A stretch of DNA of 64,000 nucleotides from Candidatus Moraniibacteriota bacterium (lineage in GTDB: Bacteria > Patescibacteriota > Minisyncoccia > Moranbacterales > UBA1568). This document shows positions 1-64,000 of this stretch, one piece after another. The stretch spans positions 890,617 through 954,616 of the forward strand of contig CP064974.1 of the NCBI GenBank assembly GCA_016699385.1. Reading direction: 5' to 3'. The translations under genes and the position numbers were made by a program. Position 1 is the first letter of the stretch; every line of letters begins with the position of its first letter. The notes beneath the pieces were generated by a model. It saw only the letters and a list, made by a program, of their open reading frames with translations. It had not been told where the DNA came from and ran no database searches.

Positions 1-204
1 CTTCGGGAACAAAAAAAAGTCCCGAAAGAAAAAGAAGTCCAAATCCAAAAAATGTCGTCACCAATTTCATAGTCGCAGTATATCACAAAACCAGAAAACA
101 GAAAAAAGAATCCCCCTGTCAAGAACAGCGCTTTTTTTTGCAAGAGGAGATGCAAACAAACGTTTTTGAAACTGGAACAATGAACATTCCTCACAAATTC
201 GCCA

Positions 205-236
205 AACCAAAACGCCCCCGACAAAAGTGTCGGAAG
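205..236 (-). terminator. Putative rho-independent terminator downstream of the pilin-like gene
   Basis: Hairpin CCGACA-CTTT-TGTCGG on the minus strand followed by a G/T-rich run, just past the stop of the 266..646 gene. Confidence 0.3.
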
Positions 237-265
237 CGCTCCAGAAAGAAACCTTCGAAGAATTC

Positions 266-646
266 TTAGATGCTCGAATTCGAACTCGCATTGAGCCACG
301 AATCCACAGCACTCACGATAACATAACCGATAAGTGCGACAATAACGCCCATGATAGACGCCATCAAAGCACCCTTTGCATTCCCAATACGCTTTTCGTC
401 TCCCGCAGCGGTGAGGTACATGATACCAGCGATTACAAAACCGACAATCGCAATAAAACCCAAAATCGCGAGGAGATAATTCATCGTTGTATGGATGATG
501 TCATACACGCTCGCATTCGGCGTGCCACCACTCTGCGCATTACTGTCCCCGGCAGACCACTGTCCAAACGCTACCATTGGAACCGTCACAAACGTGACGA
601 TAAGCGCGAACGCCCCGATATTTTTCAAAATAAGTGATTTCTTCAT
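266..646 (-). CDS. Small secreted two-helix hairpin membrane protein, VirB2/TrbC-pilin-like (paralog 1)
   Basis: Start chosen at MKKSLILKN with a GGAGGTG RBS 7 nt upstream. Signal peptide, then two hydrophobic helices separated by the charged loop TAAGDEKRIGNAKG. The ORF-track alternative start at 694 would add 16 aa. Confidence 0.6.
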   Translation of the reverse strand: MKKSLILKNIGAFALIVTFVTVPMVAFGQWSAGDSNAQSGGTPNASVYDIIHTTMNYLLAILGFIAIVGFVIAGIMYLTAAGDEKRIGNAKGALMASIMGVIVALIGYVIVSAVDSWLNASSNSSI

Positions 647-731
647 AATATTTCTCTCACCTCCTTTCTGTTTTAATATTGAGCATTTATCCATTCATCA
701 TTCCCGCCTTCGCGAGAATAACGGGAAAATG

Positions 732-1001
732 TTATGCAAAAAATTTCGCTATTGCTCGAACCAACACCAAGGCTCCTAGCCCAATCGCGACACCGACAAT
801 CGCCCATGAGAACGACTTCTTCGCCATATCGAGTCGCGCCGGACTCCCGCTTGCTGTGAAGTACAAAATCCCCGAAAACACTAGTGCAATTATAACAACA
901 AACCCAAATATCGACAACAAAAGGTCAAGCATACGAAAGAGCGCCGTCGCCAAAGTCGGCGCATCATCAATCACTCCAGCAGCTTGTACAATAGGAATCA
1001 T
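732..1001 (-). CDS. Two-helix hairpin membrane protein, VirB2/TrbC-pilin-like (paralog 2)
   Basis: 89 aa with two TM helices and the loop TASGSPARLDMAKKS, which shares the [TS]A[SA]G..(I/L).AK motif with its neighbours. Confidence 0.55.
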   Translation of the reverse strand: MIPIVQAAGVIDDAPTLATALFRMLDLLLSIFGFVVIIALVFSGILYFTASGSPARLDMAKKSFSWAIVGVAIGLGALVLVRAIAKFFA

Positions 1002-1021
1002 AATAAGAAGTACGTGGAAAA

Positions 1022-1744
1022 TTATAATCCGTATTGTTTATTCCTTCTCCACAATTTCACAACTATCCATGCGCCAATGCCAACCAAAACCAGCACAACA
1101 ATCCCAATAATCAAAACAACCACATTCGTCCCACCAGAAGTGCTCGCCACCGTACCCGCCGTCACAACAGGAGCCACCTGAACACCGCGTAAAAGCACTT
1201 CTCCCGACTTCGGATCTTTTATTACATCATTGTTTTGCTTCAGTAGTTTCTGCGTTTCCGGACTGAAATGTACAGCTGTTCCGACACAATCAGGAATGCA
1301 GGTATTCATATTCTCCCCATTCTCATACTCACAGATATTATTCTCATTGCACGTAAGAAATTGGGAAAGATCTTGAGACAGTATAGGAGCACTTATGCCC
1401 GATCGATATACCGCAAGCGAACGAGCAAAGCTCAAATACGGCGCATCAAAAAGAAAGGCACCGTCAGTATCGGGACTGAAATTCTTATGAGCTATTTCTT
1501 CTCCATTTTCAAAAAGAAACACGAGGGAGAAATCCCCGCCAGCACCTTCATCAAAAAATTCTAACGGATTCAAATTCTGGTCAGGATTTACTTGAACAGG
1601 GATACCTTTTGATTCATCAAATATCAGTCGATTCGACCCTTTGTCATACTGAAAGTGTATCTGATAAATAGAAGCATCTGCCCGAGATAATGGGAGAAGC
1701 CCAAGAAACACACTCACCAAAAAAAATACAAAGATATTTCTCAT
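1022..1744 (-). CDS. Secreted hypothetical protein with C-terminal TM anchor
   Basis: N-terminal signal peptide (MRNIFVFFLVSVFLGLLPLSRADA), four Cys in the middle, and a C-terminal hydrophobic anchor followed by WRRNKQ. Confidence 0.6.
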   Translation of the reverse strand: MRNIFVFFLVSVFLGLLPLSRADASIYQIHFQYDKGSNRLIFDESKGIPVQVNPDQNLNPLEFFDEGAGGDFSLVFLFENGEEIAHKNFSPDTDGAFLFDAPYLSFARSLAVYRSGISAPILSQDLSQFLTCNENNICEYENGENMNTCIPDCVGTAVHFSPETQKLLKQNNDVIKDPKSGEVLLRGVQVAPVVTAGTVASTSGGTNVVVLIIGIVVLVLVGIGAWIVVKLWRRNKQYGL

Positions 1745-1771
1745 AACAAATTTCAGAACGTCAAAAACTCA

Positions 1772-3367
1772 CTACTTGCAGGAGCTTGCGTACTCGGAAA
1801 CTCGATCACAATAGGACTTTCCGCTCTGGATCTCCCCACAATCATACCATTTTCCGCCAACATTTCTCGGAGAAATATTGCAATGATACCCTCTATTATA
1901 GCATCCTGCCAAGCTTTTCAATCCATCGATTGTACAATCTATGCGCTTAGATGAATCATCTACACATTTAACATTATGCGAACTCTTGAATCCTGAAGCT
2001 ACCTTCGCACCGCAAGCGATATCCTTATTAACATCCGCCTTCATTGCATCGCAACTAGAGAATCCGCATAACGCTTTGTAGTTACTTGGCATGGTCTGTG
2101 AAACACCACATGCTCCCGTCGGAGAAGACGCTTTCGAACACGTTCCCGTTTGTCCATAATGCTCTCCTGCCTGAAGAATTGCCATATAGTCATTCGCCGG
2201 CATAAATGTCTGATTCTGCACAGCCGCCTTCACAGCGGGGTCATTTGCGCAAGCACCAGTTCCACAGGTCACTGTTCCTCCGCCACCACCCGGCGTTGAT
2301 CCACCACCACTCGTTGCACCGCTAATCCCCGATCGCACATACTTTGACTTTGCATCACAGCTATAGGTAAACCACGATCCATTCGTCTTGAAGGAAAATG
2401 CTGCCGTATCCGTCCCCAAGGCACCATCCGCGAGCACCATGAGAATCACATTGATAGCGACCCATCCCAAAAGCACGATAGCAAATCCATAAAGCGCCGC
2501 CTTGATGCCGCTCTTCGCAAGACTAATCATCTGCGTATTCCCCGCCGAGACAATATAGAGTATTCCCATCGCCACCAAGACGGCGAAGGCAATATATGTC
2601 ATCACCATGAAAATCCAGCTCGTGATATTTTTCATGAGCAAGAAAAGATGGCACAGCGTGCAAATCGCCGACTCGTCCACGTCTCCCGTACTTGGATCAT
2701 CACAAGATCGCCCACATGGGACAATGCCGGAATTTGCCGAAGAACATCGCGGAGCAGTTGATGGATCGACCTGCGTCTTACAGCACGTTTGCCCCGTAGA
2801 ACAGTCAAATTGCCCAAGTGGCGTCCCCGCGCAAGACGTAACCATTTCACAGGTACCTCCCTGATCTTCAACGCATTTCTCTGTTGTAGTCCCAGCAACA
2901 AAACAACACGCCCCTCCACCCGCACACCCCGTCGCACCCGTGAGCGCCGTTCCCGACGAACATGTAGCACTAGCCGAACACGTCCCCGACTGCGTTGCGC
3001 CACTTGCATCCTTGCCAGAACAAGAAGTAGAAGGTGGCGGAGCCGTCGTCTTGCAACAAGCCGTTGTATTATCAGTACAACTCTTGGTAATATCCACCCC
3101 GCCTGAACATGAAGTTTGGCAATTAGTTGTCGGCGTACAGGCACCACTCGTTGGACGAGGAACACAGCACGTTTGAAATGTCGGACAGTTTGACCCTCGT
3201 ATAAACGTCTCCGTCGCTGTATTACAAGGATTTATACCGATTGCGCAATGACCACTCAATTCACTCACACAATCAAATGCCGCCCTTGATTCGAAAGAGA
3301 ATCCAAAAATCCCTGAGAATACGAAAATCCCCAGCAAGAAAAAAAAGTATTTCTTCAAAATTCCCAT
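1772..3367 (-). CDS. Large Cys/Thr/Gly-rich secreted protein with an embedded VirB2/TrbC-like two-helix hairpin (paralog 3)
   Basis: Signal-peptide start MGILKKYFFFLLGIFVF at 3367 (the ORF could extend to 3487). There are more than 50 Cys in low-complexity T/S/G-rich segments. The central segment IFMVMTYIAFAVLVAMGILYIVSAGNTQMISLAKSGIKAALYGFAIVLLGWVAINVIL has the same hairpin and loop motif as the two small neighbours. Confidence 0.6.
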   Translation of the reverse strand: MGILKKYFFFLLGIFVFSGIFGFSFESRAAFDCVSELSGHCAIGINPCNTATETFIRGSNCPTFQTCCVPRPTSGACTPTTNCQTSCSGGVDITKSCTDNTTACCKTTAPPPSTSCSGKDASGATQSGTCSASATCSSGTALTGATGCAGGGACCFVAGTTTEKCVEDQGGTCEMVTSCAGTPLGQFDCSTGQTCCKTQVDPSTAPRCSSANSGIVPCGRSCDDPSTGDVDESAICTLCHLFLLMKNITSWIFMVMTYIAFAVLVAMGILYIVSAGNTQMISLAKSGIKAALYGFAIVLLGWVAINVILMVLADGALGTDTAAFSFKTNGSWFTYSCDAKSKYVRSGISGATSGGGSTPGGGGGTVTCGTGACANDPAVKAAVQNQTFMPANDYMAILQAGEHYGQTGTCSKASSPTGACGVSQTMPSNYKALCGFSSCDAMKADVNKDIACGAKVASGFKSSHNVKCVDDSSKRIDCTIDGLKSLAGCYNRGYHCNISPRNVGGKWYDCGEIQSGKSYCDRVSEYASSCK

Positions 3368-3419
3368 AACAGAGAAAACAAAATGTCTCACATTGCAAGT
3401 GGCACCATCACACTTATCA

Positions 3420-4829
3420 TCATTTCCTTTCCACCTGACCAATCCGGCTTTCAGCAGTCGAGAGCGATTGATTGATAGTTGCTTCACCGAGATTAATGGA
3501 CGTAATCATATCGGCCAAGATTTTCTCGATACTTTCCGGATCAGATTGCTTCCAGTTGCGTGTGATGAGGTTGCCATCAGCAAACGGTCCGAGAATTGGG
3601 TCGGTTTTTTGCTTTTCCACCAAGTCACGGCGAGCTGCTGGTGCACCGGTTTTCTCGAGATAGGTCGCCGCCGGGTCAAATGTGCTTGTAAAATCTTTGG
3701 CATTTCCGGTAATCGCATTTTGCAAATGCACCGTGCCTGTTGGCGGAAACGCCGCATATTTCAAGAACTGCCATGATTCAAAAGTTCGTATCTTGTCAAA
3801 AAGCGCCAAATCTTTCGTTCCCGCTGGAGCCGTCTTGTTCTTGGCAACGACAAATCCCCAGTAGTTTGGGAAATTAAAGGGCTGCGCCCCCGTTGACTGT
3901 GGCAAGGGAGCTACGGCAAAATTCAGTTTCGAGTTTTTGCGCTTGATGGTGTCATAGTGCCATGAATAGTTTATCATCATTGCCGCTGTTCCCTCATAAA
4001 ATGCGTCTATTGAGTAGTGCATACGCGGATTCCACGTGTAGAGCGACGAGGTCGGATTGGCAAACTGCGTATAGAAGGTAAGCGCATTCACGCCTGCCGC
4101 CGCATTCAAGCGGAGATCGCGTCCATTCCCGCGCGGAACCAAGACGCCATTTTGTAAGAGGAGTGCCGAAAGCACATCCGTCGAACGATTAATGTTCCCC
4201 GCTGTCCCGAGTGCCGCGCCTGATTGCGTAATCTCACCAAACGAATTGATGCGTGTGAGGAGTCGCACATCATCCTGAAACTGATCCCATGTAGCAGGAG
4301 GCGCCGTAATACCCGCTGCCCCCAAAAGATCCTTGTTATAGTAGAGCGCGAGCGAATCCGAAGAGAGCGCCACACCAGTAATCTTCCCCTCATCCGTCAC
4401 GAAGTCATCGCCCACTGTATCAACAAACGCATTCCGATAACTTCGCTCATCTATGAGTGTATCGGGCGCCATGACAATCTTGTCGGCAAAAGCGGGCGTC
4501 CACGAATTTCGAATAAGGAAAATATCCGGACCATTCCCCGCTGCAAGCGCATCAAGAAGATCCTGCCGATACGTATCAACCGCGAGCTTCCGATACGTGA
4601 CATTGCCTACATTCGGATTGAGATTCTTGTATTGCCCAATAACCTGACGGAGTGCTTCTGAATCATCAAAAATCCCCCATATCTCGAGGTTCATCTTATA
4701 AGCTGTATCCGTCTGTCGGAGTCCGCATCCGGAAAGCAATAACACTATCGCACCGAGAATCGCTCCTGAAAAAATTCTAGCAAGAATCTTCTTCATACCG
4801 ACATTTTTATTTTTGATTCCCTTTTTCAT
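3420..4829 (-). CDS. ABC-transporter extracellular solute-binding protein (family-1, sugar type) lipoprotein; orphan with no permease/ATPase adjacent
   Basis: 469 aa with lipoprotein signal LLSGCG. The overall sequence resembles periplasmic sugar-binding proteins. Alternative start MKKILARIF at 4796. Confidence 0.75.
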   Translation of the reverse strand: MKKGIKNKNVGMKKILARIFSGAILGAIVLLLSGCGLRQTDTAYKMNLEIWGIFDDSEALRQVIGQYKNLNPNVGNVTYRKLAVDTYRQDLLDALAAGNGPDIFLIRNSWTPAFADKIVMAPDTLIDERSYRNAFVDTVGDDFVTDEGKITGVALSSDSLALYYNKDLLGAAGITAPPATWDQFQDDVRLLTRINSFGEITQSGAALGTAGNINRSTDVLSALLLQNGVLVPRGNGRDLRLNAAAGVNALTFYTQFANPTSSLYTWNPRMHYSIDAFYEGTAAMMINYSWHYDTIKRKNSKLNFAVAPLPQSTGAQPFNFPNYWGFVVAKNKTAPAGTKDLALFDKIRTFESWQFLKYAAFPPTGTVHLQNAITGNAKDFTSTFDPAATYLEKTGAPAARRDLVEKQKTDPILGPFADGNLITRNWKQSDPESIEKILADMITSINLGEATINQSLSTAESRIGQVERK

Positions 4830-4882
4830 TTCCGTAGAGACGAAAATTTTGCATCTCTACAATTCAACGCCATTCCCACCTA

Positions 4883-5452
4883 TCACTTCTGACACACGAG
4901 AGCATAGTGATAGTCCCCCACCAATACATCCTTGACCGGCGAAAATCCTCGTTCGGAAAGCATCTCGATAAGCTTCTCTCGCGAAATACGAAGTGATAGC
5001 TCCGGTCCAAACGACGCTTCCGTGTTATTCCACTCCATGATAAACAAAAATCCGCCCGATTTCAGTACGCGATATGCCTCCCACAGCATTGTTTCCTTGC
5101 CCTTGTTCTGAAAGAGCACATCTTTCATAATCACCCAGTCAAGGCTATCATCCGGCAATCCCGATCCACCCTCTCGTTCCAAATTCACCCGCTTTGCCGT
5201 CACATTGGACAAACCCAATGCCTTGGCGCGACTCGCAACCGCCTCCAAAGATGACGGCAAAATATCAAGTGCATATACACAGCCCGATTTCCCTACTGCC
5301 CTCGCAAACGCAAGAGAAAAGAATCCCGACCCGCACCCAAAATCCGCCACCGACGCATTTTCCAACGCATCAAGCTGTTCAATCACCTCTTCCGGCTTCA
5401 CAAAGTTATTCGTCAGCGTTGTTCCCATAAAAGAATCCCTCAATGAAGACAC
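4883..5452 (-). CDS. Class I SAM-dependent methyltransferase
   Basis: DFGCGSGFFSLAF glycine-rich SAM-binding motif; 189 aa. Confidence 0.75.
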   Translation of the reverse strand: MSSLRDSFMGTTLTNNFVKPEEVIEQLDALENASVADFGCGSGFFSLAFARAVGKSGCVYALDILPSSLEAVASRAKALGLSNVTAKRVNLEREGGSGLPDDSLDWVIMKDVLFQNKGKETMLWEAYRVLKSGGFLFIMEWNNTEASFGPELSLRISREKLIEMLSERGFSPVKDVLVGDYHYALVCQK

Positions 5453-5556
5453 GAGCGTTTAACGCAGAAATGTGCCAAACACGCATATCTAAATAGTTGC
5501 AAAAAGAATAGCCTCATTGTACAACAGAAACACCGAGTCAACAAACAACTCGAAAT

Positions 5557-5672
5557 GGAGAGGTCGCAGAGTGAGCAAGTCCCCGCCGAGGCGGGGCTGG
5601 AAAGCGAGCATACCGCATCAAGGATTTGCCCCAGTATTCGCGGGGCGTCCAGTCGAATGATTGGACGAATCC
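5557..5672 (+). pseudogene. Degenerate tRNA-Ser-like element (pseudo-tRNA / tRNA fragment)
   Basis: Its 5' end GGAGAGGTCGCAGAGTG is near-identical to the intact tRNA-Ser downstream, and GGAAAGCGAGCATACCGCA parallels its anticodon/variable arm. It has extra insertions, a 10-nt T-loop-like GTCGAATGAT and no matching 3' acceptor strand. Confidence 0.4.
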
Positions 5673-5763
5673 TTCTGTACGAAGAGAAAAGAGTATTTCC
5701 CGAAGATAAGAGAAGCAACCTCTCTTGAGACAGCAATTGCGAGATGTTCCACAATCAAATCAC

Positions 5764-5848
5764 GGAGAGGTCGCATAGTGGCCGAGTGCACTCGCTTGGA
5801 AAGCGGGCATACCGCAAGGTATCGAGGGTTCGAATCCCTCCCTCTCCG
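5764..5848 (+). tRNA. tRNA-Ser (anticodon GGA)
   Basis: Acceptor GGAGAGG/CCTCTCC, anticodon loop TTGGAAA, long variable arm ATACCGCAAGGTAT, T-arm GAGGGTTCGAATCCCTC. Confidence 0.85.
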
Positions 5849-6036
5849 CAACGAACAAAGTGGGTGAAGAAGGGAGGAAGGAAGCCAAGTACTTGGCTTC
5901 CTTAGGGATGAGAAAGGCGGAGCGATGTTTTGCGAGTGCGCGAAACCGCAAGCCAGGGTCGACCTTGACATAGAGGGTGTTTAACACTATAGTCCTCGCA
6001 GCACATTCCCAAACCCAAACGAGGAGGATCGAAAAG

Positions 6037-6501
6037 ATGACAACGAAAGTTTCTGTTGAACTACACATCGAGCAGGTTCGTGATGGCAGCCACTACAATG
6101 GCTACATGAAGATCGCTAGCACTAAGCTCGACTATGAGCTCGTGTTCGGAGTTCCGATCGCACAGCTCGGCAGCATGGAGCCCGCCAAGGACGAGAGCGA
6201 AATTCGGCGACTCTTCCAGATTACAGTGAAGCGCGACGCAACGAACGTCGAGCTCACGAAGGAAGAGTACGGCTTCTTCTTCCAAATGCTCGTGACGCTC
6301 GCGATGGATTTCTACAGCAATCCGCAGACTCGCGACAGTCAGGAAGGAATGATAGGTCTGATACTCAACGGAAGAGGCCTAATGGCCGGCTTCGGCGTTT
6401 CAGCCTCGATCGGCATGACAAGCAAAGGGTCGTACAACTTCCCGCCGGAAATCTGCGAGATGTTGAGCGCTCCGAAGTTCGGCTGTGCACTGCTCGCGTA
6501 G
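6037..6501 (+). CDS. Hypothetical protein (compositionally atypical, GC-rich third positions)
   Basis: Start MTTKV with a strong GAGGAGGA RBS. Codon usage visibly differs from flanking genes. Confidence 0.55.
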   Translation: MTTKVSVELHIEQVRDGSHYNGYMKIASTKLDYELVFGVPIAQLGSMEPAKDESEIRRLFQITVKRDATNVELTKEEYGFFFQMLVTLAMDFYSNPQTRDSQEGMIGLILNGRGLMAGFGVSASIGMTSKGSYNFPPEICEMLSAPKFGCALLA

Positions 6502-6989
6502 CGAATCGGCACTTTTACTACCAGAGAGCTCCCTACAGACATGTTCTGCTCGGAGCCCTTTTTCAATACCACCAAACTCGAATGGGAACCACCTCGGTCG
6601 CCGCGAAGACGGAGAAATGAGCGACAAGATATAAATGCAAATGATAGACTATGAATAACTCACTCTGGAGGATGAAGCAACGAAGTAAGACAAAAATTTC
6701 CTTTCCATTTTTTGCGGCTCCCCAGACATCCCTCGCCGAAAATGGATAGGTAAGGAAATTTTTGGTTTTGCTCACGCGAGGTACGAGCGTGGCCGAGGTA
6801 CGTACGTCAGGCGTACGAGTTAGTCTTAAAGCTGTCACCCACTTCGCACGTGCAAAGTGAGTTCGCGCAAAGGTTAACACATCACCACATCTGTGAAATA
6901 TCAGCCGCACCCCCTGCTTTTTCAAGTATCTGGTACGGCTGTTTTAGTTTGTACTAAGCCATATTGCCATTTACAGTGGCGGCGTCCAA

Positions 6990-7028
6990 AAGGACAAAAG
7001 AAAAAGGCTGATCTTGGTGAATCAGCCT
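6990..7028 (-). terminator. Rho-independent terminator of the 7074..7997 gene
   Basis: On the minus strand: AGGCTGATTCACCAAGATCAGCCT hairpin followed by TTTTTCTTTTG. Confidence 0.6.
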
Positions 7029-7073
7029 AATGTTGCCCTGTGTAGAGCAGAAAGTTAAACAATCTCGTGAGCA

Positions 7074-7997
7074 CTATTCTTTCATCACGATGCGCTCTAC
7101 CTGTCTGCGTAGTTGGATCAACTCATGGGTAGCTGGTCCCCAATTTTGAAGGAAAAGCCTTGGATGGAATTCAAAAATGAAGGGGCATTTCGTCTCTCCC
7201 ATAATCTCAACCACACGAACAAGGAAGTTTGCAGGATCGCCTTTTAAGAAACCATCCAGTTCTTCCCGATCGTTTCTTCGCTCGGGTTGGAGTTGAACTC
7301 CGATGAACCGTGTCTTGTTCCATCTAATCCATGTCAGGATTTCTTCGGTAGTGACGCCCTCGAATTTGCGGATGTGATGAGTATCTAACATCAGCGGCAT
7401 TTTAAGGTCAATCAGATCGTTAAGTGAATCGGCATTCTTTGGCGAAGTTTCCTCTGCCGATGTGGCACTGTCCGCCAAAATTCCACGAGTATCGATTTGA
7501 AGCGCGCGAGGATAGTGACGAGACAGATACAGCAACGCCTTCCATGTTCGCTTTCTCCTTGCAGAGAAGAGAATCAAATCGAAGATAGGCCAGTAACCGT
7601 CTATTTTCATGAATATCCAGTGAAGCCGTCTCGGATTGAGATACCATGGTCCCATGCCATCCTGCGCTTTTTCATGAGGAAAGGCTGTTTCCAAAGAGAT
7701 CACCTCGACGCTTTTTGGAAGTATCCACGAAAGTATTGATACCCAAAAACAACGAGTGGGGGTGAGTTGTACGCCCATGTCGGCCCGTTTGATTCTTTGG
7801 AAAATACTCCAATAGCCGAAAACCGGGATGAGGAAACGAGGGAAAAAGGACAAAACAGAGATACCAACACGCGGCTGTTCGCTACTGTGGTGTTGCATCT
7901 GCAAACTCCTCTGTAACTGACGTCTAAATTTGGAAGTTACTGTGTCTCTGCAGTCAATCAGCGATACAAAGGGAATACTGACAACAGGACAATCCAT
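7074..7997 (-). CDS. Hypothetical protein (possibly membrane-associated at the N-terminus)
   Basis: 307-aa ORF followed by a clean terminator. No family recognised by eye. Compositionally similar to 6037..6501. Confidence 0.5.
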   Translation of the reverse strand: MDCPVVSIPFVSLIDCRDTVTSKFRRQLQRSLQMQHHSSEQPRVGISVLSFFPRFLIPVFGYWSIFQRIKRADMGVQLTPTRCFWVSILSWILPKSVEVISLETAFPHEKAQDGMGPWYLNPRRLHWIFMKIDGYWPIFDLILFSARRKRTWKALLYLSRHYPRALQIDTRGILADSATSAEETSPKNADSLNDLIDLKMPLMLDTHHIRKFEGVTTEEILTWIRWNKTRFIGVQLQPERRNDREELDGFLKGDPANFLVRVVEIMGETKCPFIFEFHPRLFLQNWGPATHELIQLRRQVERIVMKE

Positions 7998-8499
7998 TTG
8001 AACATAATTTTAGATCCGTGTCAATGATAGCATATGCATATGTTTTTTCAAAAATTTACCGTACGATCATAGGTACTTGGTGGAGTACTGGATATTGAAG
8101 CACATACGTTCTCACTTCGTCCCACCCCTTCCGCCAATAGCAGATAGCACGAGATTTAAGTTTATGGATGCCTCTAAAAGAAGAAGGGGTCAAACACTAT
8201 CAATGCGGTGGGTGTTTTTTTGTTGCTTTGCCTGATACGTTTTCCAGCGATGCAGCACTGATTAAGAAATCATTAACGAAGTAAGATTTTTGAAAAATAA
8301 AATTGAAAAGTTTGTATACATCTCCTGACGCAATGTATACAAACACATATACTTTGTATACCTTACAGTAAAGATGCCAGCAAACTATGCAAAATATTAA
8401 AATTGGCAAAAATATAGAACAAAAAGAGGGCTTCAAAGCATTTACTCTCAATCCCTTTCCAACAAGAGAAAGTTTTATTTTTGAGCCAAAAATCTTGAA

Positions 8500-9309
8500 A
8501 TGATTAAACCTCATAAACCAATCGACGAAGAAGAATACAAGAATCACCCAGTTTTCTCCAAATTGGATGAAATATTGATTTTCTATAAAATGCTATCATT
8601 TTCAGTATTTGGCCTCTTAAAACAAGGGGCTGGAGCGACTTGCAATTTCAATATCGATTCATACCTTTATTCCTCAGTCCAAGGAACAATAGAATCTATA
8701 AAATACATACTTAAAAAAGGCCGAATTAACGATGCCTATGCTCTACTTAGAAAATACTACGATTCATCAATTATTAACGTTTATTCCAATTTATATCTAG
8801 CCGATAATTTTACCTTAGAAAATTTTGTTGTAGAAAAAATTGATAATTGGTTGAAAGGAAAAGAAAAACTGCCCGAATATAGAATCATGTCTCAATATAT
8901 CCAAGGGTCAGAAAAACTCCGTAAGATAAATGAAGTGCTATACAGGGATGATCGATATAAAGAAATTCGAGATCGGTGTAATGATCATGCACATTACAAT
9001 TTTTATCAGAATGTCCTACTTAACGACAACGAGATATACCTGGAAAACAACATAGAAGCACTAAGTGTTTTTTTAAACGATATCGAACAACTTTTCATTC
9101 TGCATTTAGCATATATATTTTATCTCAATGGGCACTACATGATGTCTAGCGATTACACAGACTGCTTAGATATTGGTATAACTCCTCCAGAAGAATCTCA
9201 GTATTACGTTGCTCCATTTGTACAGAAAGCTTTTGATGATTTTATAAAAGAAAAAAGATTAGATTTAGCCGAAACTATAAGATTAAGTACAGAAATGAAG
9301 TTAACATAG
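8500..9309 (+). CDS. Hypothetical protein in a strongly AT-rich islet; possible HEPN-like R-x5-H motif (RDRCNDH)
   Basis: 269-aa ORF with markedly lower GC than its surroundings. Rich in N/K/Y/I. The motif is only suggestive. Confidence 0.5.
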   Translation: MIKPHKPIDEEEYKNHPVFSKLDEILIFYKMLSFSVFGLLKQGAGATCNFNIDSYLYSSVQGTIESIKYILKKGRINDAYALLRKYYDSSIINVYSNLYLADNFTLENFVVEKIDNWLKGKEKLPEYRIMSQYIQGSEKLRKINEVLYRDDRYKEIRDRCNDHAHYNFYQNVLLNDNEIYLENNIEALSVFLNDIEQLFILHLAYIFYLNGHYMMSSDYTDCLDIGITPPEESQYYVAPFVQKAFDDFIKEKRLDLAETIRLSTEMKLT

Positions 9310-9592
9310 GTGTTTTGAGCTACAGGCATTCACCTATTTAATTCTCCTCTGCTCTTCGCCTAAAACGGAAAACAGAATCGGATTTTTCCTTTGTAAGGAT
9401 AATTTCTTTCAGAAATCAAAGGAAAACATGTACATCATATAACATGGCGTACCTAGTTACGGCTTTTACATAAAAGCTTCCACCTATATTTACCTCCACT
9501 ACACCACGGCAAACATCAAATATGCCGATACGTTATACAAAATTCTGCCCTGCTTGTAGAATATATTCATCATTTAAATTTAAGAAACGTTT

Positions 9593-9883
9593 ATGAAATA
9601 CGGACAATTCACAACTTTCCAGACTGCAGATGGAAAGGTCGAGGAACTGAGAAACATTCTTCTGCAAGCTTCCAAAGAGATGTGCGTTACCAAAAGCTGT
9701 CAGCAATACACAATCGGTAGCGACAAGGAAGCCGCGAATACTCTTCACGTATTCGAAGTATGGGAAACCAAGGAAGATCATGATTCATCTCTGAATTCAG
9801 AAGAAGCCAAAGAACTCATCAGCAAAGCAATGCCACTTTTAGCAGGCAGACCTCAAAGCGTAGCAATGGAAATAAGCGAGTAG
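9593..9883 (+). CDS. Antibiotic-biosynthesis-monooxygenase (ABM/Dabb) domain protein
   Basis: 96 aa. Pattern LHVFEVWETKEDHD...HL is typical of ABM ferredoxin-like fold proteins. Confidence 0.6.
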   Translation: MKYGQFTTFQTADGKVEELRNILLQASKEMCVTKSCQQYTIGSDKEAANTLHVFEVWETKEDHDSSLNSEEAKELISKAMPLLAGRPQSVAMEISE

Positions 9884-9983
9884 AGGCAAAACATCGCCTA
9901 ACAGCATATAAACAACTCGTTCCGTTTGCTCAAATTGACTCATAGTTCCCCTCAGGATATTCTACCGCTGGTCATCTTCATTT

Positions 9984-10922
9984 ATGCACAAACGTTATGA
10001 AGCCCCGCTTCGCGCGTGCGTCGGTCATAAAAATCCCGTTATGCTCCCCTACAAACACGAATACGACGCCTTTGGATCACATTGGGAAATCACGGTGTGG
10101 GACGCGATTTCAGAACAGGATTTCAGAACGATGACACAAGAAATACTTAGAAGATCAGATCAATTCGAACAATATTTCTCTCGTTTCATCCCGACGTCAC
10201 TCGTCTCGCGCATCGCGACCGAGAAGCAGACAGGCGCTCTCGAAGTGCCCGCTGACTTCACAGCAATGCTTCGTCCCTACATACACCTCTATGAGGCGAC
10301 AGCAGGGAAAATCACGCCCCTCGTCGGACACACCCTCTCCGATCTCGGCTACGATGCCGACTACTCACTCACGCCAAGAGAGATCATCCGGCTCTCCCCT
10401 GATCTCTTGGAAACGGTCACCATCCTCGACGACACGAGCATTTCTCTCAAGTGCCCCGTCCTCTTTGACTTCGGCGCGATTGGCAAGGGCTACTTCTGCG
10501 ATCGTATTGCGGACTTCTTGCGTGAGGAACACGTCGAACAATTCCTTGTCAATGGAAGCGGCGACATCGTCTATGAAAGCACTGGCATGCCGATACAGGT
10601 CGGGATCGAGCATCCGGGCGACGCAACCAAAGTCGTCGGATCAGTCGAAATGACCCGAGGCGCCCTGTGTGCAAGTGGCACCAATCGCCGCCGCTGGCGA
10701 AATCATCACCACATCATCGACCCTGACACCACCGAGTCCCCCGAGCAATTCCTCGCTACCTGGGTCATCGCCGAAAATGCCGCGCTCGCCGATATCCTTG
10801 CAACCGCCCTCTTCCTCGCCAAGCCAGACGCCCTCCGAAAGGTCTATCCCTTCGAATACGCCACACTCGACACAGACCTCACCCTCCGCCAATCCCCAGA
10901 CTTCCAAGCAGCAACATACTGA
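9984..10922 (+). CDS. apbE: FAD:protein FMN transferase (ApbE family)
   Basis: GAIGKGY and HHIIDP motifs. 312 aa with an alternative start at 10041 (MLPYKH). No obvious signal peptide. Confidence 0.8.
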   Translation: MHKRYEAPLRACVGHKNPVMLPYKHEYDAFGSHWEITVWDAISEQDFRTMTQEILRRSDQFEQYFSRFIPTSLVSRIATEKQTGALEVPADFTAMLRPYIHLYEATAGKITPLVGHTLSDLGYDADYSLTPREIIRLSPDLLETVTILDDTSISLKCPVLFDFGAIGKGYFCDRIADFLREEHVEQFLVNGSGDIVYESTGMPIQVGIEHPGDATKVVGSVEMTRGALCASGTNRRRWRNHHHIIDPDTTESPEQFLATWVIAENAALADILATALFLAKPDALRKVYPFEYATLDTDLTLRQSPDFQAATY

Positions 10923-11011
10923 TATCAAAGAAATACAATTACATAAGCCAAAACAACAACGGACACTGCCAAAAACAGTGTCCGCCTTTATACCAAAAGT
11001 TTCCGAATACT

Positions 11012-11548
11012 CTATCCCTTTGCCTCTACCTTAATCTTCTCAAGCGCATCCATGAAGCCTTTCGGGGTGAGTGACGAGCCATTCACGACGGCAAGATCGA
11101 GCGAATCTATTGATTTGCCTGTCACAGCAGTCGAAACCCCTTCAGCGAACTGCTTTTGCATATACTGGCTCTTCGGATTCTCGGATTCCTCTGTCGAGGC
11201 AACCTCGGTGACCACTCCACCCTTCAGTGTCAGCGTCACCGTAATATGCTCCGGTCCCGCGGGAGACGTATACTCACCGAGCGCGGTATATGTCCCATCG
11301 GTATACGATACGCCCTCATCAGCCTTCATCATTCTACTTTTTGCATCGGAAGGCTCTTTCTGAGAGCTGTCCGGAAGCATCTTATCATTTGATCGCCCCA
11401 AGAACCAGGCAAGCACTCCGCCAAAAATCGCCACCATTGCGATACCGCCAAACAATCTCGATCCGTTCGAAACCATTTTTCCATTCGATGACATTGACGC
11501 TTCCGAACCTTCTTCCGAAGAAGCCTCTTTCTGTGTATCTTCACTCAT
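11012..11548 (-). CDS. Membrane-anchored FMN-binding-domain protein (likely ApbE flavinylation substrate)
   Basis: Acidic Ser/Glu-rich N-terminus, one TM helix, then an FMN_bind-like domain (YTDGTYTALGEYTSPAGP...LAVVNGSSLTPKGF). Confidence 0.6.
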   Translation of the reverse strand: MSEDTQKEASSEEGSEASMSSNGKMVSNGSRLFGGIAMVAIFGGVLAWFLGRSNDKMLPDSSQKEPSDAKSRMMKADEGVSYTDGTYTALGEYTSPAGPEHITVTLTLKGGVVTEVASTEESENPKSQYMQKQFAEGVSTAVTGKSIDSLDLAVVNGSSLTPKGFMDALEKIKVEAKG

Positions 11549-11765
11549 AAGAAAAACCTAAAGAAATAATATGGGATTTTTTTCCTAAAAGCCCACTAAG
11601 AAACAACGCCAAGATAATGAAACCTTCTTGCAAAAAGAAGAATCGAAGGCGAATGACAGTATACCACACGAAAATATCGATACACAAAAACGCCTTTACA
11701 GAGCCACAGGAAAGATGCTACAGTAACCGGAGACGACAGAAACACAAAGTCTTTTTTCCCTTTCT

Positions 11766-12335
11766 ATGGATAGCACAGCCTTTCTGTTGACTCCCAACAT
11801 ATTGCTCGGAGGAGTCGTATTTGTGGGAATTCTCTGCATTGCACAGTTTTTCCTCATTAGGAAGCTTTTTCGCAAGGCGAGTCAATTCGAGGAACGACAA
11901 AAGATGTTTCTCAAAGGAAAGCGTGGCGCCGACCTCGAAGCCGTCATCTTGCGACACGACCAAGAAGTCGGCAATCTCGACACCGAGATTCAGGAGCTCT
12001 TTGCTATCACCGAAAACATCCGAGCACTCGCTACCATCGGCATACACAAAGTCGGCATCGTCCGCTTTAACCCCTTCCAAGATACCGGAAGCAACCAAAG
12101 CTGGAGTATCGCCCTCCTCGACGGAAATACGACAGGCATCGTCATCTCTTCCCTCCTCTCCCGAGAATCGGCACGCGTCTACGCAAAGCCCGTTGTACAC
12201 GGACAAGCAAAAGACTTCCCCTTCACCGCCGAAGAAAAACACGCCATCGAACTCGCGCAAACATCCAGAGATTCCAAGAAAACTACCCTACCTCTAGCAG
12301 AAACCCCCTCAAAGTCTCAAAGTAGGGCAGATTGA
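11766..12335 (+). CDS. Hypothetical N-terminally TM-anchored protein (DUF4446-like?)
   Basis: 189 aa with an N-terminal TM helix and a central conserved-looking region IVRFNPFQDTGSNQSWSIALLDGNTTGIVISSL. Confidence 0.5.
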   Translation: MDSTAFLLTPNILLGGVVFVGILCIAQFFLIRKLFRKASQFEERQKMFLKGKRGADLEAVILRHDQEVGNLDTEIQELFAITENIRALATIGIHKVGIVRFNPFQDTGSNQSWSIALLDGNTTGIVISSLLSRESARVYAKPVVHGQAKDFPFTAEEKHAIELAQTSRDSKKTTLPLAETPSKSQSRAD

Positions 12336-12394
12336 ATACTTTCTCTAACGTAGATACAATCCAACCGTATCACGTTTGTTTGAAGAAAACTCTC

Positions 12395-12450
12395 TTTTTG
12401 TGGATTTCGAAGCGAGCACGCAAAGACAAGCAAAAAAGGAATTTTCTTCA
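12395..12450. repeat. Short intergenic repeat, copy A
   Basis: Core TTTCGAAGCGAGCACGCAAAGACAAGCAAAAAA is shared with copy B at 16043-16096. Confidence 0.6.
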
Positions 12451-12522
12451 AACAATTCAGACATACAAACGCATTCGCACCCCACAATTCCCATTCGCAT
12501 CAATTTCTAATGTATCATTCCT

Positions 12523-14298
12523 ATGGATGAACCCATCACAACCGACGAGCCGAAGAAAATAGTCAAAATACCGTCATCCGTCAGTGTCAAACACCTTGCG
12601 GAAATCTTTGGTACGCCGGTCTCGACGGTCATCATGGAACTCATGAAGAACAAAATCCTCGCAACCATCAACGAGGAAATCGACTTCGAAACCGCGAGTA
12701 TCATCGCCCAAGACATGGGATTTGAAACCGAAGAAGACCTCGAGACCAGCGGAAGTGAGACCCTCACTCTCGAGCGACTCCTCGAAATTTGCGCCCAAGA
12801 AAAAGCCTCAGGAAAAACCCTCGACACGCGCCCGGCAGTCGTCACTATCTTGGGACACGTCGACCATGGCAAGACGACGCTCCTCGATACCATCCGCACC
12901 ACCAATGTCGCAGGCAAAGAGTCCGGTGGCATCACCCAAGCAATCAGCGCCTACCAGGTCAAGAAGCGTGGCGAACTCATCACATTCATTGATACACCAG
13001 GACACGAAGCCTTCTCTGCTATGCGCGAACGTGGCGTTGCACTCGCCGATATCGCTATCTTGGTTGTCGCTGCAGACGACGGTGTCCGCCCGCAAACCAA
13101 AGAAGTCATCTCCTATATCCGCGAACACCATATCCCTACCATCGTCGCCATCAACAAAGTCGACAAGCCCGAAGCGAATATCCCCCGCGTCAAACAAGAG
13201 CTCGCCGACAACGACATCCTCCTCGAAGAATGGGGTGGCAACTATCCAGCAGTCGAGATTAGCGCCAAGCACGGGAAAAATATCGACAAGCTCCTCGAAC
13301 ACATCATCCTCGTCGCCGAGGTCAATGATTTTCAAAGCGATGCAAAACGCGACGGACTCGCCCTCGTCCTCGAGTCACACCTCGACCCACAAAAAGGACC
13401 CGTCGCCGTTGCCCTCGTCAAGACTGGCACACTCAAGGTTGGACAAGATGTCACCGTTGGTAGTGCCTACGGTCGTATCCGTCGTCTCGAAGACTTCGTC
13501 GGAAAAAACATTCTCTCCGCATTACCGTCAACTCCCGTCCGACTCTATGGTTTGAGCACCGCGCCCAATACCAATGACGTCATCCAAGTCGTGAGCAGCA
13601 AAGTCGCCGCGCGACTCAAGTCTCGCGAACGCATGACCGGTGGCGCCACCAAGAAAGACGTTCAGGTTGTGCTGAATGACGATGTGAAGAAATTCCCCCT
13701 CCTTATAAAAACCGATGTCCACGGCTCACTCGAAGCAATCGAGCAAATCCTCTCAACGATTCCATCAGATGAAATCGTCATCGATATCGTCGCCAAAGGC
13801 GTCGGAAGCATCACCGAGAGCGACGTCCGCATCGCAGCGAGTGCCAACGCACTCATTGTCGGCTTCAATGTAAATCCCACGCCAGTTGCCAGTCGCATCG
13901 CCGAAACCGCCAAAATCGATATCAAGAGCTTCAGCATCATCTACAAGCTCGTCGAATTCGTCAAAGAAAAGCTCTCCGCTCTCCTCCCCCCCGAAGTCAT
14001 TCGCACCGATCTCGGCACACTCTCCGTCCTCGCCGTCTTCAAAACCGGCAAACACGACATGATTGTCGGCGGTCGCGTGAGTGATGGCAAAATCCTCAAG
14101 GGATCGCAAATCGAAATCAAGCGCGAAGGAGAAATCGTCGGCACCGGTCGCCTCGCAAGCCTCCAGCAAAACAAGAAGAACACTGATGAGGTAGGAAGTG
14201 GCAACGAATGCGGGCTCACCATCGACACCACCACCAAAATCCAAGTCGGCGACACCATTCTTTCCTTCACCATCGAAGAAAAGCGCCGCACACTCTAA
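12523..14298 (+). CDS. infB: Translation initiation factor IF-2 (short form)
   Basis: GHVDHGKTTLLD G1 motif, DTPGHEAF, NKVDK; 591 aa. Confidence 0.95.
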   Translation: MDEPITTDEPKKIVKIPSSVSVKHLAEIFGTPVSTVIMELMKNKILATINEEIDFETASIIAQDMGFETEEDLETSGSETLTLERLLEICAQEKASGKTLDTRPAVVTILGHVDHGKTTLLDTIRTTNVAGKESGGITQAISAYQVKKRGELITFIDTPGHEAFSAMRERGVALADIAILVVAADDGVRPQTKEVISYIREHHIPTIVAINKVDKPEANIPRVKQELADNDILLEEWGGNYPAVEISAKHGKNIDKLLEHIILVAEVNDFQSDAKRDGLALVLESHLDPQKGPVAVALVKTGTLKVGQDVTVGSAYGRIRRLEDFVGKNILSALPSTPVRLYGLSTAPNTNDVIQVVSSKVAARLKSRERMTGGATKKDVQVVLNDDVKKFPLLIKTDVHGSLEAIEQILSTIPSDEIVIDIVAKGVGSITESDVRIAASANALIVGFNVNPTPVASRIAETAKIDIKSFSIIYKLVEFVKEKLSALLPPEVIRTDLGTLSVLAVFKTGKHDMIVGGRVSDGKILKGSQIEIKREGEIVGTGRLASLQQNKKNTDEVGSGNECGLTIDTTTKIQVGDTILSFTIEEKRRTL

Positions 14299-14378
14299 AG
14301 ATATACTACGAACCAAAACCAAACAAAATAAACATAAAACTCCAATACATTCTGGAGTTTTGTTGTTATAATGGCACT

Positions 14379-16007
14379 ATGATGACAAGTCAAAAAGGAT
14401 TACAGAAAATCCCCATCCCTGTCGCTGAAACGCTCGCCACTCTCGAAGCGGCCGGATTTGAAGCGTTTGTCGTCGGCGGCAGTGTTCGTGATCTAATCCT
14501 GGGGAGAGAGCCAAAAGATTGGGATATCACCACCAATGCCATTCCCGAAGAAATTCAAAAAATATTTCCCGAGAGTTTTTACGAAAACGTCTTTGGCACC
14601 GTGGGAGTAAAGGTGGAAAAATTCCGCTCATTCTCCCCTGCCCAAGGAAAGATGCCGCGCACTCAAGGCAGAGGAAAGGAAGAAGCTCACGAGACAAAAG
14701 AAACTCCAGCCATCAAAAATAAAAAAGAGCACGACATCATCGAAGTCACCACCTACCGCGCCGAATCCGGCTATGACGACAAACGCCACCCGTCAAAAGT
14801 CTTCTTCGTGCAAACTATCGAAGAAGACCTCGCTCGCCGCGACTTCACCATGAATGCGATTGCTCTCTCGGCAAACGGAACACTTGTCGATCCCTTCAAT
14901 GGTCAATCTGACATTACTGCGAAAACCATCCGAGCCGTCGGGAATCCGGGCGACCGCTTCGGCGAAGATGCTCTTCGTATGCTTCGCGCCGTCCGATTTT
15001 CTGCCGAACTCCGCACGCCGATGCCAATTCCCAAAGACGCTCTCATAGAAGACAACGAGTCCACAAACTTGTTGCACAAAAACGCCGACTGGAAAATAGA
15101 GCCGGAAACATTCTCCGCTATCCAAGCGCATGCGAACGATATCCAACAAATTTCCGCCGAACGCGTTTCGGATGAACTTTCCAAAATCATCCTTTCAAAG
15201 AACCCCGCCGAAGGCATAGACCTCTTGCGCATCACCGGACTCCTCACATATATCCTGCCGGAAGTGACCGCAGGCGTCGGCGTCGGGCAAAACCTCCACC
15301 ATATCTACACCGTCTATGAGCACAATCTCCGCGCTCTCGCCACCTGCCCCTCGTCAAAACTCGATGTCCGCCTCGCCGCCCTCCTCCACGATGTTGGCAA
15401 GCCACAAACCAAACGTGGTAATGGCTATCGATCCACCTTCTACAATCACGACCATGTGGGCGCCCGCATCACCAAAAAGCTCTTGGAGCGACTCCGCTTC
15501 CCCAGCACGGTCATCGAGAAAGCAACACTCCTCGTTGACAACCACCTTTTTTACTATAATGTAGGAGAAGTGACCGCCGCTTCAGTCCGCCGCCTCATCC
15601 GACGCGTCGGTCTTGAGAACATGCGAGACCTCATGGATATTCGTATCGCCGACCGCCTCGGATCCGGCACACCCAAAGGAAAGCCCTACAAGCTCCGGCA
15701 TTTGGAATACATGATTGAGAAGGTCTCCAAAGACCCCGTGTCCGTCAAAATGCTCGCCGTGAACGGTCGAGATCTCATGGGAACTCTCCATCTGTCACCG
15801 GGACCAAAAATCGGCGCCATACTCGACGTCCTCCTCGCCGAAGTGATTGAAGACCCGACAAAAAACACTCGAGAAACCCTCCTCCAACGAGCCGAATTAC
15901 TCGACAAAGAAGACATAGAGCACCTCCGCAACCTCGCCAAAGACCGCATCGAAGAAAAACGCAACCAAGACGACCACCACGTTAAGCAGAAACACTGGGT
16001 ACAGTAA
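14379..16007 (+). CDS. cca: CCA-adding tRNA nucleotidyltransferase with HD domain
   Basis: Start MMTSQ. GGSVRDLILG...DWD pol-beta NTase head, HD motif (LLHDVGK), 542 aa. Overlaps the infB 3' end in the ORF track but the real start is downstream. Confidence 0.9.
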   Translation: MMTSQKGLQKIPIPVAETLATLEAAGFEAFVVGGSVRDLILGREPKDWDITTNAIPEEIQKIFPESFYENVFGTVGVKVEKFRSFSPAQGKMPRTQGRGKEEAHETKETPAIKNKKEHDIIEVTTYRAESGYDDKRHPSKVFFVQTIEEDLARRDFTMNAIALSANGTLVDPFNGQSDITAKTIRAVGNPGDRFGEDALRMLRAVRFSAELRTPMPIPKDALIEDNESTNLLHKNADWKIEPETFSAIQAHANDIQQISAERVSDELSKIILSKNPAEGIDLLRITGLLTYILPEVTAGVGVGQNLHHIYTVYEHNLRALATCPSSKLDVRLAALLHDVGKPQTKRGNGYRSTFYNHDHVGARITKKLLERLRFPSTVIEKATLLVDNHLFYYNVGEVTAASVRRLIRRVGLENMRDLMDIRIADRLGSGTPKGKPYKLRHLEYMIEKVSKDPVSVKMLAVNGRDLMGTLHLSPGPKIGAILDVLLAEVIEDPTKNTRETLLQRAELLDKEDIEHLRNLAKDRIEEKRNQDDHHVKQKHWVQ

Positions 16008-16030
16008 AGAAATCGGAATTGAACACAAAG

Positions 16031-16096
16031 TTTTTCGGGAGGAATTGTTTTTTGCGGCTTTCGGAGCGAGCACGCGAAGACAAGCAAAAAACAATT
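16031..16096. repeat. Short intergenic inverted-repeat element, copy B
   Basis: Arms AATTGTTTTTTGC ... GCAAAAAACAATT flank a core GGCTTTCGGAGCGAGCACGCGAAGACAA like copy A. Upstream GTTTTTCGGGAGGAATTG resembles the motif before copy C. Confidence 0.6.
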
Positions 16097-16299
16097 TCTC
16101 CCGAAAAACAGATTCTACAGATACATTCTTGCAAGTTATTAGAGCCTATCTCAAAGAGAGCTTTCGACACTTTTTAGGAATTTTTGAATGGAAAGTCGTG
16201 AAAAACAAGGAGGAATATCGGGATATTTCGACAAGTTTTGAATGATTTTCCGTCAAAATTTACAAAAAGTAAGACAAAGATTATTTTTGAGATAGACTC

Positions 16300-16370
16300 C
16301 AGAGAATTTCGGGGCATAGTATACCGGTAGTACGCATGATTCGGGTTCATGTAGACTGGGTTCGATTCCC
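16300..16370 (+). tRNA. tRNA-Pro (anticodon CGG)
   Basis: Acceptor CGGGGCA/TGCCCCG, anticodon loop TTCGGGT, T-arm CTGGGTTCGATTCCCAG. Confidence 0.75.
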
Positions 16371-16515
16371 AGTGCCCCGACAGAAGTAAAGCGCAAGGAG
16401 TGGGCAAGCACGCCAACTGCTTGGCGTGCGACTTGGAATCGAAGGGTTGAGTGATGCGTATTCACCACGAAACCCCGGTCCGGAGGAGATTCTCGAGTAG
16501 CTCCGACAAAAAAGT

Positions 16516-16842
16516 ATGAAATTCACAATTCCCTCCATTACCGACAATCCCGTTAATCTCCTGCGACGCGCCGGCTATACCTTTCAGCGCCAAGAAAACG
16601 GTGAGATGAGCTTTATCCGCCCACTTGCGTCCGCTGGCTATCCGCGCTTCCATATGTACACCAAGCTCCGGAACGAAGACCTCGATATCAGCTTTCACCT
16701 CGATCAAAAGAAAGAAACCTACGGCACAGACACCCGTCATCACGGCGAATACGAAGAATCCGGAGTTCTCAAAGAAGAGGCTAATCGCATCAAATCCTTC
16801 CTCACCCCCGTATCTGACGATTCTAGTATGAGTCCAGTGTAA
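16516..16842 (+). CDS. Hypothetical protein
   Basis: 108-aa ORF between two tRNAs; no family recognised. Confidence 0.45.
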   Translation: MKFTIPSITDNPVNLLRRAGYTFQRQENGEMSFIRPLASAGYPRFHMYTKLRNEDLDISFHLDQKKETYGTDTRHHGEYEESGVLKEEANRIKSFLTPVSDDSSMSPV

Positions 16843-16853
16843 AAGAAGAACCT

Positions 16854-16939
16854 GCCGGGGTGGCGAAATGGCAGACGCACCAGCTTTAGGAGCTGGCGAT
16901 GGCAACATCATGGAGGTTCAAGTCCTCTCCCCGGCACCA
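16854..16939 (+). tRNA. tRNA-Leu (anticodon TAG), CCA encoded
   Basis: GCCGGGG acceptor, D-arm GGCGAAATGGCAGACGC, anticodon loop TTTAGGA, long variable arm, T-arm GGAGGTTCAAGTCCTCT, 3' CACCA. Confidence 0.85.
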
Positions 16940-17105
16940 AGAAATCTCTCTCGCTCGGATTGATAAAAATGCAGACTCGCTCAGTTTTGGCTCAAAAATA
17001 TACCGCTACATGTACGTACCACCTCTGCCACAAAAATAGCAAACCGCGCCGAGCTCACAGGAGACTCGGCGCTTTCAATTCCAAAAAAGTTTCATCTCTT
17101 GCGTA

Positions 17106-18140
17106 CTACCACTCGAGTGCCCCTCCAACTTTGTACTCCGTGACGCGTGTCTCGAAGAAGTTCTTTTCTTTGGAGAGGTCGACTGCCTCACTCATCCATG
17201 GGAAGGGGTTCTCCGCATGATACTGTACCGGCAATCCCACACGCTCGAGCCGTCGATCAGCGACATGCTCGATATACTGTTTGAACCCTTCGGCATTCAT
17301 CCCAAATATACCGCGCGGAAATACTTCCTGCGCAAAAGTATATTCCAAAACCACTGCCTTCCGGATGAGATCCACAATATGCTGTTGAAACTCCGGCGTC
17401 CAGAGCTCTGGTTGTTCCTCCTTAATGGAGTTAATCAGATTGATGCCGAAATTGAGATGCTGTGATTCATCGCGCATGATGTATTGTATCTGCTCAGCGC
17501 TCCCAGGCATCTTATTCTGCCGCTGGAAGCCAAACATCACAGCAAATGAGCTATAGAAGAAAATCCCCTCGAGAATAAGTGAAAACACCACCATATTCTC
17601 CAAAAACTTCTGATCTGCTTCAAATGTACCCGTTCGGAAACTTGTATCGAATATTCCTTCATTGAAAGAAAGAATAAATGCATCCTTGTTGTAGATTGCT
17701 TCCACTTCGCGATACATATTGAATATCTCGCTTTCATCAAGCCCGAGCGACTCCACAATATACTGATACGAATGCGTGTGAATCGCTTCTTCATACGCCT
17801 GGCGGAGGAGATACATGCGACATTCCGGACTCGTGATGTGCCGATAGAATGCCAAGACGACATTGTTGGCAGCAATCGAGTCGGCTGTTGTAAAGAATCC
17901 GAGCACGGTCTTGAGCGCCTTTCGCTCATCTTCTGAGAGCACATCGCGCGCTTTCCATTGCTCGATATCCTTCTGCATGGATATCTCCGTCGGAAGCCAG
18001 TGATTGGCATTGCCGACATTGTACGCTTCCCAGGCAAACGTGTGTCGCATCGGATAGAGCTGCATCACATCCGCATCTCCGCCGTTTATCACGCGACGCT
18101 TGTTGATATCGACCGGTTGCGCTCCTTTTTGTATTGGCAT
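17106..18140 (-). CDS. nrdB: Ribonucleotide reductase class Ia beta subunit
   Basis: Di-iron/tyrosyl-radical R2 fold with EEAIHTHSY... motifs; 344 aa. Confidence 0.9.
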   Translation of the reverse strand: MPIQKGAQPVDINKRRVINGGDADVMQLYPMRHTFAWEAYNVGNANHWLPTEISMQKDIEQWKARDVLSEDERKALKTVLGFFTTADSIAANNVVLAFYRHITSPECRMYLLRQAYEEAIHTHSYQYIVESLGLDESEIFNMYREVEAIYNKDAFILSFNEGIFDTSFRTGTFEADQKFLENMVVFSLILEGIFFYSSFAVMFGFQRQNKMPGSAEQIQYIMRDESQHLNFGINLINSIKEEQPELWTPEFQQHIVDLIRKAVVLEYTFAQEVFPRGIFGMNAEGFKQYIEHVADRRLERVGLPVQYHAENPFPWMSEAVDLSKEKNFFETRVTEYKVGGALEW

Positions 18141-18313
18141 AGCAGTATATTAAACACTGAACAAGAAAAACAATCTCTCAGAGCCCGCTAAAGAAATGTC
18201 AAACAGATTTACTATTTGAACTGTTTTTCGGGAAAAACAAACTTTTTTAACAGGTTCTCACACAAAATCCTCATCACAAAACCCAATCTCTCTGCACATT
18301 CAGTAAGACCACG

Positions 18314-21202
18314 CTATCCCTGGCACGCTTCACAATCAGGGTCAGCAATAAGGCAAAGCTTCGGCTCTCCAGTAGAAGATGGGGCGCTCTGTGAAACCGA
18401 ACTTGTCTCCTGAACAGGAAGTGTCGAAGGCGGCACACCGGCAGCCGATTGGGGCGCTATTCCTGACGGCTCCACGAGAGAAGCTGCCAAAGGAGATGCT
18501 CCACCCTTCTCCCGAAGGTGAGTTGAGCCAAATTCAGTCGTCGACACCGTGGACTTCTCTACCTGCGATGCCCCCAGTGTTCGGAGATAATACGTCGTCT
18601 TGAGTCCAAGCTCCCACGCGCGAAAGTAAATATCTGACAATTCGCGCCCAGATACATTGCGGAAGAAGATATTGAGCGATTGAGATTGATCGATCCACTT
18701 CCCGCGCCGCGCCGCCGCTTCCACGAGCCACGATGAATGAATTTCAAACACTTCCTTGTATTTTCCCTTCAGCGCTGCTGGGATACCTTGTATTCCCTGT
18801 ATACTTCCATCCTGATACTTCAGCTGGTTGAGCATATCACGATTCCAAAGTCCGAGTTTCTTGAGATCATTCACCAAATGCTTGTTTACCACCACGAAGT
18901 CGCCTTCTTTGTTCGACTTCACATAGATATTCTTGTATATCGGTTCCATGCAAGGGATACATCCAACAAGATTCGCCGTACTTGCTGTCGGAGCAATCGC
19001 CAATACATTTGAGTTCCGCATACCAAACTTCCGTATATGCTCGCGAACCGGTGTCCAATCAAGTTTCCCCGTTCGCACCAAAGGAATCTTCTCTCCACGC
19101 TCCGCCTCAAGAATGTCTATGGTATCCTGCGGCAAAATATTTCGACTCCACTTCGAACCCTTATAGCTCGTATACGTTCCACGTTCCTTTGCGAGCTCAG
19201 ACGACGCGAGAAGCGCATGGTACGAAACCATCTCCATGGATTCATCCGCAAACTCCACTGCTTCTTTGGAATCAAAGTTGATATCAAGGAGATAGAGCGC
19301 ATCATGATAGCCACGAATGCCGAGCCCGAGCGGTCGATGCCGCATATTGGAACGACGCGCCTCAGGAATCGGATAGTAGTTGACGTCGATGACATTGTCG
19401 AGCATGCGAACCGCAATGCGCGTCACCTTTTCGATAAGATCTCGATCAAAGACCCCATTTGAGACAAATTTGGCAAAGTTGAGCGATCCAAGATTGCACA
19501 CGGCTGTCTCATCTGACGAGGTGTTGAGTGTGATTTCCGTGCAAAGGTTTGAAGAGTGCACGACGCCCACATGATCTTGTGGCGAACGAAGATTGGAAGG
19601 ATCCTTCCAAGTAATCCACGGGTGTCCCGTCTCAAACAACATAATCAACATCTTCTTCCACAAATCCTTCGCGACTACTCGCCGCCAGAGCTTCATCTCA
19701 CCCCGATCAGCCCGACGTTCATATTCCACATAGCGATTCTCGAACTCTTTGCCGTAGAGTTCATGCAAATCCGGCGCCTCATCTGGCGAGAAGAGTGTCC
19801 ACTCGGCATTCTCTCGCACTCGCTTCATAAAAAGATCTGGAATCCAGTTCGCCGTATCGATATCATGCGTACGCCGACGCTCATCTCCGGTATTCTTGCG
19901 AAGTTCGAGAAAGTCTTCGATATCGTAGTGCCACGTCTCCAAATAAACACACCCCGCACCACGACGCTTCCCACTGCGATTGATAGACACATTCACATCA
20001 TTGGCAATCTTGAGAAACGGCACGACACCCTGACTCCCGACGCCCGTACCTTTGATAAACGAGCCTGTCGCGCGAACAGGCGTCCACGACGATCCCGTTC
20101 CACCGCTCCATTTGAGGAGTTGCGCATTATCGGAGTACGTTTTGAAAATAAGATCAAGCGAATCGGACACTACATTGAGGAAACAATTCGAAAGCTGCGC
20201 CTTCACCATACCCGCCTGGAAAAGCGTTCGCCCGCCTGGGGTATAGAGAAATTCCGAGAGCGCCCAATAAAAGTCTTTTGCCACATCATCGCGCTTCGAC
20301 TCCGGTTCAGGGAGACTTGTCCCCATTGCAATACGCATCCAAAACATCTGTGGCGTCTCGAGTGGCAATTTCGTCTCAGGATCCTCCAAGAGATATCGGG
20401 AGGAAAGAATCTCGAGTCCCATATACTCAAAGAGTTGGTCATTCTCGAGCACAAAAAGATTAGCAAGCTTTTCCAGATCGAAACCCAACATACGAGCATC
20501 AAATATACCCTTCTTCACGCCCCAAAGAATATTGCGCTGGAAAATCTGCTTATGCCGCTCCAAGAGCGTCTCTTTGGTCACGTCGGCGCCCAAAACCTCT
20601 CGATACAAACGATCCAAGAGCAAATTGGTTGCCAGTTTCGAATACGCCGGGTCATACTCAATCATTGAGCGCACAATCATCGTGAGAACGCGCGCCACAT
20701 CTTTCGTCGAAATGCCATCATATACCTCGAGACGACACTGGCGAAGTATCGCCTCAAGATCGATATCCTTCTCTATGCCTATCATGTGATAGCCCAGTGT
20801 CCGGCGGATTTTGTCTAGAGAAAACACTTCTTTCTTGCCCGAGCGTTTGGTGACGGAGAGTTCATGCTGCTCGATTTTCCGCGAAATTTCTTGCTTGCGC
20901 TCTTCGCGAATCTTTGCGTGCTCGTATCGATAAATAATATAGGCTTTTGCAACATCAAAAAGCCCTTCAAGCATCAATTCTTTCTCTGCGAAATCCTGCA
21001 CATGTTCGACTGACGGCACCGTACGAGGAAACGCCTGCAAAAGTTTCGAGGCAACCGCGCCGGAAATAGCGTGTATACGAGCATCATCACTCTTTCCCTT
21101 CACCTCTACAAAAGCACCTTTCAGGGCACGCTCTATTTTCCTCGCATCAAAATCAACGATATCTCCGTTCCGTTTCTTTATTTTTTGTGCTGTTTCGGTC
21201 AT
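18314..21202 (-). CDS. nrdA: Ribonucleotide reductase class Ia alpha subunit with ATP-cone and C-terminal Ser/Pro-rich extension ending in CxxC
   Basis: Start MTETAQKIKKRNGDIVDFDARKIERAL (ATP-cone). Catalytic core motifs are present (NLCTEI; PTAST in the PxAxT region). C-terminal tail ...CLIADPDCEACQG. Confidence 0.9.
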   Translation of the reverse strand: MTETAQKIKKRNGDIVDFDARKIERALKGAFVEVKGKSDDARIHAISGAVASKLLQAFPRTVPSVEHVQDFAEKELMLEGLFDVAKAYIIYRYEHAKIREERKQEISRKIEQHELSVTKRSGKKEVFSLDKIRRTLGYHMIGIEKDIDLEAILRQCRLEVYDGISTKDVARVLTMIVRSMIEYDPAYSKLATNLLLDRLYREVLGADVTKETLLERHKQIFQRNILWGVKKGIFDARMLGFDLEKLANLFVLENDQLFEYMGLEILSSRYLLEDPETKLPLETPQMFWMRIAMGTSLPEPESKRDDVAKDFYWALSEFLYTPGGRTLFQAGMVKAQLSNCFLNVVSDSLDLIFKTYSDNAQLLKWSGGTGSSWTPVRATGSFIKGTGVGSQGVVPFLKIANDVNVSINRSGKRRGAGCVYLETWHYDIEDFLELRKNTGDERRRTHDIDTANWIPDLFMKRVRENAEWTLFSPDEAPDLHELYGKEFENRYVEYERRADRGEMKLWRRVVAKDLWKKMLIMLFETGHPWITWKDPSNLRSPQDHVGVVHSSNLCTEITLNTSSDETAVCNLGSLNFAKFVSNGVFDRDLIEKVTRIAVRMLDNVIDVNYYPIPEARRSNMRHRPLGLGIRGYHDALYLLDINFDSKEAVEFADESMEMVSYHALLASSELAKERGTYTSYKGSKWSRNILPQDTIDILEAERGEKIPLVRTGKLDWTPVREHIRKFGMRNSNVLAIAPTASTANLVGCIPCMEPIYKNIYVKSNKEGDFVVVNKHLVNDLKKLGLWNRDMLNQLKYQDGSIQGIQGIPAALKGKYKEVFEIHSSWLVEAAARRGKWIDQSQSLNIFFRNVSGRELSDIYFRAWELGLKTTYYLRTLGASQVEKSTVSTTEFGSTHLREKGGASPLAASLVEPSGIAPQSAAGVPPSTLPVQETSSVSQSAPSSTGEPKLCLIADPDCEACQG

Positions 21203-21293
21203 ATTGAAGAGCAAGAAAGACACGGGCCGCCCCAATCCGCGCCCTCCTCAAAAGAGAATTTAATTTTCTGTTAACCCCCGTCTGACAAGACTC

Positions 21294-21869
21294 CTACAGC
21301 CTTCCCTCAACTACTTCCCAATCAATCGCTTTGAAAAAAGTTTCAATATAATCCGCGCGCTTCAATCCGTAGTCCAGCATAAACGCATGTTCAAATACAT
21401 CCATCACAAGAAGCGGTGTTGCACCCGCCAAGTGTCCGGCGTCATGCTCATTGATCCAGACATTGAAGAGATTGCCACTCTCCGCATCCTTGGCAAGAAT
21501 CACCCAGCCAATCCCTCGCATCGCTCCGACAGCACGGAAATCCTTCTCCCATGCCTCGACACTCCCAAATGACTGCACCAGAGAACCCGAAACAACGCTT
21601 TCATCATGCATCAATGGCTTACTTTCTTTGGTCAAGTTCCCGAAATACAACTCGTGAAGCCGCATACCATCCCACTCCCAGCCAAATCGTCGTTTCAATT
21701 CCGCATATTCCGGCGTGCCCGGCTCCTTACCAGCGAGCAATTCCGCAACCGTATTTGTATTCTTCACATACCCCTCGTAGAGTGTGAAATGATTGCTCAG
21801 AAGCGCATCACTCATCCCCTCCATTCCCAAAAGCCGCTTGAAATCTTGTGGTTGATACGACGTCTTCAT
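21294..21869 (-). CDS. sodA: Fe/Mn superoxide dismutase
   Basis: HH...YEGYV N-terminal region and the C-terminal DVFEHAFMLDYG signature. Confidence 0.9.
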   Translation of the reverse strand: MKTSYQPQDFKRLLGMEGMSDALLSNHFTLYEGYVKNTNTVAELLAGKEPGTPEYAELKRRFGWEWDGMRLHELYFGNLTKESKPLMHDESVVSGSLVQSFGSVEAWEKDFRAVGAMRGIGWVILAKDAESGNLFNVWINEHDAGHLAGATPLLVMDVFEHAFMLDYGLKRADYIETFFKAIDWEVVEGRL

Positions 21870-21946
21870 AGTTGTAGACAGTATTACTTTTTATTTTCTA
21901 TACACTTCCCTCTATTTCATCAGCAAAAACAGGGCGAATCTTCGCG

Positions 21947-22606
21947 CTATATCTTCCCTACCAAATCAAGTCCTGGCTTCAACGTCTTCGCGCCGGGTTT
22001 CCAGTTGGCGGGGCATACTTCGCCACCATGTTCGCGGACAAACTGCGCCGCACGAAGTTTGCGCAGTATTTCTTCTGCAGATCGCCCGATATTATTCGAG
22101 TTCACTTCGTATGACTGCAAAACTCCATCTGGATCAATGATAAAGGTTCCGCGACGTGCATTTCCTTCTTCCTCAATGTATACGCCAAACTCCATCGTCA
22201 ATTCAGCCGTTCGATCAGCAATCATGGGAAATTGCACCTTCTCAATCGCCTTGGAGTGATCATGCCATGCCTTGTGTGTATACACCGTGTCCGTGCTCAC
22301 GCCAAACACTTCCGTATCGAGCTTCTGAAAATCCTCGTAGTGATCCGCCAAATCCTCAAGCTCCGTCGGACACACAAAGGTAAAATCCGCCGGATAGAAG
22401 AACAGTACCGTCCATTTCCCAAAGAAATCCGAGAGCTTCCTTTCCACAATCTTGTCTTTGTGGTAGAGTGTCAAATCGAAGTCGGGAACCTTTTCGCCGA
22501 TTTCAACACCATATCCATACTCACTCATAGACTCCGCATCGTCGCAGCCACATCCGCCGCCGCAACACCCGTCTTTTTCTTCATCGTATTCCTTGTTCAT
22601 ACGCAT
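21947..22606 (-). CDS. Peroxiredoxin (AhpC/Prx1 typical 2-Cys type) with possible Cys-rich N-terminal extension
   Basis: FTFVCPTE peroxidatic Cys motif and C-terminal EVCPANW resolving Cys. The first 26 aa (..DGCCGGGCGCDD..) may be translated, or the start may be MSEYGYG at 22528 (GGAG 3 nt upstream). Confidence 0.85.
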   Translation of the reverse strand: MRMNKEYDEEKDGCCGGGCGCDDAESMSEYGYGVEIGEKVPDFDLTLYHKDKIVERKLSDFFGKWTVLFFYPADFTFVCPTELEDLADHYEDFQKLDTEVFGVSTDTVYTHKAWHDHSKAIEKVQFPMIADRTAELTMEFGVYIEEEGNARRGTFIIDPDGVLQSYEVNSNNIGRSAEEILRKLRAAQFVREHGGEVCPANWKPGAKTLKPGLDLVGKI

Positions 22607-22676
22607 TTCGTTAAATAAATATACGAGAAAACGCTCTTTTTTCGAAAGAAAAACATCTGTCGTTTATTCATAGTAC

Positions 22677-23705
22677 GTGCCGCTTTTTTCACTGTCAACT
22701 CTTCGCTTTTCATACCAAATTCACATGGACGTTTCACTCGAAAACCGACATACCATAACCCCCACTTCGAAAGATTTCGGGAATCGTGTTGATACTTTTT
22801 TGGCTCAATCAAAAGATTTTAAGGATATTATTGGAAGAGAACTCAGTCGAACACATATCGCTCGCGGCATACGAGATGGCGGAGCATTCCTCGGGTCTTC
22901 GCCCGCAAAGCCCCATACCAAAATCTCGAAAGATGCGCTACTCATCATACTCCCCGACAAATTCACGCAAGCAGAAGAAACGCTCACCCCCGAACCAGAC
23001 CTCCCAATCATTGTCATCAAAGAAACGCCGAATTTCATCATTATCAATAAGCCCGCCGGTATACAAGTTCACCCATCAAGCGCTCAGGAATCCGGCACGG
23101 TTGTGCACTGGAGTATAGCGCACTACCCGGAAATAGCGACGATTGGCGATCCTGCCCGCCCCGGCATTGTTCACCGACTTGACCGCGACACCAGCGGACT
23201 CCTCATCATCGCCCGCACCAAGAAGTCCTTCACTGCGCTCAAAAAACGTTTCAAGGAACGCGCGGTGCACAAGCAATATCTCGCGATTGTATACGGCATT
23301 CCGAAAGCAAAAGAAGGCGTCATAGCCACGCCAATTGCCCGATCAACCCGTGGCGACCGCCAAAGCGCCGCCATTCCCGGGCGACGCGTCAAAGGCATTG
23401 TCCGCCCTGCCGAAACCGCCTATCGCCTCATTAAGACCTTCAACAATACCGCACTCATCGAAGTAGAGCCCAAAACTGGTCGGACACACCAGATACGCGT
23501 GCACCTCGCCTCCATTGGTCACCCTGTCCTCGGCGACACACTCTACGCTTCACGAGCCTCGCGCGCGGTTATACCTTCCCCCAAAAGGCAGCTCCTTCAT
23601 GCGGCAAACCTCTCTTTTGAGCTCTTTGGACAAGAATATTCCTTCACAGCGCCCCTTCCAAGCGACTTTTCTGACTGGCAAGAGCTCTTTACAAAGCAAC
23701 AATAA
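22677..23705 (+). CDS. rluD: RluA-family 23S rRNA pseudouridine synthase (RluD-like, S4 domain)
   Basis: HRLDRDTSGLLIIARTKK catalytic Asp motif; 342 aa. Confidence 0.85.
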   Translation: MPLFSLSTLRFSYQIHMDVSLENRHTITPTSKDFGNRVDTFLAQSKDFKDIIGRELSRTHIARGIRDGGAFLGSSPAKPHTKISKDALLIILPDKFTQAEETLTPEPDLPIIVIKETPNFIIINKPAGIQVHPSSAQESGTVVHWSIAHYPEIATIGDPARPGIVHRLDRDTSGLLIIARTKKSFTALKKRFKERAVHKQYLAIVYGIPKAKEGVIATPIARSTRGDRQSAAIPGRRVKGIVRPAETAYRLIKTFNNTALIEVEPKTGRTHQIRVHLASIGHPVLGDTLYASRASRAVIPSPKRQLLHAANLSFELFGQEYSFTAPLPSDFSDWQELFTKQQ

Positions 23706-23808
23706 TACGGTAAGATTCCGAGATAAGAGAGGACGACCGTCCTTTTTTTCATGTACTCGCGCGTTTTTAATTATTATTGCGGACGATCGCGCTCGCCGCA
23801 CACGACCC

Positions 23809-25182
23809 ATGTTTATGCCACTCAAGAAAACGTTAAGCTCACTTCTCGACGAAACACTCGCACTTCACAAGAAGCCAGAAGTTTCAGAAGAAGCACCCGT
23901 CTCGGAAGAAAAAACCGAGAACGCTACCCCAAAGAAGAAAGCATCTGCCAAAAAATCCGCAGCAACAAAGCCACCTAAGAAAGCATCTGAAACAAGCAAA
24001 GTAGCGCCAGAAAAATCAGAAGAAGGAGAGGCCTCGGAAAAAAATGGGGTAAAGAGAGAGAAAAAGACATCGAAAGCCGCCCCCGAAGAAGTCGTGGACG
24101 ATTCTGAAATGGGACGACTTATTGCAGAGCACCCGTTCGAAGTACCGAGTATCGGCGACGTACTCCAGGGAACCATCATCGAGGTTGGCTCCAATTTCGC
24201 ATTGATCGACCTTGGTCCATTGGGGACGGGTACCGTTCTCGGCAAAGAAATGCGCGACGGTCTCGCTGGCGGTGTCAAAGTCAAGAAAGGCGACTCCGTA
24301 AGCGCAACGCTCATCGACCTCGAGAATGACGACGGCGTCATCGAACTCTCCATCCGAGAGGCCTCCTATGACAAGTCATGGGAAGATATCCAGATGAAGC
24401 TTGAGAACAAAGAAGTCGTCCCAACCAAAATACTCGAAGCCAATAAGGGTGGGCTTATGATTGAAGTAAATGGCGTCCCTGGTTTCCTCCCCGTTTCCCA
24501 GCTTGGCAGCGAGCACTACCCACGCGTCGAAGATGGCGACAAGAACAAGATCCTCGACCTCCTCAAACGCCTTATCGGGCAAGAGCTCAATGTCCGCATC
24601 TTGGATGCCGATCGTATCAATGAGAAACTTATCGTGAGCGAAAAGGCAGCTCGAAGTGAAAAGGAGCGTGCTGCCATCTCTTCTCTTCAGGTAGGCGATA
24701 CGGTTTCCGGTGAGGTGAGCGGCGTTGTAGACTTTGGCGCCTTCGTCAAATTCCCTATCCCAGGAAACGAGAAAGAGCGAGTCGAAGGTTTGGTGCATAT
24801 TTCCGAGCTCGCTTGGCAGCTTATTGATGATCCACGAACCGTTGTTCGCACGGGCGATCAGGTGAGTGTCAAGGTAATCGGTATCGAAGACACGCGAATC
24901 TCCCTCTCCATGAAGGCGCTCAAAGACGATCCTTGGGCAAATGTCGCCGAAAAATACACCGTCGGGGACACGGTGAGCGGGAAAGTCGACAAGATTAATC
25001 ACTTCGGCGCCTTCGTCTATCTCGACAAAGATATTCACGGACTCGCCTATGTGAGCGAATTCCAAAACCTCTACCCCGGTCGCAAAATGGAAGAGGTCTT
25101 CCAAGTTGGCGGAAGCTACACCTGGAAAATCCTCTCCATGGAACCCAAGAGTCACCGCATGGGACTCCTCCCAGTGAAATAG
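23809..25182 (+). CDS. rpsA: Ribosomal protein S1 with Lys/Ala-rich N-terminal extension
   Basis: Start MFMPLKK. Repeated S1 domains (GTVLGKEMRDG..., GDTVSGEVSGVVDFGAFVKF, GDTVSGKVDKINHFGAFVYL). The first ~95 aa are a K/A/E/S-rich low-complexity stretch. Confidence 0.85.
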   Translation: MFMPLKKTLSSLLDETLALHKKPEVSEEAPVSEEKTENATPKKKASAKKSAATKPPKKASETSKVAPEKSEEGEASEKNGVKREKKTSKAAPEEVVDDSEMGRLIAEHPFEVPSIGDVLQGTIIEVGSNFALIDLGPLGTGTVLGKEMRDGLAGGVKVKKGDSVSATLIDLENDDGVIELSIREASYDKSWEDIQMKLENKEVVPTKILEANKGGLMIEVNGVPGFLPVSQLGSEHYPRVEDGDKNKILDLLKRLIGQELNVRILDADRINEKLIVSEKAARSEKERAAISSLQVGDTVSGEVSGVVDFGAFVKFPIPGNEKERVEGLVHISELAWQLIDDPRTVVRTGDQVSVKVIGIEDTRISLSMKALKDDPWANVAEKYTVGDTVSGKVDKINHFGAFVYLDKDIHGLAYVSEFQNLYPGRKMEEVFQVGGSYTWKILSMEPKSHRMGLLPVK

Positions 25183-25249
25183 CACTCCCGCACCGAATAG
25201 CGTTCCCAAGGAATACTGCTCGGGGAATAGCAAAAGTTAAGGGAAGCAA

Positions 25250-25288
25250 GAAAAACTCCGCCCATATTTGGGTGGAGTTTTTTTAAAC
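25250..25288 (+). terminator. Rho-independent terminator after rpsA
   Basis: AAAACTCCGCCCATATTTGGGTGGAGTTTTTTTAAA. Confidence 0.7.
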
Positions 25289-25534
25289 CACGAAACTCAC
25301 CATGCGCAAAATAATAAAAATGCTTTTATCTAAAACACTGAACAAAACTCAGCCCTGTCGCTCCGAGTAGAGTCGAGGAATCTCAGACTTTCTGGAAGCA
25401 TTGTCTATCCGGTAAGCCAATGTCCTTCCACCTCACTTCTTCGTCGTTTCGGTCGAGCCGACAAAGAAGTGTCTCGTTCTGCGTAAGGTGAAAATCAAAT
25501 ATGTCGCATCTCTTCGAAGCGCTTTTCCGCCCTC

Positions 25535-26032
25535 TCAGATCAGAAACAATTTCTTGTCCTCGGAAAGATTGATAAAATCGTCGAGTTGTTCAATAAGCTT
25601 GGCACTCGCCGATTCCTTGAATGCCATGCCTTCGACGCGACACCCCGTTGTTGATTGAATATATTCAATGAGCGGTATATAGTCTCCGTCACCTGAAACA
25701 AGGATAATCACATCGAGATTGCGAGCCATTCTCACCGCATCCATCGCAATGCCCACATCCCAATCTCCCTTCTTGGAACCATCGGGGAAAATCTGCAAAT
25801 CTTTCGTTTTCACTTCAAATCCGGATTTCTCAAGCGCTTCAAAGAACTTTTCTTCCATACCCTCGACGGTTTTGATGCCGTAGGCGATGGCACGGATGAG
25901 TTTCCGGTCGGCTGTGCCAGCAAGGAGCACGTTCTTAAAGCTCACTTTCTTACTGAAAAGAATGCGAGCGCTATAATACATATTCTGCACATCGACCAAC
26001 ATGCCGACGCGCTGTTCCTTAAATTTCGCCAT
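25535..26032 (-). CDS. NYN-domain (LabA-like, PIN-related) protein
   Basis: 165 aa; pattern VDVQNMYYS...ILVSGDGDY is typical of NYN/LabA. Confidence 0.7.
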   Translation of the reverse strand: MAKFKEQRVGMLVDVQNMYYSARILFSKKVSFKNVLLAGTADRKLIRAIAYGIKTVEGMEEKFFEALEKSGFEVKTKDLQIFPDGSKKGDWDVGIAMDAVRMARNLDVIILVSGDGDYIPLIEYIQSTTGCRVEGMAFKESASAKLIEQLDDFINLSEDKKLFLI

Positions 26033-26267
26033 AAATCAATACTTGTAAATAAAACTTTTCTGTCATCCCAACCAAAATAGAGGGATTTCAGTTTAATTGT
26101 GTAGAAAGCCTCTTAGCTTAAAAGGTTCGAATTTCCAACTTGCAGAAAAAAGTGTCAATCTTTTGAAAGCAACTAACTCGGAACTACATTCTCACAAAGG
26201 GAGCAGTTGATTGACGTAGAGGAAAAGCCAATCCCGCACCTTGGATACAAAGTGCGGGAGGAAAAAT

Positions 26268-26549
26268 CTAGGCGAGTTTGAGCTTCTTTGCAAGGGCTTT
26301 CGCCGACTTCTCATCTGTTTTCTGGAGATATCCCATCAGGCGCTTCCGCTTCGAGACCATTTTGAGGAGTCCTCGACGAGAATGAAAGTCTTTCTTGTTC
26401 TTCTTGAGGTGATCGGTCAGCTTCTTAATTCGCTCCGTAAACATCGCAATCTGATACTCCGGCGACCCGGTATCCTTCTCATGTCGCTTCACCTCTTTCG
26501 TCGCCTTCACCTTCTGCTTCGTCGTCAACATAGCTTTGTCGTACGGCAT
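26268..26549 (-). CDS. rpsO: Ribosomal protein S15
   Basis: 93 aa; [25 protein letters not shown] signature. Confidence 0.9.
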
Positions 26550-26634
26550 CGGACTCGTTCACAAAAAACCAATCCGAGCTCGTCCCCTATAAATTAATAC
26601 TAAAAGCCTATCATGGAAAGCTTTTCTGCGCAAC

Positions 26635-29100
26635 CTACAGCACTGTAAATGAGGCAACGCCGTCGCTCGTTTGCGGGCGCATGACGCGGACGCCTTGGGT
26701 GACACGGGAGAGGAGCGGGACACTCTTGAGCGGAATGCGGATGATAGTACCCTTTCTCGAAGTCGCCATCAGGTCGCATTCGGAGATATCGTCTTTGTGT
26801 ACCACCTCCGCACCGACAATCTTGCCAATCTTTGGTGTCACCTTGGCAGTTTTCATGCCACTTCCGCCACGATGCTGGAGTTTGTAGTGTTTGAGGTCGG
26901 TGCGTTTCCCGAAGCCACTCCCCGAGAGGATGATAAGCTCAAGATCTTTCCCCTCGGCGCGGACGACATTCATACCCACGACTTTGTCGGACGCAGCAAG
27001 CTTGATACCGCGCACGCCACCGGCACTTCGCCCCATCGGGCGCACATCACTTTCCTTGAAGCGAATCGCCTGCCCTTCACTCGTAGTGAAGATGATATGA
27101 TCAGAGCCAGTTGTCGGCGCAACCCAGCCAAGCATATCGCCCTTTTCGAGGTTGATCGTGATAAGTCCGCTCCGACGCACCGTTTCATAGTCTTCGAGCT
27201 TCGTTTTCTTGATAGTACCCTGCTCTGTCGCCATGAAGAGATATTTGTAATCATCATCCTTATTGAAGGCAATGAGCGCAGTAATGCGTTCGTCTGGCGA
27301 CATCTGGAGGAAATTTACAATCGCCTGCCCCTTCGCCGTACGCGAAGATTCGGGGATTTCATACGCCTTGGTCTGAAACACCTTGCCCGTATCAGTAAAA
27401 AACATGAGATTGTCATGCGTCATAATGCCAAGCACCTTGGCAATCGCATCACCCTCATGCGTCGTCGCGCCAATTACACCCTTGCCGCCACGCTTTTGCA
27501 CGCGATAGACATCTGGATTCATTCGCTTCACATAGCCATCATGAGAAAGCGTGATAATTGCTTCTTCGTTTGGGATAAGATCTTCCTGCCGAAATTCGCC
27601 AATACCAGAGCGAATCACCTTGGTTTTTCTCTCATCGCCATACTTTGCCTTGAGATCGAGGAGCTCGGTCTTCACAAGTTTCATAAGCTTCGTCCGACTC
27701 CCAAGCAGATCTTCGAGCTCAGCGATAAGCCTGCGCTTCTCAGCAAGTTCATCTTCGATCTTCTTACGCTCGAGTCCAGCAAGCGTCTGAAGACGCATTT
27801 CGAGAATCGCATCCGTCTGACGATCAGAAAGGCGAAAGCTCTTCATGAGGCGTGTCTTTGCTGTTTCTTTGTCCGGAGATTTCTTGATAATCGCAATCAC
27901 TTCATCTATATGGTCGAGTGCGGTTTTGAGCCCTTCGAGGATATGCGCGCGATCTCGCGCCTTTTCAAGTTCAAATCGCGTCCGACGTGTCACGACAATC
28001 TCACGATGTGCGACAAATTGCTCGAGAATTGATTTCAAGTTCAACACCTGCGGCTCAATGCCGTTCACTAGTGCCAACATATTCATGTTGAAGTTCTTCT
28101 GGAAATCCGTAAGCGAATAGAGCTTATTGAGCACTTTCTGTGGGAACGCCTCTTTCTTGAGATCAACCACGATACGCACTCCATCCTTATCGGATTCATC
28201 ACGGAGATCTTTGATACCCTGAAGCTTCCCATCCTTTACCAGTTCAGCAATTTTCTGTATCAATGTTGATTTGTTGGTCAAATAGGTGATTTCCGTCGCA
28301 ACAATCTGAAACATGCCCGCCTTGGTCTCGATGATTTCCGCCTTGGCGCGTGTCGTAATCTTCCCGCGACCAGTCGCATAAGCCTCACGAATATCCTTAG
28401 CATTGTAAATAATGCCCCCCGTCGGAAAGTCCGGGCCCTTGATGAATTTCAAAAGGTCTTCCGTACTCGCCTCAGGATTTTCGATAAGATGCGAAATACC
28501 ATCAATCAGTTCTGAAAGATTGTGTGGGGGAATATTCGTTGCCATGCCGACAGCAATACCGACCGTGCCATTGGCAAGGAGTTGCGGCAATTTTGCCGGA
28601 AGGAGCACTGGCTCCTTATGCACGCCGTCAAAGTTCGGAACAAAGTCCACCGTATCTTTCTCGATATCAAAAAGCATCTCCTCAGCTATCGGAGAAAGCT
28701 TCGCTTCGGTATAGCGATAGGCAGCAGCACTGTCTCCATCCATAGAGCCAAAGTTCCCCTGCCCCCACACGAGCGGGTAGCGAAGCGAAAAATCCTGCGC
28801 CATACGCACCATCGTGTCGTACACCGCCGTGTCGCCATGCGGGTGATATTTTCCCAGAACTTCTCCAACAACCGTTGCCGACTTGCGAAACTTCGCGCTC
28901 GCTTTGAGTCCCGTAGACCACATGGAGTAGAGAATGCGACGATGCACCGGTTTCAAACCATCGCGCACATCGGGAAGCGCACGCGACACGATGACACTCA
29001 TCGCATAATCAAGATACGACTTTCGCACCTCATCCGTAATTGGCTGAATATGAATATTCTCTTCCGGCGTCACCAAACTTTCAACAGCATTTTTTTTCAT
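26635..29100 (-). CDS. gyrA: DNA gyrase subunit A
   Basis: N-terminal [25 protein letters not shown]...YHPHGD active-site region plus C-terminal beta-pinwheel repeats; 821 aa. Confidence 0.95.
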
Positions 29101-29184
29101 AAAAGAATGTCAGAACGTATTTTCAGAGATTTCCAAAACAATACCAATTGAAGAAGTACAAAAGTATACTTCTTGCACTGTTTT

Positions 29185-29264
29185 TTGGGAAAAATTGTTT
29201 TTTGCGACTTTCCCATCTATCGACAGGCAGATAGGCACAATTGCAAGACAAACAAAAAACAATT
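29185..29264. repeat. Short intergenic inverted-repeat element, copy C
   Basis: CTGTTTTTTGGGAAAAATTGTTTTTTGCGAC ... CAAGACAAACAAAAAACAATT. Same arms as copy B with a different palindromic interior (CATCTATCGACAGGCAGATAGG). Confidence 0.6.
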
Positions 29265-29322
29265 CTTCCCAAAAAACGCCCTTCTCACCAAGCTTTTACT
29301 CCAAGAACACTGCGACACATAC

Positions 29323-29805
29323 CTACTGATTTGCATCAACCGCCGAGTGCTCAGTCGGCGCAACAGGTGTGGTGTCACTACCCTTTGTTGGCGACACATC
29401 TACCGGTGCGCTTCCAGCAGCGGTGTCTATTGTGTCAGTAGCATCACCGCTCGTCACTGCCGCCGCACTCCCCGGAAGAAAATCCGATGTCTCCGGAGAC
29501 GAAGGACGCGTCGCCTCACTCGGAGATTGCTCCACCACACCTTCTTTGAGCGTTTTCCCTGCCTTCAAAAGGTCTTCCAGGGAAACCGGCGCAGATTCCT
29601 GGATATTCCGAGCATTTTCCCGAACAGCATCCACAGCACCACCTGCATCGTTTTTGAGGAGAGTGCCAAAAGATGCCTGCAAGGAAAATGCCCAGAGTGC
29701 CACAACAAACACGAAGGAAATCCCAACTGAGAAGAACAAGTATCGAACACGAACCGTTTCCGGCTTCTGCCGTATGCGTTCAAAAACCGAAGCAAAAGAA
29801 ATCAT
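29323..29805 (-). CDS. Hypothetical membrane-anchored protein (acidic, Ser/Thr/Pro-rich C-terminal region)
   Basis: One N-terminal TM helix (LFFSVGISFVFVVALWAF); 160 aa. Confidence 0.5.
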   Translation of the reverse strand: MISFASVFERIRQKPETVRVRYLFFSVGISFVFVVALWAFSLQASFGTLLKNDAGGAVDAVRENARNIQESAPVSLEDLLKAGKTLKEGVVEQSPSEATRPSSPETSDFLPGSAAAVTSGDATDTIDTAAGSAPVDVSPTKGSDTTPVAPTEHSAVDANQ

Positions 29806-29965
29806 ACTCGTTTGTATATTTGCTAAGAGCCTGTTAAAAAAGTATCAAAAAGGCATACTTTTCGCACTGTTTTTCTTGACAAACTCTAAGCCTGACACCC
29901 TCATTTATACCCGAAACAAGCCTCAAAGAAAAAGCCCCTCCCAGAAACTCCCAATGGAAACACTC

Positions 29966-30616
29966 TCACGCCCGCTCAAACAGTACCACCTCCATACTCT
30001 TTCCATCGAGATCCTTTTTCTTGAGTGTCAGTTTGGAAACAGCTCCCTCCGGACAATTCCCGATTTCCTTGCAAAATGCCTGTTCATCATCGCTGTCGGT
30101 ATCAAATCCCGGGAAACGGTAGTGCGTCGGAACAACTATCGCCGGCTCTATTTTCCGCACCAATTCATCAATGCGCTGCACCGCCAAAGTGTCCTTGTTG
30201 CCTACTGGAACAAACAAGATATCCACATGTCCAATCTTCTCTATAATACTCGATGAAAGCTCATGACCCAAGGCGCCCAAATGGCACAGAGTCATATCCT
30301 CGCTCTGCAAGACGAATATTGTGTTCTTCCCACGCAGTGCGCCCGATTCCTCATCGCGAAACGACGGAAACCCGAGTACCGATATCCCACGCACATCATA
30401 TTCACCCGGAGAATCCAGAAGTACCGTGTCGCCAGCACTATCGCGATCCTTCTCGCTCATATGTGTCTTCAGTGTGACATCTACCTGTCCTTGTGGTGCA
30501 CGAAGACCTGAGTCTTTCTCACACAAATCAATCACGACCACGACATCATCAGTCGCCCGCCCACCGGGTTTTGTGGTTATTTTGAAGCAAAAATCACCGT
30601 AGTACTGAATATTCAT
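29966..30616 (-). CDS. MBL-fold metallo-hydrolase
   Basis: 216 aa with a metallo-beta-lactamase-like fold pattern (HxHxD-region equivalents ...CHLGALGH...). Confidence 0.65.
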   Translation of the reverse strand: MNIQYYGDFCFKITTKPGGRATDDVVVVIDLCEKDSGLRAPQGQVDVTLKTHMSEKDRDSAGDTVLLDSPGEYDVRGISVLGFPSFRDEESGALRGKNTIFVLQSEDMTLCHLGALGHELSSSIIEKIGHVDILFVPVGNKDTLAVQRIDELVRKIEPAIVVPTHYRFPGFDTDSDDEQAFCKEIGNCPEGAVSKLTLKKKDLDGKSMEVVLFERA

Positions 30617-30820
30617 AGGAGACTGCCAAAAGAAACTCTCGAGAAACTTCTTTCTCGGTGCTTTCTTAGGGTATCATAGCAATTTCTCTTTGTCGAGATG
30701 GATTCTCCCTCATCGTTCACGTCGCTGTTGACGAAATGAGAAATATCTTTTAGAGTGGCTAGTACGGATACGAACCCCTCTCATTGGGTGGTTTTTCTTT
30801 CTTGGTATAACTCTACCGAT

Positions 30821-31285
30821 ATGGATCAGAAACTCATTGCATTCAATCTCTCCCAGCGTCGCACCGACCTCCCTCCAGTCCGGACCGGCGATGTCGTCCG
30901 CGTCACCCGCAAGATCAAAGAAGGCGCCAAAGAACGCCTCCAGGTCTTCGAAGGCATGATTATAGCCAAAAAAGGCGGTCAGAGTGCTTCACAGACCATC
31001 ACTGTTCGCAAAGTCTCTTTCGGTATCGGAGTGGAAATCATTTTCCCGCTCAATTCCCAGCAAGTAGAGAAAATCGACTTCGTAAAGCGCACCAAAGCCG
31101 GTCGTTCAAAGATTTACTATGTCCGCCACAAGTCTGCCAAGGTATTGAGTCGCAAACTCAAAGAAATCCCCGCCAAAGACATTATCATCGAGAAGCCTGT
31201 CAAGAAAGTCGCCAACAAAGCAAAGAAGACCGCTCCCAAAACAGCAGAAACCGCAGCAGAAGAAAAGATTTCAGCCAAAGAGTAG
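30821..31285 (+). CDS. rplS: Ribosomal protein L19 with Lys-rich C-terminal extension
   Basis: Start MDQKLIAF. Core DLPPVRTGDVVRVTRKIKEG...RLQVFEGMIIAKKG. C-terminal KKVANKAKKTAPKTAETAAEEK tail. Confidence 0.85.
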   Translation: MDQKLIAFNLSQRRTDLPPVRTGDVVRVTRKIKEGAKERLQVFEGMIIAKKGGQSASQTITVRKVSFGIGVEIIFPLNSQQVEKIDFVKRTKAGRSKIYYVRHKSAKVLSRKLKEIPAKDIIIEKPVKKVANKAKKTAPKTAETAAEEKISAKE

Positions 31286-31351
31286 AGTAGCAAGAGAAAG
31301 CCCTCAATAGAAACGTGTTATCAAAAATGACACGGAAAATGAAAAGAAAAC

Positions 31352-31436
31352 GGGGATATGGTGGAATTGGTATACACACACGTTTGAGGGGCGTGGCCCT
31401 TGTGGCATGAGGGTTCGAGTCCCTCTATCCCCACCA
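31352..31436 (+). tRNA. tRNA-Leu (anticodon GAG), CCA encoded
   Basis: GGGGATA acceptor, anticodon loop TTGAGGG, long variable arm CCCTTGTGGCATG, T-arm AGGGTTCGAGTCCCT, 3' CACCA. Confidence 0.8.
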
Positions 31437-31440
31437 ATCA

Positions 31441-31476
31441 GAAAAGCCGAGGGATTTCCCCTTGGCTTTTTCTTTA
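31441..31476 (+). terminator. Putative terminator after tRNA-Leu(GAG)
   Basis: AAAAGCCGAGGGATTTCCCCTTGGCTTTTTCTTTATTT. Confidence 0.5.
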
Positions 31477-31503
31477 TTTCTGCTATTCTTCTACCCAGAA
31501 AGC

Positions 31504-31580
31504 GGACGATTAGCTCAGTTGGTTAGAGCGCCTCGTTTACACCGAGGAGGCCGCTGGTTCGAGTCCAGCATCGTCCACCA
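31504..31580 (+). tRNA. tRNA-Val (anticodon TAC), CCA encoded
   Basis: GGACGAT/ATCGTCC acceptor, D-arm AGCTCAGTTGGTTAGAGC, anticodon loop TTTACAC, T-arm GCTGGTTCGAGTCCAGC. Confidence 0.85.
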
Positions 31581-31656
31581 CATTTGATTGGTGATAATTT
31601 CTCTGCTACAGTGTGGAAGTCAGGGAGAGTATTCCCTGTTTTCCGTTGTTCCTTTT

Positions 31657-31728
31657 GCCGAGGTAGCTCAGTGGTAGAGCAGAAGACTGAAAATCTTCGT
31701 GTCGGGAGTTCGATTCTCCCCCTCGGCA
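31657..31728 (+). tRNA. tRNA-Phe (anticodon GAA)
   Basis: GCCGAGG/CCTCGGC acceptor, anticodon loop CTGAAAA, T-arm GGGAGTTCGATTCTCCC. Confidence 0.85.
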
Positions 31729-31752
31729 CAGTAGAAGTTTGAGGTATCAAAA

Positions 31753-31824
31753 CAGAAGAATGAAAATCTTCGTGTTGGGAGTTCCCCGCCTACCGGCAGG
31801 CAGGGATTCTCCCTCTCGGCACCA
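31753..31824 (+). pseudogene. 3'-partial duplicate of tRNA-Phe (anticodon arm to CCA) with a ~20-nt insertion in the T-arm
   Basis: CAGAAGAATGAAAATCTTCGTGTTGGGAGTTC[CCCGCCTACCGGCAGGCAGGG]ATTCTCCCTCTCGGCACCA aligns to the 3' two-thirds of tRNA-Phe. No 5' acceptor or D-arm is present. Confidence 0.6.
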
Positions 31825-31837
31825 TTCACTTCATCCA

Positions 31838-31909
31838 GGGACCGTAGCTCAGCGGTAGAGCAGGGGACTCATAATCTCTTGGTCGCTGGTTCGAATCCAG
31901 CCGGTCCCA
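31838..31909 (+). tRNA. tRNA-Met (anticodon CAT)
   Basis: GGGACCG/CGGTCCC acceptor, anticodon loop CTCATAA, T-arm GCTGGTTCGAATCCAGC. Confidence 0.8.
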
Positions 31910-32063
31910 CGTTAGTATCCTATCTCGAAAGCTTTACTCAACAGAGAATTGATTTTCACCCCTCTAGCCCTCGAAGGAATTGCAAAAAACTGATATTTCC
32001 GATAAGATAAGGGCGATTTGAACAATTCAAAGAATTCCAGTCTCTCAGAAGAGTTCACAACAC

Positions 32064-32135
32064 GCGGGTATCGTATAGCGGCTATTATGTAACCTTGCCA
32101 AGGTTAAGATACGGGTTCGACTCCCGTTACCCGCT
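32064..32135 (+). tRNA. tRNA-Gly (anticodon GCC)
   Basis: GCGGGTA/TACCCGC acceptor, anticodon loop TTGCCAA, T-arm ACGGGTTCGACTCCCGT. Confidence 0.85.
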
Positions 32136-32295
32136 CACAAGAAGTAACGCCGTCCCATTTGGGGCGGTTTTGCTTTTTCGCGGTAAAGAGGAGTCGAACT
32201 GGAAAGGGGTCGGGGAAACATTTGTTTTCCAGTCTGGAATAACAGAGTCTTCGAGGATTAGAGGGCGGAACGGAACCGCCAATTGGCGGTGAGCA

Positions 32296-32321
32296 GTTCG
32301 ATCTTCCCCTTACCCGCTCAC
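32296..32321 (+). repeat. Direct repeat of the tRNA-Gly T-arm/3' end (att-like scar) closing a ~180-nt structured spacer
   Basis: GCAGTTCGATCTTCCCCTTACCCGCTCAC compared with the tRNA-Gly end GGGTTCGACTCCCGTTACCCGCTCAC. 12/12 identity over TTACCCGCTCAC (32127-32138 versus 32310-32321). Confidence 0.6.
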
Positions 32322-32354
32322 TAAACAAAAAATCACTCCGGCTGGAGTAATTTT

Positions 32355-32783
32355 TTAGCTGGAAAGATTTTGATTAATGCAATATTTTCTTAAAATTTCA
32401 TATATAGCTCCCAATACTTGTTCTCTAACGGCGGGGTCGCTTGCTGCTATCCATTTAGCAAAATTATAAAGTTGCTGGTTATCAATCTTTAACCACTTCC
32501 CATTTTTATGAAGAAAATACAATAACGCCATGATGGCTATACGTTTGTTTCCATTTTGGAAGGGGTGGTCTTTGATTATAAGATAAAACAAAATCGATCC
32601 TTTTCTATAAACTCTTGGATAGAGTTGCTTTTTATCAAAAGTTTGTCTAGGAGCGGCCAAACAAGCCTCGAGCTTATTTGGATATCTGCTTTGAAAATCA
32701 GGGATAGGCTCGTTCCAAGACATTAACTCTTTGGCAAGTGTATGGGCTACATATTCGATTTCAGAAACTGAGAGGTACTTCAT
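32355..32783 (-). CDS. Doc/Fic-family toxin (death-on-curing type)
   Basis: HPFQNGNKR matches the Doc motif HxFx(D/N)GNKR. 142 aa, immediately downstream of a small HTH gene with a 2-nt gap. Confidence 0.8.
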   Translation of the reverse strand: MKYLSVSEIEYVAHTLAKELMSWNEPIPDFQSRYPNKLEACLAAPRQTFDKKQLYPRVYRKGSILFYLIIKDHPFQNGNKRIAIMALLYFLHKNGKWLKIDNQQLYNFAKWIAASDPAVREQVLGAIYEILRKYCINQNLSS

Positions 32784-32785
32784 AG

Positions 32786-33046
32786 TTATTCCTTACCAAG
32801 CAACTTGAATGTTTCACCGTATTCTTCAATAGCTTGCTTGACGGCTTGTTCGATTGTTCGTTTATCTTTTTCGTTGAGGTTTCCTATTAAATCACCATAA
32901 CGGATAAGGTAATTTCTACCAATTTTTCTAGCAAGAATAGTCCCCCTCTTAATTCTTTGAAACACAGCAAAACGGCTGATAGCGAGAATTTCAGCTACCT
33001 GTGTCGTCGAGAGGAGGTCGTCATGTTGATAGTTTTTCATACTCAT
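32786..33046 (-). CDS. HTH DNA-binding antitoxin-like protein (excisionase/MerR-type HTH) paired with Doc
   Basis: LSTTQVAEILAISRFAVFQRIKRGTILARKIG helix-turn-helix. Start taken at MSMKNY (alternatives 33040 or 33082). Confidence 0.65.
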   Translation of the reverse strand: MSMKNYQHDDLLSTTQVAEILAISRFAVFQRIKRGTILARKIGRNYLIRYGDLIGNLNEKDKRTIEQAVKQAIEEYGETFKLLGKE

Positions 33047-33174
33047 GTATATGATGTTAACATATGTGTATATATAAGTCAATATGTCACATATGTTATA
33101 TGTACTATAAATTATGTTACATGTAAATTTTTCCGTTTAGATTCAGTTCTTACCGTAGCCACTACCCAGCTCCA

Positions 33175-33213
33175 AAATAAAACAAGCGTCCAATCAGGCG
33201 CTTGTTTTATTTC
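33175..33213. terminator. Bidirectional hairpin terminator-like element
   Basis: AAAACAAGCGTCCAATCAGGCGCTTGTTTTATTT, flanked by A-run and T-run. Confidence 0.45.
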
Positions 33214-33568
33214 TTGGGTTGGCAGTGAGACAAAGACTCCCATTTGCTCGTCCAAAGCGTAAGCGAAGGATGGTTGCCCGCTCCCGAAAAACCAGACTTA
33301 CTAAAGCCTCTTTTATAATATCCAGGAATTTAGTTGGAACTGAAAGACCCCTAAGGAACAAAGCCTCTATTTACAAATCCAGCCTTAACCGCACATACAG
33401 CTCCCGCTCAGCTAAAAACAAGATTCCTCCCTCAATTCTATTCAGAGTCGCACAGTCGAGTCAATTGACGAGATATTTTCTGAGAATTTCATATGGGGAG
33501 ATATTTTTCCCACAAAAAAGCTGTGGTACAATAAAGGCATACAATAGCAATACTTTATAAATATTCCT

Positions 33569-33970
33569 ATGAACGATCCTGCGCCAGAAATGTCGGCCGA
33601 GCGACGAAAAGTCTGTCTTATTGATGACGAGGAGGCTATTCGCGAGGTATACACCGTCGCCCTTACTGCTGAGGGATTTGACGTTGTGTCAGCGGAAAAC
33701 GGCGAAACAGGACTCGATCTCATACGCGCCGAACACCCAGATATCATTCTGCTCGACCTGCAAATGCCCCTCATGGACGGGTTCGACGTACTCAAAACAC
33801 TCGCAACAGACAAAGATATCGCCAAAATCCCCGTCATTATCCTGAGCAATACCGACAATGAAGACGCCTTCAGAAAAGCTGGAACCTTCAATACACGATT
33901 CTTCCTCATAAAATCCCTCACGACTCCCAAAAAGGTTGTCGGCGCCGTACGAGAAGTCTTCACCAGCTAA
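33569..33970 (+). CDS. Stand-alone response-regulator receiver (CheY-like) domain protein
   Basis: VCLIDDEEAIRE...ILLDLQMPLMDGFDVLK phospho-acceptor Asp context; 133 aa. Confidence 0.8.
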   Translation: MNDPAPEMSAERRKVCLIDDEEAIREVYTVALTAEGFDVVSAENGETGLDLIRAEHPDIILLDLQMPLMDGFDVLKTLATDKDIAKIPVIILSNTDNEDAFRKAGTFNTRFFLIKSLTTPKKVVGAVREVFTS

Positions 33971-34254
33971 GACTCGCAGGTCTCACATCCACAAAGAGCG
34001 ATATCCTCCCATTGCCTCGCTGCAATGGGTATTTTTGTCGAAAATATCCAGCAGTGAAACACACTTTGTGGAAAAAATAGCGAGAAAGAAAGCTTTAGCC
34101 ACCAACAAAATTCCGCTCAAAACCATTGACATCTATCACAATATATGCTAATATAGGCAGTCGAGTCCACAGGGGCGAGACACCGGATATATGGCTTTAG
34201 TGAGGGATTGTTCTTCGAAAATTACGAATCCGGGTTAACTAGTAAAGGAACTTT

Positions 34255-34803
34255 ATGCGGTATTTTGGTACCCTTGCCTTCCTTGCGATTCTCTCTCTCG
34301 GTATCACGAGCGAGGCGCAAGCGGCAATCGAGACCAATACCAATACGAAAACAACCCCTGAAACCAAAGAAAATATCACCAAATCCCAGACATTCACGTG
34401 GAGTGCTATTCTCGAGCAGTCCATTGCAGAAGAAACTGCCACGTCGAATGACCCGAGAGATCATTCTCTCATTTCATGGAAAGCCAAACAGGCACATTTG
34501 TGGAATGCGCTTCCGGACGGAAAGTTCACTATCAATGCCTCTGCCTATACGGCAGCCGCTGATGAATGTGGGAAGTCCGACGGCATCACCGCTTCCGGCG
34601 TGAAGGTGCAGGAGAATCGCACCCTCGCTTGCCCACCATCATATCCCTTTGGTGCCAAAGTTGCTATCGAAGGCTATGGCATCTACACCTGTGAAGACCG
34701 TGGTGGCGCAATCAAAAACAATCACTTCGACATCTATATGGAAACCAAAACCCAAGCATTTGCCTTCGGTCGAAAAAATCTCACGGCCGAAATCATCCAA
34801 TAA
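34255..34803 (+). CDS. Secreted 3D-domain (MltA/RlpA-like) peptidoglycan-binding/lytic protein
   Basis: Signal peptide, then ASAYTAAADECGKSDGITASG...CEDRGGAIKNNHFDIYM (3D domain Asp triad context). Confidence 0.65.
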   Translation: MRYFGTLAFLAILSLGITSEAQAAIETNTNTKTTPETKENITKSQTFTWSAILEQSIAEETATSNDPRDHSLISWKAKQAHLWNALPDGKFTINASAYTAAADECGKSDGITASGVKVQENRTLACPPSYPFGAKVAIEGYGIYTCEDRGGAIKNNHFDIYMETKTQAFAFGRKNLTAEIIQ

Positions 34804-34896
34804 AATATTCCGGATGCAAAGCACTCCCACTCTTTGGGAGTGCTTTTGTATTCTTCTCGTTGACGCTTCATCTGGTATTTGATAGGCTTCGAGCAT

Positions 34897-34970
34897 GGTC
34901 GGATGCCCGAGTGGTCAGGGAGAGGTCTGCAAAACCTTGCACAGGAGTTCGATTCTCCTTCCGACCTCCA
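34897..34970 (+). tRNA. tRNA-Cys (anticodon GCA), CCA encoded
   Basis: GGTCGGA/TCCGACC acceptor, anticodon loop CTGCAAA, T-arm AGGAGTTCGATTCTCCT, 3' TCCA. Confidence 0.8.
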
Positions 34971-34993
34971 AATATGCACGAGGAAAATCCATC

Positions 34994-35079
34994 GGGCGAG
35001 TGGCGGAATTGGTAGACGCGGCGGACTTAAAATTCGCTGTCCCTCACCGGACTTGAGGGTTCGAGTCCCTCCTTGCCCA
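34994..35079 (+). tRNA. tRNA-Leu (anticodon TAA)
   Basis: GGGCGAG/CTTGCCC acceptor, D-arm GGCGGAATTGGTAGACGC, anticodon loop CTTAAAA, long variable arm, T-arm GAGGGTTCGAGTCCCTC. Confidence 0.85.
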
Positions 35080-35167
35080 CAGAAAAATATTACTTGAAGA
35101 TTTCAAAGTCAAATCGGTTCTTTACACTTCCATTGAAAATCCATCCAACGGCAAGAAGGAGTACCTC

Positions 35168-35419
35168 ATGAGTACCAAAACCCTGCATTTTCTTGATGTC
35201 CCGAAGCTTATTCAAGATACAACAACGGAGTATGCCAAAGCAAAGGAAAAGAGTATAGAAGAAGTTCGGGAAATAGTAGAGAGCTACATCAACTCTTTCC
35301 TAAATATACCTATAGGTGCTAAAAGAGAATATCCACTTCTTGGACCCGGAAGAGGTAACATCATAAGAATTGATGAAAACACCTATCACATACACCCATT
35401 TCATAGGGTGAGGAAGTAA
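35168..35419 (+). CDS. Hypothetical small protein
   Basis: 83-aa ORF after the tRNA pair; no family recognised. Confidence 0.4.
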   Translation: MSTKTLHFLDVPKLIQDTTTEYAKAKEKSIEEVREIVESYINSFLNIPIGAKREYPLLGPGRGNIIRIDENTYHIHPFHRVRK

Positions 35420-35713
35420 CAAGGAAATATCCTTTAAACTCTTTCTATCGTTTACGCAAACAAGGAACCCTAGGGTTCCTTTCTTATAGCAATTAACAAC
35501 CACCGACTTCCCTGACAATACGCGCATCTTCCCTGGGAACGAGCTTATAAGTACATACAGCAATTCAATCCTGCCCCACCAACTCAAGATTAAAAGAACA
35601 CTTGCAAGGATTCTTTTGCTCGTAAAATAGAGAGAAAAATGACTCACTACCTCTTAAAACGGAAGACCAAGAAGTCTTCCGTTTTTTCCATTTTCTCATT
35701 CAAGAAATCACAT

Positions 35714-36307
35714 TCAATTCCCTTTCTTCAACATTTCCAATACTTTCGGTATCTTTGCGAAATCTTTCATGAGCGTTTCGCGCATACTACCGTTGTAGAG
35801 GGCGGCGGCGGGGTGATAGAGAGCGAAGAAGACATAGGTTCCAAGCTCTGGCACCGTACAACGAAACGCTTTGCCATGTTCGACGGAAATGCGCTTTCCC
35901 GGCACAAACCGCTCAAGAGCGTGCCGACCAAGAAGTATGATAATTTCCGGATCAATAAGCTCCACCTGCGCCCGAAGCCACGACCAACAAGCCGCCACCT
36001 CCTCAGGAAGCGGGTCGCGATTGTTTGGCGGGCGATATTTAACGACATTAGTGATATAAATATCATCCCGATTGAGCCTGATAGATGCAAGCATCTCATT
36101 CAAGAACTTCCCTGCTGCCCCAACAAACGGCTCCCCTATTTCATCCTCCTTCTTCCCTGGCGCCTCTCCGACAAACAAAAGCCGTGCATCCGCATTTCCA
36201 ATACCCGGCACAACATTGCGCGCGGTGTTCTTGAGCTCGCAGGTGCAGGCTGCTGCCATATCACGATTAAGTGTAGCAAGAGCCACTTCTTTCTTTTCAT
36301 TTCGCAT
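35714..36307 (-). CDS. Uracil-DNA glycosylase, family 4
   Basis: Start MRNEKKEV. Family-4 signatures CTCEL..., GEAPGKKEDEIGEPFVGAAGKFL and HPAAAL. Confidence 0.85.
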   Translation of the reverse strand: MRNEKKEVALATLNRDMAAACTCELKNTARNVVPGIGNADARLLFVGEAPGKKEDEIGEPFVGAAGKFLNEMLASIRLNRDDIYITNVVKYRPPNNRDPLPEEVAACWSWLRAQVELIDPEIIILLGRHALERFVPGKRISVEHGKAFRCTVPELGTYVFFALYHPAAALYNGSMRETLMKDFAKIPKVLEMLKKGN

Positions 36308-36428
36308 ATATATCCAAAATCTTTTCTCTAAAATTCTCTCTTCCCCCTCTCTCAAGAGAACGAACAAAAATGTGGACAACCTGTGAAGAAGTTCTCAGGC
36401 GTTTTCTTTTTCGTCATCCTCAATCCCA

Positions 36429-37397
36429 TTATACCACCGCCCAGCCATTTTCTGCTCTCATAATTTTCCCTGGGATCTCAAATCCGCTCGCCAAGCGATG
36501 GCCACCACCGCCAAATCGGTGCGCAATCTCCGAAACATCCACATTGTGTTGTTCCATAGAGCGCAAACTCGCCCGAACTGTCTCATCGTCTTGTTCCGAA
36601 AGCACCATTGCAAATTTCGCTTCCGGAACAGTGCTCAGTATAGATGTCACGTGATAAATATCCTCAACAGATGCCTGACATTCCTCAACATCTTGCTTTG
36701 TCACAGCCGTCACCAACATGCCATTCTTTTCATTGAGCACAGATCGCTCAAATGCCTTTCCCCAGAGCCGCAACGCTGGAATACTCTTATTGGTAAAGAT
36801 TGCATTCACGATTCTATCGAGGGGAGCGCCTCTCTTCATCAACACACCGGCAATATCCATCACGCGAGGTGTTGTGCAAATATGCTGGAAATTGCCCGTA
36901 TCAAATATGATGCCCGTAAGAAGCGCCGTTGCAATCTTCTTGTTGCATTCCGCGCCAATCTTTTCGAAATACGTATAGAGAAGCTCGCACGTTGACGAAT
37001 AACGAGCGTCAACAATCTCGAGATCACTCGGAACGGCGATATCTGGATGATGATCCATGATAACCGTCACCTGTCGACGAGCAACCCTTGCGAGTACACG
37101 ATCAAACCCGCGATCAACGGAATCGCAGGCGATAATAGCTCCGTAGCGGGAAATATCCAGCTGATCTGGATGGAGGAAGGTTTCAGGTGTTTCAGAAAGC
37201 AATGCTGTAAGCTGGGGCGGAAAGGGGTCAAAACAAGCAAGAGAAACTTCTTTCCCTTGGCACCTCAAGAATTCAGCGAATGCTACCGTCGCACCAACTG
37301 TGTCCGCATCCGGACGAGTGTGCGCAAAAAGCAGAAACGACGGCGATTTCTTTATGATATAGGAAAGTGTCCGAAATTCCGAGGAGAAGGTATTCAT
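36429..37397 (-). CDS. nrnA: DHH/DHHA1 phosphoesterase NrnA (oligoribonuclease / pAp phosphatase)
   Basis: HTRPDADTVG, DHHPD and GGGH motifs; 322 aa. Confidence 0.85.
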   Translation of the reverse strand: MNTFSSEFRTLSYIIKKSPSFLLFAHTRPDADTVGATVAFAEFLRCQGKEVSLACFDPFPPQLTALLSETPETFLHPDQLDISRYGAIIACDSVDRGFDRVLARVARRQVTVIMDHHPDIAVPSDLEIVDARYSSTCELLYTYFEKIGAECNKKIATALLTGIIFDTGNFQHICTTPRVMDIAGVLMKRGAPLDRIVNAIFTNKSIPALRLWGKAFERSVLNEKNGMLVTAVTKQDVEECQASVEDIYHVTSILSTVPEAKFAMVLSEQDDETVRASLRSMEQHNVDVSEIAHRFGGGGHRLASGFEIPGKIMRAENGWAVV

Positions 37398-37756
37398 AGT
37401 GAAACGGTCTCGTCCTGTTCTTTCTTCAGCTCAATGAGCATTTCTTCGACAACCTGCGCACTTCGCTCTGTCACGTCGTTCTCAAAGATAATCCGCGGCA
37501 ACGGACGCATATGAAGACGTCGATTAAGGAGCCCTTGAATTTTGTAGAGCTCGTATTCAAGCGACTTCATCACATATTCTGTCTCGTTTTCCGGAAAAGC
37601 GCTCACTGAAACTCGAGCCTGTTTCAAATTTGGCGTAACACGAACCTTGGCAATCGTCACAAAAACACCTGTTTTCAAGGAAACTTCCGCTGAGAGAATC
37701 TTCCCCAATTCCTCTCGCAAAAGTTCATTCACCTTCTCAAGACGCAAAGATGCCAT
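37394..37756 (-). CDS. rbfA: Ribosome-binding factor A
   Basis: 120 aa; RLEKVNELLREELGKIL...VTIAKVRVTPNLKQARVSV signature. Confidence 0.9.
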   Translation of the reverse strand: MASLRLEKVNELLREELGKILSAEVSLKTGVFVTIAKVRVTPNLKQARVSVSAFPENETEYVMKSLEYELYKIQGLLNRRLHMRPLPRIIFENDVTERSAQVVEEMLIELKKEQDETVSL

Positions 37757-38093
37757 ATGTCAAACCAAAAAGCGAAAGAAACTGCAGTATACCAGCTTCC
37801 TCCCATTTCATCAAGAGTACAAGTAACAAGGGATATCCTTTCAAAGCAGCACTGCCAATCACCTCACCATTGCAACACAAGCACATTTATCCCATATGAG
37901 TGCCCCCAGTATGAATCGAACATACATCGCTCCCTTAGGACGGGACCGTTCTATCCGTTGAACTATGGAGGCAGATATGTCAAGAAAATTTTCAGTGGAC
38001 TACCTACTACTCAATTGAAACCCTATCATAGCGGAATTGCAATCTCGGCAGGAATTTGGAATAGCTATTGAGCAAACCAGTTACACATCCCAT

Positions 38094-38672
38094 TTATCTT
38101 AGACACTCCTCGACCAATTCCGAAAACTCCCCTGTTTTCATATCTTTGAGGCAGAAATGTCCGTAGCTGTGAAACTCTTTATAATCAATACCCTTAACCT
38201 TGTCTCGAATAATTTGAACTGATTTATGAATAGTAATATCATCATTGTCCGAATTGAATAGAGTGACACCCTCCGTACGTTCAACTAGTCCCCGGTCTAT
38301 CTCAAACTCAAAGAAATCAGCCGTGTCATAAATAGGATTATTTTCAGGATTGAGCCAAGGTGCAACCAAAACAACCTTACTAACTTTTTTATCTCTATTC
38401 TCACTCAACCAACGAATCAAAAAACCACCTCCGCAACTATGGCCAACTAAGACTGTCTCTGGCGTGATATCAAACCTTTCAAACTCTTTCTTCCAAGTAT
38501 CATAACGAGGCCTCCAAGGTTCTGGCAGCTCAATTGCTACTGCAAACACATCATTAATTTGAAGTTGCTTTGATAACCAAGGAAACCAGTGATTATTACT
38601 ATTCGTTGGACACTTTGGGTCGTAATATTCCTCTTTATCTGGTCTGCCTGGAACTAAAATCGCATTCTTCAT
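38094..38672 (-). CDS. Alpha/beta-hydrolase-fold serine hydrolase (RBBP9/YdeN-like)
   Basis: GHSCGG nucleophile elbow; 192 aa. Low-GC gene. Confidence 0.7.
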   Translation of the reverse strand: MKNAILVPGRPDKEEYYDPKCPTNSNNHWFPWLSKQLQINDVFAVAIELPEPWRPRYDTWKKEFERFDITPETVLVGHSCGGGFLIRWLSENRDKKVSKVVLVAPWLNPENNPIYDTADFFEFEIDRGLVERTEGVTLFNSDNDDITIHKSVQIIRDKVKGIDYKEFHSYGHFCLKDMKTGEFSELVEECLR

Positions 38673-38699
38673 ATTTCGAAATTCTCTCGTTATACCACG

Positions 38700-38772
38700 T
38701 GGACCGTAGGAGAATCGAACTCCTTACCTCTTCCATGCCATGGAAGCGCTCTACCAAATGAGCTAACGGCCC
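38700..38772 (-). tRNA. tRNA-Ala (anticodon GGC)
   Basis: Reverse complement GGGCCGTTAGCTCATTTGGTAGAGCGCTTCCATGGCATGGAAGAGGTAAGGAGTTCGATTCTCCTACGGTCCA. G3:U70 Ala identity pair. Anticodon loop ATGGCAT. Confidence 0.8.
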
Positions 38773-38949
38773 AAACAAACATTTTTCAGGGGATATCCAC
38801 AACTTTTCCACAGAAATCCCATGGTACATCGTAAGATATCGTATCATGTTTCCCTGCTTCGTCAAATAAATACCCAAGAAATACCATAATACTCGCACAA
38901 TCCACAATTGATCTTTATTCCACAGTGTGAAGCAAAAACAAAATTCCAT

Positions 38950-41150
38950 AGATATTGTTCCACATGTTCCACAGCACTCGAACAAAATGTCTATTTTAAA
39001 TGGGCTATCATATCCTAGCGCTTTCACGAAAAATACGCATCGAATGCTCCCCATGAAACAAAATACTACAGCACAAAAAAATGTTTCACAAGAAACATAG
39101 ATTCTTCAAGTACTCCTTCTTCAGCTCTCACAGATATCAAGAACTCATACAAAAAAATCAGAAATGCCCCACCATTAGCAGCCCTGATACACATAAGATT
39201 TGTCTCTACTTCTTCCCATAAAGCTACTTCAATCCTATACATTGTTCCACACGAAACACAATATCGATCGCTATGAAAATAACACATGTGCTTCACGTGG
39301 AACAACATCGTTATTCTCCGATGCCTAAGGAATCTATGTTCCATATGAAACACCACTCAATTCCCTTAAAAATGATTCCGAAAAATGTACAACTAAGAAT
39401 ATTCACAAGGAAAACATATCAGGAGGAAAACAACTCTCCACCGCTATTGGACTAATCAATGTTCCACGTGAAAGAAACAAATATCAAATAATGATTCCTA
39501 GACGTACAAAAGTGTGTTCCACGTGGAAAATATTATCAAGTTCATGTTCATACCGACCCTGATTGCAAAGGCACATTCAGTACTGATTATTCCTGCGATA
39601 GAAAATTATTGTTCCACATGGAAACTTACTTCCGAGACACGCGGCAACTCACACAAAAATGTGTTCCATGTGAAACATAAGAACCACCAATCCACACTGG
39701 ACCAAAAAGAACCACATGAAAGCTAAGAAGAAGATTCATAAAGAAAGCATAGAGATACACCTATAAAGAATGACGAAAAGGAAACCCTTTTCATCAAGAG
39801 ATGCCCTCACCAAAAACAACAAGAAAACGATTGTTTCACGTGGAATATATTTTCAATACATATGAGTTTCACGTGGAACAATTCCAATCATTTAAAGAAA
39901 ATAAACTTGTTGCACGTGAAACGACTAGTAAACAGCAAAGACCTGTTTTTGATACAAGTAGCCACAATTGTTCAGCCGTAAATATCACCTTCTAGGGGCG
40001 CTCGCTACTCATCCAGAAGATATCCTCCTATGCCCGCAATACCCTAAATACCATACTATTACGAAATTGTGGTAAGTGAAATGTTCCACAGAGAACATCA
40101 TGCAAAAAATAACAGAAACAGAAAGTTCCACATGGAACAATACGAAAAACAGATCGAATGAGAACATCAATAAAGAATACTCTTCATAAAGAGAGTCCTC
40201 AGAGAAAACGTAGGGGATATGCAATTTTTCTCTACTCAGAAAAAATCCGAGAAACATAAAAAATACTATTCCACATGGAACAACTCATCGATTCATTTTT
40301 CCTAGCAAACAAACGAGCGATATTTTTAGCAAAATTACCACTAATTATACAAAGGGTATCTCTTCTTAAAATTGGAGTGATTGTTCTACGTGAAACAGAT
40401 ACTCCAAGAAATTCATTAAGAAATGTTTTTTAGAAAGTAGAATGTTCCACAAAGAACATCATTCTCACAACAATCGTTCGGATGAGCGCGTTACTTTTGG
40501 TATATCTACTATGAAAAGGGCTTTCTTTGTGAAACAAAATAAGATATCTAGCATTGTTCCATGTGAAACAATTCTAGAGAGACTAAATATCAATATTGTG
40601 ACATCTAACTCGGAATCCTACCGAAATCCTAAGTGCAGCACTGAAAGAAAATCTCTGTCCGTCTAGAAGATTCACCTATTTTTTATTCCACTCTTCTTTA
40701 AAAACTCAATAGCCTTATCTAAAGACTCTGCATGTTCCATGTGGAACTTTACACTAAAATGTAAAGTGTTCCAGAAAAACTTCAAAGATATCATAGAACA
40801 AGGAGAAAACCTTTCAAAAAGCATCTTTTGCTGCAAGATTTCCAAATTTTGAGAAAAATTCTAAAAACGAGTCTACCTGTATCGCTGCGTGGAACATTGC
40901 AGACGGGAAAGACAACCAAAAAAGATATCCTGACGAAATACACATATCTTGCCTGCAAACAGGCAAGCAAATTTTGAAAATCAAAGCAAAGCATGAAGCT
41001 ATCGGACGAACTCTAAATGCCTTAGATTTCCGTTCCAACTTCAACATTTTCCAAACAATGCTTGCCCTACAAAAAAGCCTCAACATTGTTTAGACAGACT
41101 ATGAAAACGCACAAACCTTAATTAAGAGAAGCATGCGTTCCATAATCGCT
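38950..41150. repeat. Dense array of about 18 parS-like 16-bp palindromes (TGTTCCACGTGGAACA and variants) in a 2.3 kb ORF-free AT-rich region; candidate centromere / ParB-loading region
   Basis: Copies centred near 39251, 39300, 39345, 39467, 39523, 39618, 39670, 39838, 39874, 39915, 40090, 40130, 40275, 40389, 40451, 40562, 40738. At least 8 are within 0-2 mismatches of the canonical parS TGTTNCACGTGAAACA, e.g. TGTTCCACGTGAAAGA, TGTTCCATGTGAAACA (x2), TGTTCTACGTGAAACA, TGTTGCACGTGAAACG, AGTTTCACGTGGAACA. Spacing is irregular (35-176 bp). Flanked by divergent genes. Confidence 0.75.
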
Positions 41151-41390
41151 GTTGATATTCCTTTCAAACAAAAATCTATCGAAAAATATATTCGCTGTAG
41201 ATACCTTCCTCTATTTAAAGAAAAAATCAAAAAGTGGAAGAAAAGAAAATGGCGTCATTTATAAAGGGTATCGTTATTCTCGTTACAAACATTGAATTCA
41301 AGTTCAGGAAAAGCACTCGCATATGTTGCAAAAAAAATTATTTTAAAAAAAGTATGCTATACTATTAAAAGTATTTCGCTTCGAAACTTT

Positions 41391-42449
41391 ATGTCGCGTT
41401 TCTTTTCTTCTTTGATTCGCACAAAGAGGCTTCAGTTGCCTACTTTTGTATTTTTTGCACTCATTTTTACAAGCTTTGGATTCTTTTCTCTTGCTTCCGA
41501 AAACTTTTCTGGAAAAAACATTTTTCAAGATGCTGACCAGGACGGACTGACAAATGAAGAAGAACAACTATACGGTACAGACCCACAAAAAGCAGACACT
41601 GATGGAGACGGCTACAGTGATGGAGCAGAGGTGCGAAGCGGATATGACCCGCTCAAACCGTCACCAGGAGACAAAATACTCCCCCCAAAAAAACCGGCAG
41701 AAACACAGAAAACTCCCCCACAAAAAGACACAGCTACCTCGGGGACTCCCTCACAGGAAACACCCGATGTTGGAGGATCCAATGAAGACAACCTAACAAC
41801 ACAGGTTTCACAGCAGATTGCAGACATTCTCAAGAGTTCGTCCGAAGATAGCTCAGGAAAGGCAGTCTCAGTGCAAGACATGCAAGACAGTCTCCAGAGT
41901 CTCCTCAGCGAACACGGCACTGACACCGTTAAACTTCCCGAAATCGATGAGTCTGAAATAAAAATACTGAAACAAAATTACAAAGACCTCTCAGATGAGG
42001 ATCGGAAAGCAAAGATTAAGCAAGACACGCTTGAATACGTCACCAAGGTGTCCTATATCTTAGCAAGCAACTCACCAGAAATCATCACAAAACCCGAAGA
42101 CATGGAGAATATGGCAACAACGATAATGACGAGCGCCATGACTTCGATAGAAAGTGGGAATGCAACATACCTGAAAGATTTGAGCGAGAAAGGCAAAAAA
42201 GCGCTTGTTGAATTACAAGATGTTGAAGTGCCAGAAAATATGCTCGAATCACACAAAAAAGCCCTACAGCTCTTCCAGTATGCGTCATCACTCCCGGATG
42301 AACTAACATCATTTGAAACAGATCCGCTCGCGAATGTTGTTGTCCTCTCCAAAATGCAAGGCTTGCTCAGTTCTCTTTCGAGTTTTGTCAGCAATATTGA
42401 TTCAACCCTGAAAGAAATTGGGATCGAAGAGATTCCAGTCAATCTGTGA
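41391..42449 (+). CDS. Secreted protein with thrombospondin-type-3-like Ca-binding Asp-rich repeats
   Basis: Start MSRFF... with signal peptide FVFFALIFTSFGFFSLASE. DADQDGLTNEEEQ and DTDGDGYSDGAE repeats. The ORF could start at 41292. Confidence 0.6.
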   Translation: MSRFFSSLIRTKRLQLPTFVFFALIFTSFGFFSLASENFSGKNIFQDADQDGLTNEEEQLYGTDPQKADTDGDGYSDGAEVRSGYDPLKPSPGDKILPPKKPAETQKTPPQKDTATSGTPSQETPDVGGSNEDNLTTQVSQQIADILKSSSEDSSGKAVSVQDMQDSLQSLLSEHGTDTVKLPEIDESEIKILKQNYKDLSDEDRKAKIKQDTLEYVTKVSYILASNSPEIITKPEDMENMATTIMTSAMTSIESGNATYLKDLSEKGKKALVELQDVEVPENMLESHKKALQLFQYASSLPDELTSFETDPLANVVVLSKMQGLLSSLSSFVSNIDSTLKEIGIEEIPVNL

Positions 42450-43620
42450 CGAGACGTTGTTTGAAAATTTCCAAGTCAGCTCTGGTCATGATTCATTCCG
42501 TGTGAACAAAACAAAATACAAAACATCATACTTCCAATACCTCCAAAAGGGGTTGTTTGTCGTGGCGATTCTTTTCTTTGGAATTTTCTCAACCACGCCA
42601 GCTCGAGCTGGGTACTGGGGAGAGCCGACGGCGGCGAATATGATGCTCTTCAATCTCGATCAAATCGCCGATAAGATAAAAGGCGTCACTTTGAGTGTCG
42701 TTAAAAATGCTGCCATACGAACCATCAACCAACAGGTGCTTCGACTCGTAAATGGCACTGGCGGACAAGGATCACTCATTATTTCGGATTGGAGACAATT
42801 TATCTATGTTGAATCCTCAAAAAAGGCGAGCGATGTCGTATTGAATGACTTTTTTCCAAAAATGTTTAGCGGAAAGGGATCTGGTGGAAACTATGTCGCC
42901 TCTTCCGAAGGGGTAAATACGGTAAAGAATCTTTCTTCATCGGTTAATACGATTAAAAACTATCCCGAATATCTCTCGACCATCGGAAAAAACACCCTGA
43001 AAAATCTTCAAACAGACGCGACAAAATACACGCTCGACCAGGTTTGTCCAGATCCATCCGGATCACTCGCTAAGGGAGACTATCGCTGCTTTTCAGAGAT
43101 TATGAAGCCACAAAACAATCCCCGCGGAATACCACTTCTCACGGAACAGAAATATGCCGAGGAAAATGCAAAAAACCAAGCTGTCGCACAAACACAAGCA
43201 GGAATAACAGGCTACAAACCGCAAACAAATGCCCAAGGCCTTGTCGTCACGCCGCCGCAAACCATCTCAGATATCGTCTCAGCTGTTCAAACCCTTCCAG
43301 CAAAAGCCCTTGCCATTGCTCAAAACCCTTCGGAACTTATAACGGGAGTCATTCAAACATACGTAAATTCACTCATTCAACAAACACTGAGCAAAGTAGG
43401 GCTCGGACCCGTTGGAGCAAGCTTTGCGCAAAATCTTGGAGGCGAACTCTCAAGAGAGTCCGACGCTCTCATTTCAGAGAACGTTGGCGCCATGTTTAAC
43501 ACGGATGGCTCAGGCACAGACATCGTAGGACCCAACAATGTCGGTCAGCAAGCGACGAGCTCACCAGCAACCGCATCATCCGAAAACAACTGCGGCACAA
43601 ACTGCCGTATGATAAACTAG
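42418..43620 (+). CDS. Hypothetical secreted/membrane-anchored protein
   Basis: 400-aa ORF with a hydrophobic segment LFVVAILFFGIFSTTPARA about 45 aa in. The true start is probably internal or non-ATG. Overlaps the upstream gene by 32 nt. Confidence 0.5.
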   Translation: MGSKRFQSICDETLFENFQVSSGHDSFRVNKTKYKTSYFQYLQKGLFVVAILFFGIFSTTPARAGYWGEPTAANMMLFNLDQIADKIKGVTLSVVKNAAIRTINQQVLRLVNGTGGQGSLIISDWRQFIYVESSKKASDVVLNDFFPKMFSGKGSGGNYVASSEGVNTVKNLSSSVNTIKNYPEYLSTIGKNTLKNLQTDATKYTLDQVCPDPSGSLAKGDYRCFSEIMKPQNNPRGIPLLTEQKYAEENAKNQAVAQTQAGITGYKPQTNAQGLVVTPPQTISDIVSAVQTLPAKALAIAQNPSELITGVIQTYVNSLIQQTLSKVGLGPVGASFAQNLGGELSRESDALISENVGAMFNTDGSGTDIVGPNNVGQQATSSPATASSENNCGTNCRMIN

Positions 43621-43886
43621 TACCACAACCACTCTATCGAACGAAAAACTTCCTAACGTAAGGGAAGTTTTTTCATATATACAAAGGGTTGACCCTATTC
43701 ACGAATAAATAACCTAAAAATATCCTCTCTGTGTATGCGTGTGGAGACACAGGGGAAGCAATTATTTCCAATTCTCTGTTTCGCAGAGACAAACTCCCTC
43801 ATGATGATATAAAAAGAGCCCATATTACTACGAAAAAATCCCAGCAATAGAATATTGTTGGGACAAAAAAGGGATATTTCCTTTTG

Positions 43887-43960
43887 TGGGTCTGTCCAGA
43901 CTCGAACTGGAGACCTCTACAATGTCAATGTAGCGCTCTAACCAACTGAGCTACAGACCC
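43887..43960 (-). tRNA. tRNA-Val (anticodon GAC)
   Basis: Reverse complement GGGTCTGTAGCTCAGTTGGTTAGAGCGCTACATTGACATTGTAGAGGTCTCCAGTTCGAGTCTGGACAGACCCA. Anticodon loop TTGACAT. Confidence 0.85.
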
Positions 43961-43976
43961 CACAGATACCTCGCAT

Positions 43977-44975
43977 CTACGCCTTATCCAGGCTCACAGC
44001 ACTTTCTTGTTGTAGCATGGTTTCTGATTTTTGCAAAACAGGCTCTGGATCCTTTGGGAGGGCAATCATGCGAAAAAATGAGGTCCATGATGTCCACGTC
44101 CACGCTTCGAGTAAAGAAAGTACTCCGAGCATGCCTATCCACTCGACAATCGTCCCATATACAAGAACTGCCGGAGAAACATTTGTTTCGAAGAAATTCC
44201 ATACAAGGGAAAAGCTCATTGAAAAAAATGAAAGGGTAAGAAATTCTATACAAAATAGCGCAACAGTCAAAAGAAATGTCTCTCGCATATGAAGACGAAA
44301 AAGTCGGGAAGCGTTTTCGAGAGCTGATCGTACAGAAATTTTCGAAAGAGAGAGATAGAGAGCAGCGTATTGACGAAGAAAGAACAGTAAAAGGGAGATA
44401 GAGAGAAGGAGTCCAAGCGCCGAATAGGACAATGCGCGCGAAAGACTCGCGAGTCCGCGGGAAAGCGCTATGTCTGCCGGTACCGAAAGAATACTCCCAA
44501 CAATCACAACAAATGCAATAAGAAGGATTTCAAGTATCACGAGATTCTTCGTCTGATGTCGCACGACTCTTCGAAGAGCAGAGAAGGAAGGGGTTTCGCC
44601 GCTTTCATGCCGATTCATCAAAAATACGAGTGCAACAATGCCGAATGAACTTACGATAAGTGCTATGCCTGCAAGAAGCAGAAAAAGTATCACTCCCCAA
44701 GGAAAGAGAACTCCTCCCTTGCTTTGCAGCCACGAAAACATATCTCCAAACTCCGCACCGCCCAATACAAAAAACTGTATCAGTCCTTTCGGTATGGCAA
44801 TAGCGGCGCCAAAGACGGCAAATACCGGACTGGAAAATACCGCTCGGAAGCCATTCTTGAGTGGAACACGAATATCTATACGCTTGTTCATAACACGATA
44901 AAAATATTCCTCTGAATTTTCCTTCAGAAATAAAGAACTTGCGAGAATCAAGCCTTCAAGAACACGGGCGATCAA
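43977..44975 (-). CDS. Hypothetical polytopic membrane protein
   Basis: Multiple TM helices. Possible start MNKRIDIRV at 44891. Confidence 0.55.
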   Translation of the reverse strand: MIARVLEGLILASSLFLKENSEEYFYRVMNKRIDIRVPLKNGFRAVFSSPVFAVFGAAIAIPKGLIQFFVLGGAEFGDMFSWLQSKGGVLFPWGVILFLLLAGIALIVSSFGIVALVFLMNRHESGETPSFSALRRVVRHQTKNLVILEILLIAFVVIVGSILSVPADIALSRGLASLSRALSYSALGLLLSISLLLFFLRQYAALYLSLSKISVRSALENASRLFRLHMRETFLLTVALFCIEFLTLSFFSMSFSLVWNFFETNVSPAVLVYGTIVEWIGMLGVLSLLEAWTWTSWTSFFRMIALPKDPEPVLQKSETMLQQESAVSLDKA

Positions 44976-45013
44976 CGAAACCTCGCAGCTATAAAGCAGT
45001 CAGCCAAGTCTTT

Positions 45014-46888
45014 CTATTTCTTCACTCCCTCTTCCTGAGGAGATGCCGACACTATCGCTTCTCCGCGAACCAGGGCAGCGAATTCATCTTTCTCGAGAGT
45101 TTCCTTTTCGAGGAGTGTCCTGGCAATACGATTCAATGTATCGCGCTTTTCGGTCAGAATATTCGTCGCCTGTGCAAAGGCGTCACCAACCAATCGAGAA
45201 ACTTCAGCATCAATCGCCTCGGCGGTTTTCTCCGAATAATTGCGTTCTTCATGCATTTCGCGACCCAGAAATATCATCTCATCCTTCTTGCCAAATGTGC
45301 GCGGACCAAGGGTGCTCATACCGAAGCGCGTCACAATATTGCGCGCCATTTGCGTTGCACGTTCAAGATCACTTGATGGACCAGTCGTCACATCACCAAA
45401 AACCAGCTTTTCACTTGCATAACCACCAAGAAATGTCGCCAGTTCATCTCTGAAGTGACTAAATGACTGGAGCGTCTTGTCTTCGGTCGGGACAGCAAGT
45501 GTATACCCACCCGCATGTCCGCGAGAAATAATGGAAACTTTGTGGACAGGATCAGCGTGAGGGAGGCTCGCCGCAACCAAAGCATGTCCGCCTTCATGAT
45601 ACGCGATGATTTCTTTTTCCTTTGGATTGATGGCGCGACTCCGTCGTTCAGGTCCCAAAATTACCTTTTCAATCGATTCGGCAAGCTCTACAGCTCCGAT
45701 TTCCTTCTTGTCCCGCCTCGCGGAGAGAATAGCCGCTTCGTTTACAAGATTGGAGAGGTCAGCACCAGAAAAGCCGGGGGTACGCTCAGCGATAGTACGC
45801 AGGCGAACTTTTTCTTCCACTGGCTTGTTTTTGACGTGAATATCGAGTATCGCTTCACGCTCATTAATGTCCGGGAGGTCCATCATAACCCGACGATCAA
45901 AGCGACCTGGACGAAGGAGCGCTGGATCAAGGACATCCGGGCGATTGGTTGAGGCAATGACAATAACATTTGTTTCTGTTTCAAAGCCATCCATCTCAAC
46001 GAGAATCTGATTGAGCGTCTGCTCACGCTCATCATGTCCGCCACCCAAACCAGCACCGCGATGTCGACCAACCGCGTCTATCTCATCGATAAACACGATG
46101 GCTGGCGCGTTCTTCTTCGCCTGTTTGAAAAGATCACGGACACGACTTGCTCCTACACCAACAAACATCTCCACAAATTCCGAGCCGCTAATATTGAAGA
46201 AGGGAACTTTTGCCTCGCCAGCAACCGCTTTTGCCATCAAGGTCTTCCCAGTTCCGGGAGAACCCAGAAGAAGCACCCCTTTCGGAATACGTGCCCCAAT
46301 TGCGAGAAATTTCTTAGGATGCTTCAAAAATTCAACGACTTCCTGAAGCTCATTCTTTGCCTCTACCGCGCCAGCAACATCAGCAAAGGTGACGCGTTTT
46401 TTCTTGTTCTTGGGATCGAGCATACGCGCACGGCTCATGCCAAAAGAAAGCGCTTGAGCATTGCCCCGCTGTGCCTGCTTCATCATAAACCAAATAAAAC
46501 CAGCGATCAGGAAAAATGGCAAAAGAAAAGGAAGGATGGCGCCAAGCCACAGCGTCGCACCCGAATCCTCCTTAACGGTTATCTTCACGTCTTTCAATTT
46601 GTCTGTATCAACGCCATAATTGCGAAGCGTTTCCGTGAGCGATCCTTCGGTCTCTTTGGTCGCCTTTTGTTTATCGCCGCCTTTGAGCTCTATAGCAAGA
46701 GAATTCCCACTCACGTCTACCGTAGATACTTTTGCATCGTTTATTTCGGATACCAGCTCGTTGAGGGAAATGTCTGCGGGACGCCCCTTGGGAGACTGAT
46801 AGAGAATAATAATGCCGGAAACAAAAAGGAAAGTAATAACAATAGCACCGATATTTTTGAAAAGCTTGTTCATGAACGTAGATTGCAC
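45014..46888 (-). CDS. ftsH: ATP-dependent zinc metalloprotease FtsH
   Basis: Two N-terminal TM helices, AAA Walker [12 protein letters not shown] region and Zn motif HEGGHAL; 624 aa. Confidence 0.95.
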
Positions 46889-46983
46889 GAATTATTATTT
46901 CGGACACACTTAATTGCGTGCCACTCAAGGAAAACACCCTTAGCAACGGGGTATTTGGCAAAGAAACTTTGCACACACCTGTC

Positions 46984-48030
46984 CTACTTTTTCTCAAGAA
47001 GTACAGACACCTTAGCACCTCTTCGAGTGAATTTCAAGCCGTGAAAGGACTTTTCCGCCATTTTGTTCTTCGTACTTGCGATGAATTTCCGAATTTCTTC
47101 AATCACTGAAAAAGAAGGGGGAAACTCACATACACCACTAACTTCCTCGATAAATGCTCGCAGAAACGCCCTTTGGGATGCAATGGAAAGCATTCCAAAA
47201 GCCGATGCATCGAGAACAAAGGCTCTGTTTTCATCATTCTTTTGAAGAACTCCTGATTGATTGAGACTCGTTGTGAGCACATCCGCATCATCCGCAAGTG
47301 ACAGTGCTGATCGGGCAAGTGTCGATCGAATATTTGGATTGAAAGTTTCAAGGAGAGGCAGAAGTTCGTGCCGAATACGATTGCGAGTGAAACGCGAATC
47401 AGTATTGCTTTGATCGATGCGAAAGGGAAGGGACTTTTCTTCAAGATAGCGGAGAATATCTGATTTTGTCACAAAAAGAAACGGCCGAATAACAACACCT
47501 TCTCGAAAACGCATCGCTCCCAGACCACGAAGCCCTGCACCACGAAGAAGCCTTAGGAGCACCGTCTCCGCTTGATCATCTTGCGTGTGCGCGACGGCAA
47601 TAGCGTCAAAACCAAGCTGTATCCGAAGTGTTTCAAAAAATTCATACCGAATCGTTCGCAGACGTGCTTCAAGATTACTCGTATCGCTCGAAACTTCTGG
47701 ATGAAGCACAGTAAGTGGGATGCCGTAAAAATCAGCACGTTCTCGAACAAGCTTTTCATCTGCATCGGATTCTTCACCACGAAGCGAATAATTCACATGA
47801 GCAATATGAAGCCTCCACTCGTATTTCTTTCCGAGAAGAACCAAGCAATCGAGCAAGCACATACTGTCCGGACCGCCAGACACAGCAACCACAAAAGCGT
47901 CTCTGCGTTTCCAGAGCGCGAAGTGATGAGCTGTATTCTGAATATTTTTCAAAAAAGACGACATTTCAAACATGCTTCTGGATGATGTCAAGGGTTTGCT
48001 GGACAGCATCATCGAGTCGTCCTTCTCCAT
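46984..48030 (-). CDS. tilS: tRNA(Ile)-lysidine synthetase
   Basis: PP-loop VAVSGGPDSMCLL. The true start is probably internal (e.g. MFEMSS at 47973), which would remove the overlap with gmk. Confidence 0.8.
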   Translation of the reverse strand: MEKDDSMMLSSKPLTSSRSMFEMSSFLKNIQNTAHHFALWKRRDAFVVAVSGGPDSMCLLDCLVLLGKKYEWRLHIAHVNYSLRGEESDADEKLVRERADFYGIPLTVLHPEVSSDTSNLEARLRTIRYEFFETLRIQLGFDAIAVAHTQDDQAETVLLRLLRGAGLRGLGAMRFREGVVIRPFLFVTKSDILRYLEEKSLPFRIDQSNTDSRFTRNRIRHELLPLLETFNPNIRSTLARSALSLADDADVLTTSLNQSGVLQKNDENRAFVLDASAFGMLSIASQRAFLRAFIEEVSGVCEFPPSFSVIEEIRKFIASTKNKMAEKSFHGLKFTRRGAKVSVLLEKK

Positions 48031-48529
48031 TCACGACTGTGTAGTCGTAAATATCGGTATGCCGGAGCCACTCGCGCGTATAGTCCATGCGCTCGGCAAT
48101 ATAGGCATCGGTCACATGTGGATCACGGCGACGAATACGCGCCTCGAGAATATCGAGCGATGGCACCGTGACAAAAATAGCGACAATATCAGGAAAGAGC
48201 TTCTTGGCAGCGATGACGCCTTTCCATTCTATCTTCCAAATACCAATCTTGCCGGAATTCCGCACGCGTTCAATTTCGTCAAAGGTGACGCCGTAGAGAT
48301 TGCCATTGTATTGGCGCGTGTATTCGAGAAATCTCTGCTCCCGAATACCCGCTTCAAACGCGTCTTCGGAAAGAAAATAGTAGGGATTTCCCTCGGATTC
48401 ACCCGCTCGAGGAGCACGCGCCGTCGTCGTAATAACACGCTCAATGGAAAGCTTGATTTCCAATCGAGAAATAATAGAATCTTCCCCAGCGCCGGACGGC
48501 CCGGAAACAATAAAAAGTTTCGATTTCAT
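47966..48529 (-). CDS. gmk: Guanylate kinase
   Basis: Start MKSKLF. P-loop SGPSGAGE(D) variant. Typical gmk length and fold pattern. Confidence 0.75.
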   Translation of the reverse strand: MKSKLFIVSGPSGAGEDSIISRLEIKLSIERVITTTARAPRAGESEGNPYYFLSEDAFEAGIREQRFLEYTRQYNGNLYGVTFDEIERVRNSGKIGIWKIEWKGVIAAKKLFPDIVAIFVTVPSLDILEARIRRRDPHVTDAYIAERMDYTREWLRHTDIYDYTVVNGEGRLDDAVQQTLDIIQKHV

Positions 48530-48925
48530 ACCCACAGACTAGCGCGATTCCCCCAGAGAATCAAGGATTGAAGATAAAAAAACTCCTCCTCGAAGAGCTC
48601 TTGTTAAGAGATTCAAGAAGGAGGGTTGACCCACGCTTTCTGCGAGCAAAGCTAGCATTTTTCGCTCGCTATCGCAGACGGTGAGTACGGTTTTTGAACA
48701 TCCGCTAAGCTTTCCTTAATCCTTCCGTGGGCTTTCCATAGAGGAGAAAACTTGCGGGTCGTATGCTCACCGCTTCGCGCAATGGAGGACTTTCCCCCAA
48801 TGAAGCGGCAAGCAGAGTTGCGCCAAGTCTCGTGCGGAAGGTTATATCCGCGCCGGCGAGAACAATGCGCAACTCAATTTGGCTGCTGACTAGCGGCTAG
48901 GAGATGCCTAGCATTGCGGTAGTTG

Positions 48926-49075
48926 CTAGCTCGCCGCCGAACCGAGGCCGACCAGGCCGGAGGAGATAATCGAACCCACATTCTTCATTGCCACACTGGG
49001 CTTGGGCCGACACTTGGCACCGGCACCGATGGTCACCTTCGAAAAGATCTCGTTATTCATGTACTTCTTCTTCAT
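48926..49075 (-). CDS. Small peptide (49 aa), function unknown
   Basis: MKKKYMNNEIFSKVTIGAGAKCRPKPSVAMKNVGSIISSGLVGLGSAAS. Strong AAGGAGGG RBS 6 nt upstream of the ATG. Confidence 0.55.
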   Translation of the reverse strand: MKKKYMNNEIFSKVTIGAGAKCRPKPSVAMKNVGSIISSGLVGLGSAAS

Positions 49076-49400
49076 AGCACAACCCTCCTTTTGAGGTTTG
49101 CCTTTCGTTTGACCAAAAGTCACAAGGAAATCTTGGACATCGGCCTCTTGTGTTGAGTCGATACAAGCTATCAAACTGACTCAACAATGAACAAGCTAGC
49201 ATACCCTTGAAATCTTGTCAAGTGCATTTGGAACTATTTCTGATATATTGGCTTTTTAAAGGAAAAAACTCAACATTTTTCTCGTGATTTTTTCGCTATT
49301 TTACCGACACAATCCGGTAAAATTTACAAGAAAGAGACCGGGCAGAAAAAGCGAGAAATCACAGAACAAGATTCCTCAATATTTCTCAAAAAATCCGGAA

Positions 49401-51269
49401 TTATTCCACGGTCACGCTTTTGGCGAGATTCCTCGGGCGATCGATTGCCTCACCGCGTGCCGCGGCGACAAAGTAGGCAAAGAGTTGAAGCGGGATGATA
49501 GAAAGGAGAGGGGAAAGAGGTTCGATTGTCTCGGGAATGAAGAAACACTCGTCTGCAAGCCCTTTGTCGAGAAGCTCCGTATTGCCTTGGGTCGTAACGG
49601 CGATGATTCGCCCCTTTCGCGCTTTGACTTCCTGCATATTGCTCACGGTTTTCTCATACACACTGTCCTGCGGAACCACGAAAACGCAGGGGAAGCCGTC
49701 TTCGACAAGTGCCAATGGCCCATGCTTCATCTCTCCTGCCGGATAGGCTTCGGCATGAACATAGGCGATTTCTTTAATCTTGAGCGCGCCTTCAAAGGCA
49801 ACCGGCGCACTGTACCGACGCCCGAGATAAAAGAAGTCATCGCAACTCGAGAAGTGCTCCGAGACACTCCGTATCGCATCTGTCTGTGTAAAAATCTGTT
49901 GTATCTTGTCAGGAATCTGCCGGAGATGTCGAGCAAAGTCCTTGCCAGCCGCAAGCGAGAGTGCTCCGCGACGCCCGAGAGAGAGTGCTAAGCACGAAAG
50001 CACCGCGAGCTGAGACGTGAACGCTTTGGTCGACGCCACAGAGATTTCCGGCCCGGCATGCGTGTATATACCAGCATCGGTCTTCCTGGCGATGGTCGAG
50101 CCGACAACATTGACAATGCCAAGTGCCAAGGCACCCTTCCGCTGCGCCTCTTCGACTGCCGCAAGTGTATCGGCTGTTTCGCCGGACTGCGAAAGCGCAA
50201 TAAGCGCCGTTTCCGCGTCGAGCACCGGGTTCTTGTAGCGAAATTCCGAAGCAGGTGTCGCCTTGGCAGATTTCCCAGCAATATCTTCCAGAAGATATTC
50301 GCCCACCATCCCCGCATGAAGTGATGTCCCACACGAAACAAACTGAAATGAGCGAATCTTCCCCAAAGTTTTGTCCACACTCGTTAGCCCGCCGAGCCGA
50401 GCCGTCGCCGCGCCTTCTGTGAGTCGCCCGCGAAGCGCATCTTCGATAACGCGAGGTTGTTCCATGATTTCCTTGAGCATGAAGTGCGGATAGCCACCCT
50501 TCTCCGCTTCTTCGAGCGACCATTCAAGCGTCTCAATGGCTTTTGTCGCTGCATAGCGTCCATCAAGACGCGAGAGCGTATGGTTATTTTCCGTTATATG
50601 GCAGAGCTCGCCATCTTCGAGGAAGAACACGTCACGTGTCCGTGACAATATCGCCGATGGATCCGACGCGACAATATATTCGTGTTCTCCCACGCCCACA
50701 AGAAGAGGACTCCCTTGTTTCGCTACAAAGAGACTCTTTGGCTCATCTGCTCCGAGTACCAAGAGACCGTATGTGCCCCGCAATCGCACAAGCGCTGTTC
50801 GTATTGCCTCCAAGAGCGAAGGCGTTGTTTTCCGTGATTCCTCTATGAGGTGCGCAATGACTTCCGTATCGGTTTCCGACTGAAAGGTGTGGCCGAGAGC
50901 CACAAGTTCATCTTTGAGCTCACGATAGTTCTCGACAATGCCATTGTGAACAACCGCTATCCGCCCCGAACAATCCGCATGCGGATGCGCGTTGGCATCC
51001 GTCGCTCCACCATGTGTCGCCCAACGCGTATGAAGAATGGCAATCGGCGCAACAGAAGGGAAGTCTCCCGACGATTGTTGCTCGCTGATTTCCGGAACGA
51101 GCCCTTCATTGATACCACCTTTCTTCTTGGCAATATGGAGCACTCCGCCAGAGAGTGCGGCAATGCCCGCGCTATCATATCCGCGATACTCGAGCTTCAA
51201 CAACGCATTCACTCCCGCCTCGACCGCATCTCCTCCAGACGCTGCCATATAGCCCACGACTCCACACAT
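49401..51269 (-). CDS. glmS: Glutamine--fructose-6-phosphate aminotransferase
   Basis: Start MCGVVGY (N-terminal nucleophile Cys), two SIS domains, C-terminal ...RNLAKSVTVE. Confidence 0.95.
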   Translation of the reverse strand: MCGVVGYMAASGGDAVEAGVNALLKLEYRGYDSAGIAALSGGVLHIAKKKGGINEGLVPEISEQQSSGDFPSVAPIAILHTRWATHGGATDANAHPHADCSGRIAVVHNGIVENYRELKDELVALGHTFQSETDTEVIAHLIEESRKTTPSLLEAIRTALVRLRGTYGLLVLGADEPKSLFVAKQGSPLLVGVGEHEYIVASDPSAILSRTRDVFFLEDGELCHITENNHTLSRLDGRYAATKAIETLEWSLEEAEKGGYPHFMLKEIMEQPRVIEDALRGRLTEGAATARLGGLTSVDKTLGKIRSFQFVSCGTSLHAGMVGEYLLEDIAGKSAKATPASEFRYKNPVLDAETALIALSQSGETADTLAAVEEAQRKGALALGIVNVVGSTIARKTDAGIYTHAGPEISVASTKAFTSQLAVLSCLALSLGRRGALSLAAGKDFARHLRQIPDKIQQIFTQTDAIRSVSEHFSSCDDFFYLGRRYSAPVAFEGALKIKEIAYVHAEAYPAGEMKHGPLALVEDGFPCVFVVPQDSVYEKTVSNMQEVKARKGRIIAVTTQGNTELLDKGLADECFFIPETIEPLSPLLSIIPLQLFAYFVAAARGEAIDRPRNLAKSVTVE

Positions 51270-51418
51270 AAACATGTTTATTAGTGCGCATCTAAAAACA
51301 TCGGCATTCTCCTTGAGGTGTAGCAAAGAAGTGAGAAAAAAACAATGCAAAAAAATATCCAAAAATATTGACACCCTATTTAGAATCCCCTACACTGCCC
51401 AGTCAATAAAAGATATCT

Positions 51419-51601
51419 ATGTCTTCCAAGGAAATTCTTACTCTCTTCATCCTCCTCACAAGTGGTGCCGGTCTTTCTATGGCGGTTGATTTGGCACTTG
51501 GCATTCGGTGGCAGAGGTTCAAAGTCTGGAAATGGCTCATTCACATTACCACCCTCATTCTTTACGGCGCCATAATCGCCGCTTATATGATTCTGAATTG
51601 A
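51419..51601 (+). CDS. Possible small two-TM membrane protein
   Basis: 60 aa with two hydrophobic helices. No clear RBS. Confidence 0.3.
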   Translation: MSSKEILTLFILLTSGAGLSMAVDLALGIRWQRFKVWKWLIHITTLILYGAIIAAYMILN

Positions 51602-51765
51602 CGAATCATCTGAAACGCCGTATACTTCGCTCGAAGATACGGCTTGTTTTTCCTTAATATACGCCCAAAGGAATCGCCCTCGGCACAGAAGAATACCCAA
51701 GATTTTCAATATGATTTCTTGGTGACTCTCCCGTGTTTAGCGGCTTCCCGACGGGCAAAACAGCT

Positions 51766-53877
51766 ATGCAAGAACAGAAATGGTCCCTCCAAATCGGAGG
51801 ACGCGTCCTTGAGCTCTCGACTGGACTCCTCGCAGGACAAGCAAATGGCGCTGTTCGCGCTCAATATGGCGACACTGTCGTCCTCGCAACCGCCGTCATG
51901 GGCAAGAATCCCTCGAATATTTCGGGGTATTTCCCACTTCTCGTCGACTACGAAGAGCGCTATTACGCTGCCGGAAAAATAAAAGGGTCTCGTTTTGTAA
52001 AGCGAGAGGGGCGTCCCTCTGATGATGCCGTCCTCACCGGACGTGCCGTCGACCGCACAATTCGCCCACTCTTTAATGCGCGAATGAGAAACGACGTACA
52101 GGTTATCGTTACAACACTCTCATTTGACGGTGAGAATGATCCCGATACGATTGGTATGATTGCCGCTTCCGCCGCACTCGCCCTCTCAGATATTCCTTGG
52201 AATGGACCAATTGGTGCTGTCCGCGTCGGCAAAATAAATGAGAATTTCATTCTCAATCCCATAAACGGCGAGCGAACCGAGAGTGACCTTGACCTTCTCA
52301 TCGCTGGAACAAACGAGAAGGTGAATATGATGGAAGTTTCCGCCAAAGAAGTGCCGGAATCTATCATGATAGAAGCCTTTGCCTTTGGTTTCGAAGCTGT
52401 CAAGAAAATCGCCGATTTTGTCGAATCGATACAGAAAGAGGTTGGAAAAGAAAAGCTTGTGCCAACACTCCTCGAAGCACCAAAAGAAGTCGAAACCGAC
52501 ATCCGTCGATGGTTTGAAGAGAAAGGTCTCGCTCAAGCACTCTATCTCAAAGGGAAGAAAGAGACCTACGATCAACTTCGCGAGATTCGCGAGTATGTCG
52601 ATGAAAAAATAGGTGAAACCTACGCGAATATTCCAAAAATCCGCGAAGTCACTGAACAGGTCTTCGAAGAGCTCTCCGATGAAATCGTGCATGAAAATGT
52701 CTTAAAAAATGAGAAGCGCCCAGATGGACGCGCACTCACCGAGATTCGACCCATCTCGTGCCAGGTTGGTATACTTCCGCGCACACACGGCACGGGACTC
52801 TTTACCCGCGGTGAGACACAAGCGCTCACTGTCGCCACTCTCGGCTCCCCAGGCGATGAGCAAATCATCGACACTATGGAAGTCGACATGAAGAAGCGAT
52901 ACATCCACCACTACAATTTCCCCCCATATTCTGTTGGTGAAGTAAAGCCGATGCGCGGTCCTGGACGGCGCGAAGTGGGACATGGTGCCCTTGCTGAGAA
53001 GGCGCTTGTTCCGGTGCTTCCCAGCAAAGAAGACTTCCCATATACCATACTTTTGGTTTCTGAGATACTCTCCTCTAATGGATCATCATCCATGGCATCA
53101 ACCTGCGGATCAACACTCGCCCTCATGGACGCTGGCGTGCCGATATCAGCACCTGTCTCCGGCATCGCTATGGGCATCATTGTTGGCGACGAGAAAAACT
53201 ACAAAGTACTGACCGATATCCAGGGACTCGAAGATCACTACGGCGACATGGACTTCAAAGCCGCTGGAACCACCAAGGGACTTACAGCAATCCAAATGGA
53301 TGTAAAGGTAGATGGCGTCACGCTCGAAATGCTTGAAGCTGTACTCATGCAAGCAAAGGGAAATCGTGCCGACATCCTCGGAAAAATGCTCGCGACACTC
53401 CCTCAGGCACGCACCAACCTTTCACCATACGCACCACGCATCATCGTACTCCATATCAATCCAGAGAAAATCCGCGATGTTATCGGGCCAGGTGGCAAGA
53501 TGATCAATCGCATCATCGATGAAACCGGCGTCGAAATCGATATCGAAGACGACGGCTCCGTCTTCGTCACATCTCCAGATGAAATAAGCTCCAAAAAGGC
53601 TGTTGAATGGATCAACAATCTCACGCGCGAAGTAAAGCCGGGCGAACTCTTCCAAGGTCGAGTCACGCGTCTCATGAATTTCGGGGCTTTTGTTGAAGTA
53701 CTCCCAAATCAAGAAGGGCTTGTCCATATCTCCGAGCTCGCCGAGCAACGAGTCGAGCGCGTCGAAGATATTGTACAAGTGGGCGATATTATCCCTGTCA
53801 TTGTGAAGAATATCGACGACCAAGGTCGCATCAATCTCTCAAGAAAAGCCGCTTTGGGAAAAACGATTACTGAGTAA
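51766..53877 (+). CDS. pnp: Polyribonucleotide nucleotidyltransferase (PNPase)
   Basis: Start MQEQKWSL. Two RNase PH domains followed by C-terminal KH and S1 domains ([15 protein letters not shown]). Confidence 0.95.
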
Positions 53878-53955
53878 GCCTCACAACTCTTGATAGCTCG
53901 TCCAGAGTAACAACTTGTGATAGAATAGAAGACGGAAGAAGTTCCGTCTTCTTTC

Positions 53956-55407
53956 TTGCTCAAAAACAAAAATGCTATGGGTTTCTTCTCAAAAAAAATA
54001 TCCGCCGGAGATAAAAACGATACGCACGAAATGGTTGACGCAAAAATCCACGTCATGCAACATGACTTGGATGAAATCGCCAAGAACGGTCATGTCGAAA
54101 TAGAACCGGATCATCAAGAGAAGTCCGCACAACAAAAGCCAGTTTCTTCGAAACCTCCAGAAGAGGAGTCGCTCCCTGTAGACAGTCCATTTTCTCAATC
54201 AATATACCCTCCCACTACACCGGAGACACCAGCACTGTCCCTTGAGACACCTCAAGCACCTTCCGATGCACCACAACAAGAATCCCTGCCGGAGGATGTC
54301 CAAGCAGTGCCGCCCGCACGTCCATCAGAACCTCTTAATCTCCCGACATTTCAAGGAGCGCAAGTTCCCGCACCTCGCGAGTTCATGCACCTCAACATCG
54401 AAAAACAAGCTTCATCGACAGCGTACGAAAAGCCGCCTGAACCAGAACCTGCCCCAACAGAAAGTCTCAAATCACCTTCCGCGTCACAGGAATCATTGCG
54501 CAGCGGCAATTGGCCAGTCGAAGCGCCCGCAGAAACGACTTCAACCAAAAAGGGAGCACTCAAGAAAACAACACCGAAAAAGATTTCTTTGCGGAAGACA
54601 CCCACAGACAAGAAGGTGATGTCTGACAACATTATTTTGAAAGAGCGCTGGGGATGGAAGCATTTTCTCCTAATAGTTGTCATACTCGGGACTATCAGTG
54701 GTGGAGCGTTCTATTTTTGGAAAACGCGATTTTTCCAGGAGAGAATGGACTCATTAGCAATCACGCACCCAAATATTCCCGATATTTCCAGCAATGATAC
54801 GACTGATAAACTCCGCAATAAACCAGACGCATCTTTTCCATTCTCAACAACCAATGCAAATCCATTCCTGGTTGATGTCGAAACAGAGACTGTATCAACA
54901 CTCCGAGAACAACTCATGAAAAACGCGGAGACAATGAGACAGGCGAATATGACCGGACCCGTGCCATTCTCCGTCGTCGACAAAACCAACACGCCAATTG
55001 CCTTCTTCATATTCGCTTCCATATTCAATCTCGGGCTTTCTGGCGATCTTCTCAATAGCCTCGACAATAGCTTCACCCTCTCACTCTTCCTCGACAATGG
55101 AGAGCCCCGAACAACGCTCACCATCACTACAAAAAATCCCACCGATGCCCAGAAATATCTTACCGCGTCCGAGAAGACACTTCCGCTCAGTCTCAAGAAT
55201 ATTCTCCTTGTAGACACTCCGCCAACCGTACCAGCAGCAACTTTTTCCACCACTTCCTACAAGAGTACCACAATACGCTATTTCAACCTCTCCATAGAGA
55301 CACCTCTCTCGTTTGATTACACATTTATCGACAACACACTCATCATTGGCACAAGCAAGAACGCAGAACGCGCTAGCATCGATGTAATACTCGATTCAAA
55401 GAAGTAA
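53956..55407 (+). CDS. Hypothetical bitopic membrane protein with Pro/Glu-rich N-terminal region
   Basis: 483 aa. Single TM (HFLLIVVILGTISGGAFYFW) after a low-complexity P/E/S/T-rich region, then a C-terminal globular domain. Confidence 0.55.
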   Translation: MLKNKNAMGFFSKKISAGDKNDTHEMVDAKIHVMQHDLDEIAKNGHVEIEPDHQEKSAQQKPVSSKPPEEESLPVDSPFSQSIYPPTTPETPALSLETPQAPSDAPQQESLPEDVQAVPPARPSEPLNLPTFQGAQVPAPREFMHLNIEKQASSTAYEKPPEPEPAPTESLKSPSASQESLRSGNWPVEAPAETTSTKKGALKKTTPKKISLRKTPTDKKVMSDNIILKERWGWKHFLLIVVILGTISGGAFYFWKTRFFQERMDSLAITHPNIPDISSNDTTDKLRNKPDASFPFSTTNANPFLVDVETETVSTLREQLMKNAETMRQANMTGPVPFSVVDKTNTPIAFFIFASIFNLGLSGDLLNSLDNSFTLSLFLDNGEPRTTLTITTKNPTDAQKYLTASEKTLPLSLKNILLVDTPPTVPAATFSTTSYKSTTIRYFNLSIETPLSFDYTFIDNTLIIGTSKNAERASIDVILDSKK

Positions 55408-56157
55408 GTCAAAAAGATTCTCTGAGAGATTTTGGCTCAAGTGAAAGATAAAAAAAGAATTTCTTTTCTTTTCCAACGAATATTTTTCGAAAATACCTCA
55501 AAAAAAATGCTGATGGGATTAATCGAAGAATGCTTTTGTAGAGACATTCTCCAAAAAAACTTCTCCCGCGTTGACCCAGCACTTTTTTTCTGTTATACTG
55601 AGATTGTTATCAAGTGAAAGAGCAGTTCATTAAAAAACAAAAGTACTCACTAGTTGACCCGTCCGGCGAAGTCCTCTCTTCATCGAACGGTAGCGGGGTT
55701 CCAATCGCAATTTCCCCCTATTTGCGATTGGACTCCCCCTACTGTTCCTCCTCGAAAAATTTCGAGGCTCTCCTTCATCCGACAAGGAGAAACCAAAAAA
55801 CAAAAACAAATTTTCCTGTCGAACAAAAATAAAGACAGAAAAATAAAAAGAAAAAACAAAAAAACAGTTCTTTCAAAAAGGAATCAAAAAAAGGATTCCA
55901 AAAAACCAGGCTAAATGCCAAGGACACGGTACGGGCGATACTCAATCGGAAGAGTGTTACAACTTACATGCGATCATATCACGCGAAGTTCTTAATGGAT
56001 TACTGATGCTCCTCACCCGTGCTAGGTAACCGGAACACGCGTTGGCGCATGGCCGGGGGCTACCCACCAACTTATTCATATTTGGGTGCGCGTAGCACCC
56101 GGCAACCAACTCTTTTATACTTTTCACTCACAACTTCTCATTCTCGAAAGTCCCGAA

Positions 56158-56183
56158 AAACCCGAAAGGGTGTTTTTTATTTG
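56158..56183 (+). terminator. Weak terminator-like hairpin plus T-run ending a long noncoding stretch
   Basis: ACCCGAAAGGGTGTTTTTTATTT. Confidence 0.3.
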
Positions 56184-56256
56184 AAGAAATTCGCGTTTCA
56201 GCTTAAAATATCGACTACACAGTAAACAAACGAGCATATCGCCGTCTCCGCCCCAT

Positions 56257-56658
56257 ATGAAAATACCGAGTTTCTCCATTTTTCAAGACAAACATGGCTC
56301 CATTGGGAAAAAGGGTGAGAATATCGCAGCGACGTATCTCAAGAAAAAAGGGTTTAAAATTCTCAAAATGAACTATATAAATCCCAAAGGAAAGCAGCTT
56401 GGTGAAATAGATATCATCGCGCAAAAAGAGGAGATACTTGTCTTTGTAGAGGTAAAAACACGAAAGGGAGAAACAAATAAGGTCTTCCCAGAAGACAATC
56501 TGACACCAAGTAAGCTCCACAAACTCGAGAAAATCGCCACGCATTATCTTCAATCGCATCATCTCCAAGACAAGTCCTATCACTTCGATGCGATTACTGT
56601 CCTCTTTGACGAAAAGCAAACTGCAGTCATACGCCACTTCGAACATATTTTCGTATAA
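56257..56658 (+). CDS. yraN: YraN-family (UPF0102) endonuclease-fold protein
   Basis: GENIAATYLKKKGFKIL...GEIDIIAQK..ILVFVEVKTRKG pattern; 133 aa. Confidence 0.8.
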   Translation: MKIPSFSIFQDKHGSIGKKGENIAATYLKKKGFKILKMNYINPKGKQLGEIDIIAQKEEILVFVEVKTRKGETNKVFPEDNLTPSKLHKLEKIATHYLQSHHLQDKSYHFDAITVLFDEKQTAVIRHFEHIFV

Positions 56659-56724
56659 ACTTCCATCTAGACAGCATCTCTATTCCCTCGTATACTCCAA
56701 GTACAAGCTATTAAAACAATCCCT

Positions 56725-57075
56725 ATGCCCCTCGATGCCACAACACTCACCGAACTCAAAGAAAAACTCCTCACCGAAAAGACTCGGCTCGAGGAGGCGC
56801 TCTCGAAGTTTGCCACCAAAACCGATGTCCCTGGCGAATATGAAACGCGCATGGAGGCAATTGGCACCGACATGGACGACAATGCAACCGAAGTTGAAGG
56901 ATACGTCGACAATATTGCCGTCGAGTCCAATCTTGAGAAAGAGCTCCGTGACGTCCTCGATGCGCTCGAAAAGATGGAAACTGGAACCTATGGCATTTGC
57001 GAAAACACCGGCAAAGAAATCTCCCTCGATCGACTCCGCGTCTATCCAGCTGCCCGCACCACCATCAACAAATAG
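56725..57075 (+). CDS. DksA/TraR-family protein lacking the full Cys4 zinc finger
   Basis: Coiled-coil N-terminus and C-terminal GTYGICENTGKEISLDRLRVYPAARTTI (a single Cys where the C4 finger is expected). Confidence 0.6.
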   Translation: MPLDATTLTELKEKLLTEKTRLEEALSKFATKTDVPGEYETRMEAIGTDMDDNATEVEGYVDNIAVESNLEKELRDVLDALEKMETGTYGICENTGKEISLDRLRVYPAARTTINK

Positions 57076-57079
57076 CCTT

Positions 57080-57520
57080 ATGATTGTCCGAAGCAAGGCT
57101 TGGCATATATGTGTCTCAAGCCTTGTTTTTTTTGTCGTGTGCCAAATCTCAACACTCGCTCTTTTGCCAAAGACACTTGTCTGCAATAGCGGTATCAGCT
57201 TCAGCATCAATATTCCCGTATTCGTGCTGATTCCGGCAATCATCATCTCCCTTTTCTTCATTGCGGGTACGCTCCAGGCAATGCTGCAAGGGAAAACATT
57301 GGGGCATTTAGCCATACTCGGTGGAAGTCTCGTGTTTGGCGGGGCATTTTCAAATATCACCGATCGCCTCTTCCGGGGTTGTGTTCCTGACTTTTTTCAT
57401 ATATTCTTCTTTCCAACGTTCAATGTGGCGGATATGGGAATAAGTATGGGGGCTATTTTACTCCTCATACCAATGTTTCAAAAAGACAAAGAAACAAATA
57501 ATCCAGTGAAAAAATTCTAA
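57080..57520 (+). CDS. lspA: Lipoprotein signal peptidase II
   Basis: Start MIVRSKAW. Four TM helices and the FNVAD active-site motif. Annotated within the longer 56588..57520 ORF. Confidence 0.8.
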   Translation: MIVRSKAWHICVSSLVFFVVCQISTLALLPKTLVCNSGISFSINIPVFVLIPAIIISLFFIAGTLQAMLQGKTLGHLAILGGSLVFGGAFSNITDRLFRGCVPDFFHIFFFPTFNVADMGISMGAILLLIPMFQKDKETNNPVKKF

Positions 57521-57554
57521 AATTCATTCGAAATTTGCCCTTCACATTACCGTC

Positions 57555-59081
57555 ATGCCTGCCAAGATATTCTCTGCTGCAACACTCGGACTCGAAAGTG
57601 AACTCGTCGAAGTGGAAGTTGATGCTTTCAATACCGGCATGCATCACTTCACCGTCGTCGGACTTCCCGATACCACCATCAAAGAATCCCGCGACCGCGT
57701 AAGCTCCGCCCTCAAAAACAGCGGCTTTCTCCCTCCGCATCGCTTTGGTCGCATCACGGTCAATCTTGCTCCCGCTGATTTGCCCAAGAACAGCCCTGTC
57801 TACGATGTTCCCATGGCACTCGGATTTCTCCTTGCGACCGAACAGCTTTCGTTCGACTTTCGCGACAAGCTCTTCATCGGAGAACTCTCCCTCGACGGCA
57901 AAGTCCGTCCTGTAGGAGGCGTCCTCCCTATCGCTCTCCTCGCCAAGAGGCTCGGCATGACCGAGCTCTATGTGCCAGAAAAAAATGCCGATGAGGCCGC
58001 GATGGTAAAAGGTATTCGAATCATTCCCATTACTTCGCTTTTTGAAACCGCACAACATCTCTCGGGCGCCAAGACACTCGCACCCACTCCCGATATTGAT
58101 ATGGAAGCAATGTTTCGGGAAGAATCCTTTCTCCTCGATATGAAAGACGTACGAGGACAAGAGCATGCCAAGCGCGCCTTGGAAATTGCCGCTGCCGGCG
58201 GGCACAATATCCTCATGAGCGGTCCCCCAGGAAGCGGCAAGACTGTCCTCGCTAAGACACTTCCGTCTATCCTTCCAAAACTCAACTTCGAGGAAAGCAT
58301 CGAAATTACCAAAATATTCTCCATTGCCGGATTCCTCACGCGAAGCAATACGCTCGTGACAACGCGCCCCTTTCGTTCGCCACACCACAGCGCAAGTGCC
58401 GTTTCGCTTGTGGGAGGCGGGTCATTCCCTAAACCCGGAGAGATCAGCCTCGCGCACCGAGGCGTCCTCTTCCTCGATGAGTTCGGCGAATTTTCCAAAA
58501 ACGTTCTAGAAAACCTCCGCCAACCGCTCGAAGACGGACACATCACCGTCTCCCGTGCCAAAGGATCACTCCATTTCCCGGCGCGATTCATCTTGGTCGC
58601 CGCAATGAATCCCTGTCCCTGCGGCAATATGGGCGATCCCGATCGATTGTGCTCGTGCTCACCCCGCGAAACCCTGCGATACAAGACGCGCATTTCCGGT
58701 CCCATTATGGATCGCATCGATCTCCACATCGAAGTCCCGCGCATTCCCTTTGAGAAACTCGAAGCACCAGAAAACGCCGAGACAAGTCTCTCCATCCGGG
58801 AGCGAGTTGAAAAAGCCCGTGACATACAACGCGAACGATTTGTTGGAAAGGGCATATTCACCAATGCTGAAATGGGATCCGCTCTCATCCGCGAGGTCTG
58901 CCCACTCGACCAGCCTTCCAAAGACCTCTTACGTCAAGCCGTTTCCTCCATGCATCTCTCCGCCCGTGCCTACTACCGCCTCATTAAGCTCGCCCGCACC
59001 ATCGCCGACCTCGAGTCCGCCGAACACATCCTCCCCAAACACCTCGCCGAAGCCATACAATATCGGTTTAAGACGGAGTAA
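57555..59081 (+). CDS. comM: YifB/ComM Mg-chelatase-like AAA+ ATPase
   Basis: Lon-like N-terminal domain, Walker A GPPGSGKT and a C-terminal ChlI-like region; 508 aa. Confidence 0.9.
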   Translation: MPAKIFSAATLGLESELVEVEVDAFNTGMHHFTVVGLPDTTIKESRDRVSSALKNSGFLPPHRFGRITVNLAPADLPKNSPVYDVPMALGFLLATEQLSFDFRDKLFIGELSLDGKVRPVGGVLPIALLAKRLGMTELYVPEKNADEAAMVKGIRIIPITSLFETAQHLSGAKTLAPTPDIDMEAMFREESFLLDMKDVRGQEHAKRALEIAAAGGHNILMSGPPGSGKTVLAKTLPSILPKLNFEESIEITKIFSIAGFLTRSNTLVTTRPFRSPHHSASAVSLVGGGSFPKPGEISLAHRGVLFLDEFGEFSKNVLENLRQPLEDGHITVSRAKGSLHFPARFILVAAMNPCPCGNMGDPDRLCSCSPRETLRYKTRISGPIMDRIDLHIEVPRIPFEKLEAPENAETSLSIRERVEKARDIQRERFVGKGIFTNAEMGSALIREVCPLDQPSKDLLRQAVSSMHLSARAYYRLIKLARTIADLESAEHILPKHLAEAIQYRFKTE

Positions 59082-59304
59082 AAAGATAAACTTTTTGTTT
59101 TCAAAATAACGGGCATGATACAGAAAGTATCATGCCCAAATACATGCGCCTCTCTAGGGAGACCTTACCCTCTTCTTTTCTTCACAGACACCTCAAACCA
59201 TATGTAGAAATGCATCTGCAATAGACACACCATCAAAGATGAAGCTTTGACGAATCGTGTAATCAACGCTGGGATTTCTAACAGCTAATTATACACACAT
59301 TATA

Positions 59305-60303
59305 TTGACGGTTCATACTTCTCTCCGGCACAATACGGAGGTGAAACGACCCTCCAATACAAAAAGCGTCATTCTCCTTTTCGGTGCTATTGGCATCGGA
59401 TGGGCTGTATTCCTCTTTTTTCACAGCGACACCTCCACAAAACAAACAACCAAAAAACCAGAAACATTTCCCATAACTTTTATTCTTGATCAGCTGACAC
59501 TACCAGAACAAGCACATGCCGGCGAGACTGTCGGAGAAATCCTCAAACGTGTCGGTATTTCCTATACAAAAGGGGATGATCTCATTCCATCCAAAGAAAC
59601 GCAATTGACGACGAATATGCTCGTAAGTCTTGTGTCTACCAAGAAATATTCCATCGACACCAAGGATGGGAAGCGCGAAGGCAAAACAACGCTTCGCACT
59701 GTCGGACAACTCCTCAATGAGCAAGGAATATCACTTGGGAAGAATGATCTCGTCACACCAGACACCGAGAAAGCGCTCACTGACAATGTTCACATTTCCG
59801 TCATTCAGGTTGATATCCGAAGCGAAGTGATACGTAAACCCATTGCCTTCACGGTGCAAGAATCCGAAGATGCGACACTTTCTTGGAGGAAGCGTCTCAT
59901 TACCCAAAAAGGCGAAAAGGGAATTCGTGAGCTCACCTACGAAGTCGTTTCTCATGATGGAAAAGAAATAAAGAGAACGCTCGTAGAAAGTAAAATAACC
60001 AAAGAGCCTCTCCCGGAAATCGCCACCCAAGGCACCAAGGTCGAAGTCGGCAAGAAACACACAGGGCTCGGATCATGGTATAGTTTCACCGGAACCCTCT
60101 CTGCCGCCAATCCATGGCTCCCAATCGGCAGCTATGTCCGCGTCACCAACACCGAGAATGGCAAATCCGTCATTGTCCGCATCAATGACCGCGGTCCCTT
60201 CGGCAAAAATCGCATTATAGATCTCGACCGCGTCGCTTTTGAGAAAATCGCCTCAATCGGCGCCGGCATCATCCCGGTAAAAGTCGAGGAAATCACCAAC
60301 TAA
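59305..60303 (+). CDS. DUF348-G5-RlpA-like (double-psi beta-barrel) cell-wall protein (YabE-like)
   Basis: N-terminal TM anchor, a G5 domain, and a C-terminal GLGSWYSFTGTLSAANPWLPIGSYVRVTNTENGKSVIVRINDRGPFG RlpA/DPBB signature. Confidence 0.7.
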   Translation: MTVHTSLRHNTEVKRPSNTKSVILLFGAIGIGWAVFLFFHSDTSTKQTTKKPETFPITFILDQLTLPEQAHAGETVGEILKRVGISYTKGDDLIPSKETQLTTNMLVSLVSTKKYSIDTKDGKREGKTTLRTVGQLLNEQGISLGKNDLVTPDTEKALTDNVHISVIQVDIRSEVIRKPIAFTVQESEDATLSWRKRLITQKGEKGIRELTYEVVSHDGKEIKRTLVESKITKEPLPEIATQGTKVEVGKKHTGLGSWYSFTGTLSAANPWLPIGSYVRVTNTENGKSVIVRINDRGPFGKNRIIDLDRVAFEKIASIGAGIIPVKVEEITN

Positions 60304-60305
60304 GA

Positions 60306-61127
60306 ATGCTCAATTTTGAATCTGAAATTTCCCTTATGTTCCCAAAAAAATCGTTCAGCCAAAATTTCCTCCACGATGAAAAAGTGGTGAGCAATATCGT
60401 TCAACTCGGGCAAGCAAACACTTTTGACTGGATTGTAGAAATTGGCGCGGGCGAAGGAGTCCTTACAGAAGCACTTGCGCAAGAAGGAGCGCACATCGTT
60501 GCGCTCGAGTTTGACCGCGACCTCATTCCTGGACTCCTCAGACGCTTTCCACTCGCTTCACCGGTATCTCTTGTAGAGGCGGATATTCTCCGCGCCAATA
60601 TCCCAGAGATACTCCAACAGAAAGGATATGAAGTGGGTGATTCTTGGGCAGTATTTGGCAATATCCCCTATGCGATTACCGGAAAAATTCTCCGGATACT
60701 TGTTTCGCTTGCGGATATCCCCGACTCCATCGTGCTCATGATGCAAAAAGAAGTCGCCGAACGAATCGTTGCACACAACCATCGTCAGTCACTCCTCTCC
60801 CTCTCAGTTGCTCTCTTTGGAGAAGCTGAGATACTTTTTGCTGTCCAAAAAGAAGCTTTTTTTCCCGCGCCACAAGTAGAGAGCGCTGTCATTCGCATCA
60901 CCCCAAACAAACACTGCCTCCCACTTGAAGAGCGCGAACACATCCTCCGCCTTGCCAAAATCGGTTTTGCCTCCAAGCGGAAAACACTGCTCAATAATTT
61001 CTCGGCACACCATGCCTATTCAAGAGAACTGCTCATACACTTCCTTGAGAGCATCGGGAAAACTCCCTCCGCTCGCGCTGAAGAGCTCTCGGCAGAAGAA
61101 TGGAAGCAGTTTGCACAGCATTTTTGA
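60306..61127 (+). CDS. rsmA: 16S rRNA (adenine1518/1519-N6)-dimethyltransferase
   Basis: GQNFL, VVEIGAGEG SAM motif and FGNIPY; 273 aa. Confidence 0.9.
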   Translation: MLNFESEISLMFPKKSFSQNFLHDEKVVSNIVQLGQANTFDWIVEIGAGEGVLTEALAQEGAHIVALEFDRDLIPGLLRRFPLASPVSLVEADILRANIPEILQQKGYEVGDSWAVFGNIPYAITGKILRILVSLADIPDSIVLMMQKEVAERIVAHNHRQSLLSLSVALFGEAEILFAVQKEAFFPAPQVESAVIRITPNKHCLPLEEREHILRLAKIGFASKRKTLLNNFSAHHAYSRELLIHFLESIGKTPSARAEELSAEEWKQFAQHF

Positions 61128-61137
61128 GAGACATCAA

Positions 61138-62775
61138 CTAGAGCAATACACTTACTGCCAAAAATCCATAGCCGGAAACGAGCGCAAGTATCCACCAAAA
61201 CACTGATCGGTAGGTTATCCTGCCGGTTTTTTCTTTCATGGAAAGCACGGTCCAAAATGACGCCCCACCAAAAAGAAGTGCCGGGAGAAACAATGAAGAA
61301 GCGTGAAACACGAAAACACTCGCTATAAAAGAGAGGAAAATGCCAGAGGCTACGGCCAATTTCGCCCATCGGACACCGAGCAATACCGGAAGCGTCCAGA
61401 CAGAATTTTTCCCATCACCCGAGACATCTTTGAAGTCTTTGAGCGGAATGGAAACCGCGTAGGCAAAAATGAAAAGGCTGATAAATGACGTGGGGAGATG
61501 AGCAATTGTCCCCTGAGGGGCAAAAAGCATGAAACCAAGGAACAGAATCAGCACACTCGCAACCGCACTCGCAAACGACGCCACCACCGGAAATCGCTTA
61601 AGTCGAAAGGGTGGCGCAGAATATACCCACGCAAGTGCCTGATACACTAAGAGGAGAAGAGCGCTCTTCATATTTACAATTGCTGGAAGAAATATCGACG
61701 CCACAAAAAAACCACTCCCAATCGCTCCATAGAGCGCAGGGGACACATCCCCCATTGGGAGTGGACGAGAAGTATTTGTCTCACAATCAATCGCTCTGTC
61801 AAAAAAATCATTTGCCACAACCGACGCAAGCCATGCTGAAACTATCCCCACTAGCAAAAGGAAAAGCGCAAAAATATCGAAGAGCCCGAGAGCTGAAAGA
61901 GAGAATGTCGCATCTGTCACAACAAATGAGAGCCCCATACCAACAAAAAAAAGTCCGGCATGGTACACCGCCTGCGGAAGGCGCGCATTTCGAAACAGCG
62001 CGTAAAAAATTTTCCTGTGAGAAAAAAAGAGCCATATTCCCACGACAAAAGGGAGCATCGCACCATACGTCAGACTCATCTTGATATTCAAGACTGACCG
62101 AGGATCTGAAATTGTGTGCAAAAAGAGAGAAAGTGGCGACAAGAAAATTGCCGCCACATCGGGAGAACGAAGCGTCCATTGTCCTTTGGAGACTCCATCA
62201 ATAAGAAGTGCCGCCCATGAAGGGAATGTCCCCAGAAAAAAGAGGAGGGTATACGCCGAAAGAGCTGCCCAACAAGACCAGAGCACTCGGCGCGTCTTCC
62301 AGAAAACATAGAGCCCAAAGCATATCGTCACCAGAGCCACTTCCGCGCGAACGCCATAGGTAATACCAAGATCCGGTCGATCCCCAAAAAAGGTGAGATA
62401 CCGCCCAAGGAGCCCAGAGAATCCATCAAAAATATAGAAACTCCAGAGTCCCGTCCCGCCAGAAACAAAGAAGTCAATAATTGGAGGTGAAAGAATAATA
62501 AGGAAACCAAACAACAGCATATTCGACGCAACCGCCAACGAAACACGTGTAAAATGCTGAAATATCGGAAGAAACAGCAAGAAAGACAAGAGAAAAAACA
62601 AAACGTTGTGCGTCCATTCAAAGAAAAGAAATCCTACTGAAAGACTTCCGAAGTCAAAAAGCCATGACTCCACCAAAAGCCGCAGAGTAATAAGACCAAA
62701 AAAGGCGCCGAGCCACAGTCCGAGACTTGTCTCAGACTTCTCAATCGCTTGAATAAGCGCTCGCGGAAATTTCAT
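61138..62775 (-). CDS. Polytopic membrane protein with C-terminal UbiA-family prenyltransferase domain
   Basis: Start MKFPRALIQ. About 300 aa of N-terminal TM domain, then NDFFDRAIDCETNTSRPLPMG (UbiA NDxxDxxxD motif) and further TM helices. Confidence 0.65.
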   Translation of the reverse strand: MKFPRALIQAIEKSETSLGLWLGAFFGLITLRLLVESWLFDFGSLSVGFLFFEWTHNVLFFLLSFLLFLPIFQHFTRVSLAVASNMLLFGFLIILSPPIIDFFVSGGTGLWSFYIFDGFSGLLGRYLTFFGDRPDLGITYGVRAEVALVTICFGLYVFWKTRRVLWSCWAALSAYTLLFFLGTFPSWAALLIDGVSKGQWTLRSPDVAAIFLSPLSLFLHTISDPRSVLNIKMSLTYGAMLPFVVGIWLFFSHRKIFYALFRNARLPQAVYHAGLFFVGMGLSFVVTDATFSLSALGLFDIFALFLLLVGIVSAWLASVVANDFFDRAIDCETNTSRPLPMGDVSPALYGAIGSGFFVASIFLPAIVNMKSALLLLVYQALAWVYSAPPFRLKRFPVVASFASAVASVLILFLGFMLFAPQGTIAHLPTSFISLFIFAYAVSIPLKDFKDVSGDGKNSVWTLPVLLGVRWAKLAVASGIFLSFIASVFVFHASSLFLPALLFGGASFWTVLSMKEKTGRITYRSVFWWILALVSGYGFLAVSVLL

Positions 62776-62839
62776 ACACGAAGCATAGCAAATCAAAAGC
62801 CACTCGCACAACTTTCGGCAATCATGATAGAGTGTATCC

Positions 62840-64000
62840 ATGACTCCACTCGCCTCAAACCTCAATCCAGAACAACGTCGTGCCGTTGAAACAACCGAGG
62901 GTCCTGTGCTCATTGTTGCGGGCGCCGGAAGCGGCAAGACAAAAACCCTCACCCATCGCGTCGTCCATCTCATGCAAGAAAAGGGCGTTTCGGCACAACA
63001 CATACTCGCCGTCACTTTTACCAATAAAGCGGCCGAGGAAATGAGAGGGCGCGTGGCATCACTCCTCTCGCAAACAACGAAAAAACCACCTCTCTTTGGA
63101 AAACAGCCTGTCGGACTGCCACACATTGGCACTTTTCACAGCATTTGTTCACGCATTCTCCGCAAAGATATCGCTGTACTCGGATACAAGACAACCTTTA
63201 CCATACTCGACAGCGATGATCAGCTCGCCCTCATGAAGCGCACCATGAAATCCCTCGAGATTGACCCAAAAAACATTCATCCTCGTGCGCTTCTCGATGC
63301 CGTCTCCAGAGCCAAAAACCAGCTCCTCGACGAGCTCGTCTTCGAATCCCGAGCCGGAAGCTATTACGAAGAACTCGTCGCCAAAGCCTATCGGAAATAT
63401 CAGGAAGAGCTTCGCAGCAATCACACACTCGACTTTGACGATCTCTTACGGCTCACCATACAGATCTTTCACACACATCCAGAAACCCTCAATCACTATC
63501 GAAATCTCTTCCACTACATCATGGTGGATGAGTATCAAGATACCAATCACGCACAATATACCCTCATTCACCTTCTCGCTGAAAAACACCGCAATCTCTT
63601 TGCAATTGGCGACGACTACCAGTCTATATACGGCTGGCGACAGGCAGATATCCGAAACATTCTCAACTTCGAAAAAGATTATCCCGAAGCTACTATTGTC
63701 ACGCTCGATCAAAATTACCGATCAACGCAAACAATCCTCGATGCCGCCGGAAGCGTGATCGCCAAAAACGCCAACCAGCGACACAAAAAACTCTGGACAT
63801 CGCAAGAGGGAGGAGCGCCGCTCACTATTTTCGAAGCCGAAGACGAACGAGGCGAGGCAGACTATGTCATCCGAAAGATTCAGGAGACTGCCAAAAATGC
63901 CAGTAAAGACATAGACGCAAAACAAACTCGATCATTCTCGGAGTTTGCCATTCTCTATAGAACCAACGCACAATCCCGAGCACTCGAAGAAGCCTGCCTC
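62840..64000 (+). CDS. uvrD: UvrD/PcrA-family DNA helicase (5' partial, runs off the window)
   Basis: MTPLASNLNPEQRRAVETTEGPVLIVAGAGSGKTKTLTHRV (helicase motif I), ...FTNKAAEEMRGR and later DEYQDTN-type motifs. No stop codon before the window end. Confidence 0.85.
   Translation, partial: MTPLASNLNPEQRRAVETTEGPVLIVAGAGSGKTKTLTHRVVHLMQEKGVSAQHILAVTFTNKAAEEMRGRVASLLSQTTKKPPLFGKQPVGLPHIGTFHSICSRILRKDIAVLGYKTTFTILDSDDQLALMKRTMKSLEIDPKNIHPRALLDAVSRAKNQLLDELVFESRAGSYYEELVAKAYRKYQEELRSNHTLDFDDLLRLTIQIFHTHPETLNHYRNLFHYIMVDEYQDTNHAQYTLIHLLAEKHRNLFAIGDDYQSIYGWRQADIRNILNFEKDYPEATIVTLDQNYRSTQTILDAAGSVIAKNANQRHKKLWTSQEGGAPLTIFEAEDERGEADYVIRKIQETAKNASKDIDAKQTRSFSEFAILYRTNAQSRALEEACL

Follow-up and report, generated by a model that had tools for sequence, protein, structure and literature searches.

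Results

The window, a stretch of 64,000 nucleotides from the genome of an ultrasmall Moranbacteria (Patescibacteria) bacterium, Candidatus Moraniibacteriota, carries close to its first letter a locus whose genes all lie on the minus strand. In the order of transcription these are E (3420..4829; 469 aa), a solute-binding (SBP) lipoprotein that heads a conserved cassette; D (1772..3367; 531 aa), a secreted membrane protein identical to NCBI protein IPJ67_04360 of a Candidatus Moraniibacteriota MAG; C (1022..1744; 240 aa); B (732..1001; 89 aa); and the pilin-like A (266..646; 126 aa). The next hairpin gene, F, starts within the window (1..70, 23 codons), and the sequence beyond position 1 was read from contig L001, which is 98–99% identical to the window (98.7% in the F region). 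On L001, F encodes 268 aa, and G, H and I come next; each matches Pfam family PF18895, and I combines two hairpins in one protein. Window and L001 together give an array of at least seven hairpin genes and at least eight hairpins. Behind the array, L001, L003, L005 and L007 have two further minus-strand genes with little conservation and no T4SS signature. The initial annotation had described A, B and D as three consecutive genes with a common module; a paralogous hairpin is indeed found in all three, but C sits between D and B, and the hairpin genes are not strictly adjacent.

One two-helix hairpin is common to A (nt 278..508), B (nt 750..953) and the middle of D (residues 243–315, nt 2423..2641), and all three match PF18895 (T4SS_pilin), the family into which they fall instead of the holin or YqaE-type families raised earlier as competing assignments. 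Against a gathering threshold of 26.6 bits, B (37.8 bits, E 2e-9) and A (32.2 bits, E 1e-7) score above, while D (23.9 bits, E 4e-5) and F (23.8 bits) stay just under it. Precomputed PF18895 matches are present in several close D homologs, and the L001 genes G, H and I reach 38.2, 30.5 and, with two copies, 60.2 bits. Pairwise identity to the A hairpin amounts to 32% for B and 23% for D. Alignments A1 and A5, hydropathy and AF2 models show the architecture of the family, i.e. two hydrophobic helices and a short polar G...AK loop. G, Y, G and AK are invariant across the three hairpins, and the loop motif reads [AS][AS]G-x4-[IL]-x2-AK, with two residues before AK and not one as first written. 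In the PF18895 pattern a leader precedes the extracytoplasmic N-terminus; as previously noted, A has such a signal peptide (MKK...VAFG, nt 563..646), whereas B forms the exception and has none.

The relation to canonical VirB2/TrbC pilins is fainter. A matches NCBIfam NF045849, a pilin-like conjugal transfer protein of Mycoplasma ICEs, over 68 residues (E 1.4e-5) with 24.7 bits at a cut-off of 40. An hhalign comparison of hairpin profile A5 with six real VirB2/TrbC sequences yielded 61 co-linear columns (score 21.9, P 0.0018, probability 14.9%), while controls with reversed sequence and AtpE scored at most 13 over at most 8 columns. Two array members of the related locus L020 carry weak precomputed PF04956 matches. 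Searching PDB sequences with the hairpin profile recovered no solved conjugative pilin; its only matches, 'Pizza' designer proteins, were judged spurious. AF2 models A as a helical hairpin (helices 47–79 and 84–123), for which Foldseek listed no conjugative pilin in the top 50 PDB matches, only generic hairpins at E ≥0.7 such as ATP synthase subunit c. The earlier label of a VirB2/TrbC-like module thus holds at the level of the T4SS_pilin family, while profile comparison indicates homology to canonical VirB2/TrbC only weakly.

A is the only gene among those described here with a strong Shine-Dalgarno sequence (AAGGAGGTGA). Directly 3′ of it, on the same strand, lies a stem-loop (208..244) with a 17-bp stem and a subsequent U-rich tract. 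Its RNA fold (−35 kcal/mol, z −5.2) was equalled in stability by none of 200 shuffles, and the element resembles a terminator or attenuator. Because A alone has both a strong ribosome-binding site and a terminator-like hairpin, it is likely the major subunit of the putative pilus. We found 123 homologs of A, of which every source-named one comes from Moranbacteria/Moraniibacteriota, and some are called 'pilin'. The leader missing from B is also absent from its ortholog in L007, but present in those of L003 and L005. C, as anticipated, is secreted and C-terminally anchored, with a signal peptide and a C-terminal TM segment by hydropathy; it has no family match in Pfam, NCBIfam or PHROG. Its slot is variable, being taken by an unrelated protein in L003 and L005 and empty in L007, L016 and L019.

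D had been predicted to be a large secreted protein of about 530 aa with a hairpin in its midst, and this is what its 531 residues show. A signal peptide (residues 1–29, 3281..3367; hydropathy and translation) is followed by an N-terminal ectodomain of four six-Cys modules C-x-C-x-C-x-C-x-CC (2780..3271; regular expression and translation), a membrane-proximal VPCG...CTLCH motif (2648..2722; alignment A2), the pilin-type hairpin, whose TM helices are joined by the loop SAGNTQMISLAK (PF18895, AF2), a Gly/Ser-rich linker (residues 316–372, 2252..2422; AF2 pLDDT, alignment A2) and a C-terminal domain of SLT/g-type-lysozyme fold (residues 373–531, 1775..2251). In the AF2 model the hairpin helices span 238–273 and 278–315 at a pLDDT of ~85, and the six-Cys modules, which also occur in F, H and I of L001, are beta-rich, the third with pLDDT >90. 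Cysteines number 44 and not more than 50, with 29 in the N-terminal ectodomain, none in the hairpin and 15 in the C-terminal part. The low-complexity, CxxC-type segments proposed for both sides of the hairpin resolve into six-Cys modules on the N-terminal side, where the invariant CTLCH ahead of helix 1 is the only true CxxC, and a folded enzyme domain on the C-terminal side. Across the 70 sequences of alignment A2, C218, C236, C239 and H240 do not vary, and neither does C337 of the linker. With pLDDT <50 at residues 340–363, this 57-residue linker is predicted to be flexible or disordered.

Among Pfam SLT models (PF01464/PF13406), none was matched by D over threshold, SLT_2 alone appearing at E 0.29, and the C-terminal domain found 0 PDB matches both by phmmer and by its subfamily profile A3. 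As these direct searches gave nothing usable, we assigned the domain from its structure and from a profile chain in which A3 leads to A4 (E 5e-6) and further to PDB lytic transglycosylases (E 3e-14). On this basis residues 373–531 have a lysozyme-like α-helical SLT fold, and the domain is a candidate lytic transglycosylase with a conserved Glu. The candidate catalytic residue is Glu402 (nt 2162..2164); G-E402, C-G-x-S-Q424 and C-Y-N-x-G493 are invariant across the D subfamily, the latter two lying in the C-terminal domain of D as CGVSQ and CYNRG. In BLASTP with a PF01464-positive relative, AGEH falls on the ES motif, with E402 at the ES Glu, and GVSQ on GLMQ; hhalign places the catalytic Glu one residue off from this register. 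The bulky C-terminal ectodomain, earlier read as part of a surface appendage or adhesin system, is hence of a lytic-transglycosylase type and not an adhesin. An exhaustive search for the D SLT-like domain found 12 cluster representatives only, which makes the subfamily narrow, and added nothing on function; the domain is divergent enough to evade standard profiles. PF01464 is passed by the positional orthologs P0039–P0060 and by the hairpin::SLT gene of L065; other D positional orthologs carry PF18896 domains that score below threshold. The type of lytic domain is swapped among D orthologs, and lytic function would be kept despite these swaps.

Several small two-TM proteins beside a lysozyme-fold protein bear a superficial resemblance to a holin–endolysin lysis cassette or a prophage remnant. 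We rejected this reading as highly improbable. A, B and D belong to no PHROG family and the hairpins have no holin Pfam matches; A, D and F carry signal peptides, and the enzyme is fused to a hairpin and Cys-rich ectodomains. Furthermore, phage genes are absent nearby, where the neighbours are housekeeping genes, and seven positional orthologs likewise lie among housekeeping genes across many species.

E matches PF01547 (SBP_bac_1) with E 5e-25, has the lipobox LSGC and shows weak MalE/UgpB-like matches in NCBIfam. No ABC permease or ATPase lies beside it, in agreement with its earlier description as an orphan, co-directional solute-binding lipoprotein.

Conservation and linkage to VirB4 in relatives

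We compared 53 loci of GTDB-representative Moranbacteria, found on contigs with a hairpin-only alignment. In this comparison with related genomes, a check that the initial annotation had suggested, the cassette of SBP, hairpin::lysozyme-like gene and pilin array is present in ~21 of the 53 loci, in 18 of which two to seven further hairpin genes follow downstream. It recurs in L001, L003, L005, L007, L016–L019 and L020, with a different genomic context in L020, and the SBP gene lies directly upstream of a D-class hairpin gene in ~21/53 loci (among them L003, L005, L007, L016–L020 and L047). The SBP is probably functionally coupled to the cassette.

No VirB4, VirB6, VirD4 or PrgI gene was found in the 64 kb window or in the next 10 kb (L001). 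In relatives, however, the same gene types are physically linked to such machinery, and the array is positionally orthologous across species. A D-class hairpin gene lies at most 8 kb from VirB4 in 12 of the 53 loci, seven of which (L042, L044, L049, L056, L065, L069 and L070) share the order TrsD-like gene, VirB4, further genes, hairpin::SLT, hairpin. In L047 the SBP, a D-class hairpin, a double hairpin, PrgI (32.4 bits), a TrsD-like gene and VirB4 are contiguous. As for the genome itself, IPJ67 has no entry in the best 120 of >8000 matches to Moranbacteria VirB4 (≥79% identity). In the accessible part of the supplement to PMC12102498 the strings 'IPJ67' and 'Moraniibacteriota' are absent, and its Table S1 scores 30 of 36 sampled Moranbacteria assemblies as having VirB4.

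This linkage bears on whether the hairpin is a pilin at all. It could instead be a generic two-helix anchor or scaffold that tethers extracytoplasmic domains, the small paralogs being membrane-resident partners, for example organisers of a surface layer or enzyme raft, with neither a pilus nor dependence on a T4SS. Indeed, the ectodomains joined to the VPCG..CTLCH hairpin are many and unrelated to each other (SLT, SLT_3-like, Flg_new_2, beta-propeller, CARDB-type and Cys-rich modules), most cassettes, the present one among them, are surrounded by housekeeping genes with VirB4 far away, and similarity in sequence or fold to real VirB2 pilins does not discriminate. We nevertheless regard a mere anchor as unlikely, given the contiguity of the L047 cassette with PrgI, the TrsD-like gene and VirB4, and the paralogous pairs of hairpin::SLT and hairpin inside VirB4 clusters in the seven inspected loci. 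Published data point the same way, with PF18895/VirB2-like genes near virB4 in 1135 of 1948 assemblies (PMC12102498) and a pilin array that is essential in the T4SS locus of S. epibionticum (PMC10633639; PMC12857230).

Discussion

Altogether, the region is best explained as part of a cassette conserved in Moranbacteria (Patescibacteria), of which it holds the 5′ two-thirds. In order, this cassette comprises the SBP lipoprotein E, the hairpin-anchored lytic transglycosylase D, the variable C and an array of PF18895 'T4SS pilin' paralogs (B, A, F, G, H and I), a reading to which, as a whole, we assign a probability of roughly 0.6. According to this proposal the array proteins would enter the membrane through Sec, with both hairpin ends outside and the short, Lys-bearing G..AK loop on the cytoplasmic side. 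A VirB4-type T4SS encoded at another place in the genome might then extract the small members and build them into a pilus-like or channel-lining surface structure. D would dock at the assembly site through its pilin-type hairpin and cut the cell's own peptidoglycan locally, acting as the functional VirB1 of a monoderm system; the succession of D and pilins mirrors the canonical operon order virB1 (lytic transglycosylase), virB2, virB3. Tight helical packing seems hard to reconcile with the bulky ectodomain at each end of D. The six-Cys modules of D, F, H and I may represent exposed, fast-evolving surface parts. To our knowledge, a pilus built from the PF18895 hairpin family has never been visualised.

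The target of the enzyme could also be the host. D might cut host peptidoglycan at the contact site, reaching it by its flexible linker or displayed on a pilus, and the SBP capture the released (anhydro)muropeptides or sugars for uptake. The SBP remains linked to the hairpin::lysozyme gene even where the genomic context differs, a 57-residue stretch of predicted disorder separates the D hairpin from the enzyme, and orthologs exchange the lytic domain type while apparently retaining lytic function. The SBP is, however, adjoined by neither permease nor ATPase, and the lytic transglycosylases that accompany T4SSs usually cut the wall of the cell that makes them (cited in PMC12102498). We hold host-directed feeding to be improbable. 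Similarly doubtful is its extension, in which the hairpin of Moranbacteria would be a carrier for enzymes and Cys-rich binding modules on a T4SS-built surface filament, D, displayed on a pilus or tether, would breach the host wall and the always adjacent SBP harvest the released muropeptides or sugars, making the cassette a host-wall feeding apparatus and not merely a self-directed VirB1 with pilins.

The pilin-array reading places the locus close to known systems. VirB2-like arrays of 2–11 tandem, divergent PF18895 hairpin genes have been described in 383 assemblies (Quinonero-Coronel et al. 2025, PMC12102498), in Southlakia epibionticum (Wang et al. 2023, PMC10633639) and as the 'Sec-secreted array' of TM7x. 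Like the present array they are chromosomal and carry signal peptides, and their published mean paralog identity of 25% compares with 23–32% here. The suggestion of an unusual surface-appendage system is therefore qualified: relatives tie the family to the T4SS, but such arrays are already published and widespread in Patescibacteria (PMC12102498, PMC10633639). What is noteworthy is the fusion of a pilin hairpin to a lytic transglycosylase together with a conserved SBP partner. In contrast to the published arrays, this one is headed by these two genes and does not lie beside virB4, several members have six-Cys modules, and I has two hairpins. Fusions and SBP go unmentioned in the array descriptions of PMC12102498 and PMC10633639, and the combination of hairpin::lysozyme and sugar-binding lipoprotein has barely been described.

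With the MPF-T order virB1-virB2-virB3-virB4 of the Agrobacterium Ti plasmid and its relatives, the locus shares a lytic transglycosylase of SLT fold followed by a pilin, a two-helix hairpin that carries a signal peptide and has a short polar loop. In MPF-T systems, however, VirB1 is a separate soluble periplasmic protein, whereas the enzyme of D forms one polypeptide with a pilin-type hairpin. The locus further differs in its marginal sequence similarity to VirB2, its monoderm envelope and its many paralogs, and in this genome virB3 and virB4 are not adjacent. Membrane-anchored peptidoglycan hydrolases of Gram-positive conjugation systems, such as TraG of pIP501, often add a CHAP amidase/peptidase domain (PMC12102498), while D has no CHAP, a two-helix pilin-family hairpin and an extra N-terminal Cys-rich ectodomain. 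The pilin-like Mbov_0395/MMCAP2_0565 of Mycoplasma ICEs (NF045849) is likewise small, has two TM segments and belongs to a monoderm T4SS, yet its gene stands alone on a mobile element and not in a chromosomal array, and A stays below the cut-off of its model.

A large part of bacterial diversity belongs to the Patescibacteria. In the single species examined by genetics, life on host cells requires the T4SS and its pilin array (PMC10633639; PMC12857230). Proteins with a T4SS-pilin domain rank with the unknown genes of highest expression (PMC10936435), and a VirB4-dependent extracellular pilus has not been shown for any Patescibacterium (PMC12857230). Most genomes with VirB2-like pilins lack VirB1 according to the published survey (PMC12102498), and the hairpin::lytic-transglycosylase fusion, which is found within VirB4 clusters and also heading separate pilin arrays, is a concrete candidate for this missing component, with the SBP as a conserved and unexpected partner. 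The positional orthologs open these roles to testing, for A as major subunit, I as conserved double hairpin and D as enzyme.

Results and discussion

The genes of interest are all encoded on the minus strand. The first in transcriptional order is E (3420..4829), which encodes an SBP_bac_1 solute-binding protein (SBP) whose lipobox reads LSGC. It is followed by D (1772..3367), the 531-aa product of which is the same as NCBI protein IPJ67_04360, encoded on a 1,111,322-bp contig of a Candidatus Moraniibacteriota MAG. Next come C (1022..1744), whose 240-aa product combines a signal peptide with a TM segment at the C-terminus, B (732..1001; 89 aa) and A (266..646; 126 aa). A further gene, F (70..1), runs off the window edge with only its first 23 codons inside. 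Elsewhere in the window the genes are those of an ordinary chromosome (ribonucleotide reductase, CCA-adding enzyme, GyrA, FtsH, TilS, GlmS, PNPase, ComM, KsgA). A alone among the genes here has a strong Shine-Dalgarno sequence, and is followed 3' by a 17-bp stem-loop (208..244; -35 kcal/mol, z -5.2) and a 195-nt spacer, as would be expected if A encoded the major subunit, which we infer it does. B lacks a signal peptide in the window, as does its counterpart in L007, a distant relative (start MLIPVAYASGVIEDAPT); the B orthologs in the related loci L003 and L005 carry a hydrophobic leader of 25-30 residues preceding the same AAGVIDDAPT sequence.

The initial annotation had proposed a paralogous, pilin-like hairpin in A, B and the centre of D, and the paralogy was borne out: the three align together over two hydrophobic helices and the loop [AS][AS]G-x4-[IL]-x2-AK (identity to A: 32% for B, 23% for D), and all match PF18895 (T4SS_pilin) in Pfam, A with 32.2 and B with 37.8 bits, above the gathering score of 26.6 bits, and D with 23.9 bits, below it. 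A also matches the NCBIfam "pilin-like conjugal transfer protein" of a Mycoplasma ICE, weakly and below its cut-off (E 1.4e-5). A rival reading sees the locus as a lysis cassette; the profile check between T4SS pilins and holins returned PF18895, and Pfam and PHROG searches gave no match to holin, YqaE or PHROG families.

Profile-profile comparison with six genuine VirB2/TrbC proteins from annotated plasmids placed the hairpin co-linear with mature VirB2 over 61 columns (score 21.9, P 0.0018, probability only 14.9%), while reversed-sequence and ATP-synthase-c controls scored at most 13 over at most 8 columns. A search of PDB sequences with the hairpin profile found no pilin, and an AF2 model of A (pLDDT 78.5) structurally matched generic helical hairpins only, a result to be considered with the rival reading that the hairpin is a generic membrane anchor and that no pilus is made. 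The PF18895 matches establish membership of the hairpins in that family; their homology to canonical VirB2 is plausible but unproven, and a functional analogy is suggested mainly by gene neighbourhoods and the literature.

The description of D had to be revised. It contains 44 cysteines, not more than 50, and its only true CxxC is an invariant CTLCH just before helix 1. Instead of low-complexity segments on both sides of the hairpin (residues 243-315), the N-terminal ectodomain comprises four six-Cys modules (C..C..C..C..CC) and the C-terminal part a predicted SLT-type (lytic-transglycosylase-type) enzyme domain. Among 70 homologs, C218, C236, C239, H240 and C337 are invariant and V216-P217-G219 nearly so; residues 216-240 are encoded at 2648..2722 (minus strand), and C337, just after TM helix 2, at 2357..2359 (minus strand). 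At its position on the outer end of TM helix 1, C236-T-L-C239-H240 conforms to CxxCH, the classic motif for heme-c attachment. Disulfides among the invariant residues might staple the two hairpin ends together, roughly as in T-pilin cyclisation, or the residues might make up a metal site or have some other role.

We assign the C-terminal part of D (residues 373-531) to the SLT fold, as a predicted enzyme with a conserved Glu. D itself falls below every Pfam SLT threshold. Its relatives include many proteins of ~350 aa with a signal peptide, VPCG..CTLCH, the hairpin, a Gly-rich linker and a PF01464 SLT domain, and in the BLASTP alignment between D and one such protein AGEH pairs with AESS (the catalytic-Glu motif) and GVSQ with GLMQ (the GLMQ-like motif). 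The D subfamily is small (12 cluster representatives among 1.84 billion proteins), with G-E402, CG..Q424 and CYNxG493 invariant. Its profile aligns with that of the SLT-positive relatives at an hhalign probability of 86% (E 5e-6), and the latter matches MltC, EmtA and Slt70 in the PDB (E 3e-14 to 4e-9). In other Moranbacteria, the positional orthologs have at this place a PF01464 domain or, below threshold, a PF18896 "SLT_3 lysozyme-like" one, so that the lytic function would have been kept and the domain type swapped. The consecutive accessions PF18895 and PF18896 suggest that the database curators may have seen pilin and lysozyme-like domains together.

The genes downstream of A can be read in the related contig L001, whose identity to the window is 98.7% across 2.6 kb. 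F (268 aa) combines a hairpin with a signal peptide and three six-Cys modules; G has 97 aa; H (241 aa) a Cys-rich N-terminus and a hairpin; and I (315 aa) two hairpins. As all four match PF18895, and I is double, the array comprises at least 7 hairpin genes and at least 8 hairpins. Two poorly conserved minus-strand genes and then NusA follow 3' of I. The six-Cys modules of F are present in this species but absent in L003.

This arrangement recurs. In L003/L004, L005/L006, L007, L016-L018 and L019, a methyltransferase gene is followed by those for the SBP, the hairpin::lytic protein, the pilin array, further genes and NusA, and every member of this recurring cassette has a recognisable positional ortholog; the slot of C is not conserved and elsewhere holds an unrelated protein or no gene. 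The cassette of L020, made up of an SBP, a D-like gene and five pilins, lies in other genomic surroundings; two of its pilins also match PF04956 (TrbC) weakly. GTDB species representatives scanned with the D-class hairpin yielded 53 loci, almost all from Moranbacteria/Moraniibacteriota; by local profile tally, the SBP gene lies directly upstream of the D-class gene in about 21 of them, 18 of which have 2-7 further hairpin ORFs downstream. The pairing of SBP and lytic protein bears on a third rival reading, in which an attack on the host wall is coupled to scavenging through the SBP.

Several observations accompany these loci. The related Moraniibacteriota contig L005 carries a bAvd/23S_rRNA_IVP-type gene (16292..16669) between two array pilin genes, a type known as an accessory protein of diversity-generating retroelements, and an AbiEii/AbiEi toxin-antitoxin pair (12256..13556) inserted after the C-like gene. 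Many cassette-bearing public MAG records (L022, L025, L031, L034, L035 and others) are titled 'uncultured Bdellovibrionales bacterium', which looks like a mislabel of the submitted taxonomy.

Annotation within the 64 kb revealed no VirB4, PrgI, VirB6 or VirD4 gene, and tblastn of Moranbacteria VirB4 against the window gave no match. In relatives, the linkage to type IV secretion genes is direct: VirB4 lies at most 8 kb from the D-class hairpin gene in 12 of the 53 loci. In the 7 of these 12 with inspected gene maps, the order is TrsD-like (about 229 aa), VirB4 (PF19044, E 2.7e-30), a protein of about 170 aa, Rce1-like, a protein of about 920 aa, hairpin::SLT (PF01464, E 4e-13), D-class hairpin (PF18895, 29 bits) and a 384-aa protein. 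The SBP cassette of L047 itself adjoins the T4SS core and runs in the same direction, in the order methyltransferase, SBP, D-class hairpin, I-type double hairpin (PF18895, 64 bits), PrgI (32.4 bits, above threshold), TrsD-like and VirB4. Among the best 120 matches, VirB4 identity is at least 79%, and the named sources are mostly Moranbacteria or the Parcubacteria group; VirB4 was scored present in 30 of 36 sampled Moranbacteria assemblies (Table S1, PMC12102498).

With this in mind, we propose that the hairpin proteins would adopt an N-out/C-out topology with the Lys-bearing loop in the cytoplasm, in keeping with the signal peptides, with Cys-rich segments flanking the hairpin and with an enzyme needing access to the wall. 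A T4SS encoded elsewhere would extract the small paralogs and assemble a surface structure, D would serve as a hairpin-docked VirB1 equivalent opening the cell's own peptidoglycan, and the six-Cys modules would be exposed and lineage-variable.

The initial annotation thus sensed the family correctly and the feature is real, yet the kind of system, a VirB2-like pilin array, is already described: 441 such arrays of 2-11 genes each, detected with PF18895 among the profiles, were reported in 383 Patescibacteria assemblies (Quinonero-Coronel et al. 2025, PMC12102498). The pilin series of the S. epibionticum T4SS locus is essential (Wang et al. 2023, PMC10633639), genes for PF18895 proteins rank among the unknown genes with the highest expression in cultured Patescibacteria (PMC10936435), and a 2025 review treats a pilus in monoderm Patescibacteria as a possibility not yet settled (PMC12857230). 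New here are the divergent, predicted lytic transglycosylase fused to a hairpin, the conservation of the SBP, a member with two hairpins and the decoration with Cys modules; neither a hairpin::lytic-transglycosylase fusion nor an SBP partner is mentioned in the literature searched. Since D is a candidate for the "missing VirB1" and the cassette a defined, widely conserved set to test, the finding is of moderate specialist interest.

Further features were observed around the VirB4 clusters and in the window. In the clusters of L042, L044, L049, L056, L065, L069 and L070, the second gene after VirB4 encodes a conserved Rce1-like (CAAX-type) membrane protease (L065 3446..4117; PF02517, E 2e-5), possibly a pilin-processing enzyme. 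Directly after the VirB4 cluster of L047 follow ComM (Mg-chelatase-like), a G5/DPBB (RlpA-type lytic-transglycosylase-like) protein and KsgA (13188..16285). The same trio occurs in the window (57555..61127) without VirB4 upstream, being preceded instead by an LspA-like gene (56588..57520) and unannotated ORFs (53956..56225), a context that could be a rearrangement scar. A tRNA-Ser(GGA) gene at 5764..5849 (plus strand), which separates the methyltransferase gene from the ORFs that follow, accounts for overlapping spurious ORFs there. Finally, G+C is markedly low (0.35-0.38, against about 0.48-0.50 elsewhere) at 8001..10000 and 38001..42000, the latter including small ORFs and the gene for a secreted protein (41292..42449) that contains bacterial TSP3 repeats, and both stretches may be islands.

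What the first reader, a model, noticed from the sequence alone, without database searches (positions are those of the whole stretch)
5557..9590. tRNA-Ser with an upstream degenerate tRNA-Ser copy, followed by a compositionally heterogeneous islet including an AT-rich HEPN-like gene
A degenerate tRNA-Ser-like element shares its 5' 17 nt and anticodon/variable region with the intact tRNA-Ser(GGA) about 90 bp downstream. The following about 3.5 kb differs in composition from the flanks. It holds two GC3-rich hypothetical genes (6037..6501 and 7074..7997) separated by a structured noncoding stretch, then a strongly AT-rich block (about 8.0-9.5 kb). The AT-rich block has a single 269-aa gene whose product has an R-x5-H (RDRCNDH) HEPN-like motif, suggestive of an abortive-infection or defence nuclease. 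The pattern fits a mosaic genomic island acquired at tRNA-Ser.
Basis: partly seen in the sequence, partly recalled or inferred. Interest (0 to 1): 0.55.

Follow-up and report, generated by a model that had tools for sequence, protein, structure and literature searches.

The report
Nuclease cassette scar beside variable tRNA-Ser islet
The "degenerate tRNA copy" is the wreck of a small selfish nuclease gene cassette that splits tRNA genes at their T-loop and supplies a replacement copy, apparently undescribed in bacteria. The DNA after the tRNA is a strain-variable islet carrying a widespread, uncharacterised gene of the kind found in defence islands.

Summary
tRNA-Ser(GGA) lies at 5764-5849, a degenerate copy lies at 5557-5675, and 8.0-9.6 kb is AT-rich (GC 0.34 against 0.47 for the window).

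The interpretation needs revising. The upstream copy is not an island attachment scar. It is a tRNA-Ser 5' fragment broken in the T-loop by a conserved 40-nt double hairpin, followed by the last third of a GIY-YIG nuclease pseudogene. Intact versions occur in other candidate phyla radiation (CPR)-type contigs, in the order fragment, double hairpin, GIY-YIG ORF of about 85 aa, intact tRNA. A mirror form and a D-loop variant also exist. The hairpins covary strongly.

Downstream, synteny in relatives shows a hypervariable hotspot between the tRNA and a conserved DUF4446 gene. The closest relatives lack 5853-9980. One relative carries a large-serine-recombinase element at this site. A second MAG has the same islet at 99.9% identity, joined to that element's boundary sequence.

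The 269-aa protein belongs to a family of about 1150 homologues. They share 60-76% identity across phyla, are AT-rich in every host checked, and sit in defence-island-like neighbourhoods. The HEPN claim fails: the R-x5-H motif is not conserved family-wide, and there is no HEPN profile or fold match, only weak similarity to DUF5677. I rate this a new variant of a known kind, with fairly high interest.

The parts
5497..5525 (+). Conserved promoter of the tRNA-Ser locus (TTGCAA, 17 nt, TACAAC). It would drive the pseudo-tRNA, the cassette relic and the tRNA as one transcript.
   Evidence: The same TTGCAAAAAGAAyAsCCkCATTGTACAAC block sits upstream of tRNA-Ser in all six close relatives. That it acts as a promoter is inferred.
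5557..5628 (+). Degenerate 5' fragment of tRNA-Ser(GGA), running from the acceptor 5' strand to T-loop TTTG. It is about 68% identical to the intact gene, counting indels.
   Evidence: ARAGORN and Rfam do not call it a tRNA.
5581..5596 (+). Extra small hairpin CCCCGCCGAGGCGGGG inserted in the pseudo-tRNA. It is of the same type as the D-loop hairpins of the L034 cassette.
   Evidence: Alignment gap; similar hairpins in L034 and L078.
5629..5666 (+). Double-hairpin module (hp1 5629-5646, hp2 5647-5666), inserted in the T-loop between TT(C/T)G and GAATCC.
   Evidence: Covariance model R1 gives 57.7 bits, E 2e-17. Covariation across 16 sequences. The fold has z = -4.8.
5667..5675 (+). Remnant of the T-loop 3' half and the T-stem 3' strand (GAATCCTTC). 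The acceptor 3' strand is missing.
5680..5763 (+). Pseudogene remnant of the C-terminal third of a GIY-YIG nuclease ORF, with an in-frame stop. The reading frame runs on into the tRNA.
   Evidence: tblastn of the L084 ORF, residues 61-91: 59% identity, E 2e-5. The intact ORFs hit Pfam PF01541.
5764..5849 (+). Intact tRNA-Ser(GGA), type A. It is the functional copy paired with the cassette.
   Evidence: Its first 71 nt are 100% identical to the broken copy in L013 and L084.
5853..5917 (+). tRNA trailer with hairpin 5877-5900. It is shared with L084 at 83% identity. It is also the first part of the block that is 99.9% identical to L091.
5965..6501 (+). Promoter (TTGACA, 17 nt, TATAGT at 5965-5993) and gene (6037-6501) for a 154-aa protein of a family seen in Patescibacteria-labelled contigs. 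GC3 is 0.71. The C-terminal PKFGC motif is invariant. Function is unknown.
6502..7073 (.). Noncoding spacer. It holds the terminator of the minus-strand gene (7028-7005) and a long inverted repeat (6691-6764). It matches no Rfam family.
7074..7997 (-). Rare hypothetical gene. The ORF is 307 aa; NCBI annotates 274 aa, which would be 7074-7898. Only one non-self homologue was found (70% identity), and it too lies near a tRNA-Ser. A promoter-like site is at 8051-8024.
8000..9590 (.). AT-rich block (GC 0.336).
8500..9309 (+). 269-aa all-alpha protein of a large, highly conserved, horizontally spread family that is distantly DUF5677-like. It is a candidate defence-island effector.
9593..9883 (+). 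ABM-family (antibiotic biosynthesis monooxygenase-like) gene of 96 aa. It is the last gene of the part missing from L013 and L084.
9984..11548 (.). Older layer of the same variable region: ApbE (9984-10922, +) and an FMN-binding-type protein (11012-11548, -). Only L013 and L084 share it. It is absent from L015, L016 and L017.
11690..11765 (+). Right border of the hotspot: the conserved promoter region (CCTTTACAGAGCC...TACAGT) of the DUF4446 gene. In L015 this directly abuts the tRNA.

Best explanation
The window comes from a Candidatus Moraniibacteriota (Patescibacteria/CPR) genome. Two independent kinds of mobile DNA have worked on its tRNA-Ser(GGA) locus.

**1. The cassette relic, 5557-5763.** This is the decayed relic of a small selfish cassette. 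Intact cassettes consist of:
- a tRNA 5' fragment ending in the T-loop;
- a 40-nt module of two 20-nt hairpins sitting in the palindromic TTCGAA of the T-loop;
- a few nucleotides of T-stem;
- a GIY-YIG nuclease ORF of about 85 aa;
- a complete tRNA.

The cassette interrupts one tRNA copy while an intact copy stays next to it, so the host survives. This is the logic of free-standing homing-endonuclease ORFs that duplicate part of their target gene. In the window about 200 nt of the ORF have been deleted and the fragment has degenerated.

- Shown: the architecture, its recurrence, the covariation of the hairpins, and occupied versus empty sites.
- Inferred: that the nuclease cuts tRNA genes or hairpin/cruciform DNA and spreads by repair-mediated copying.

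**2. The variable region, 5853 to about 11690.** This fills a recombination hotspot between the tRNA 3' end and the conserved DUF4446 gene.
- The inner, recent layer (5853 to about 9980) holds the 154-aa, 307-aa, 269-aa and ABM genes. It is strain-specific.
- In another genome this layer is joined to the boundary sequence of a large-serine-recombinase element that uses the tRNA-Ser 3' end (core CCGCAAA).
- It is therefore best read as cargo of that element family. The recombinase module is not present in the window.

**3. The AT-rich 269-aa gene.** It is a stand-alone module of a widely transferred family. It is most likely a defence or abortive-infection-type effector, with conserved polar residues D78, R84, D88, R157, N161, H165, N167 and H202. 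This function is inferred from gene neighbourhood only.
For: **Cassette**
- The hairpin motif found 14 metagenome loci, always in the context GGTTCG[hp1][hp2]GAATCC.
- The model R1 also finds the window copy (57.7 bits), L013 and L031.
- 92.5% of cells are paired. Three pairs in the two hairpins take three or four pair types. None of 500 shuffles reaches the observed covariation score.
- A GIY-YIG ORF lies beside the hairpin module in 7 of the 15 loci checked (L031, L077, L081-L085). Four of these ORFs were run against Pfam and all hit PF01541.
- The window keeps the C-terminal third of the ORF (E 2e-5).
- L084 and L013 are 95-98% identical around the site but differ inside the cassette.
- Relatives L014 to L017 have a single tRNA and no fragment.
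- All 3 GIY-YIG hits in 1.09 Mb of loci lie within 28 nt of a tRNA.

**Islet**
- Synteny.
- Large-serine-recombinase element in L016.
- L091 matches at 99.9% and has a 47-nt flank identical to the L016 boundary sequence.

**269-aa family**
- 1151 homologues at 60-76% identity across phyla.
- 595 clusters at the 50% identity level.
- AT-rich against the host in all 4 contexts checked.
- Neighbours include YhcG nuclease, KilA-N, HEPN_Cthe2314, TIR, a reverse transcriptase, a HEPN/MNT pair, a DEAD/ResIII helicase and DUF5677.
Against: - No nuclease activity or target has been shown. The intact tRNA next to the cassette still carries an uninterrupted TTCGAA, so how self-cleavage is avoided is unexplained.
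- It is not settled which copy is native and which came with the cassette. L013 suggests the 5' fragment is native, but that locus needs a second event.
- Nine of the 17 hairpin copies have no adjacent intact ORF (the window keeps only a C-terminal remnant), and one (L075/L079) has no tRNA nearby.
- The window has no recombinase and no recognisable att-like site. Its junction with the tRNA is not a simple recombination product.
- Loss in relatives rather than gain in the window cannot be excluded for the outer layer.
- The defence role of the 269-aa protein rests on neighbourhood alone. A DUF5677 gene tested in Enterococcus was not among those reported to protect.
Confidence: 0.7

Rival explanations
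1. One reading: the degenerate tRNA copy is the duplicated attachment site left when one mosaic genomic island integrated into tRNA-Ser.
For: The region after the tRNA is variable. An integrative element does use this tRNA in L016.
Against: The copy is a 5' fragment lying upstream of the tRNA, only 80-90 nt away, with no element between them. It carries the double hairpin and a GIY-YIG remnant found at many unrelated tRNAs. The L016 element's boundary core is CCGCAAA at the tRNA 3' end, not the T-loop. L013 and L084 have the fragment without the window's islet.
Confidence: 0.04
2. The upstream element is a plain tandem duplication of the tRNA gene that decayed, with no mobile element involved.
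For: Tandem tRNA duplicates are common. The window copy has no intact ORF.
Against: The same 40-nt double hairpin sits at the same T-loop position in 16 other places, next to tRNAs of at least seven identities (Ser, Tyr, Gly, Pro, Ala, Glu, Val). The window retains GIY-YIG coding sequence.
Confidence: 0.03
3. The tRNA-like fragment with its double hairpin is a functional RNA. It might be a structured leader or an RNA-processing or stability element for the co-transcribed nuclease mRNA and tRNA. Under this reading the hairpins are selected at the RNA level rather than as DNA sites for the nuclease.
For: The hairpins show strong covariation and stable folds. The module lies inside the transcript driven by the conserved tRNA promoter.
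Against: The module lies 5' of the ORF in one arrangement and 3' of it in the other. It scores almost as well on the opposite strand, as a DNA palindrome would. No Rfam family matches. This rival is compatible with the main explanation rather than exclusive of it.
Confidence: 0.12
4. The islet is ancestral and has been deleted in relatives. The locus would then be a deletion hotspot, not an acquisition site.
For: The window's islet has no integrase or att-like repeats. The 154-aa family is common in Patescibacteria.
Against: Relatives carry different inserts at the same point, not just gaps. The 154-aa homologues sit in unrelated contexts elsewhere. The 269-aa gene is far more AT-rich than the host and is shared across phyla at 60-76% identity. 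L091 joins the islet to a recombinase-element boundary.
Confidence: 0.1
5. The 269-aa protein is a true HEPN RNase that acts in abortive infection.
For: R159 and H165 (R-x5-H) are invariant in the close subfamily. The model is all-alpha. Neighbouring genes are defence-type.
Against: In the broader family R159 is kept in only 15 of 38 sequences and H163 in 7 of 38. The family-wide motif is R-x2-C-N-[DN]-x2-H-x-N, with a spacing of 7. None of the 38 members hits a Pfam HEPN family, and only sub-threshold DUF5677 hits appear. No PDB or viral fold match has E below 0.2.
Confidence: 0.15

Closest known systems
Mobile endonuclease ORFs (mORFs) of fungal mitochondria that duplicate part of the invaded gene and create hybrid genes: Allomyces macrogynus atp6; Glomus atp6, atp9, cox2 and nad3 (PMC3630166)
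   Same: A free-standing endonuclease ORF is inserted in an essential gene. A duplicated part of that gene keeps one copy intact, and the displaced native part is left as a fragment beside the ORF. The duplicated and native parts are sometimes divergent, which indicates horizontal origin. The mirror arrangement in L077 (intact gene, ORF, native 3' fragment) is the same layout.
   Different: The target here is a bacterial tRNA gene, not a mitochondrial protein gene. The break is in the T-loop (or the D-loop in L034). The nuclease is a bare GIY-YIG domain of about 85 aa with no DNA-binding domain. A conserved, covarying double hairpin marks the break. Both 5'- and 3'-duplication forms exist.
Phage T4 SegB, a free-standing GIY-YIG homing endonuclease in the T4 tRNA gene cluster (PMC2330249)
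   Same: A GIY-YIG endonuclease gene embedded among tRNA genes, spreading by intronless homing.
   Different: By my recollection SegB is larger and has its own DNA-binding region. It lies between tRNA genes, it is not associated with a T-loop double hairpin or a tRNA fragment, and it is phage-borne. The hairpin motif gave no hit in viral contigs.
Double-hairpin elements of Allomyces mitochondrial DNA
   Same: Short mobile modules made of two adjacent hairpins, in genomes that also hold mobile GIY-YIG ORFs.
   Different: No sequence relation was tested. Those elements are not reported as tRNA T-loop insertions. This is a lead, not a tested comparison.
tRNA-gene-targeting integrative elements with large serine recombinases, and genomic islands at tRNA 3' ends in general
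   Same: Variable cargo lies directly 3' of a tRNA. L016 shows a recombinase with Resolvase, Recombinase and Zn_ribbon_recom domains, with boundary sequences that share the core CCGCAAA with the tRNA 3' end.
   Different: The window has no recombinase and no recognisable boundary sites. The L016 element has an unusual internal inverted full site.
Pfam DUF5677 (PF18928)
   Same: 15 of 38 distant relatives of the 269-aa protein give weak hits to it (best E 8.5e-4, 19.9 bits). A true DUF5677 gene follows the homologue in L005. DUF5677 is reported as enriched beside serine recombinases that mark defence loci.
   Different: All hits fall below the 27.1-bit cut-off. The window protein itself gives none. 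hhalign against one DUF5677 protein is negative.

Membership tests
tRNA (Rfam RF00005 / ARAGORN), for the upstream copy 5557-5675 | Cloverleaf with a paired acceptor stem, scoring above the family threshold | tested here: not met
   ARAGORN makes no call. No Rfam match up to E = 5. The acceptor 3' strand is missing.
GIY-YIG nuclease (Pfam PF01541) | GIY-YIG catalytic domain above the gathering score | tested here: met
   Met for four cassette ORFs run against Pfam (from L082-L085): 38-52 bits against a cut-off of 22.6. The window keeps only residues 61-91 as a pseudogene with a stop.
Free-standing homing-endonuclease cassette with target-gene duplication (mORF type) | An endonuclease ORF flanked by a repeat of part of the invaded gene, with one copy left intact | tested here: met
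   L083 and L084 have 5' repeats 100% identical. L077 has an identical 19-nt 3' repeat.
Free-standing homing-endonuclease cassette with target-gene duplication (mORF type) | Occupied and empty alleles among close relatives | tested here: met
   L014 to L017 are empty. L084 is occupied. L013 and the window hold decayed copies.
Free-standing homing-endonuclease cassette with target-gene duplication (mORF type) | Site-specific cleavage of the empty allele by the encoded nuclease | not testable with these tools
   This needs biochemistry.
HEPN superfamily | R-x(4-6)-H motif conserved across the family | tested here: not met
   R159 is kept in 15/38 sequences and H163 in 7/38. The conserved pair R157..H165 has a spacing of 7.
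HEPN superfamily | Profile match to a HEPN family | tested here: not met
   No HEPN family was hit by the window protein or by 38 relatives at E up to 1.
HEPN superfamily | Four-helix up-down core superposable on solved HEPN domains | tested here: inconclusive
DUF5677 (PF18928) | Score at or above the gathering cut-off of 27.1 bits | tested here: not met
   The best distant relative scores 19.9 bits. The window protein gives no hit.
Genomic island at a tRNA gene | Directly next to a tRNA and absent from close relatives | tested here: met
Genomic island at a tRNA gene | Atypical composition | tested here: inconclusive
   Only 8000-9600 deviates (GC 0.336). 5850-8000 has GC 0.486, against 0.471 for the window.
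Genomic island at a tRNA gene | Integrase or recombinase, and flanking repeats | tested here: not met
   The window has neither. Both are present in relative L016.
Known anti-phage defence systems (PADLOC-DB) | Profile match of any islet protein | tested here: not met
   There are no hits apart from one chance-level match at E 0.046.

The most novel reading that the evidence does not exclude
GIY-YIG plus double-hairpin cassettes may be a previously undescribed class of selfish elements in candidate phyla radiation bacteria. They would invade tRNA genes at the palindromic TTCGAA of the T-loop, with a D-loop variant, and survive by carrying or creating a replacement tRNA copy. The double hairpin could be a cruciform-type handle for a minimal, structure-specific GIY-YIG nuclease. 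As a side effect the cassettes would drive horizontal replacement of tRNA genes, as in the type A and type B tRNA-Ser at one locus. They would also make tRNA loci hotspots for further insertions.
Probability: 0.45. Interest if true: 0.8.

Novelty: new variant of a known kind. Interest (0 to 1): 0.68.

Why it matters
- **A new route for selfish DNA.** If the cassette works as inferred, a bare nuclease domain of about 85 aa plus 40 nt of hairpins can colonise the most conserved sequence in biology, the tRNA T-loop, without killing the host.
- **Annotation.** It explains odd tRNA pseudogene fragments in CPR genomes, which annotation pipelines ignore.
- **tRNA evolution.** It offers a mechanism for lateral exchange of tRNA genes.
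- **A possible tool.** It points to a compact structure-guided nuclease worth testing.
- **An untested defence candidate.** The 269-aa family has more than 1000 members, is extremely conserved across phyla, is AT-rich everywhere checked, has no Pfam model, and sits among TIR, HEPN, reverse-transcriptase and helicase genes. It is a good candidate for an undescribed single-gene defence system.

Tried and rejected
**Profile and fold searches on the islet proteins**
- Pfam, PADLOC, PHROGs and NCBIfam scans of the three islet proteins gave nothing usable.
- The PDB sequence profile search with the 269-aa family was empty.
- Foldseek against PDB and BFVD for the 269-aa model, and against PDB for the 154-aa model, gave only chance-level hits.
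- hhalign of the family against the L005 DUF5677 protein was negative.

**Neighbours and partner genes**
- The genes next to homologues are not related to one another. No remnant of them lies in the AT-rich flanks. A conserved two-gene system is therefore rejected.

**The window itself**
- A displaced tRNA 3' fragment was not found in the window.
- The serine-recombinase boundary site was not found in the window.
- No direct repeats flank the AT-rich block.

**RNA families**
- Rfam at permissive thresholds found no known family on the pseudo-tRNA, on the spacer 6502-7073, on the intact L084 cassette or on the L075 copy.
- A long single hairpin formed by pairing hp1 with hp2 was rejected, because the two loops do not covary.
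- I considered reading the fragment as an intron-containing or split tRNA and rejected it. The acceptor 3' strand is absent, and L087's full-length copy has a damaged D-arm.

**Other searches**
- The hairpin motif is absent from viral contigs.
- Five literature searches found no description of such a cassette in bacteria.
- I could not derive the window's tRNA-islet junction as a simple product of serine-recombinase recombination.

Full report
**1. Origin of the window.** The 154-aa and 307-aa products match proteins of a Candidatus Moraniibacteriota MAG with a 1.11-Mb contig. The window is therefore from a Patescibacteria (CPR) genome. It holds 13 tRNA genes.

**2. Check of the observation.**
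- tRNA-Ser(GGA) lies at 5764-5849.
- From 5557 an upstream element repeats the tRNA's first 24 nt at 83% identity. It also repeats the anticodon-loop to variable-arm stretch at 95% (alignment).
- No tool calls this element a tRNA.
- GC falls to 0.32-0.36 between 8000 and 9600, against 0.471 for the window. In contrast, 5850-8000 has GC 0.486 and is ordinary.
- GC3 is 0.71 for the 154-aa gene, 0.49 for the 7074-7997 ORF (which is on the minus strand) and 0.29 for the 269-aa gene.
- The spacer 6502-7073 is only moderately structured and matches no RNA family. It contains a terminator and one long inverted repeat.

**3. What the degenerate tRNA copy is.**
- Relatives were fetched through the adjacent methyltransferase. 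All of them share a promoter block upstream of tRNA-Ser.
- L014 to L017 have one tRNA and no fragment.
- L013, the closest relative in the methyltransferase search, has a 5' fragment whose 71 nt are identical to the window's intact tRNA. The fragment is broken after T-loop TTCG by a 40-nt insertion of two hairpins, followed by GAATCCCT and then a different (type B) intact tRNA-Ser.
- The window's fragment has the homologous insertion, with a compensatory change in the second hairpin.
- A scan of metagenome contigs with the second-hairpin motif returned 14 loci. In every one the module sits as GGTTCG[hp1][hp2]GAATCC.
- On a 16-sequence alignment 92.5% of cells pair. Two pairs of hairpin 1 take three pair types, and one pair of hairpin 2 takes all four Watson-Crick types. 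No shuffle out of 500 reaches the covariation score. Hairpin 1 was not part of the search pattern.
- A covariance model scores the window copy at 57.7 bits (E 2e-17). It also finds a further copy in L031, at the same methyltransferase-adjacent locus of another Moraniibacteriota genome.

**4. The cassette.**
- *First arrangement.* In L081 to L084 and L031 (tRNA-Ser) and L085 (tRNA-Tyr) the order is:
  - tRNA 5' fragment;
  - double hairpin;
  - GAATCC;
  - about 30 nt;
  - an ORF of 82-96 aa;
  - an intact tRNA of the same identity.
- Four of these ORFs were run against Pfam. They hit GIY-YIG at 38-52 bits against a cut-off of 22.6.
- The fragment and the intact 5' part are 100% identical in L083 and L084 and 93% in L031. 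They are 63-75% identical in L081, L082, L013 and the window.
- *Mirror arrangement.* L077 reads intact tRNA-Gly, ORF, GTTCG, double hairpin, then a perfect repeat of the tRNA's last 19 nt.
- L087 has a nearly full-length pseudo-tRNA-Val with the hairpins in its T-loop, 130 nt after an intact copy.
- L034, again at the same locus, has a GIY-YIG ORF preceded by the first 12 nt of the tRNA, two different hairpins placed in the D-loop, and 8 more nt of D-loop.
- In 1.09 Mb of loci, all three GIY-YIG hits lie within 28 nt of a tRNA.
- *The window's remnant.* The window keeps the last third of the ORF (5680-5775, 59% identity to L084, one stop, E 2e-5). About 200 nt have been deleted. The region 5557-5763 is therefore a decayed cassette.
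- *One site, two interiors.* L084 and L013 are 98.5% identical upstream of the site and 94.9% identical downstream, but they differ inside the cassette.
  - L084 has the ORF, a type A tRNA, a trailer, a stub of hairpin 2 and the native 3' fragment GAATCCCTCCCTCTCCGCA.
  - L013 has a 31-nt ORF remnant and a type B tRNA.
  - The site therefore turns over within a species.

**5. Mechanism of the cassette.**
- *Shown:* the architecture, its recurrence at tRNAs of at least seven identities, the structural conservation of the hairpins, and the existence of occupied, empty and decayed alleles.
- *Inferred:* the nuclease makes a break that is repaired from a cassette-bearing allele, and the duplicated tRNA part keeps a working gene.
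- This is the logic described for endonuclease mORFs in fungal mitochondria that carry a duplicated gene end.
- TTCGAA is itself a palindrome. The 40-nt insert is two 20-nt hairpins placed in it, and the module scores almost as well on the other strand.
- That suits recognition of DNA structure by a minimal nuclease that has no DNA-binding domain. This is a hypothesis.
- How the intact copy escapes cutting is not explained.
- Literature searches found phage T4 SegB and the mitochondrial mORFs, but nothing on such a cassette in bacteria.

**6. The islet.**
- In every relative the methyltransferase, tRNA-Ser and a DUF4446 gene with a conserved promoter frame a variable gap.

| Locus | Content of the gap between tRNA-Ser and DUF4446 |
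|---|---|
| L015 | 10 nt |
| L013, L084 | an 82-aa ORF, ApbE and an FMN-binding protein |
| L017 | 2.2 kb with a NUDIX gene |
| L016 | 5.45 kb |
| Window | 5.85 kb |

- The window's four genes at 5853-9980 occur in none of about 60 related loci.
- The L016 insert encodes a 540-aa large serine recombinase. It is bounded by sequences that overlap in the core CCGCAAA, which is the tRNA 3' end.
- A 3.7-kb contig of another MAG (L091) equals window 5853-9397 with 3 mismatches in 3545 nt.
  - On its left is a 47-nt sequence identical to the full L016 boundary site.
  - On its right is the start of an unrelated ORF.
- In tRNA orientation L016 reads tRNA, core, recombinase module, inverted full site, cargo, core.
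- L091 reads inverted full site, then islet. The islet therefore occupies the cargo position.
- The window has neither the recombinase nor the site. Whether that module was lost here or gained in the other genome is open.

**7. The three islet proteins.**
- *154 aa.* It has 72 homologues (44-81% identity); the few that carry a source name are labelled Moraniibacteriota or Minisyncoccia. It has its own strong promoter and an invariant C-terminal PKFGC. The alpha/beta model is confident (pLDDT 86) but has no PDB match. The family sits in unrelated contexts elsewhere. Its function is unknown.
- *307 aa (274 annotated).* It has one homologue at 70% identity, which is also convergent with a nearby tRNA-Ser.
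- *269 aa.*
  - It has 1151 homologues at 60-76% identity. The named ones come from Aminicenantes, cyanobacteria, Omnitrophota, Parcubacteria and Cloacimonetes. None has a Pfam domain.
  - A profile search finds 595 clusters at the 50% identity level.
  - The model is all-alpha (pLDDT 79.7, pTM 0.81).
  - The gene is AT-rich relative to its host in all four contexts checked.
  - The adjacent genes differ from place to place, but they are defence-type:
    - YhcG nuclease, KilA-N, HEPN_Cthe2314 and TIR;
    - a reverse transcriptase and a HEPN/MNT pair;
    - a DEAD/ResIII helicase and DUF5677;
    - PIN and transposases.
  - Family-wide conserved residues are D78, L82, R84, D88, R157, N161, H165, N167 and H202. 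R159 (15/38) and H163 (7/38) are not conserved. Neither R157-x5-H163 nor R159-x5-H165 holds across the family.
  - Fifteen of 38 distant members give sub-threshold hits to DUF5677.
  - A preprint reports DUF5677 as enriched next to defence-marking serine recombinases. The DUF5677 gene it tested was not among the protective ones.
  - My best guess is a stand-alone defence or abortive-infection effector of unknown chemistry. This rests on neighbourhood only.

**8. Verdict.**
- The finding is real and more interesting than flagged, but for a different reason.
- The tRNA pseudo-copy reveals a family of GIY-YIG and double-hairpin cassettes that split tRNA genes. I found no description of them.
- The islet is genuine variable cargo at a tRNA hotspot.
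- The HEPN label should be dropped in favour of "DUF5677-like, defence-island-associated, function untested".

Noticed in passing
L034:9380-10010 (minus strand): A variant cassette at the same methyltransferase-adjacent tRNA-Ser locus. It has the first 12 nt of the tRNA, two different short hairpins (CCAGCCCGAGGCTGG and TCCGCCTTGGGCGGA) placed in the D-loop, 8 more D-loop nt, a GIY-YIG ORF and an intact tRNA-Ser(CGA). The covariance model for the T-loop module does not detect it.
   Followed up: partly
L016:4319-4343, 8130-8176, 9768-9797: The serine-recombinase element has a full boundary site inside it, in inverted orientation. As a result the recombinase gene and the cargo are each flanked by inverted repeats of 50 nt or more. 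The recombinase ORF also runs antisense across the tRNA-Ser gene. This could be an invertible or composite element.
   Followed up: partly
L075:2374-2439 and L079:3507-3572: An identical double-hairpin copy in T-loop-like context (GGGTTCG...GAATCC) with no tRNA or tmRNA gene detected nearby. Unexplained.
   Followed up: partly
L081 (oriented as the cassette) about 608-1054: A second GIY-YIG ORF lies directly after the intact tRNA-Ser, so the tRNA is flanked by nuclease genes on both sides.
   Followed up: no
window 6037-6501 and alignment A5: The 154-aa family has an invariant C-terminal L-x(3)-K-F-G-C (usually PKFGC) three to five residues from the end, plus a second conserved cysteine (C140). 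In L011 a weak Peptidase_C39-like gene lies next to a homologue. This could be a processed or lipid- or thioether-modified protein.
   Followed up: no
L008:373-2278: The only homologue of the 307-aa ORF lies convergent with a tRNA-Ser(CGA) about 1 kb away. This mirrors the arrangement in the window.
   Followed up: no
L031 (oriented as the window) from about 616 nt after the methyltransferase end: Directly after the cassette and tRNA-Ser(CGA) an ORF starts (MSTKKTLQQQISRDSVTALKYFFEVGYEWIV...). From memory it looks like a DUF4365 / restriction-endonuclease-like protein. That would be another defence-type gene at the same hotspot. I did not run it against Pfam.
   Followed up: no
window 5521-5539 and 11733-11751: A 19-nt direct repeat at 84% identity (ACAACAGAAACACCGAGTC / ACGACAGAAACACAAAGTC) lies just after the -10 boxes of the tRNA-Ser promoter and the DUF4446 promoter. 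These two promoters frame the variable region. It may be a shared transcription-start motif or chance.
   Followed up: no
L062 (oriented as the window) 8188-8228: The long leader before the type B tRNA-Ser in L062 resembles both the 31-nt spacer of L013 and the 3' end of the GIY-YIG ORF. L062 may also carry a fully decayed cassette.
   Followed up: no
window 31352-32136 and 34897-35080: Dense tRNA gene clusters: five genes within 800 nt and two within 190 nt. The hairpin model found no second copy in the window. Its only other hit, at 52005-52072, is at chance level (E 0.56).
   Followed up: yes

Follow-up and report, generated by a model that had tools for sequence, protein, structure and literature searches.

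The T-loop and the anticodon stem are the classical crossover sublocations of att sites in tRNA genes. In TnpB omega-RNAs and in type V-K homing crRNAs that target tRNA genes, the guide equals the flanking target. The mascRNA and the tRNA-like structures at viral 3' ends are tRNA-like processing handles. Partial tRNA genes commonly arise by integration (PMC9897764), and HDV-like theta ribozymes and hammerheads are reported to adjoin phage tRNAs (PMC10879173).

The window analysed here is a stretch of 64,000 nucleotides from a Candidatus Moranbacteria (Patescibacteria/CPR) genome. It carries an array of five tRNA genes, Leu-Val-Phe-Met-Gly (Table 1), which is kept in about 25 Moranbacteria loci. 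The original prediction described partial copies downstream of intact tRNA-Phe and tRNA-Gly, next to a Doc/HTH pair, and interpreted them as the footprint of integration or excision at tRNA genes. Both intact genes, each with a partial copy downstream, are indeed present. The copy behind tRNA-Gly belongs to a large and widespread family of small, structured, non-coding elements whose place, in the ultra-small Patescibacteria, is right after tRNA and tmRNA genes. We found no published description of this family, which is apparently previously undescribed.

Table 1. Annotated features of the tRNA array, the tRNA-tail element and the adjacent island (positions in the window)
Feature	Position	Strand	Details
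tRNA array Leu(GAG)-Val(TAC)-Phe(GAA)-Met(CAT)-Gly(GCC)	31352..32136	+	3' of rplS; 5 of 5 called by ARAGORN and Rfam
tRNA-Leu	31352-31436		ARAGORN and Rfam
tRNA-Val	31504-31580		ARAGORN and Rfam
tRNA-Phe	31657-31729		ARAGORN and Rfam
tRNA-Phe pseudogene	31753..31824	+	anticodon stem through GGCACCA
palindromic mini-insertion, 20 nt	31785..31804	.	T-loop of the Phe pseudogene; consensus CCTGCCTGCCGGCAGGCAGG
tRNA-Met	31838-31910		ARAGORN and Rfam
tRNA-Gly	32064-32136		ARAGORN and Rfam
island block	32108..33343	.	100% identical in contig L058; flank 90.6%
fold-back palindrome, long	32115..32199	+	tRNA-Gly nt 53-73 and trailer, terminator 1, then mirror-image 5' arm
terminator 1	stem 32149-32168, loop 32157-32160		between tRNA-Gly trailer and 5' arm
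tRNA-tail element, window copy	32180-32321	+	~140 nt; A2 subtype; somewhat degenerate
5' arm GCGGTAAAGAGGAGTCGAAC	32180..32199	+	reverse complement, with mismatches, of tRNA-Gly nt 53-72
junction J1 TGGAAAGGGGT and hairpin H1 (CGGGGAAAC / loop ATTT / GTTTTCCAG)	32200..32232	+	conserved
A2-subtype module	32233..32295	+	holds GAGGATTAGAGGGCGGAA and hairpin GGCGG/CCGCC (32264-32280)
T-loop-like GTTCGAT and 3' arm	32296..32321	+	direct copy of tRNA-Gly tail; last 12 nt TTACCCGCTCAC exact
terminator 2, ACTCCGGCTGGAGT and T run	32335..32356	.	in common with the 3' end of the convergent Doc gene
Doc/Fic-family toxin gene	32355..32783	-	Pfam Fic/DOC (PF02661), E = 2e-11; motif HPFQNGNKR
HTH_17 (excisionase-type) partner gene	32786..33046	-	2 nt upstream of Doc; E = 1.7e-5

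The recurrence of the tRNA-Gly tail together with a T-loop-like GTTCGA, noted originally, is evident at 32296-32321: CCCGTTACCCGCTCAC (32123-32138) is repeated as CCCCTTACCCGCTCAC (32306-32321), and the distal repeat is preceded by GTTCGAT (32296-32302). With up to 3 mismatches allowed, the repeat has two matches in the 64-kb window and no third copy; in the shuffle control, the mean was 0.22 matches, and two or more matches were obtained in 3 of 100 shuffles. The 5' arm starts 44 nt beyond the 3' end of tRNA-Gly, on the same strand, and its first 10 nt, GTTCGACTCC, are the exactly matching part, being the reverse complement of tRNA-Gly nt 53-62. In the window copy, the axis of the arm mirror symmetry and that of the terminator hairpin lie 1.5 nt apart.

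Members of the family share a four-part anatomy. The first part, the 5' arm, is Watson-Crick complementary, in reverse, to nt 53 to ~65 of the host tRNA (the T-loop and the 3' strand of the T-stem; once longer) and mirrors the tRNA tail across the terminator hairpin of that tRNA. The second part is the core, GGAAAGGGGUC, with two covarying hairpins and purine-rich junctions. The third part begins with a heptamer that resembles a T-loop (GUGAGAU or GUUCGAU) and continues as a faithful direct copy of nt 60-73 of the tRNA, extending to the CCA or the trailer where these are genomic, and the fourth part, often present, is a second terminator. The arms vary among copies, each matching its local tRNA, and have only TCGAAC and GU(U/G)(C/A)GA in common.

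Two covariance models recover the window copy. Model R1, made from 9 A2-type elements with the window left out, matches it over the full length (32182-32321; 46.6 bits, E = 4e-11), and this is the sole significant match in the 64 kb; model R2, made from 54 cores of other loci, matches 32194-32268 (42.6 bits, E = 4e-10). The copy departs from the consensus at several points: J1 and H1 are present, H1 with a single G.A mismatch, but the subtype consensus GGGGTGACC in the A2 module has diverged to GGAATAACA, GGAAUAACA stands where the A2 junction GGGGUGACC would be expected, the hairpin with the GGAA loop is remodelled, J2 is diverged, and the closing helix contains a bulge. Given these departures, the window copy may be inactive.

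A pattern scan of metagenomes listed at least 120 loci; the pattern was derived from the element itself, so that divergent members are under-sampled. In nearly all of the listed contigs that reach upstream, the element is preceded, at a distance of 5-130 nt, by a tRNA in the same orientation. Among the listed metagenome matches, the host tRNAs represent at least 34 anticodon types and ~20 amino-acid types, and at least 60 of the 120 loci repeat the last 14 nt of the tRNA with at most one mismatch; tmRNA is the host in L194 and L211. In the rplS-anchored genome loci (559 kb), 12 of the 13 strong matches lie just 3' of a same-strand tRNA, and the 13th begins at a contig edge, with the tRNA 3' end alone visible (L019). 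The matching site behind tRNA-Gly is occupied by an element also in distant relatives (L004, L013, L015, L025). Conservation in synteny across distant relatives, named at the outset as evidence against an integration scar, is thus found for the Gly fragment but not for the Doc/HTH pair.

The spacer between the Gly repeats is highly structured, as originally suggested: the minimum free energy of its predicted fold is -88.5 kcal/mol (z = -5.1), a value attained in 0 of 200 shuffles. The sequence from tRNA-Gly through the distal copy gives -112.3 kcal/mol (z = -6.1) in a swapped fold: the distal copy takes the acceptor 5' strand as its partner, and the 5' arm takes the tail of the tRNA itself. 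Of the two spacer hairpins described earlier, GGCGG/CCGCC holds up, whereas ACTGGAAA/TTTTCCAGT, formed by J1 and the 3' strand of H1, is just an alternative pairing, compatible in 85% of cells and without covariation; the family-conserved hairpin at this place is H1, CGGGGAAAC/GUUUUCC(A)G (32211-32232), which is paired in 98% of cells. For the core, 92.9% of cells are paired, and there are 72 double-change cells, compared to 15.9 +/- 5.1 in shuffles, with none of the 500 shuffles reaching as high. Hairpin H2 is represented by 35 distinct complementary stems, and its pair 60-78 occurs as AU (22), GC (20) and CG (10). The first MAFFT/RNAalifold run, on full elements, was uninformative, the middle being too variable.

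The search of Rfam 15 with 32137-32360 produced nothing above 17.4 bits (E 2.3-8.5), and the best canonical family member had no meaningful match there either. Scanning the spacer with tRNA and RNA-family models, as first proposed, identified no known family; tmRNA, SRP RNA, RNase P RNA, 6S, YrlA, T-box and small ribozymes were all unsupported by Rfam or ARAGORN, and no known ribozyme core or catalytic activity was recognised. A phage origin was rejected, the 32 matches in the pattern scan of viral contigs all being chance ones without the family features. Clustering of the 456 ORFs within 3 kb of the 120 listed elements revealed no recurrent protein family, so that reverse transcriptase, integrase, TnpB and IS110 were each dismissed as the linked protein; the largest cluster, found at 8 of the 120 listed loci, comprises housekeeping or membrane proteins. 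The stretch from tRNA-Gly to the element has no predicted promoter-like site and contains a good terminator, which suggests that transcription of the element would depend on read-through.

The family data point to a retargetable, intron-like selfish element, probably one that acts at the RNA level. We assign a probability of roughly 55% to the reading that 32180-32321 is a copy of a tRNA-tail element that is made as RNA, is armed with a guide and propagates itself as a passenger of tRNA genes; the mechanism that we infer would be as follows. The RNA of the element would be made through read-through from the tRNA operon, and the 5' arm would serve as an internal guide with two alternative partners, the 3' part of the tRNA itself and the downstream copy, much as the guide sequence of group I introns does in P1/P10. 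Such a transcript would resemble a pre-tRNA with a large insertion in the T-loop, and the upstream gene would still give a normal tRNA, so that the element would be a harmless, retargetable, self-propagating passenger. Each new target would supply the arms, probably through fold-back or template switching at the T-loop palindrome TTCGAA. More tentatively, the family might represent a new class of RNA-guided mobile elements that are protein-less (or dependent on host enzymes), with a small ribozyme-like core and with arms antisense to the T-loop and T-stem and sense to the acceptor tail. Such elements would enter behind any tRNA or tmRNA, or reversibly into its T-loop, without inactivating it, and would be retargetable to every tRNA via the universal TTCGAA, being, in effect, a miniature 'intron that need not be spliced'.

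The alternative that survives best, albeit an unlikely one, is a host-beneficial small RNA gene within tRNA transcription units. Under this scenario, the core would be functional and the arms would be handles for processing or stability, forming a closing helix and a tRNA-like 3' end that would be matured by RNase P, RNase Z, RNase III or the CCA-adding enzyme, and the product would act in trans, with tRNA quality control as one conceivable role. In favour of this scenario, the core shows strong conservation and covariation, the elements are strictly co-oriented with the tRNAs, and the tRNA-tail copy is far better kept than the trailers; furthermore, in L015 an arm-less core lies directly between two real tRNAs, tRNA-Val and tRNA-Phe, and thus the arms appear to be dispensable, which also suits a processed small RNA. 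A beneficial gene accounts less readily for several diverged copies per 12 kb in ~1-Mb genomes (L010, L013, L015, L017), for tandem arrays (three copies in L128; L168), for truncated (L096, L167) and decayed (L017, L096, L167 and, in part, the window) copies, and for the patchy presence at orthologous tRNA-Gly sites, which are empty in the closest relative, L001, and in L014, and elsewhere contain an A2, A1 or B subtype. Moreover, part of the acceptor-like helix is often unpaired, making many copies poor minihelix mimics. The median core identity is 63% whether the two elements of a pair follow one tRNA type or two, and the closest core pairs do not have a host tRNA in common (Arg(TCT) and Ile(TAT), for instance, reach 90%). 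This independence of core similarity from the host tRNA, together with the tandem and truncated copies and the empty and filled sites, argues for a retargetable selfish element. Near-identical copies were not seen, the best being 90-94% identical, and therefore there is no sign of recent activity.

The arms bear on another, improbable explanation, under which the repeats are neutral DNA by-products of fold-back priming at terminators and of template switching at TTCGAA in break repair, with a functionless core copied passively. The mirror symmetry has its centre at the terminator, the arm axis falling within 3.5 nt of the terminator hairpin in ~27 of the 30 long-hairpin loci; in 11 of 56 loci (~20%), the duplication includes the trailer; the reverse complement of the 5' arm is 87-100% identical to tRNA nt 53-62 and decays outward, the outer part tending toward AT; and unrelated insertions in L016 (with a GIY-YIG-like ORF) and L020 also carry duplicated tRNA tails. 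The arms as such could stem from DNA repair, by fold-back priming at the terminator, rather than from an RNA mechanism. Passive copying would not be expected to preserve, in hosts that differ so widely, a core with invariant junctions and with compensatory changes in both hairpins, nor a downstream copy that remains 97-100% identical to host tRNA nt 60-73 (94-100% at each position over nt 61-72) while the trailers diverge. Where the tRNA and the downstream copy are discordant, the arm sides with the tRNA, 14 to 4, and there was no sign of the 5' arm and the downstream copy co-evolving through compensatory changes. Copying of the arm from the native 5' strand of the T-stem was discarded, given that the sites that are not Watson-Crick paired match the complement of the 3' strand, also 14 to 4. 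A retro-copied mature tRNA was likewise rejected as the source of the Gly copy: CCA is missing where the gene lacks it, and ~20% of the copies run into the trailer.

Beyond the Gly repeat, the Doc toxin gene with an HTH partner reported in the original prediction is supported by Pfam. Doc scores 44.9 bits against PF02661 (cut-off 24), and its HPFQNGNKR conforms to the HxFx(D/N)(A/G)NKR motif; the partner scores 25.4 bits against HTH_17, just under the curated cut-off of 27, and does not match Phd. The two genes form a putative toxin-antitoxin pair. The hairpin past the pair is also seen in the sequence (33173-33210). A search for an empty site in relatives, suggested early on, found that the interval between tRNA-Gly and the response regulator gene holds no gene in L014 and a different one in L001; beyond the identical block, L058 has an additional 1.9 kb, in which an MFS gene lies. 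The term recombination hot spot is therefore apt for this interval, variable as it is among the three contigs. Because the island block is fully identical to L058 and its flank markedly less so, the island was recently exchanged. The Doc/HTH pair is cargo of this variable island, which starts just past the element, and is independent of the element.

Very improbable overall, and ruled out by the family data on the Gly side, is the reading of both partial tRNA copies as attL/attR footprints of integrase-mediated insertion and decay, with Doc/HTH as the surviving cargo: the repeats do start in the T-loop (Gly, at ~nt 57-60) and in the anticodon stem (Phe), and the region is an island encoding an excisionase-type HTH_17 protein, but the Gly repeats enclose 171 bp of a conserved structured element without ORF or cargo, the Doc/HTH pair lies outside them, Pfam detects neither an integrase nor its remnant among the ORFs of 32957-33557 and the extra L058 genes (only MFS_1), the inverted arm and mirror symmetry are foreign to att sites, and no single integrase specificity fits an identical architecture and core behind ~20 tRNA types and tmRNA.

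The copy behind tRNA-Phe is an old pseudogene, independent of the Gly-side element. The insertion ascribed to it is real, its T-loop being interrupted by the 22-nt CCCCGCCTACCGGCAGGCAGGG (31784-31805), and the 20-nt palindromic mini-insertion is a member of a repeat family that recurs in many CPR loci. The description as a pure 3' fragment does not hold: faint traces of the 5' half, GAGGTA..TCA, survive at 31741-31749, and the copy thus appears to be a decayed whole-gene duplicate. Its acceptor 5' strand and D-arm are lost, neither ARAGORN nor RF00005 calls a cloverleaf, and it ends in a genomic CCA that the functional tRNA-Phe gene does not encode. It is 93.5% identical to its counterpart in L001 and could be either a tandem pseudogene or an att duplicate of the classical anticodon-loop kind.

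If confirmed, the family would add a new conserved class of structured RNA to the CPR/Patescibacteria, a vast and poorly understood part of bacterial diversity, and a new way of exploiting tRNA genes, with the invariant T-loop as a universal landmark and the tail of the target copied in both directions. It would raise questions on RNA processing and mobilisation in minimal genomes, on catalysis by the core and on a common mechanism for T-loop insertions in CPR. For the annotation of CPR genomes, it implies that partial tRNA copies following tRNA genes are not automatically scars of prophages or islands.

Among the known systems, mascRNA and the viral tRNA-like ends resemble the element in that its 3' end mimics an acceptor, with CCA where genomic, and could recruit processing enzymes; in the element, however, the acceptor helix is often incomplete, and the mimicry is always of the neighbouring tRNA. 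As in TnpB and V-K guide RNAs, a scaffold is followed by 3' ~14-17 nt identical to a tRNA gene, and the copied tail directly follows the universally conserved T-loop motif, a candidate analogue of a PAM/TAM; unlike in those systems, no TnpB, Cas12k or transposase is near or recurs across the 120 listed loci, and the antisense arm would occlude the guide. The tRNA-adjacent phage ribozymes (PMC10879173) are likewise small structured RNAs located right after tRNAs and co-transcribed with them, whereas the element has no Rfam ribozyme match, follows the trailer or terminator, has tRNA-derived arms and resides in CPR chromosomes, being absent from the viral contigs scanned. With REPIN/REP sequences, MITEs and Rickettsia palindromic elements, it shares the length of ~100-150 nt, the non-coding character, a long closing helix, multicopy intergenic occurrence, often beside terminators, and decayed copies. 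It differs from REPINs and MITEs in that its terminal repeats are copied from the local tRNA and are not its own, without the identical inverted termini of the MITE type, in its strict targeting of tRNA and tmRNA tails in a fixed orientation, and in its RNA-like internal covariation.

The tyrosine-integrase att sites of prophages and islands similarly duplicate the tRNA 3' part from the T-loop or the anticodon loop, leave the tRNA intact, include tmRNA among the targets and have a variable island nearby. In contrast, the element comes without an integrase and with a 171-bp interval devoid of cargo, and adds an inverted copy mirrored at the terminator as well as a single non-coding core behind all tRNA types. 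A further comparison is with the group I introns that reside in tRNA genes of bacteria; true ones occur in the same tRNA arrays of the relatives L013 and L025, where they were found by the same RF00028 search that detected none in the window and the elements at E up to 10. Unlike these introns, the element has a core of only ~75-110 nt without RF00028 signal, follows a complete tRNA and terminator instead of interrupting the anticodon loop, has no established -1 U / omega-G pattern and requires no splicing. Like them, it is silent for the tRNA phenotype, and it has a 5' segment that could pair on both sides of a junction in the tRNA in a P1/P10-like manner, as the 5' arm has complementarity both to nt 53-65 of the tRNA and to the first part of the downstream copy.

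The spacer behind tRNA-Gly is a conserved element made of structured nucleic acid. All sequence features described in the original prediction are present in the window, with two corrections. The spacer had been called highly structured, and indeed positions 32137-32360 fold far better than shuffled sequences (z = -5.1), with a terminator at both ends and a closed multi-hairpin domain in between. The proposed hairpin of ACTGGAAA and TTTTCCAGT can pair only as an alternative to H1, the conserved hairpin of the element core; the second correction concerns the partial tRNA-Phe copy (see below).

The same layout is found behind tRNA-Gly in loci L004, L013, L015 and L025 and, with other cores, in L016 and L021. 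From 5' to 3', a terminator is followed by a segment whose last letters are (G)GAATCGAAC, then by a core starting with GGAAAGGGGTCGG-GAAAAC, and finally by a copy of the tail of the tRNA-Gly of the same genome. When every tRNA of the fetched loci was scanned, genes for Leu, Ala, Phe, Met, His, Val and Ile also proved to have the tail duplication, 50-280 nt behind them. A pattern taken from the 5' half of the core matched at least 120 loci in a metagenome scan. Among the matches listed, nearly all contigs reaching upstream have a co-oriented tRNA 5-130 nt ahead of the element, the host tRNAs represent at least 34 anticodon types, and the last 14 nt of the tRNA are repeated ~100-160 nt further on, with 0-1 mismatch, in at least 60 loci. 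The tmRNA genes are also hosts (L194, L211), and viral contigs yielded only chance matches to the same core pattern. At least two other core types follow the same arm logic, with inverted and direct copies of the tRNA tail; the type B core reads GAAGGGnn..nnCCCAGGCCCGnAGGG, and type C, with the hairpin UCCUGUAAGGA, comes from contigs labelled Saccharibacteria.

Across 54 cores, pairing is maintained in 92.9% of the cells, and 72 cells are compensatory, compared with 15.9 +/- 5.1 in shuffles, none of 500 of which scored as high; slid controls also fell far below the observed compensatory signal. The outer pairs of hairpin H2 interchange freely (AU, GC, CG, UA), with 35 distinct complementary stems, and length changes in the A-run and the U-run of H1 are matched. 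The central nucleotide of the GGNGG junction and the final position of the H2 loop, a tetraloop, vary together (columns 50 and 72 of alignment A5; CG 29, AU 3, UA 3, other 19), which suggests a tertiary pair or pseudoknot. Rfam 15 has no match to the window copy or to the best canonical one, and neither Rfam nor the literature yielded a family or paper with this architecture in the libraries searched, although it may be described elsewhere; the apparent novelty of the element family rests on these negative searches.

The window copy belongs to the A2 subtype, which is marked by a shared GAGGAYTAGAGGGCGGAAGCCCTAT. A covariance model built from nine other A2 members aligns over its full length with 32182-32321 (46.6 bits, E = 4e-11) and has no other significant match within the 64-kb window; a weak match on the minus strand (8.8 bits, E = 0.67), with GGGGGAGTCCAAT.. 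and a hairpin, is probably due to chance because no tRNA is nearby. A second model, built from 54 A1 cores of other loci, matches window positions 32194-32268 (E = 4e-10) and detects 13 strong copies in 559 kb of rplS-anchored loci, all on the tRNA strand and 12 directly behind a tRNA; the exception, L019, begins at a contig edge, with just the tRNA 3' end visible. The window copy is somewhat degenerate, with a G.A mismatch in H1, one diverged conserved junction and a bulged closing helix. An example of a canonical copy is L010:856-1075.

Features of the window and of the compared loci (L numbers: contigs or loci of relatives and metagenome loci)
Feature	Position	Remark
rplS	30821-31285	
L19 C-terminal extension	31200-31285	Lys/Ala-rich, ~35 residues
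Partial tRNA-Phe copy	31753-31824	shared with L001, the closest relative; 93.5% identity, insert included
T-loop insert of the Phe copy	31785-31804	20-nt perfect palindrome, CCTGCCTGCCGGCAGGCAGG family
tRNA-Gly	32064-32136	
Block shared with L058	32108-33343	
Palindrome across the terminator	32115-32199	centred on loop 32157-32160
Element	32180-32321	
Doc toxin gene	32355-32783 (-)	
HTH_17 gene	32786-33046 (-)	
Weak A2-model match	55625-55744 (-)	
Other core types	L006:6688-6810, L016:7742-7870, L021:4350-4505; L033:8628-8800, L037:619-780	
Arm-less type-A core	L015:1958-2041	76 bits
Decaying orthologue of the arm-less core	L017:4720-4802	42 bits
Tandem units	L128:407-1300	three, behind tRNA-Pro, period 292 nt
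Group I introns	L013:7365-7559, L025:1749-1974	RF00028, 79-87 bits
GIY-YIG-like ORF	L016:7040-7340	
Peptidase-E-like ORF	L020:6351-7090	
CCTGCCTGCCGGCAGGCAGG palindromes	L101 (4 copies), L184 (2), L144:989, L175:956, L027, L196	

The origin of the arms was traced over 69 loci. The 3' arm corresponds to tRNA nt 61-72 (94-100% per position), whereas the T-loop part of this copy is substituted by GUGAGAU-like or GUUCGAU-like heptamers, to which a GCGAAGC mini-hairpin is at times appended. When reverse-complemented, the 5' arm corresponds to tRNA nt 53-62 at 87-100%, the tRNA-specific nt 59 and 60 among them, and the match drops to background by nt 69. At sites where the tRNA and the downstream copy disagree, the 5' arm follows the tRNA 14 to 4; where T-stem pairs are G.U or mismatched, it complements the 3' strand instead of copying the native T-stem 5' strand, again 14 to 4. 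Relative to the terminator hairpin, the 5' arm mirrors the position of the tRNA tail; among 30 loci whose stems have at least 12 bp, ~27 have the two symmetry axes within 3.5 nt of each other. In 11 of 56 loci the duplication also takes in the trailer and terminator, and CCA is found in the downstream copy only where the tRNA gene encodes it; the tail copy is thus derived from the gene or primary transcript rather than from mature tRNA.

Several observations together indicate that the element is, or formerly was, mobile, with repeated retargeting and turnover. No protein family recurs among the neighbours of 120 elements. Core similarity is independent of the host tRNA (median identity 63% for both same-type and different-type pairs), and the closest core pairs often lie behind different tRNAs. 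At the orthologous tRNA-Gly site, L001 and L014 carry no element, and other lineages have A2, A1 or type B cores. Also present are tandem arrays of three copies in L128 and two in L168, shortened copies (L096, L167) and a decaying orthologue in L017, as judged against L015. No near-identical copies were seen among the compared elements. Each L128 unit terminates in the tRNA tail and trailer, and a repetitive insert enlarges the middle of every unit.

For a read-through transcript, the prediction is a swapped fold (MFE -112.3 kcal/mol, z = -6.1), because the 5' arm complements the tRNA's own tail better than it does the downstream copy. The acceptor 5' strand would then pair with the distal copy, and the tRNA's own tail and the 5' arm would form a long hairpin through the terminator, the geometry of a pre-tRNA carrying a large T-loop insertion. 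Transcripts ending at the first terminator would still yield normal tRNA, so that the element would be harmless. The mirror symmetry, together with the TCGAAC boundary that the copies share and the TTCGAA palindrome, suggests a likely route by which the arms would arise at a new site: the terminator hairpin would fold back and prime synthesis, which would then switch template at T-loop microhomology. Alternatively, the core may be a processed small RNA with the arms as its handles, in line with the L015 core that lacks both arms and sits exactly between the tRNA-Val 3' end and the tRNA-Phe 5' end.

The adjacent toxin gene encodes a clear Fic/DOC protein, and its partner is an HTH_17 protein rather than Phd. 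Synteny with L001 (GyrA protein identity 96.6%) is perfect on either side of this island, whereas the 1.2-1.4 kb from tRNA-Gly to the response regulator are wholly different; L014 has nothing between these two genes. The block with the element and Doc/HTH is 100% identical to L058, compared with 90.6% in the flank, so that it must have been exchanged recently between diverged strains. Past this block, L058 carries 1.9 kb (an MFS transporter and a 92-aa ORF) versus 155 bp in the window; the breakpoint (window 33344-33497) is non-coding, with no repeat or hairpin seen, and no recombinase is present at the block.

Proteins related to the rplS product come almost exclusively from MAGs of Candidatus Moranbacteria or other Patescibacteria, and the array of rplS, tRNA-Leu(GAG), Val, Phe, Met and Gly is kept in ~25 of the rplS-matched loci. 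Many matched relatives lack the L19 extension past residue ~115. Group I introns are found in L013 and L025 where the array 'misses' tRNA-Met, and in L002, L008, L009, L014 and L018-L020 comparably large gaps stand in place of tRNA-Phe or tRNA-Met; tRNA genes interrupted by introns thus seem to be common in Moranbacteria. The GIY-YIG-like ORF lies between tRNA-Ile and a copy of its 3' part starting at the anticodon loop, and the peptidase-E-like ORF between tRNA-Gly and a copy of its 3' part.

The partial tRNA-Phe copy, originally taken for a 3' fragment, is real, but traces of its 5' half remain. It is not called as a tRNA and terminates in CCA, whereas the functional tRNA-Phe gene, like those of most relatives, lacks an encoded CCA. 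We read it as an old pseudogene, a tandem duplicate or an att-type duplicate; integration is a well-documented source of partial tRNA genes (PMC9897764). Members of the palindrome family to which its insert belongs are present in many CPR loci, inside loops of structured RNAs: in tRNA genes, the D-loops and the anticodon loop or region; in the Phe pseudogene, the T-loop; and in two tRNA-tail elements, the H1 region. This family is similar to the Rickettsia palindromic elements and the mitochondrial GC clusters, and the dual pairing options of the 5' arm of the tRNA-tail element resemble P1/P10 of group I introns.
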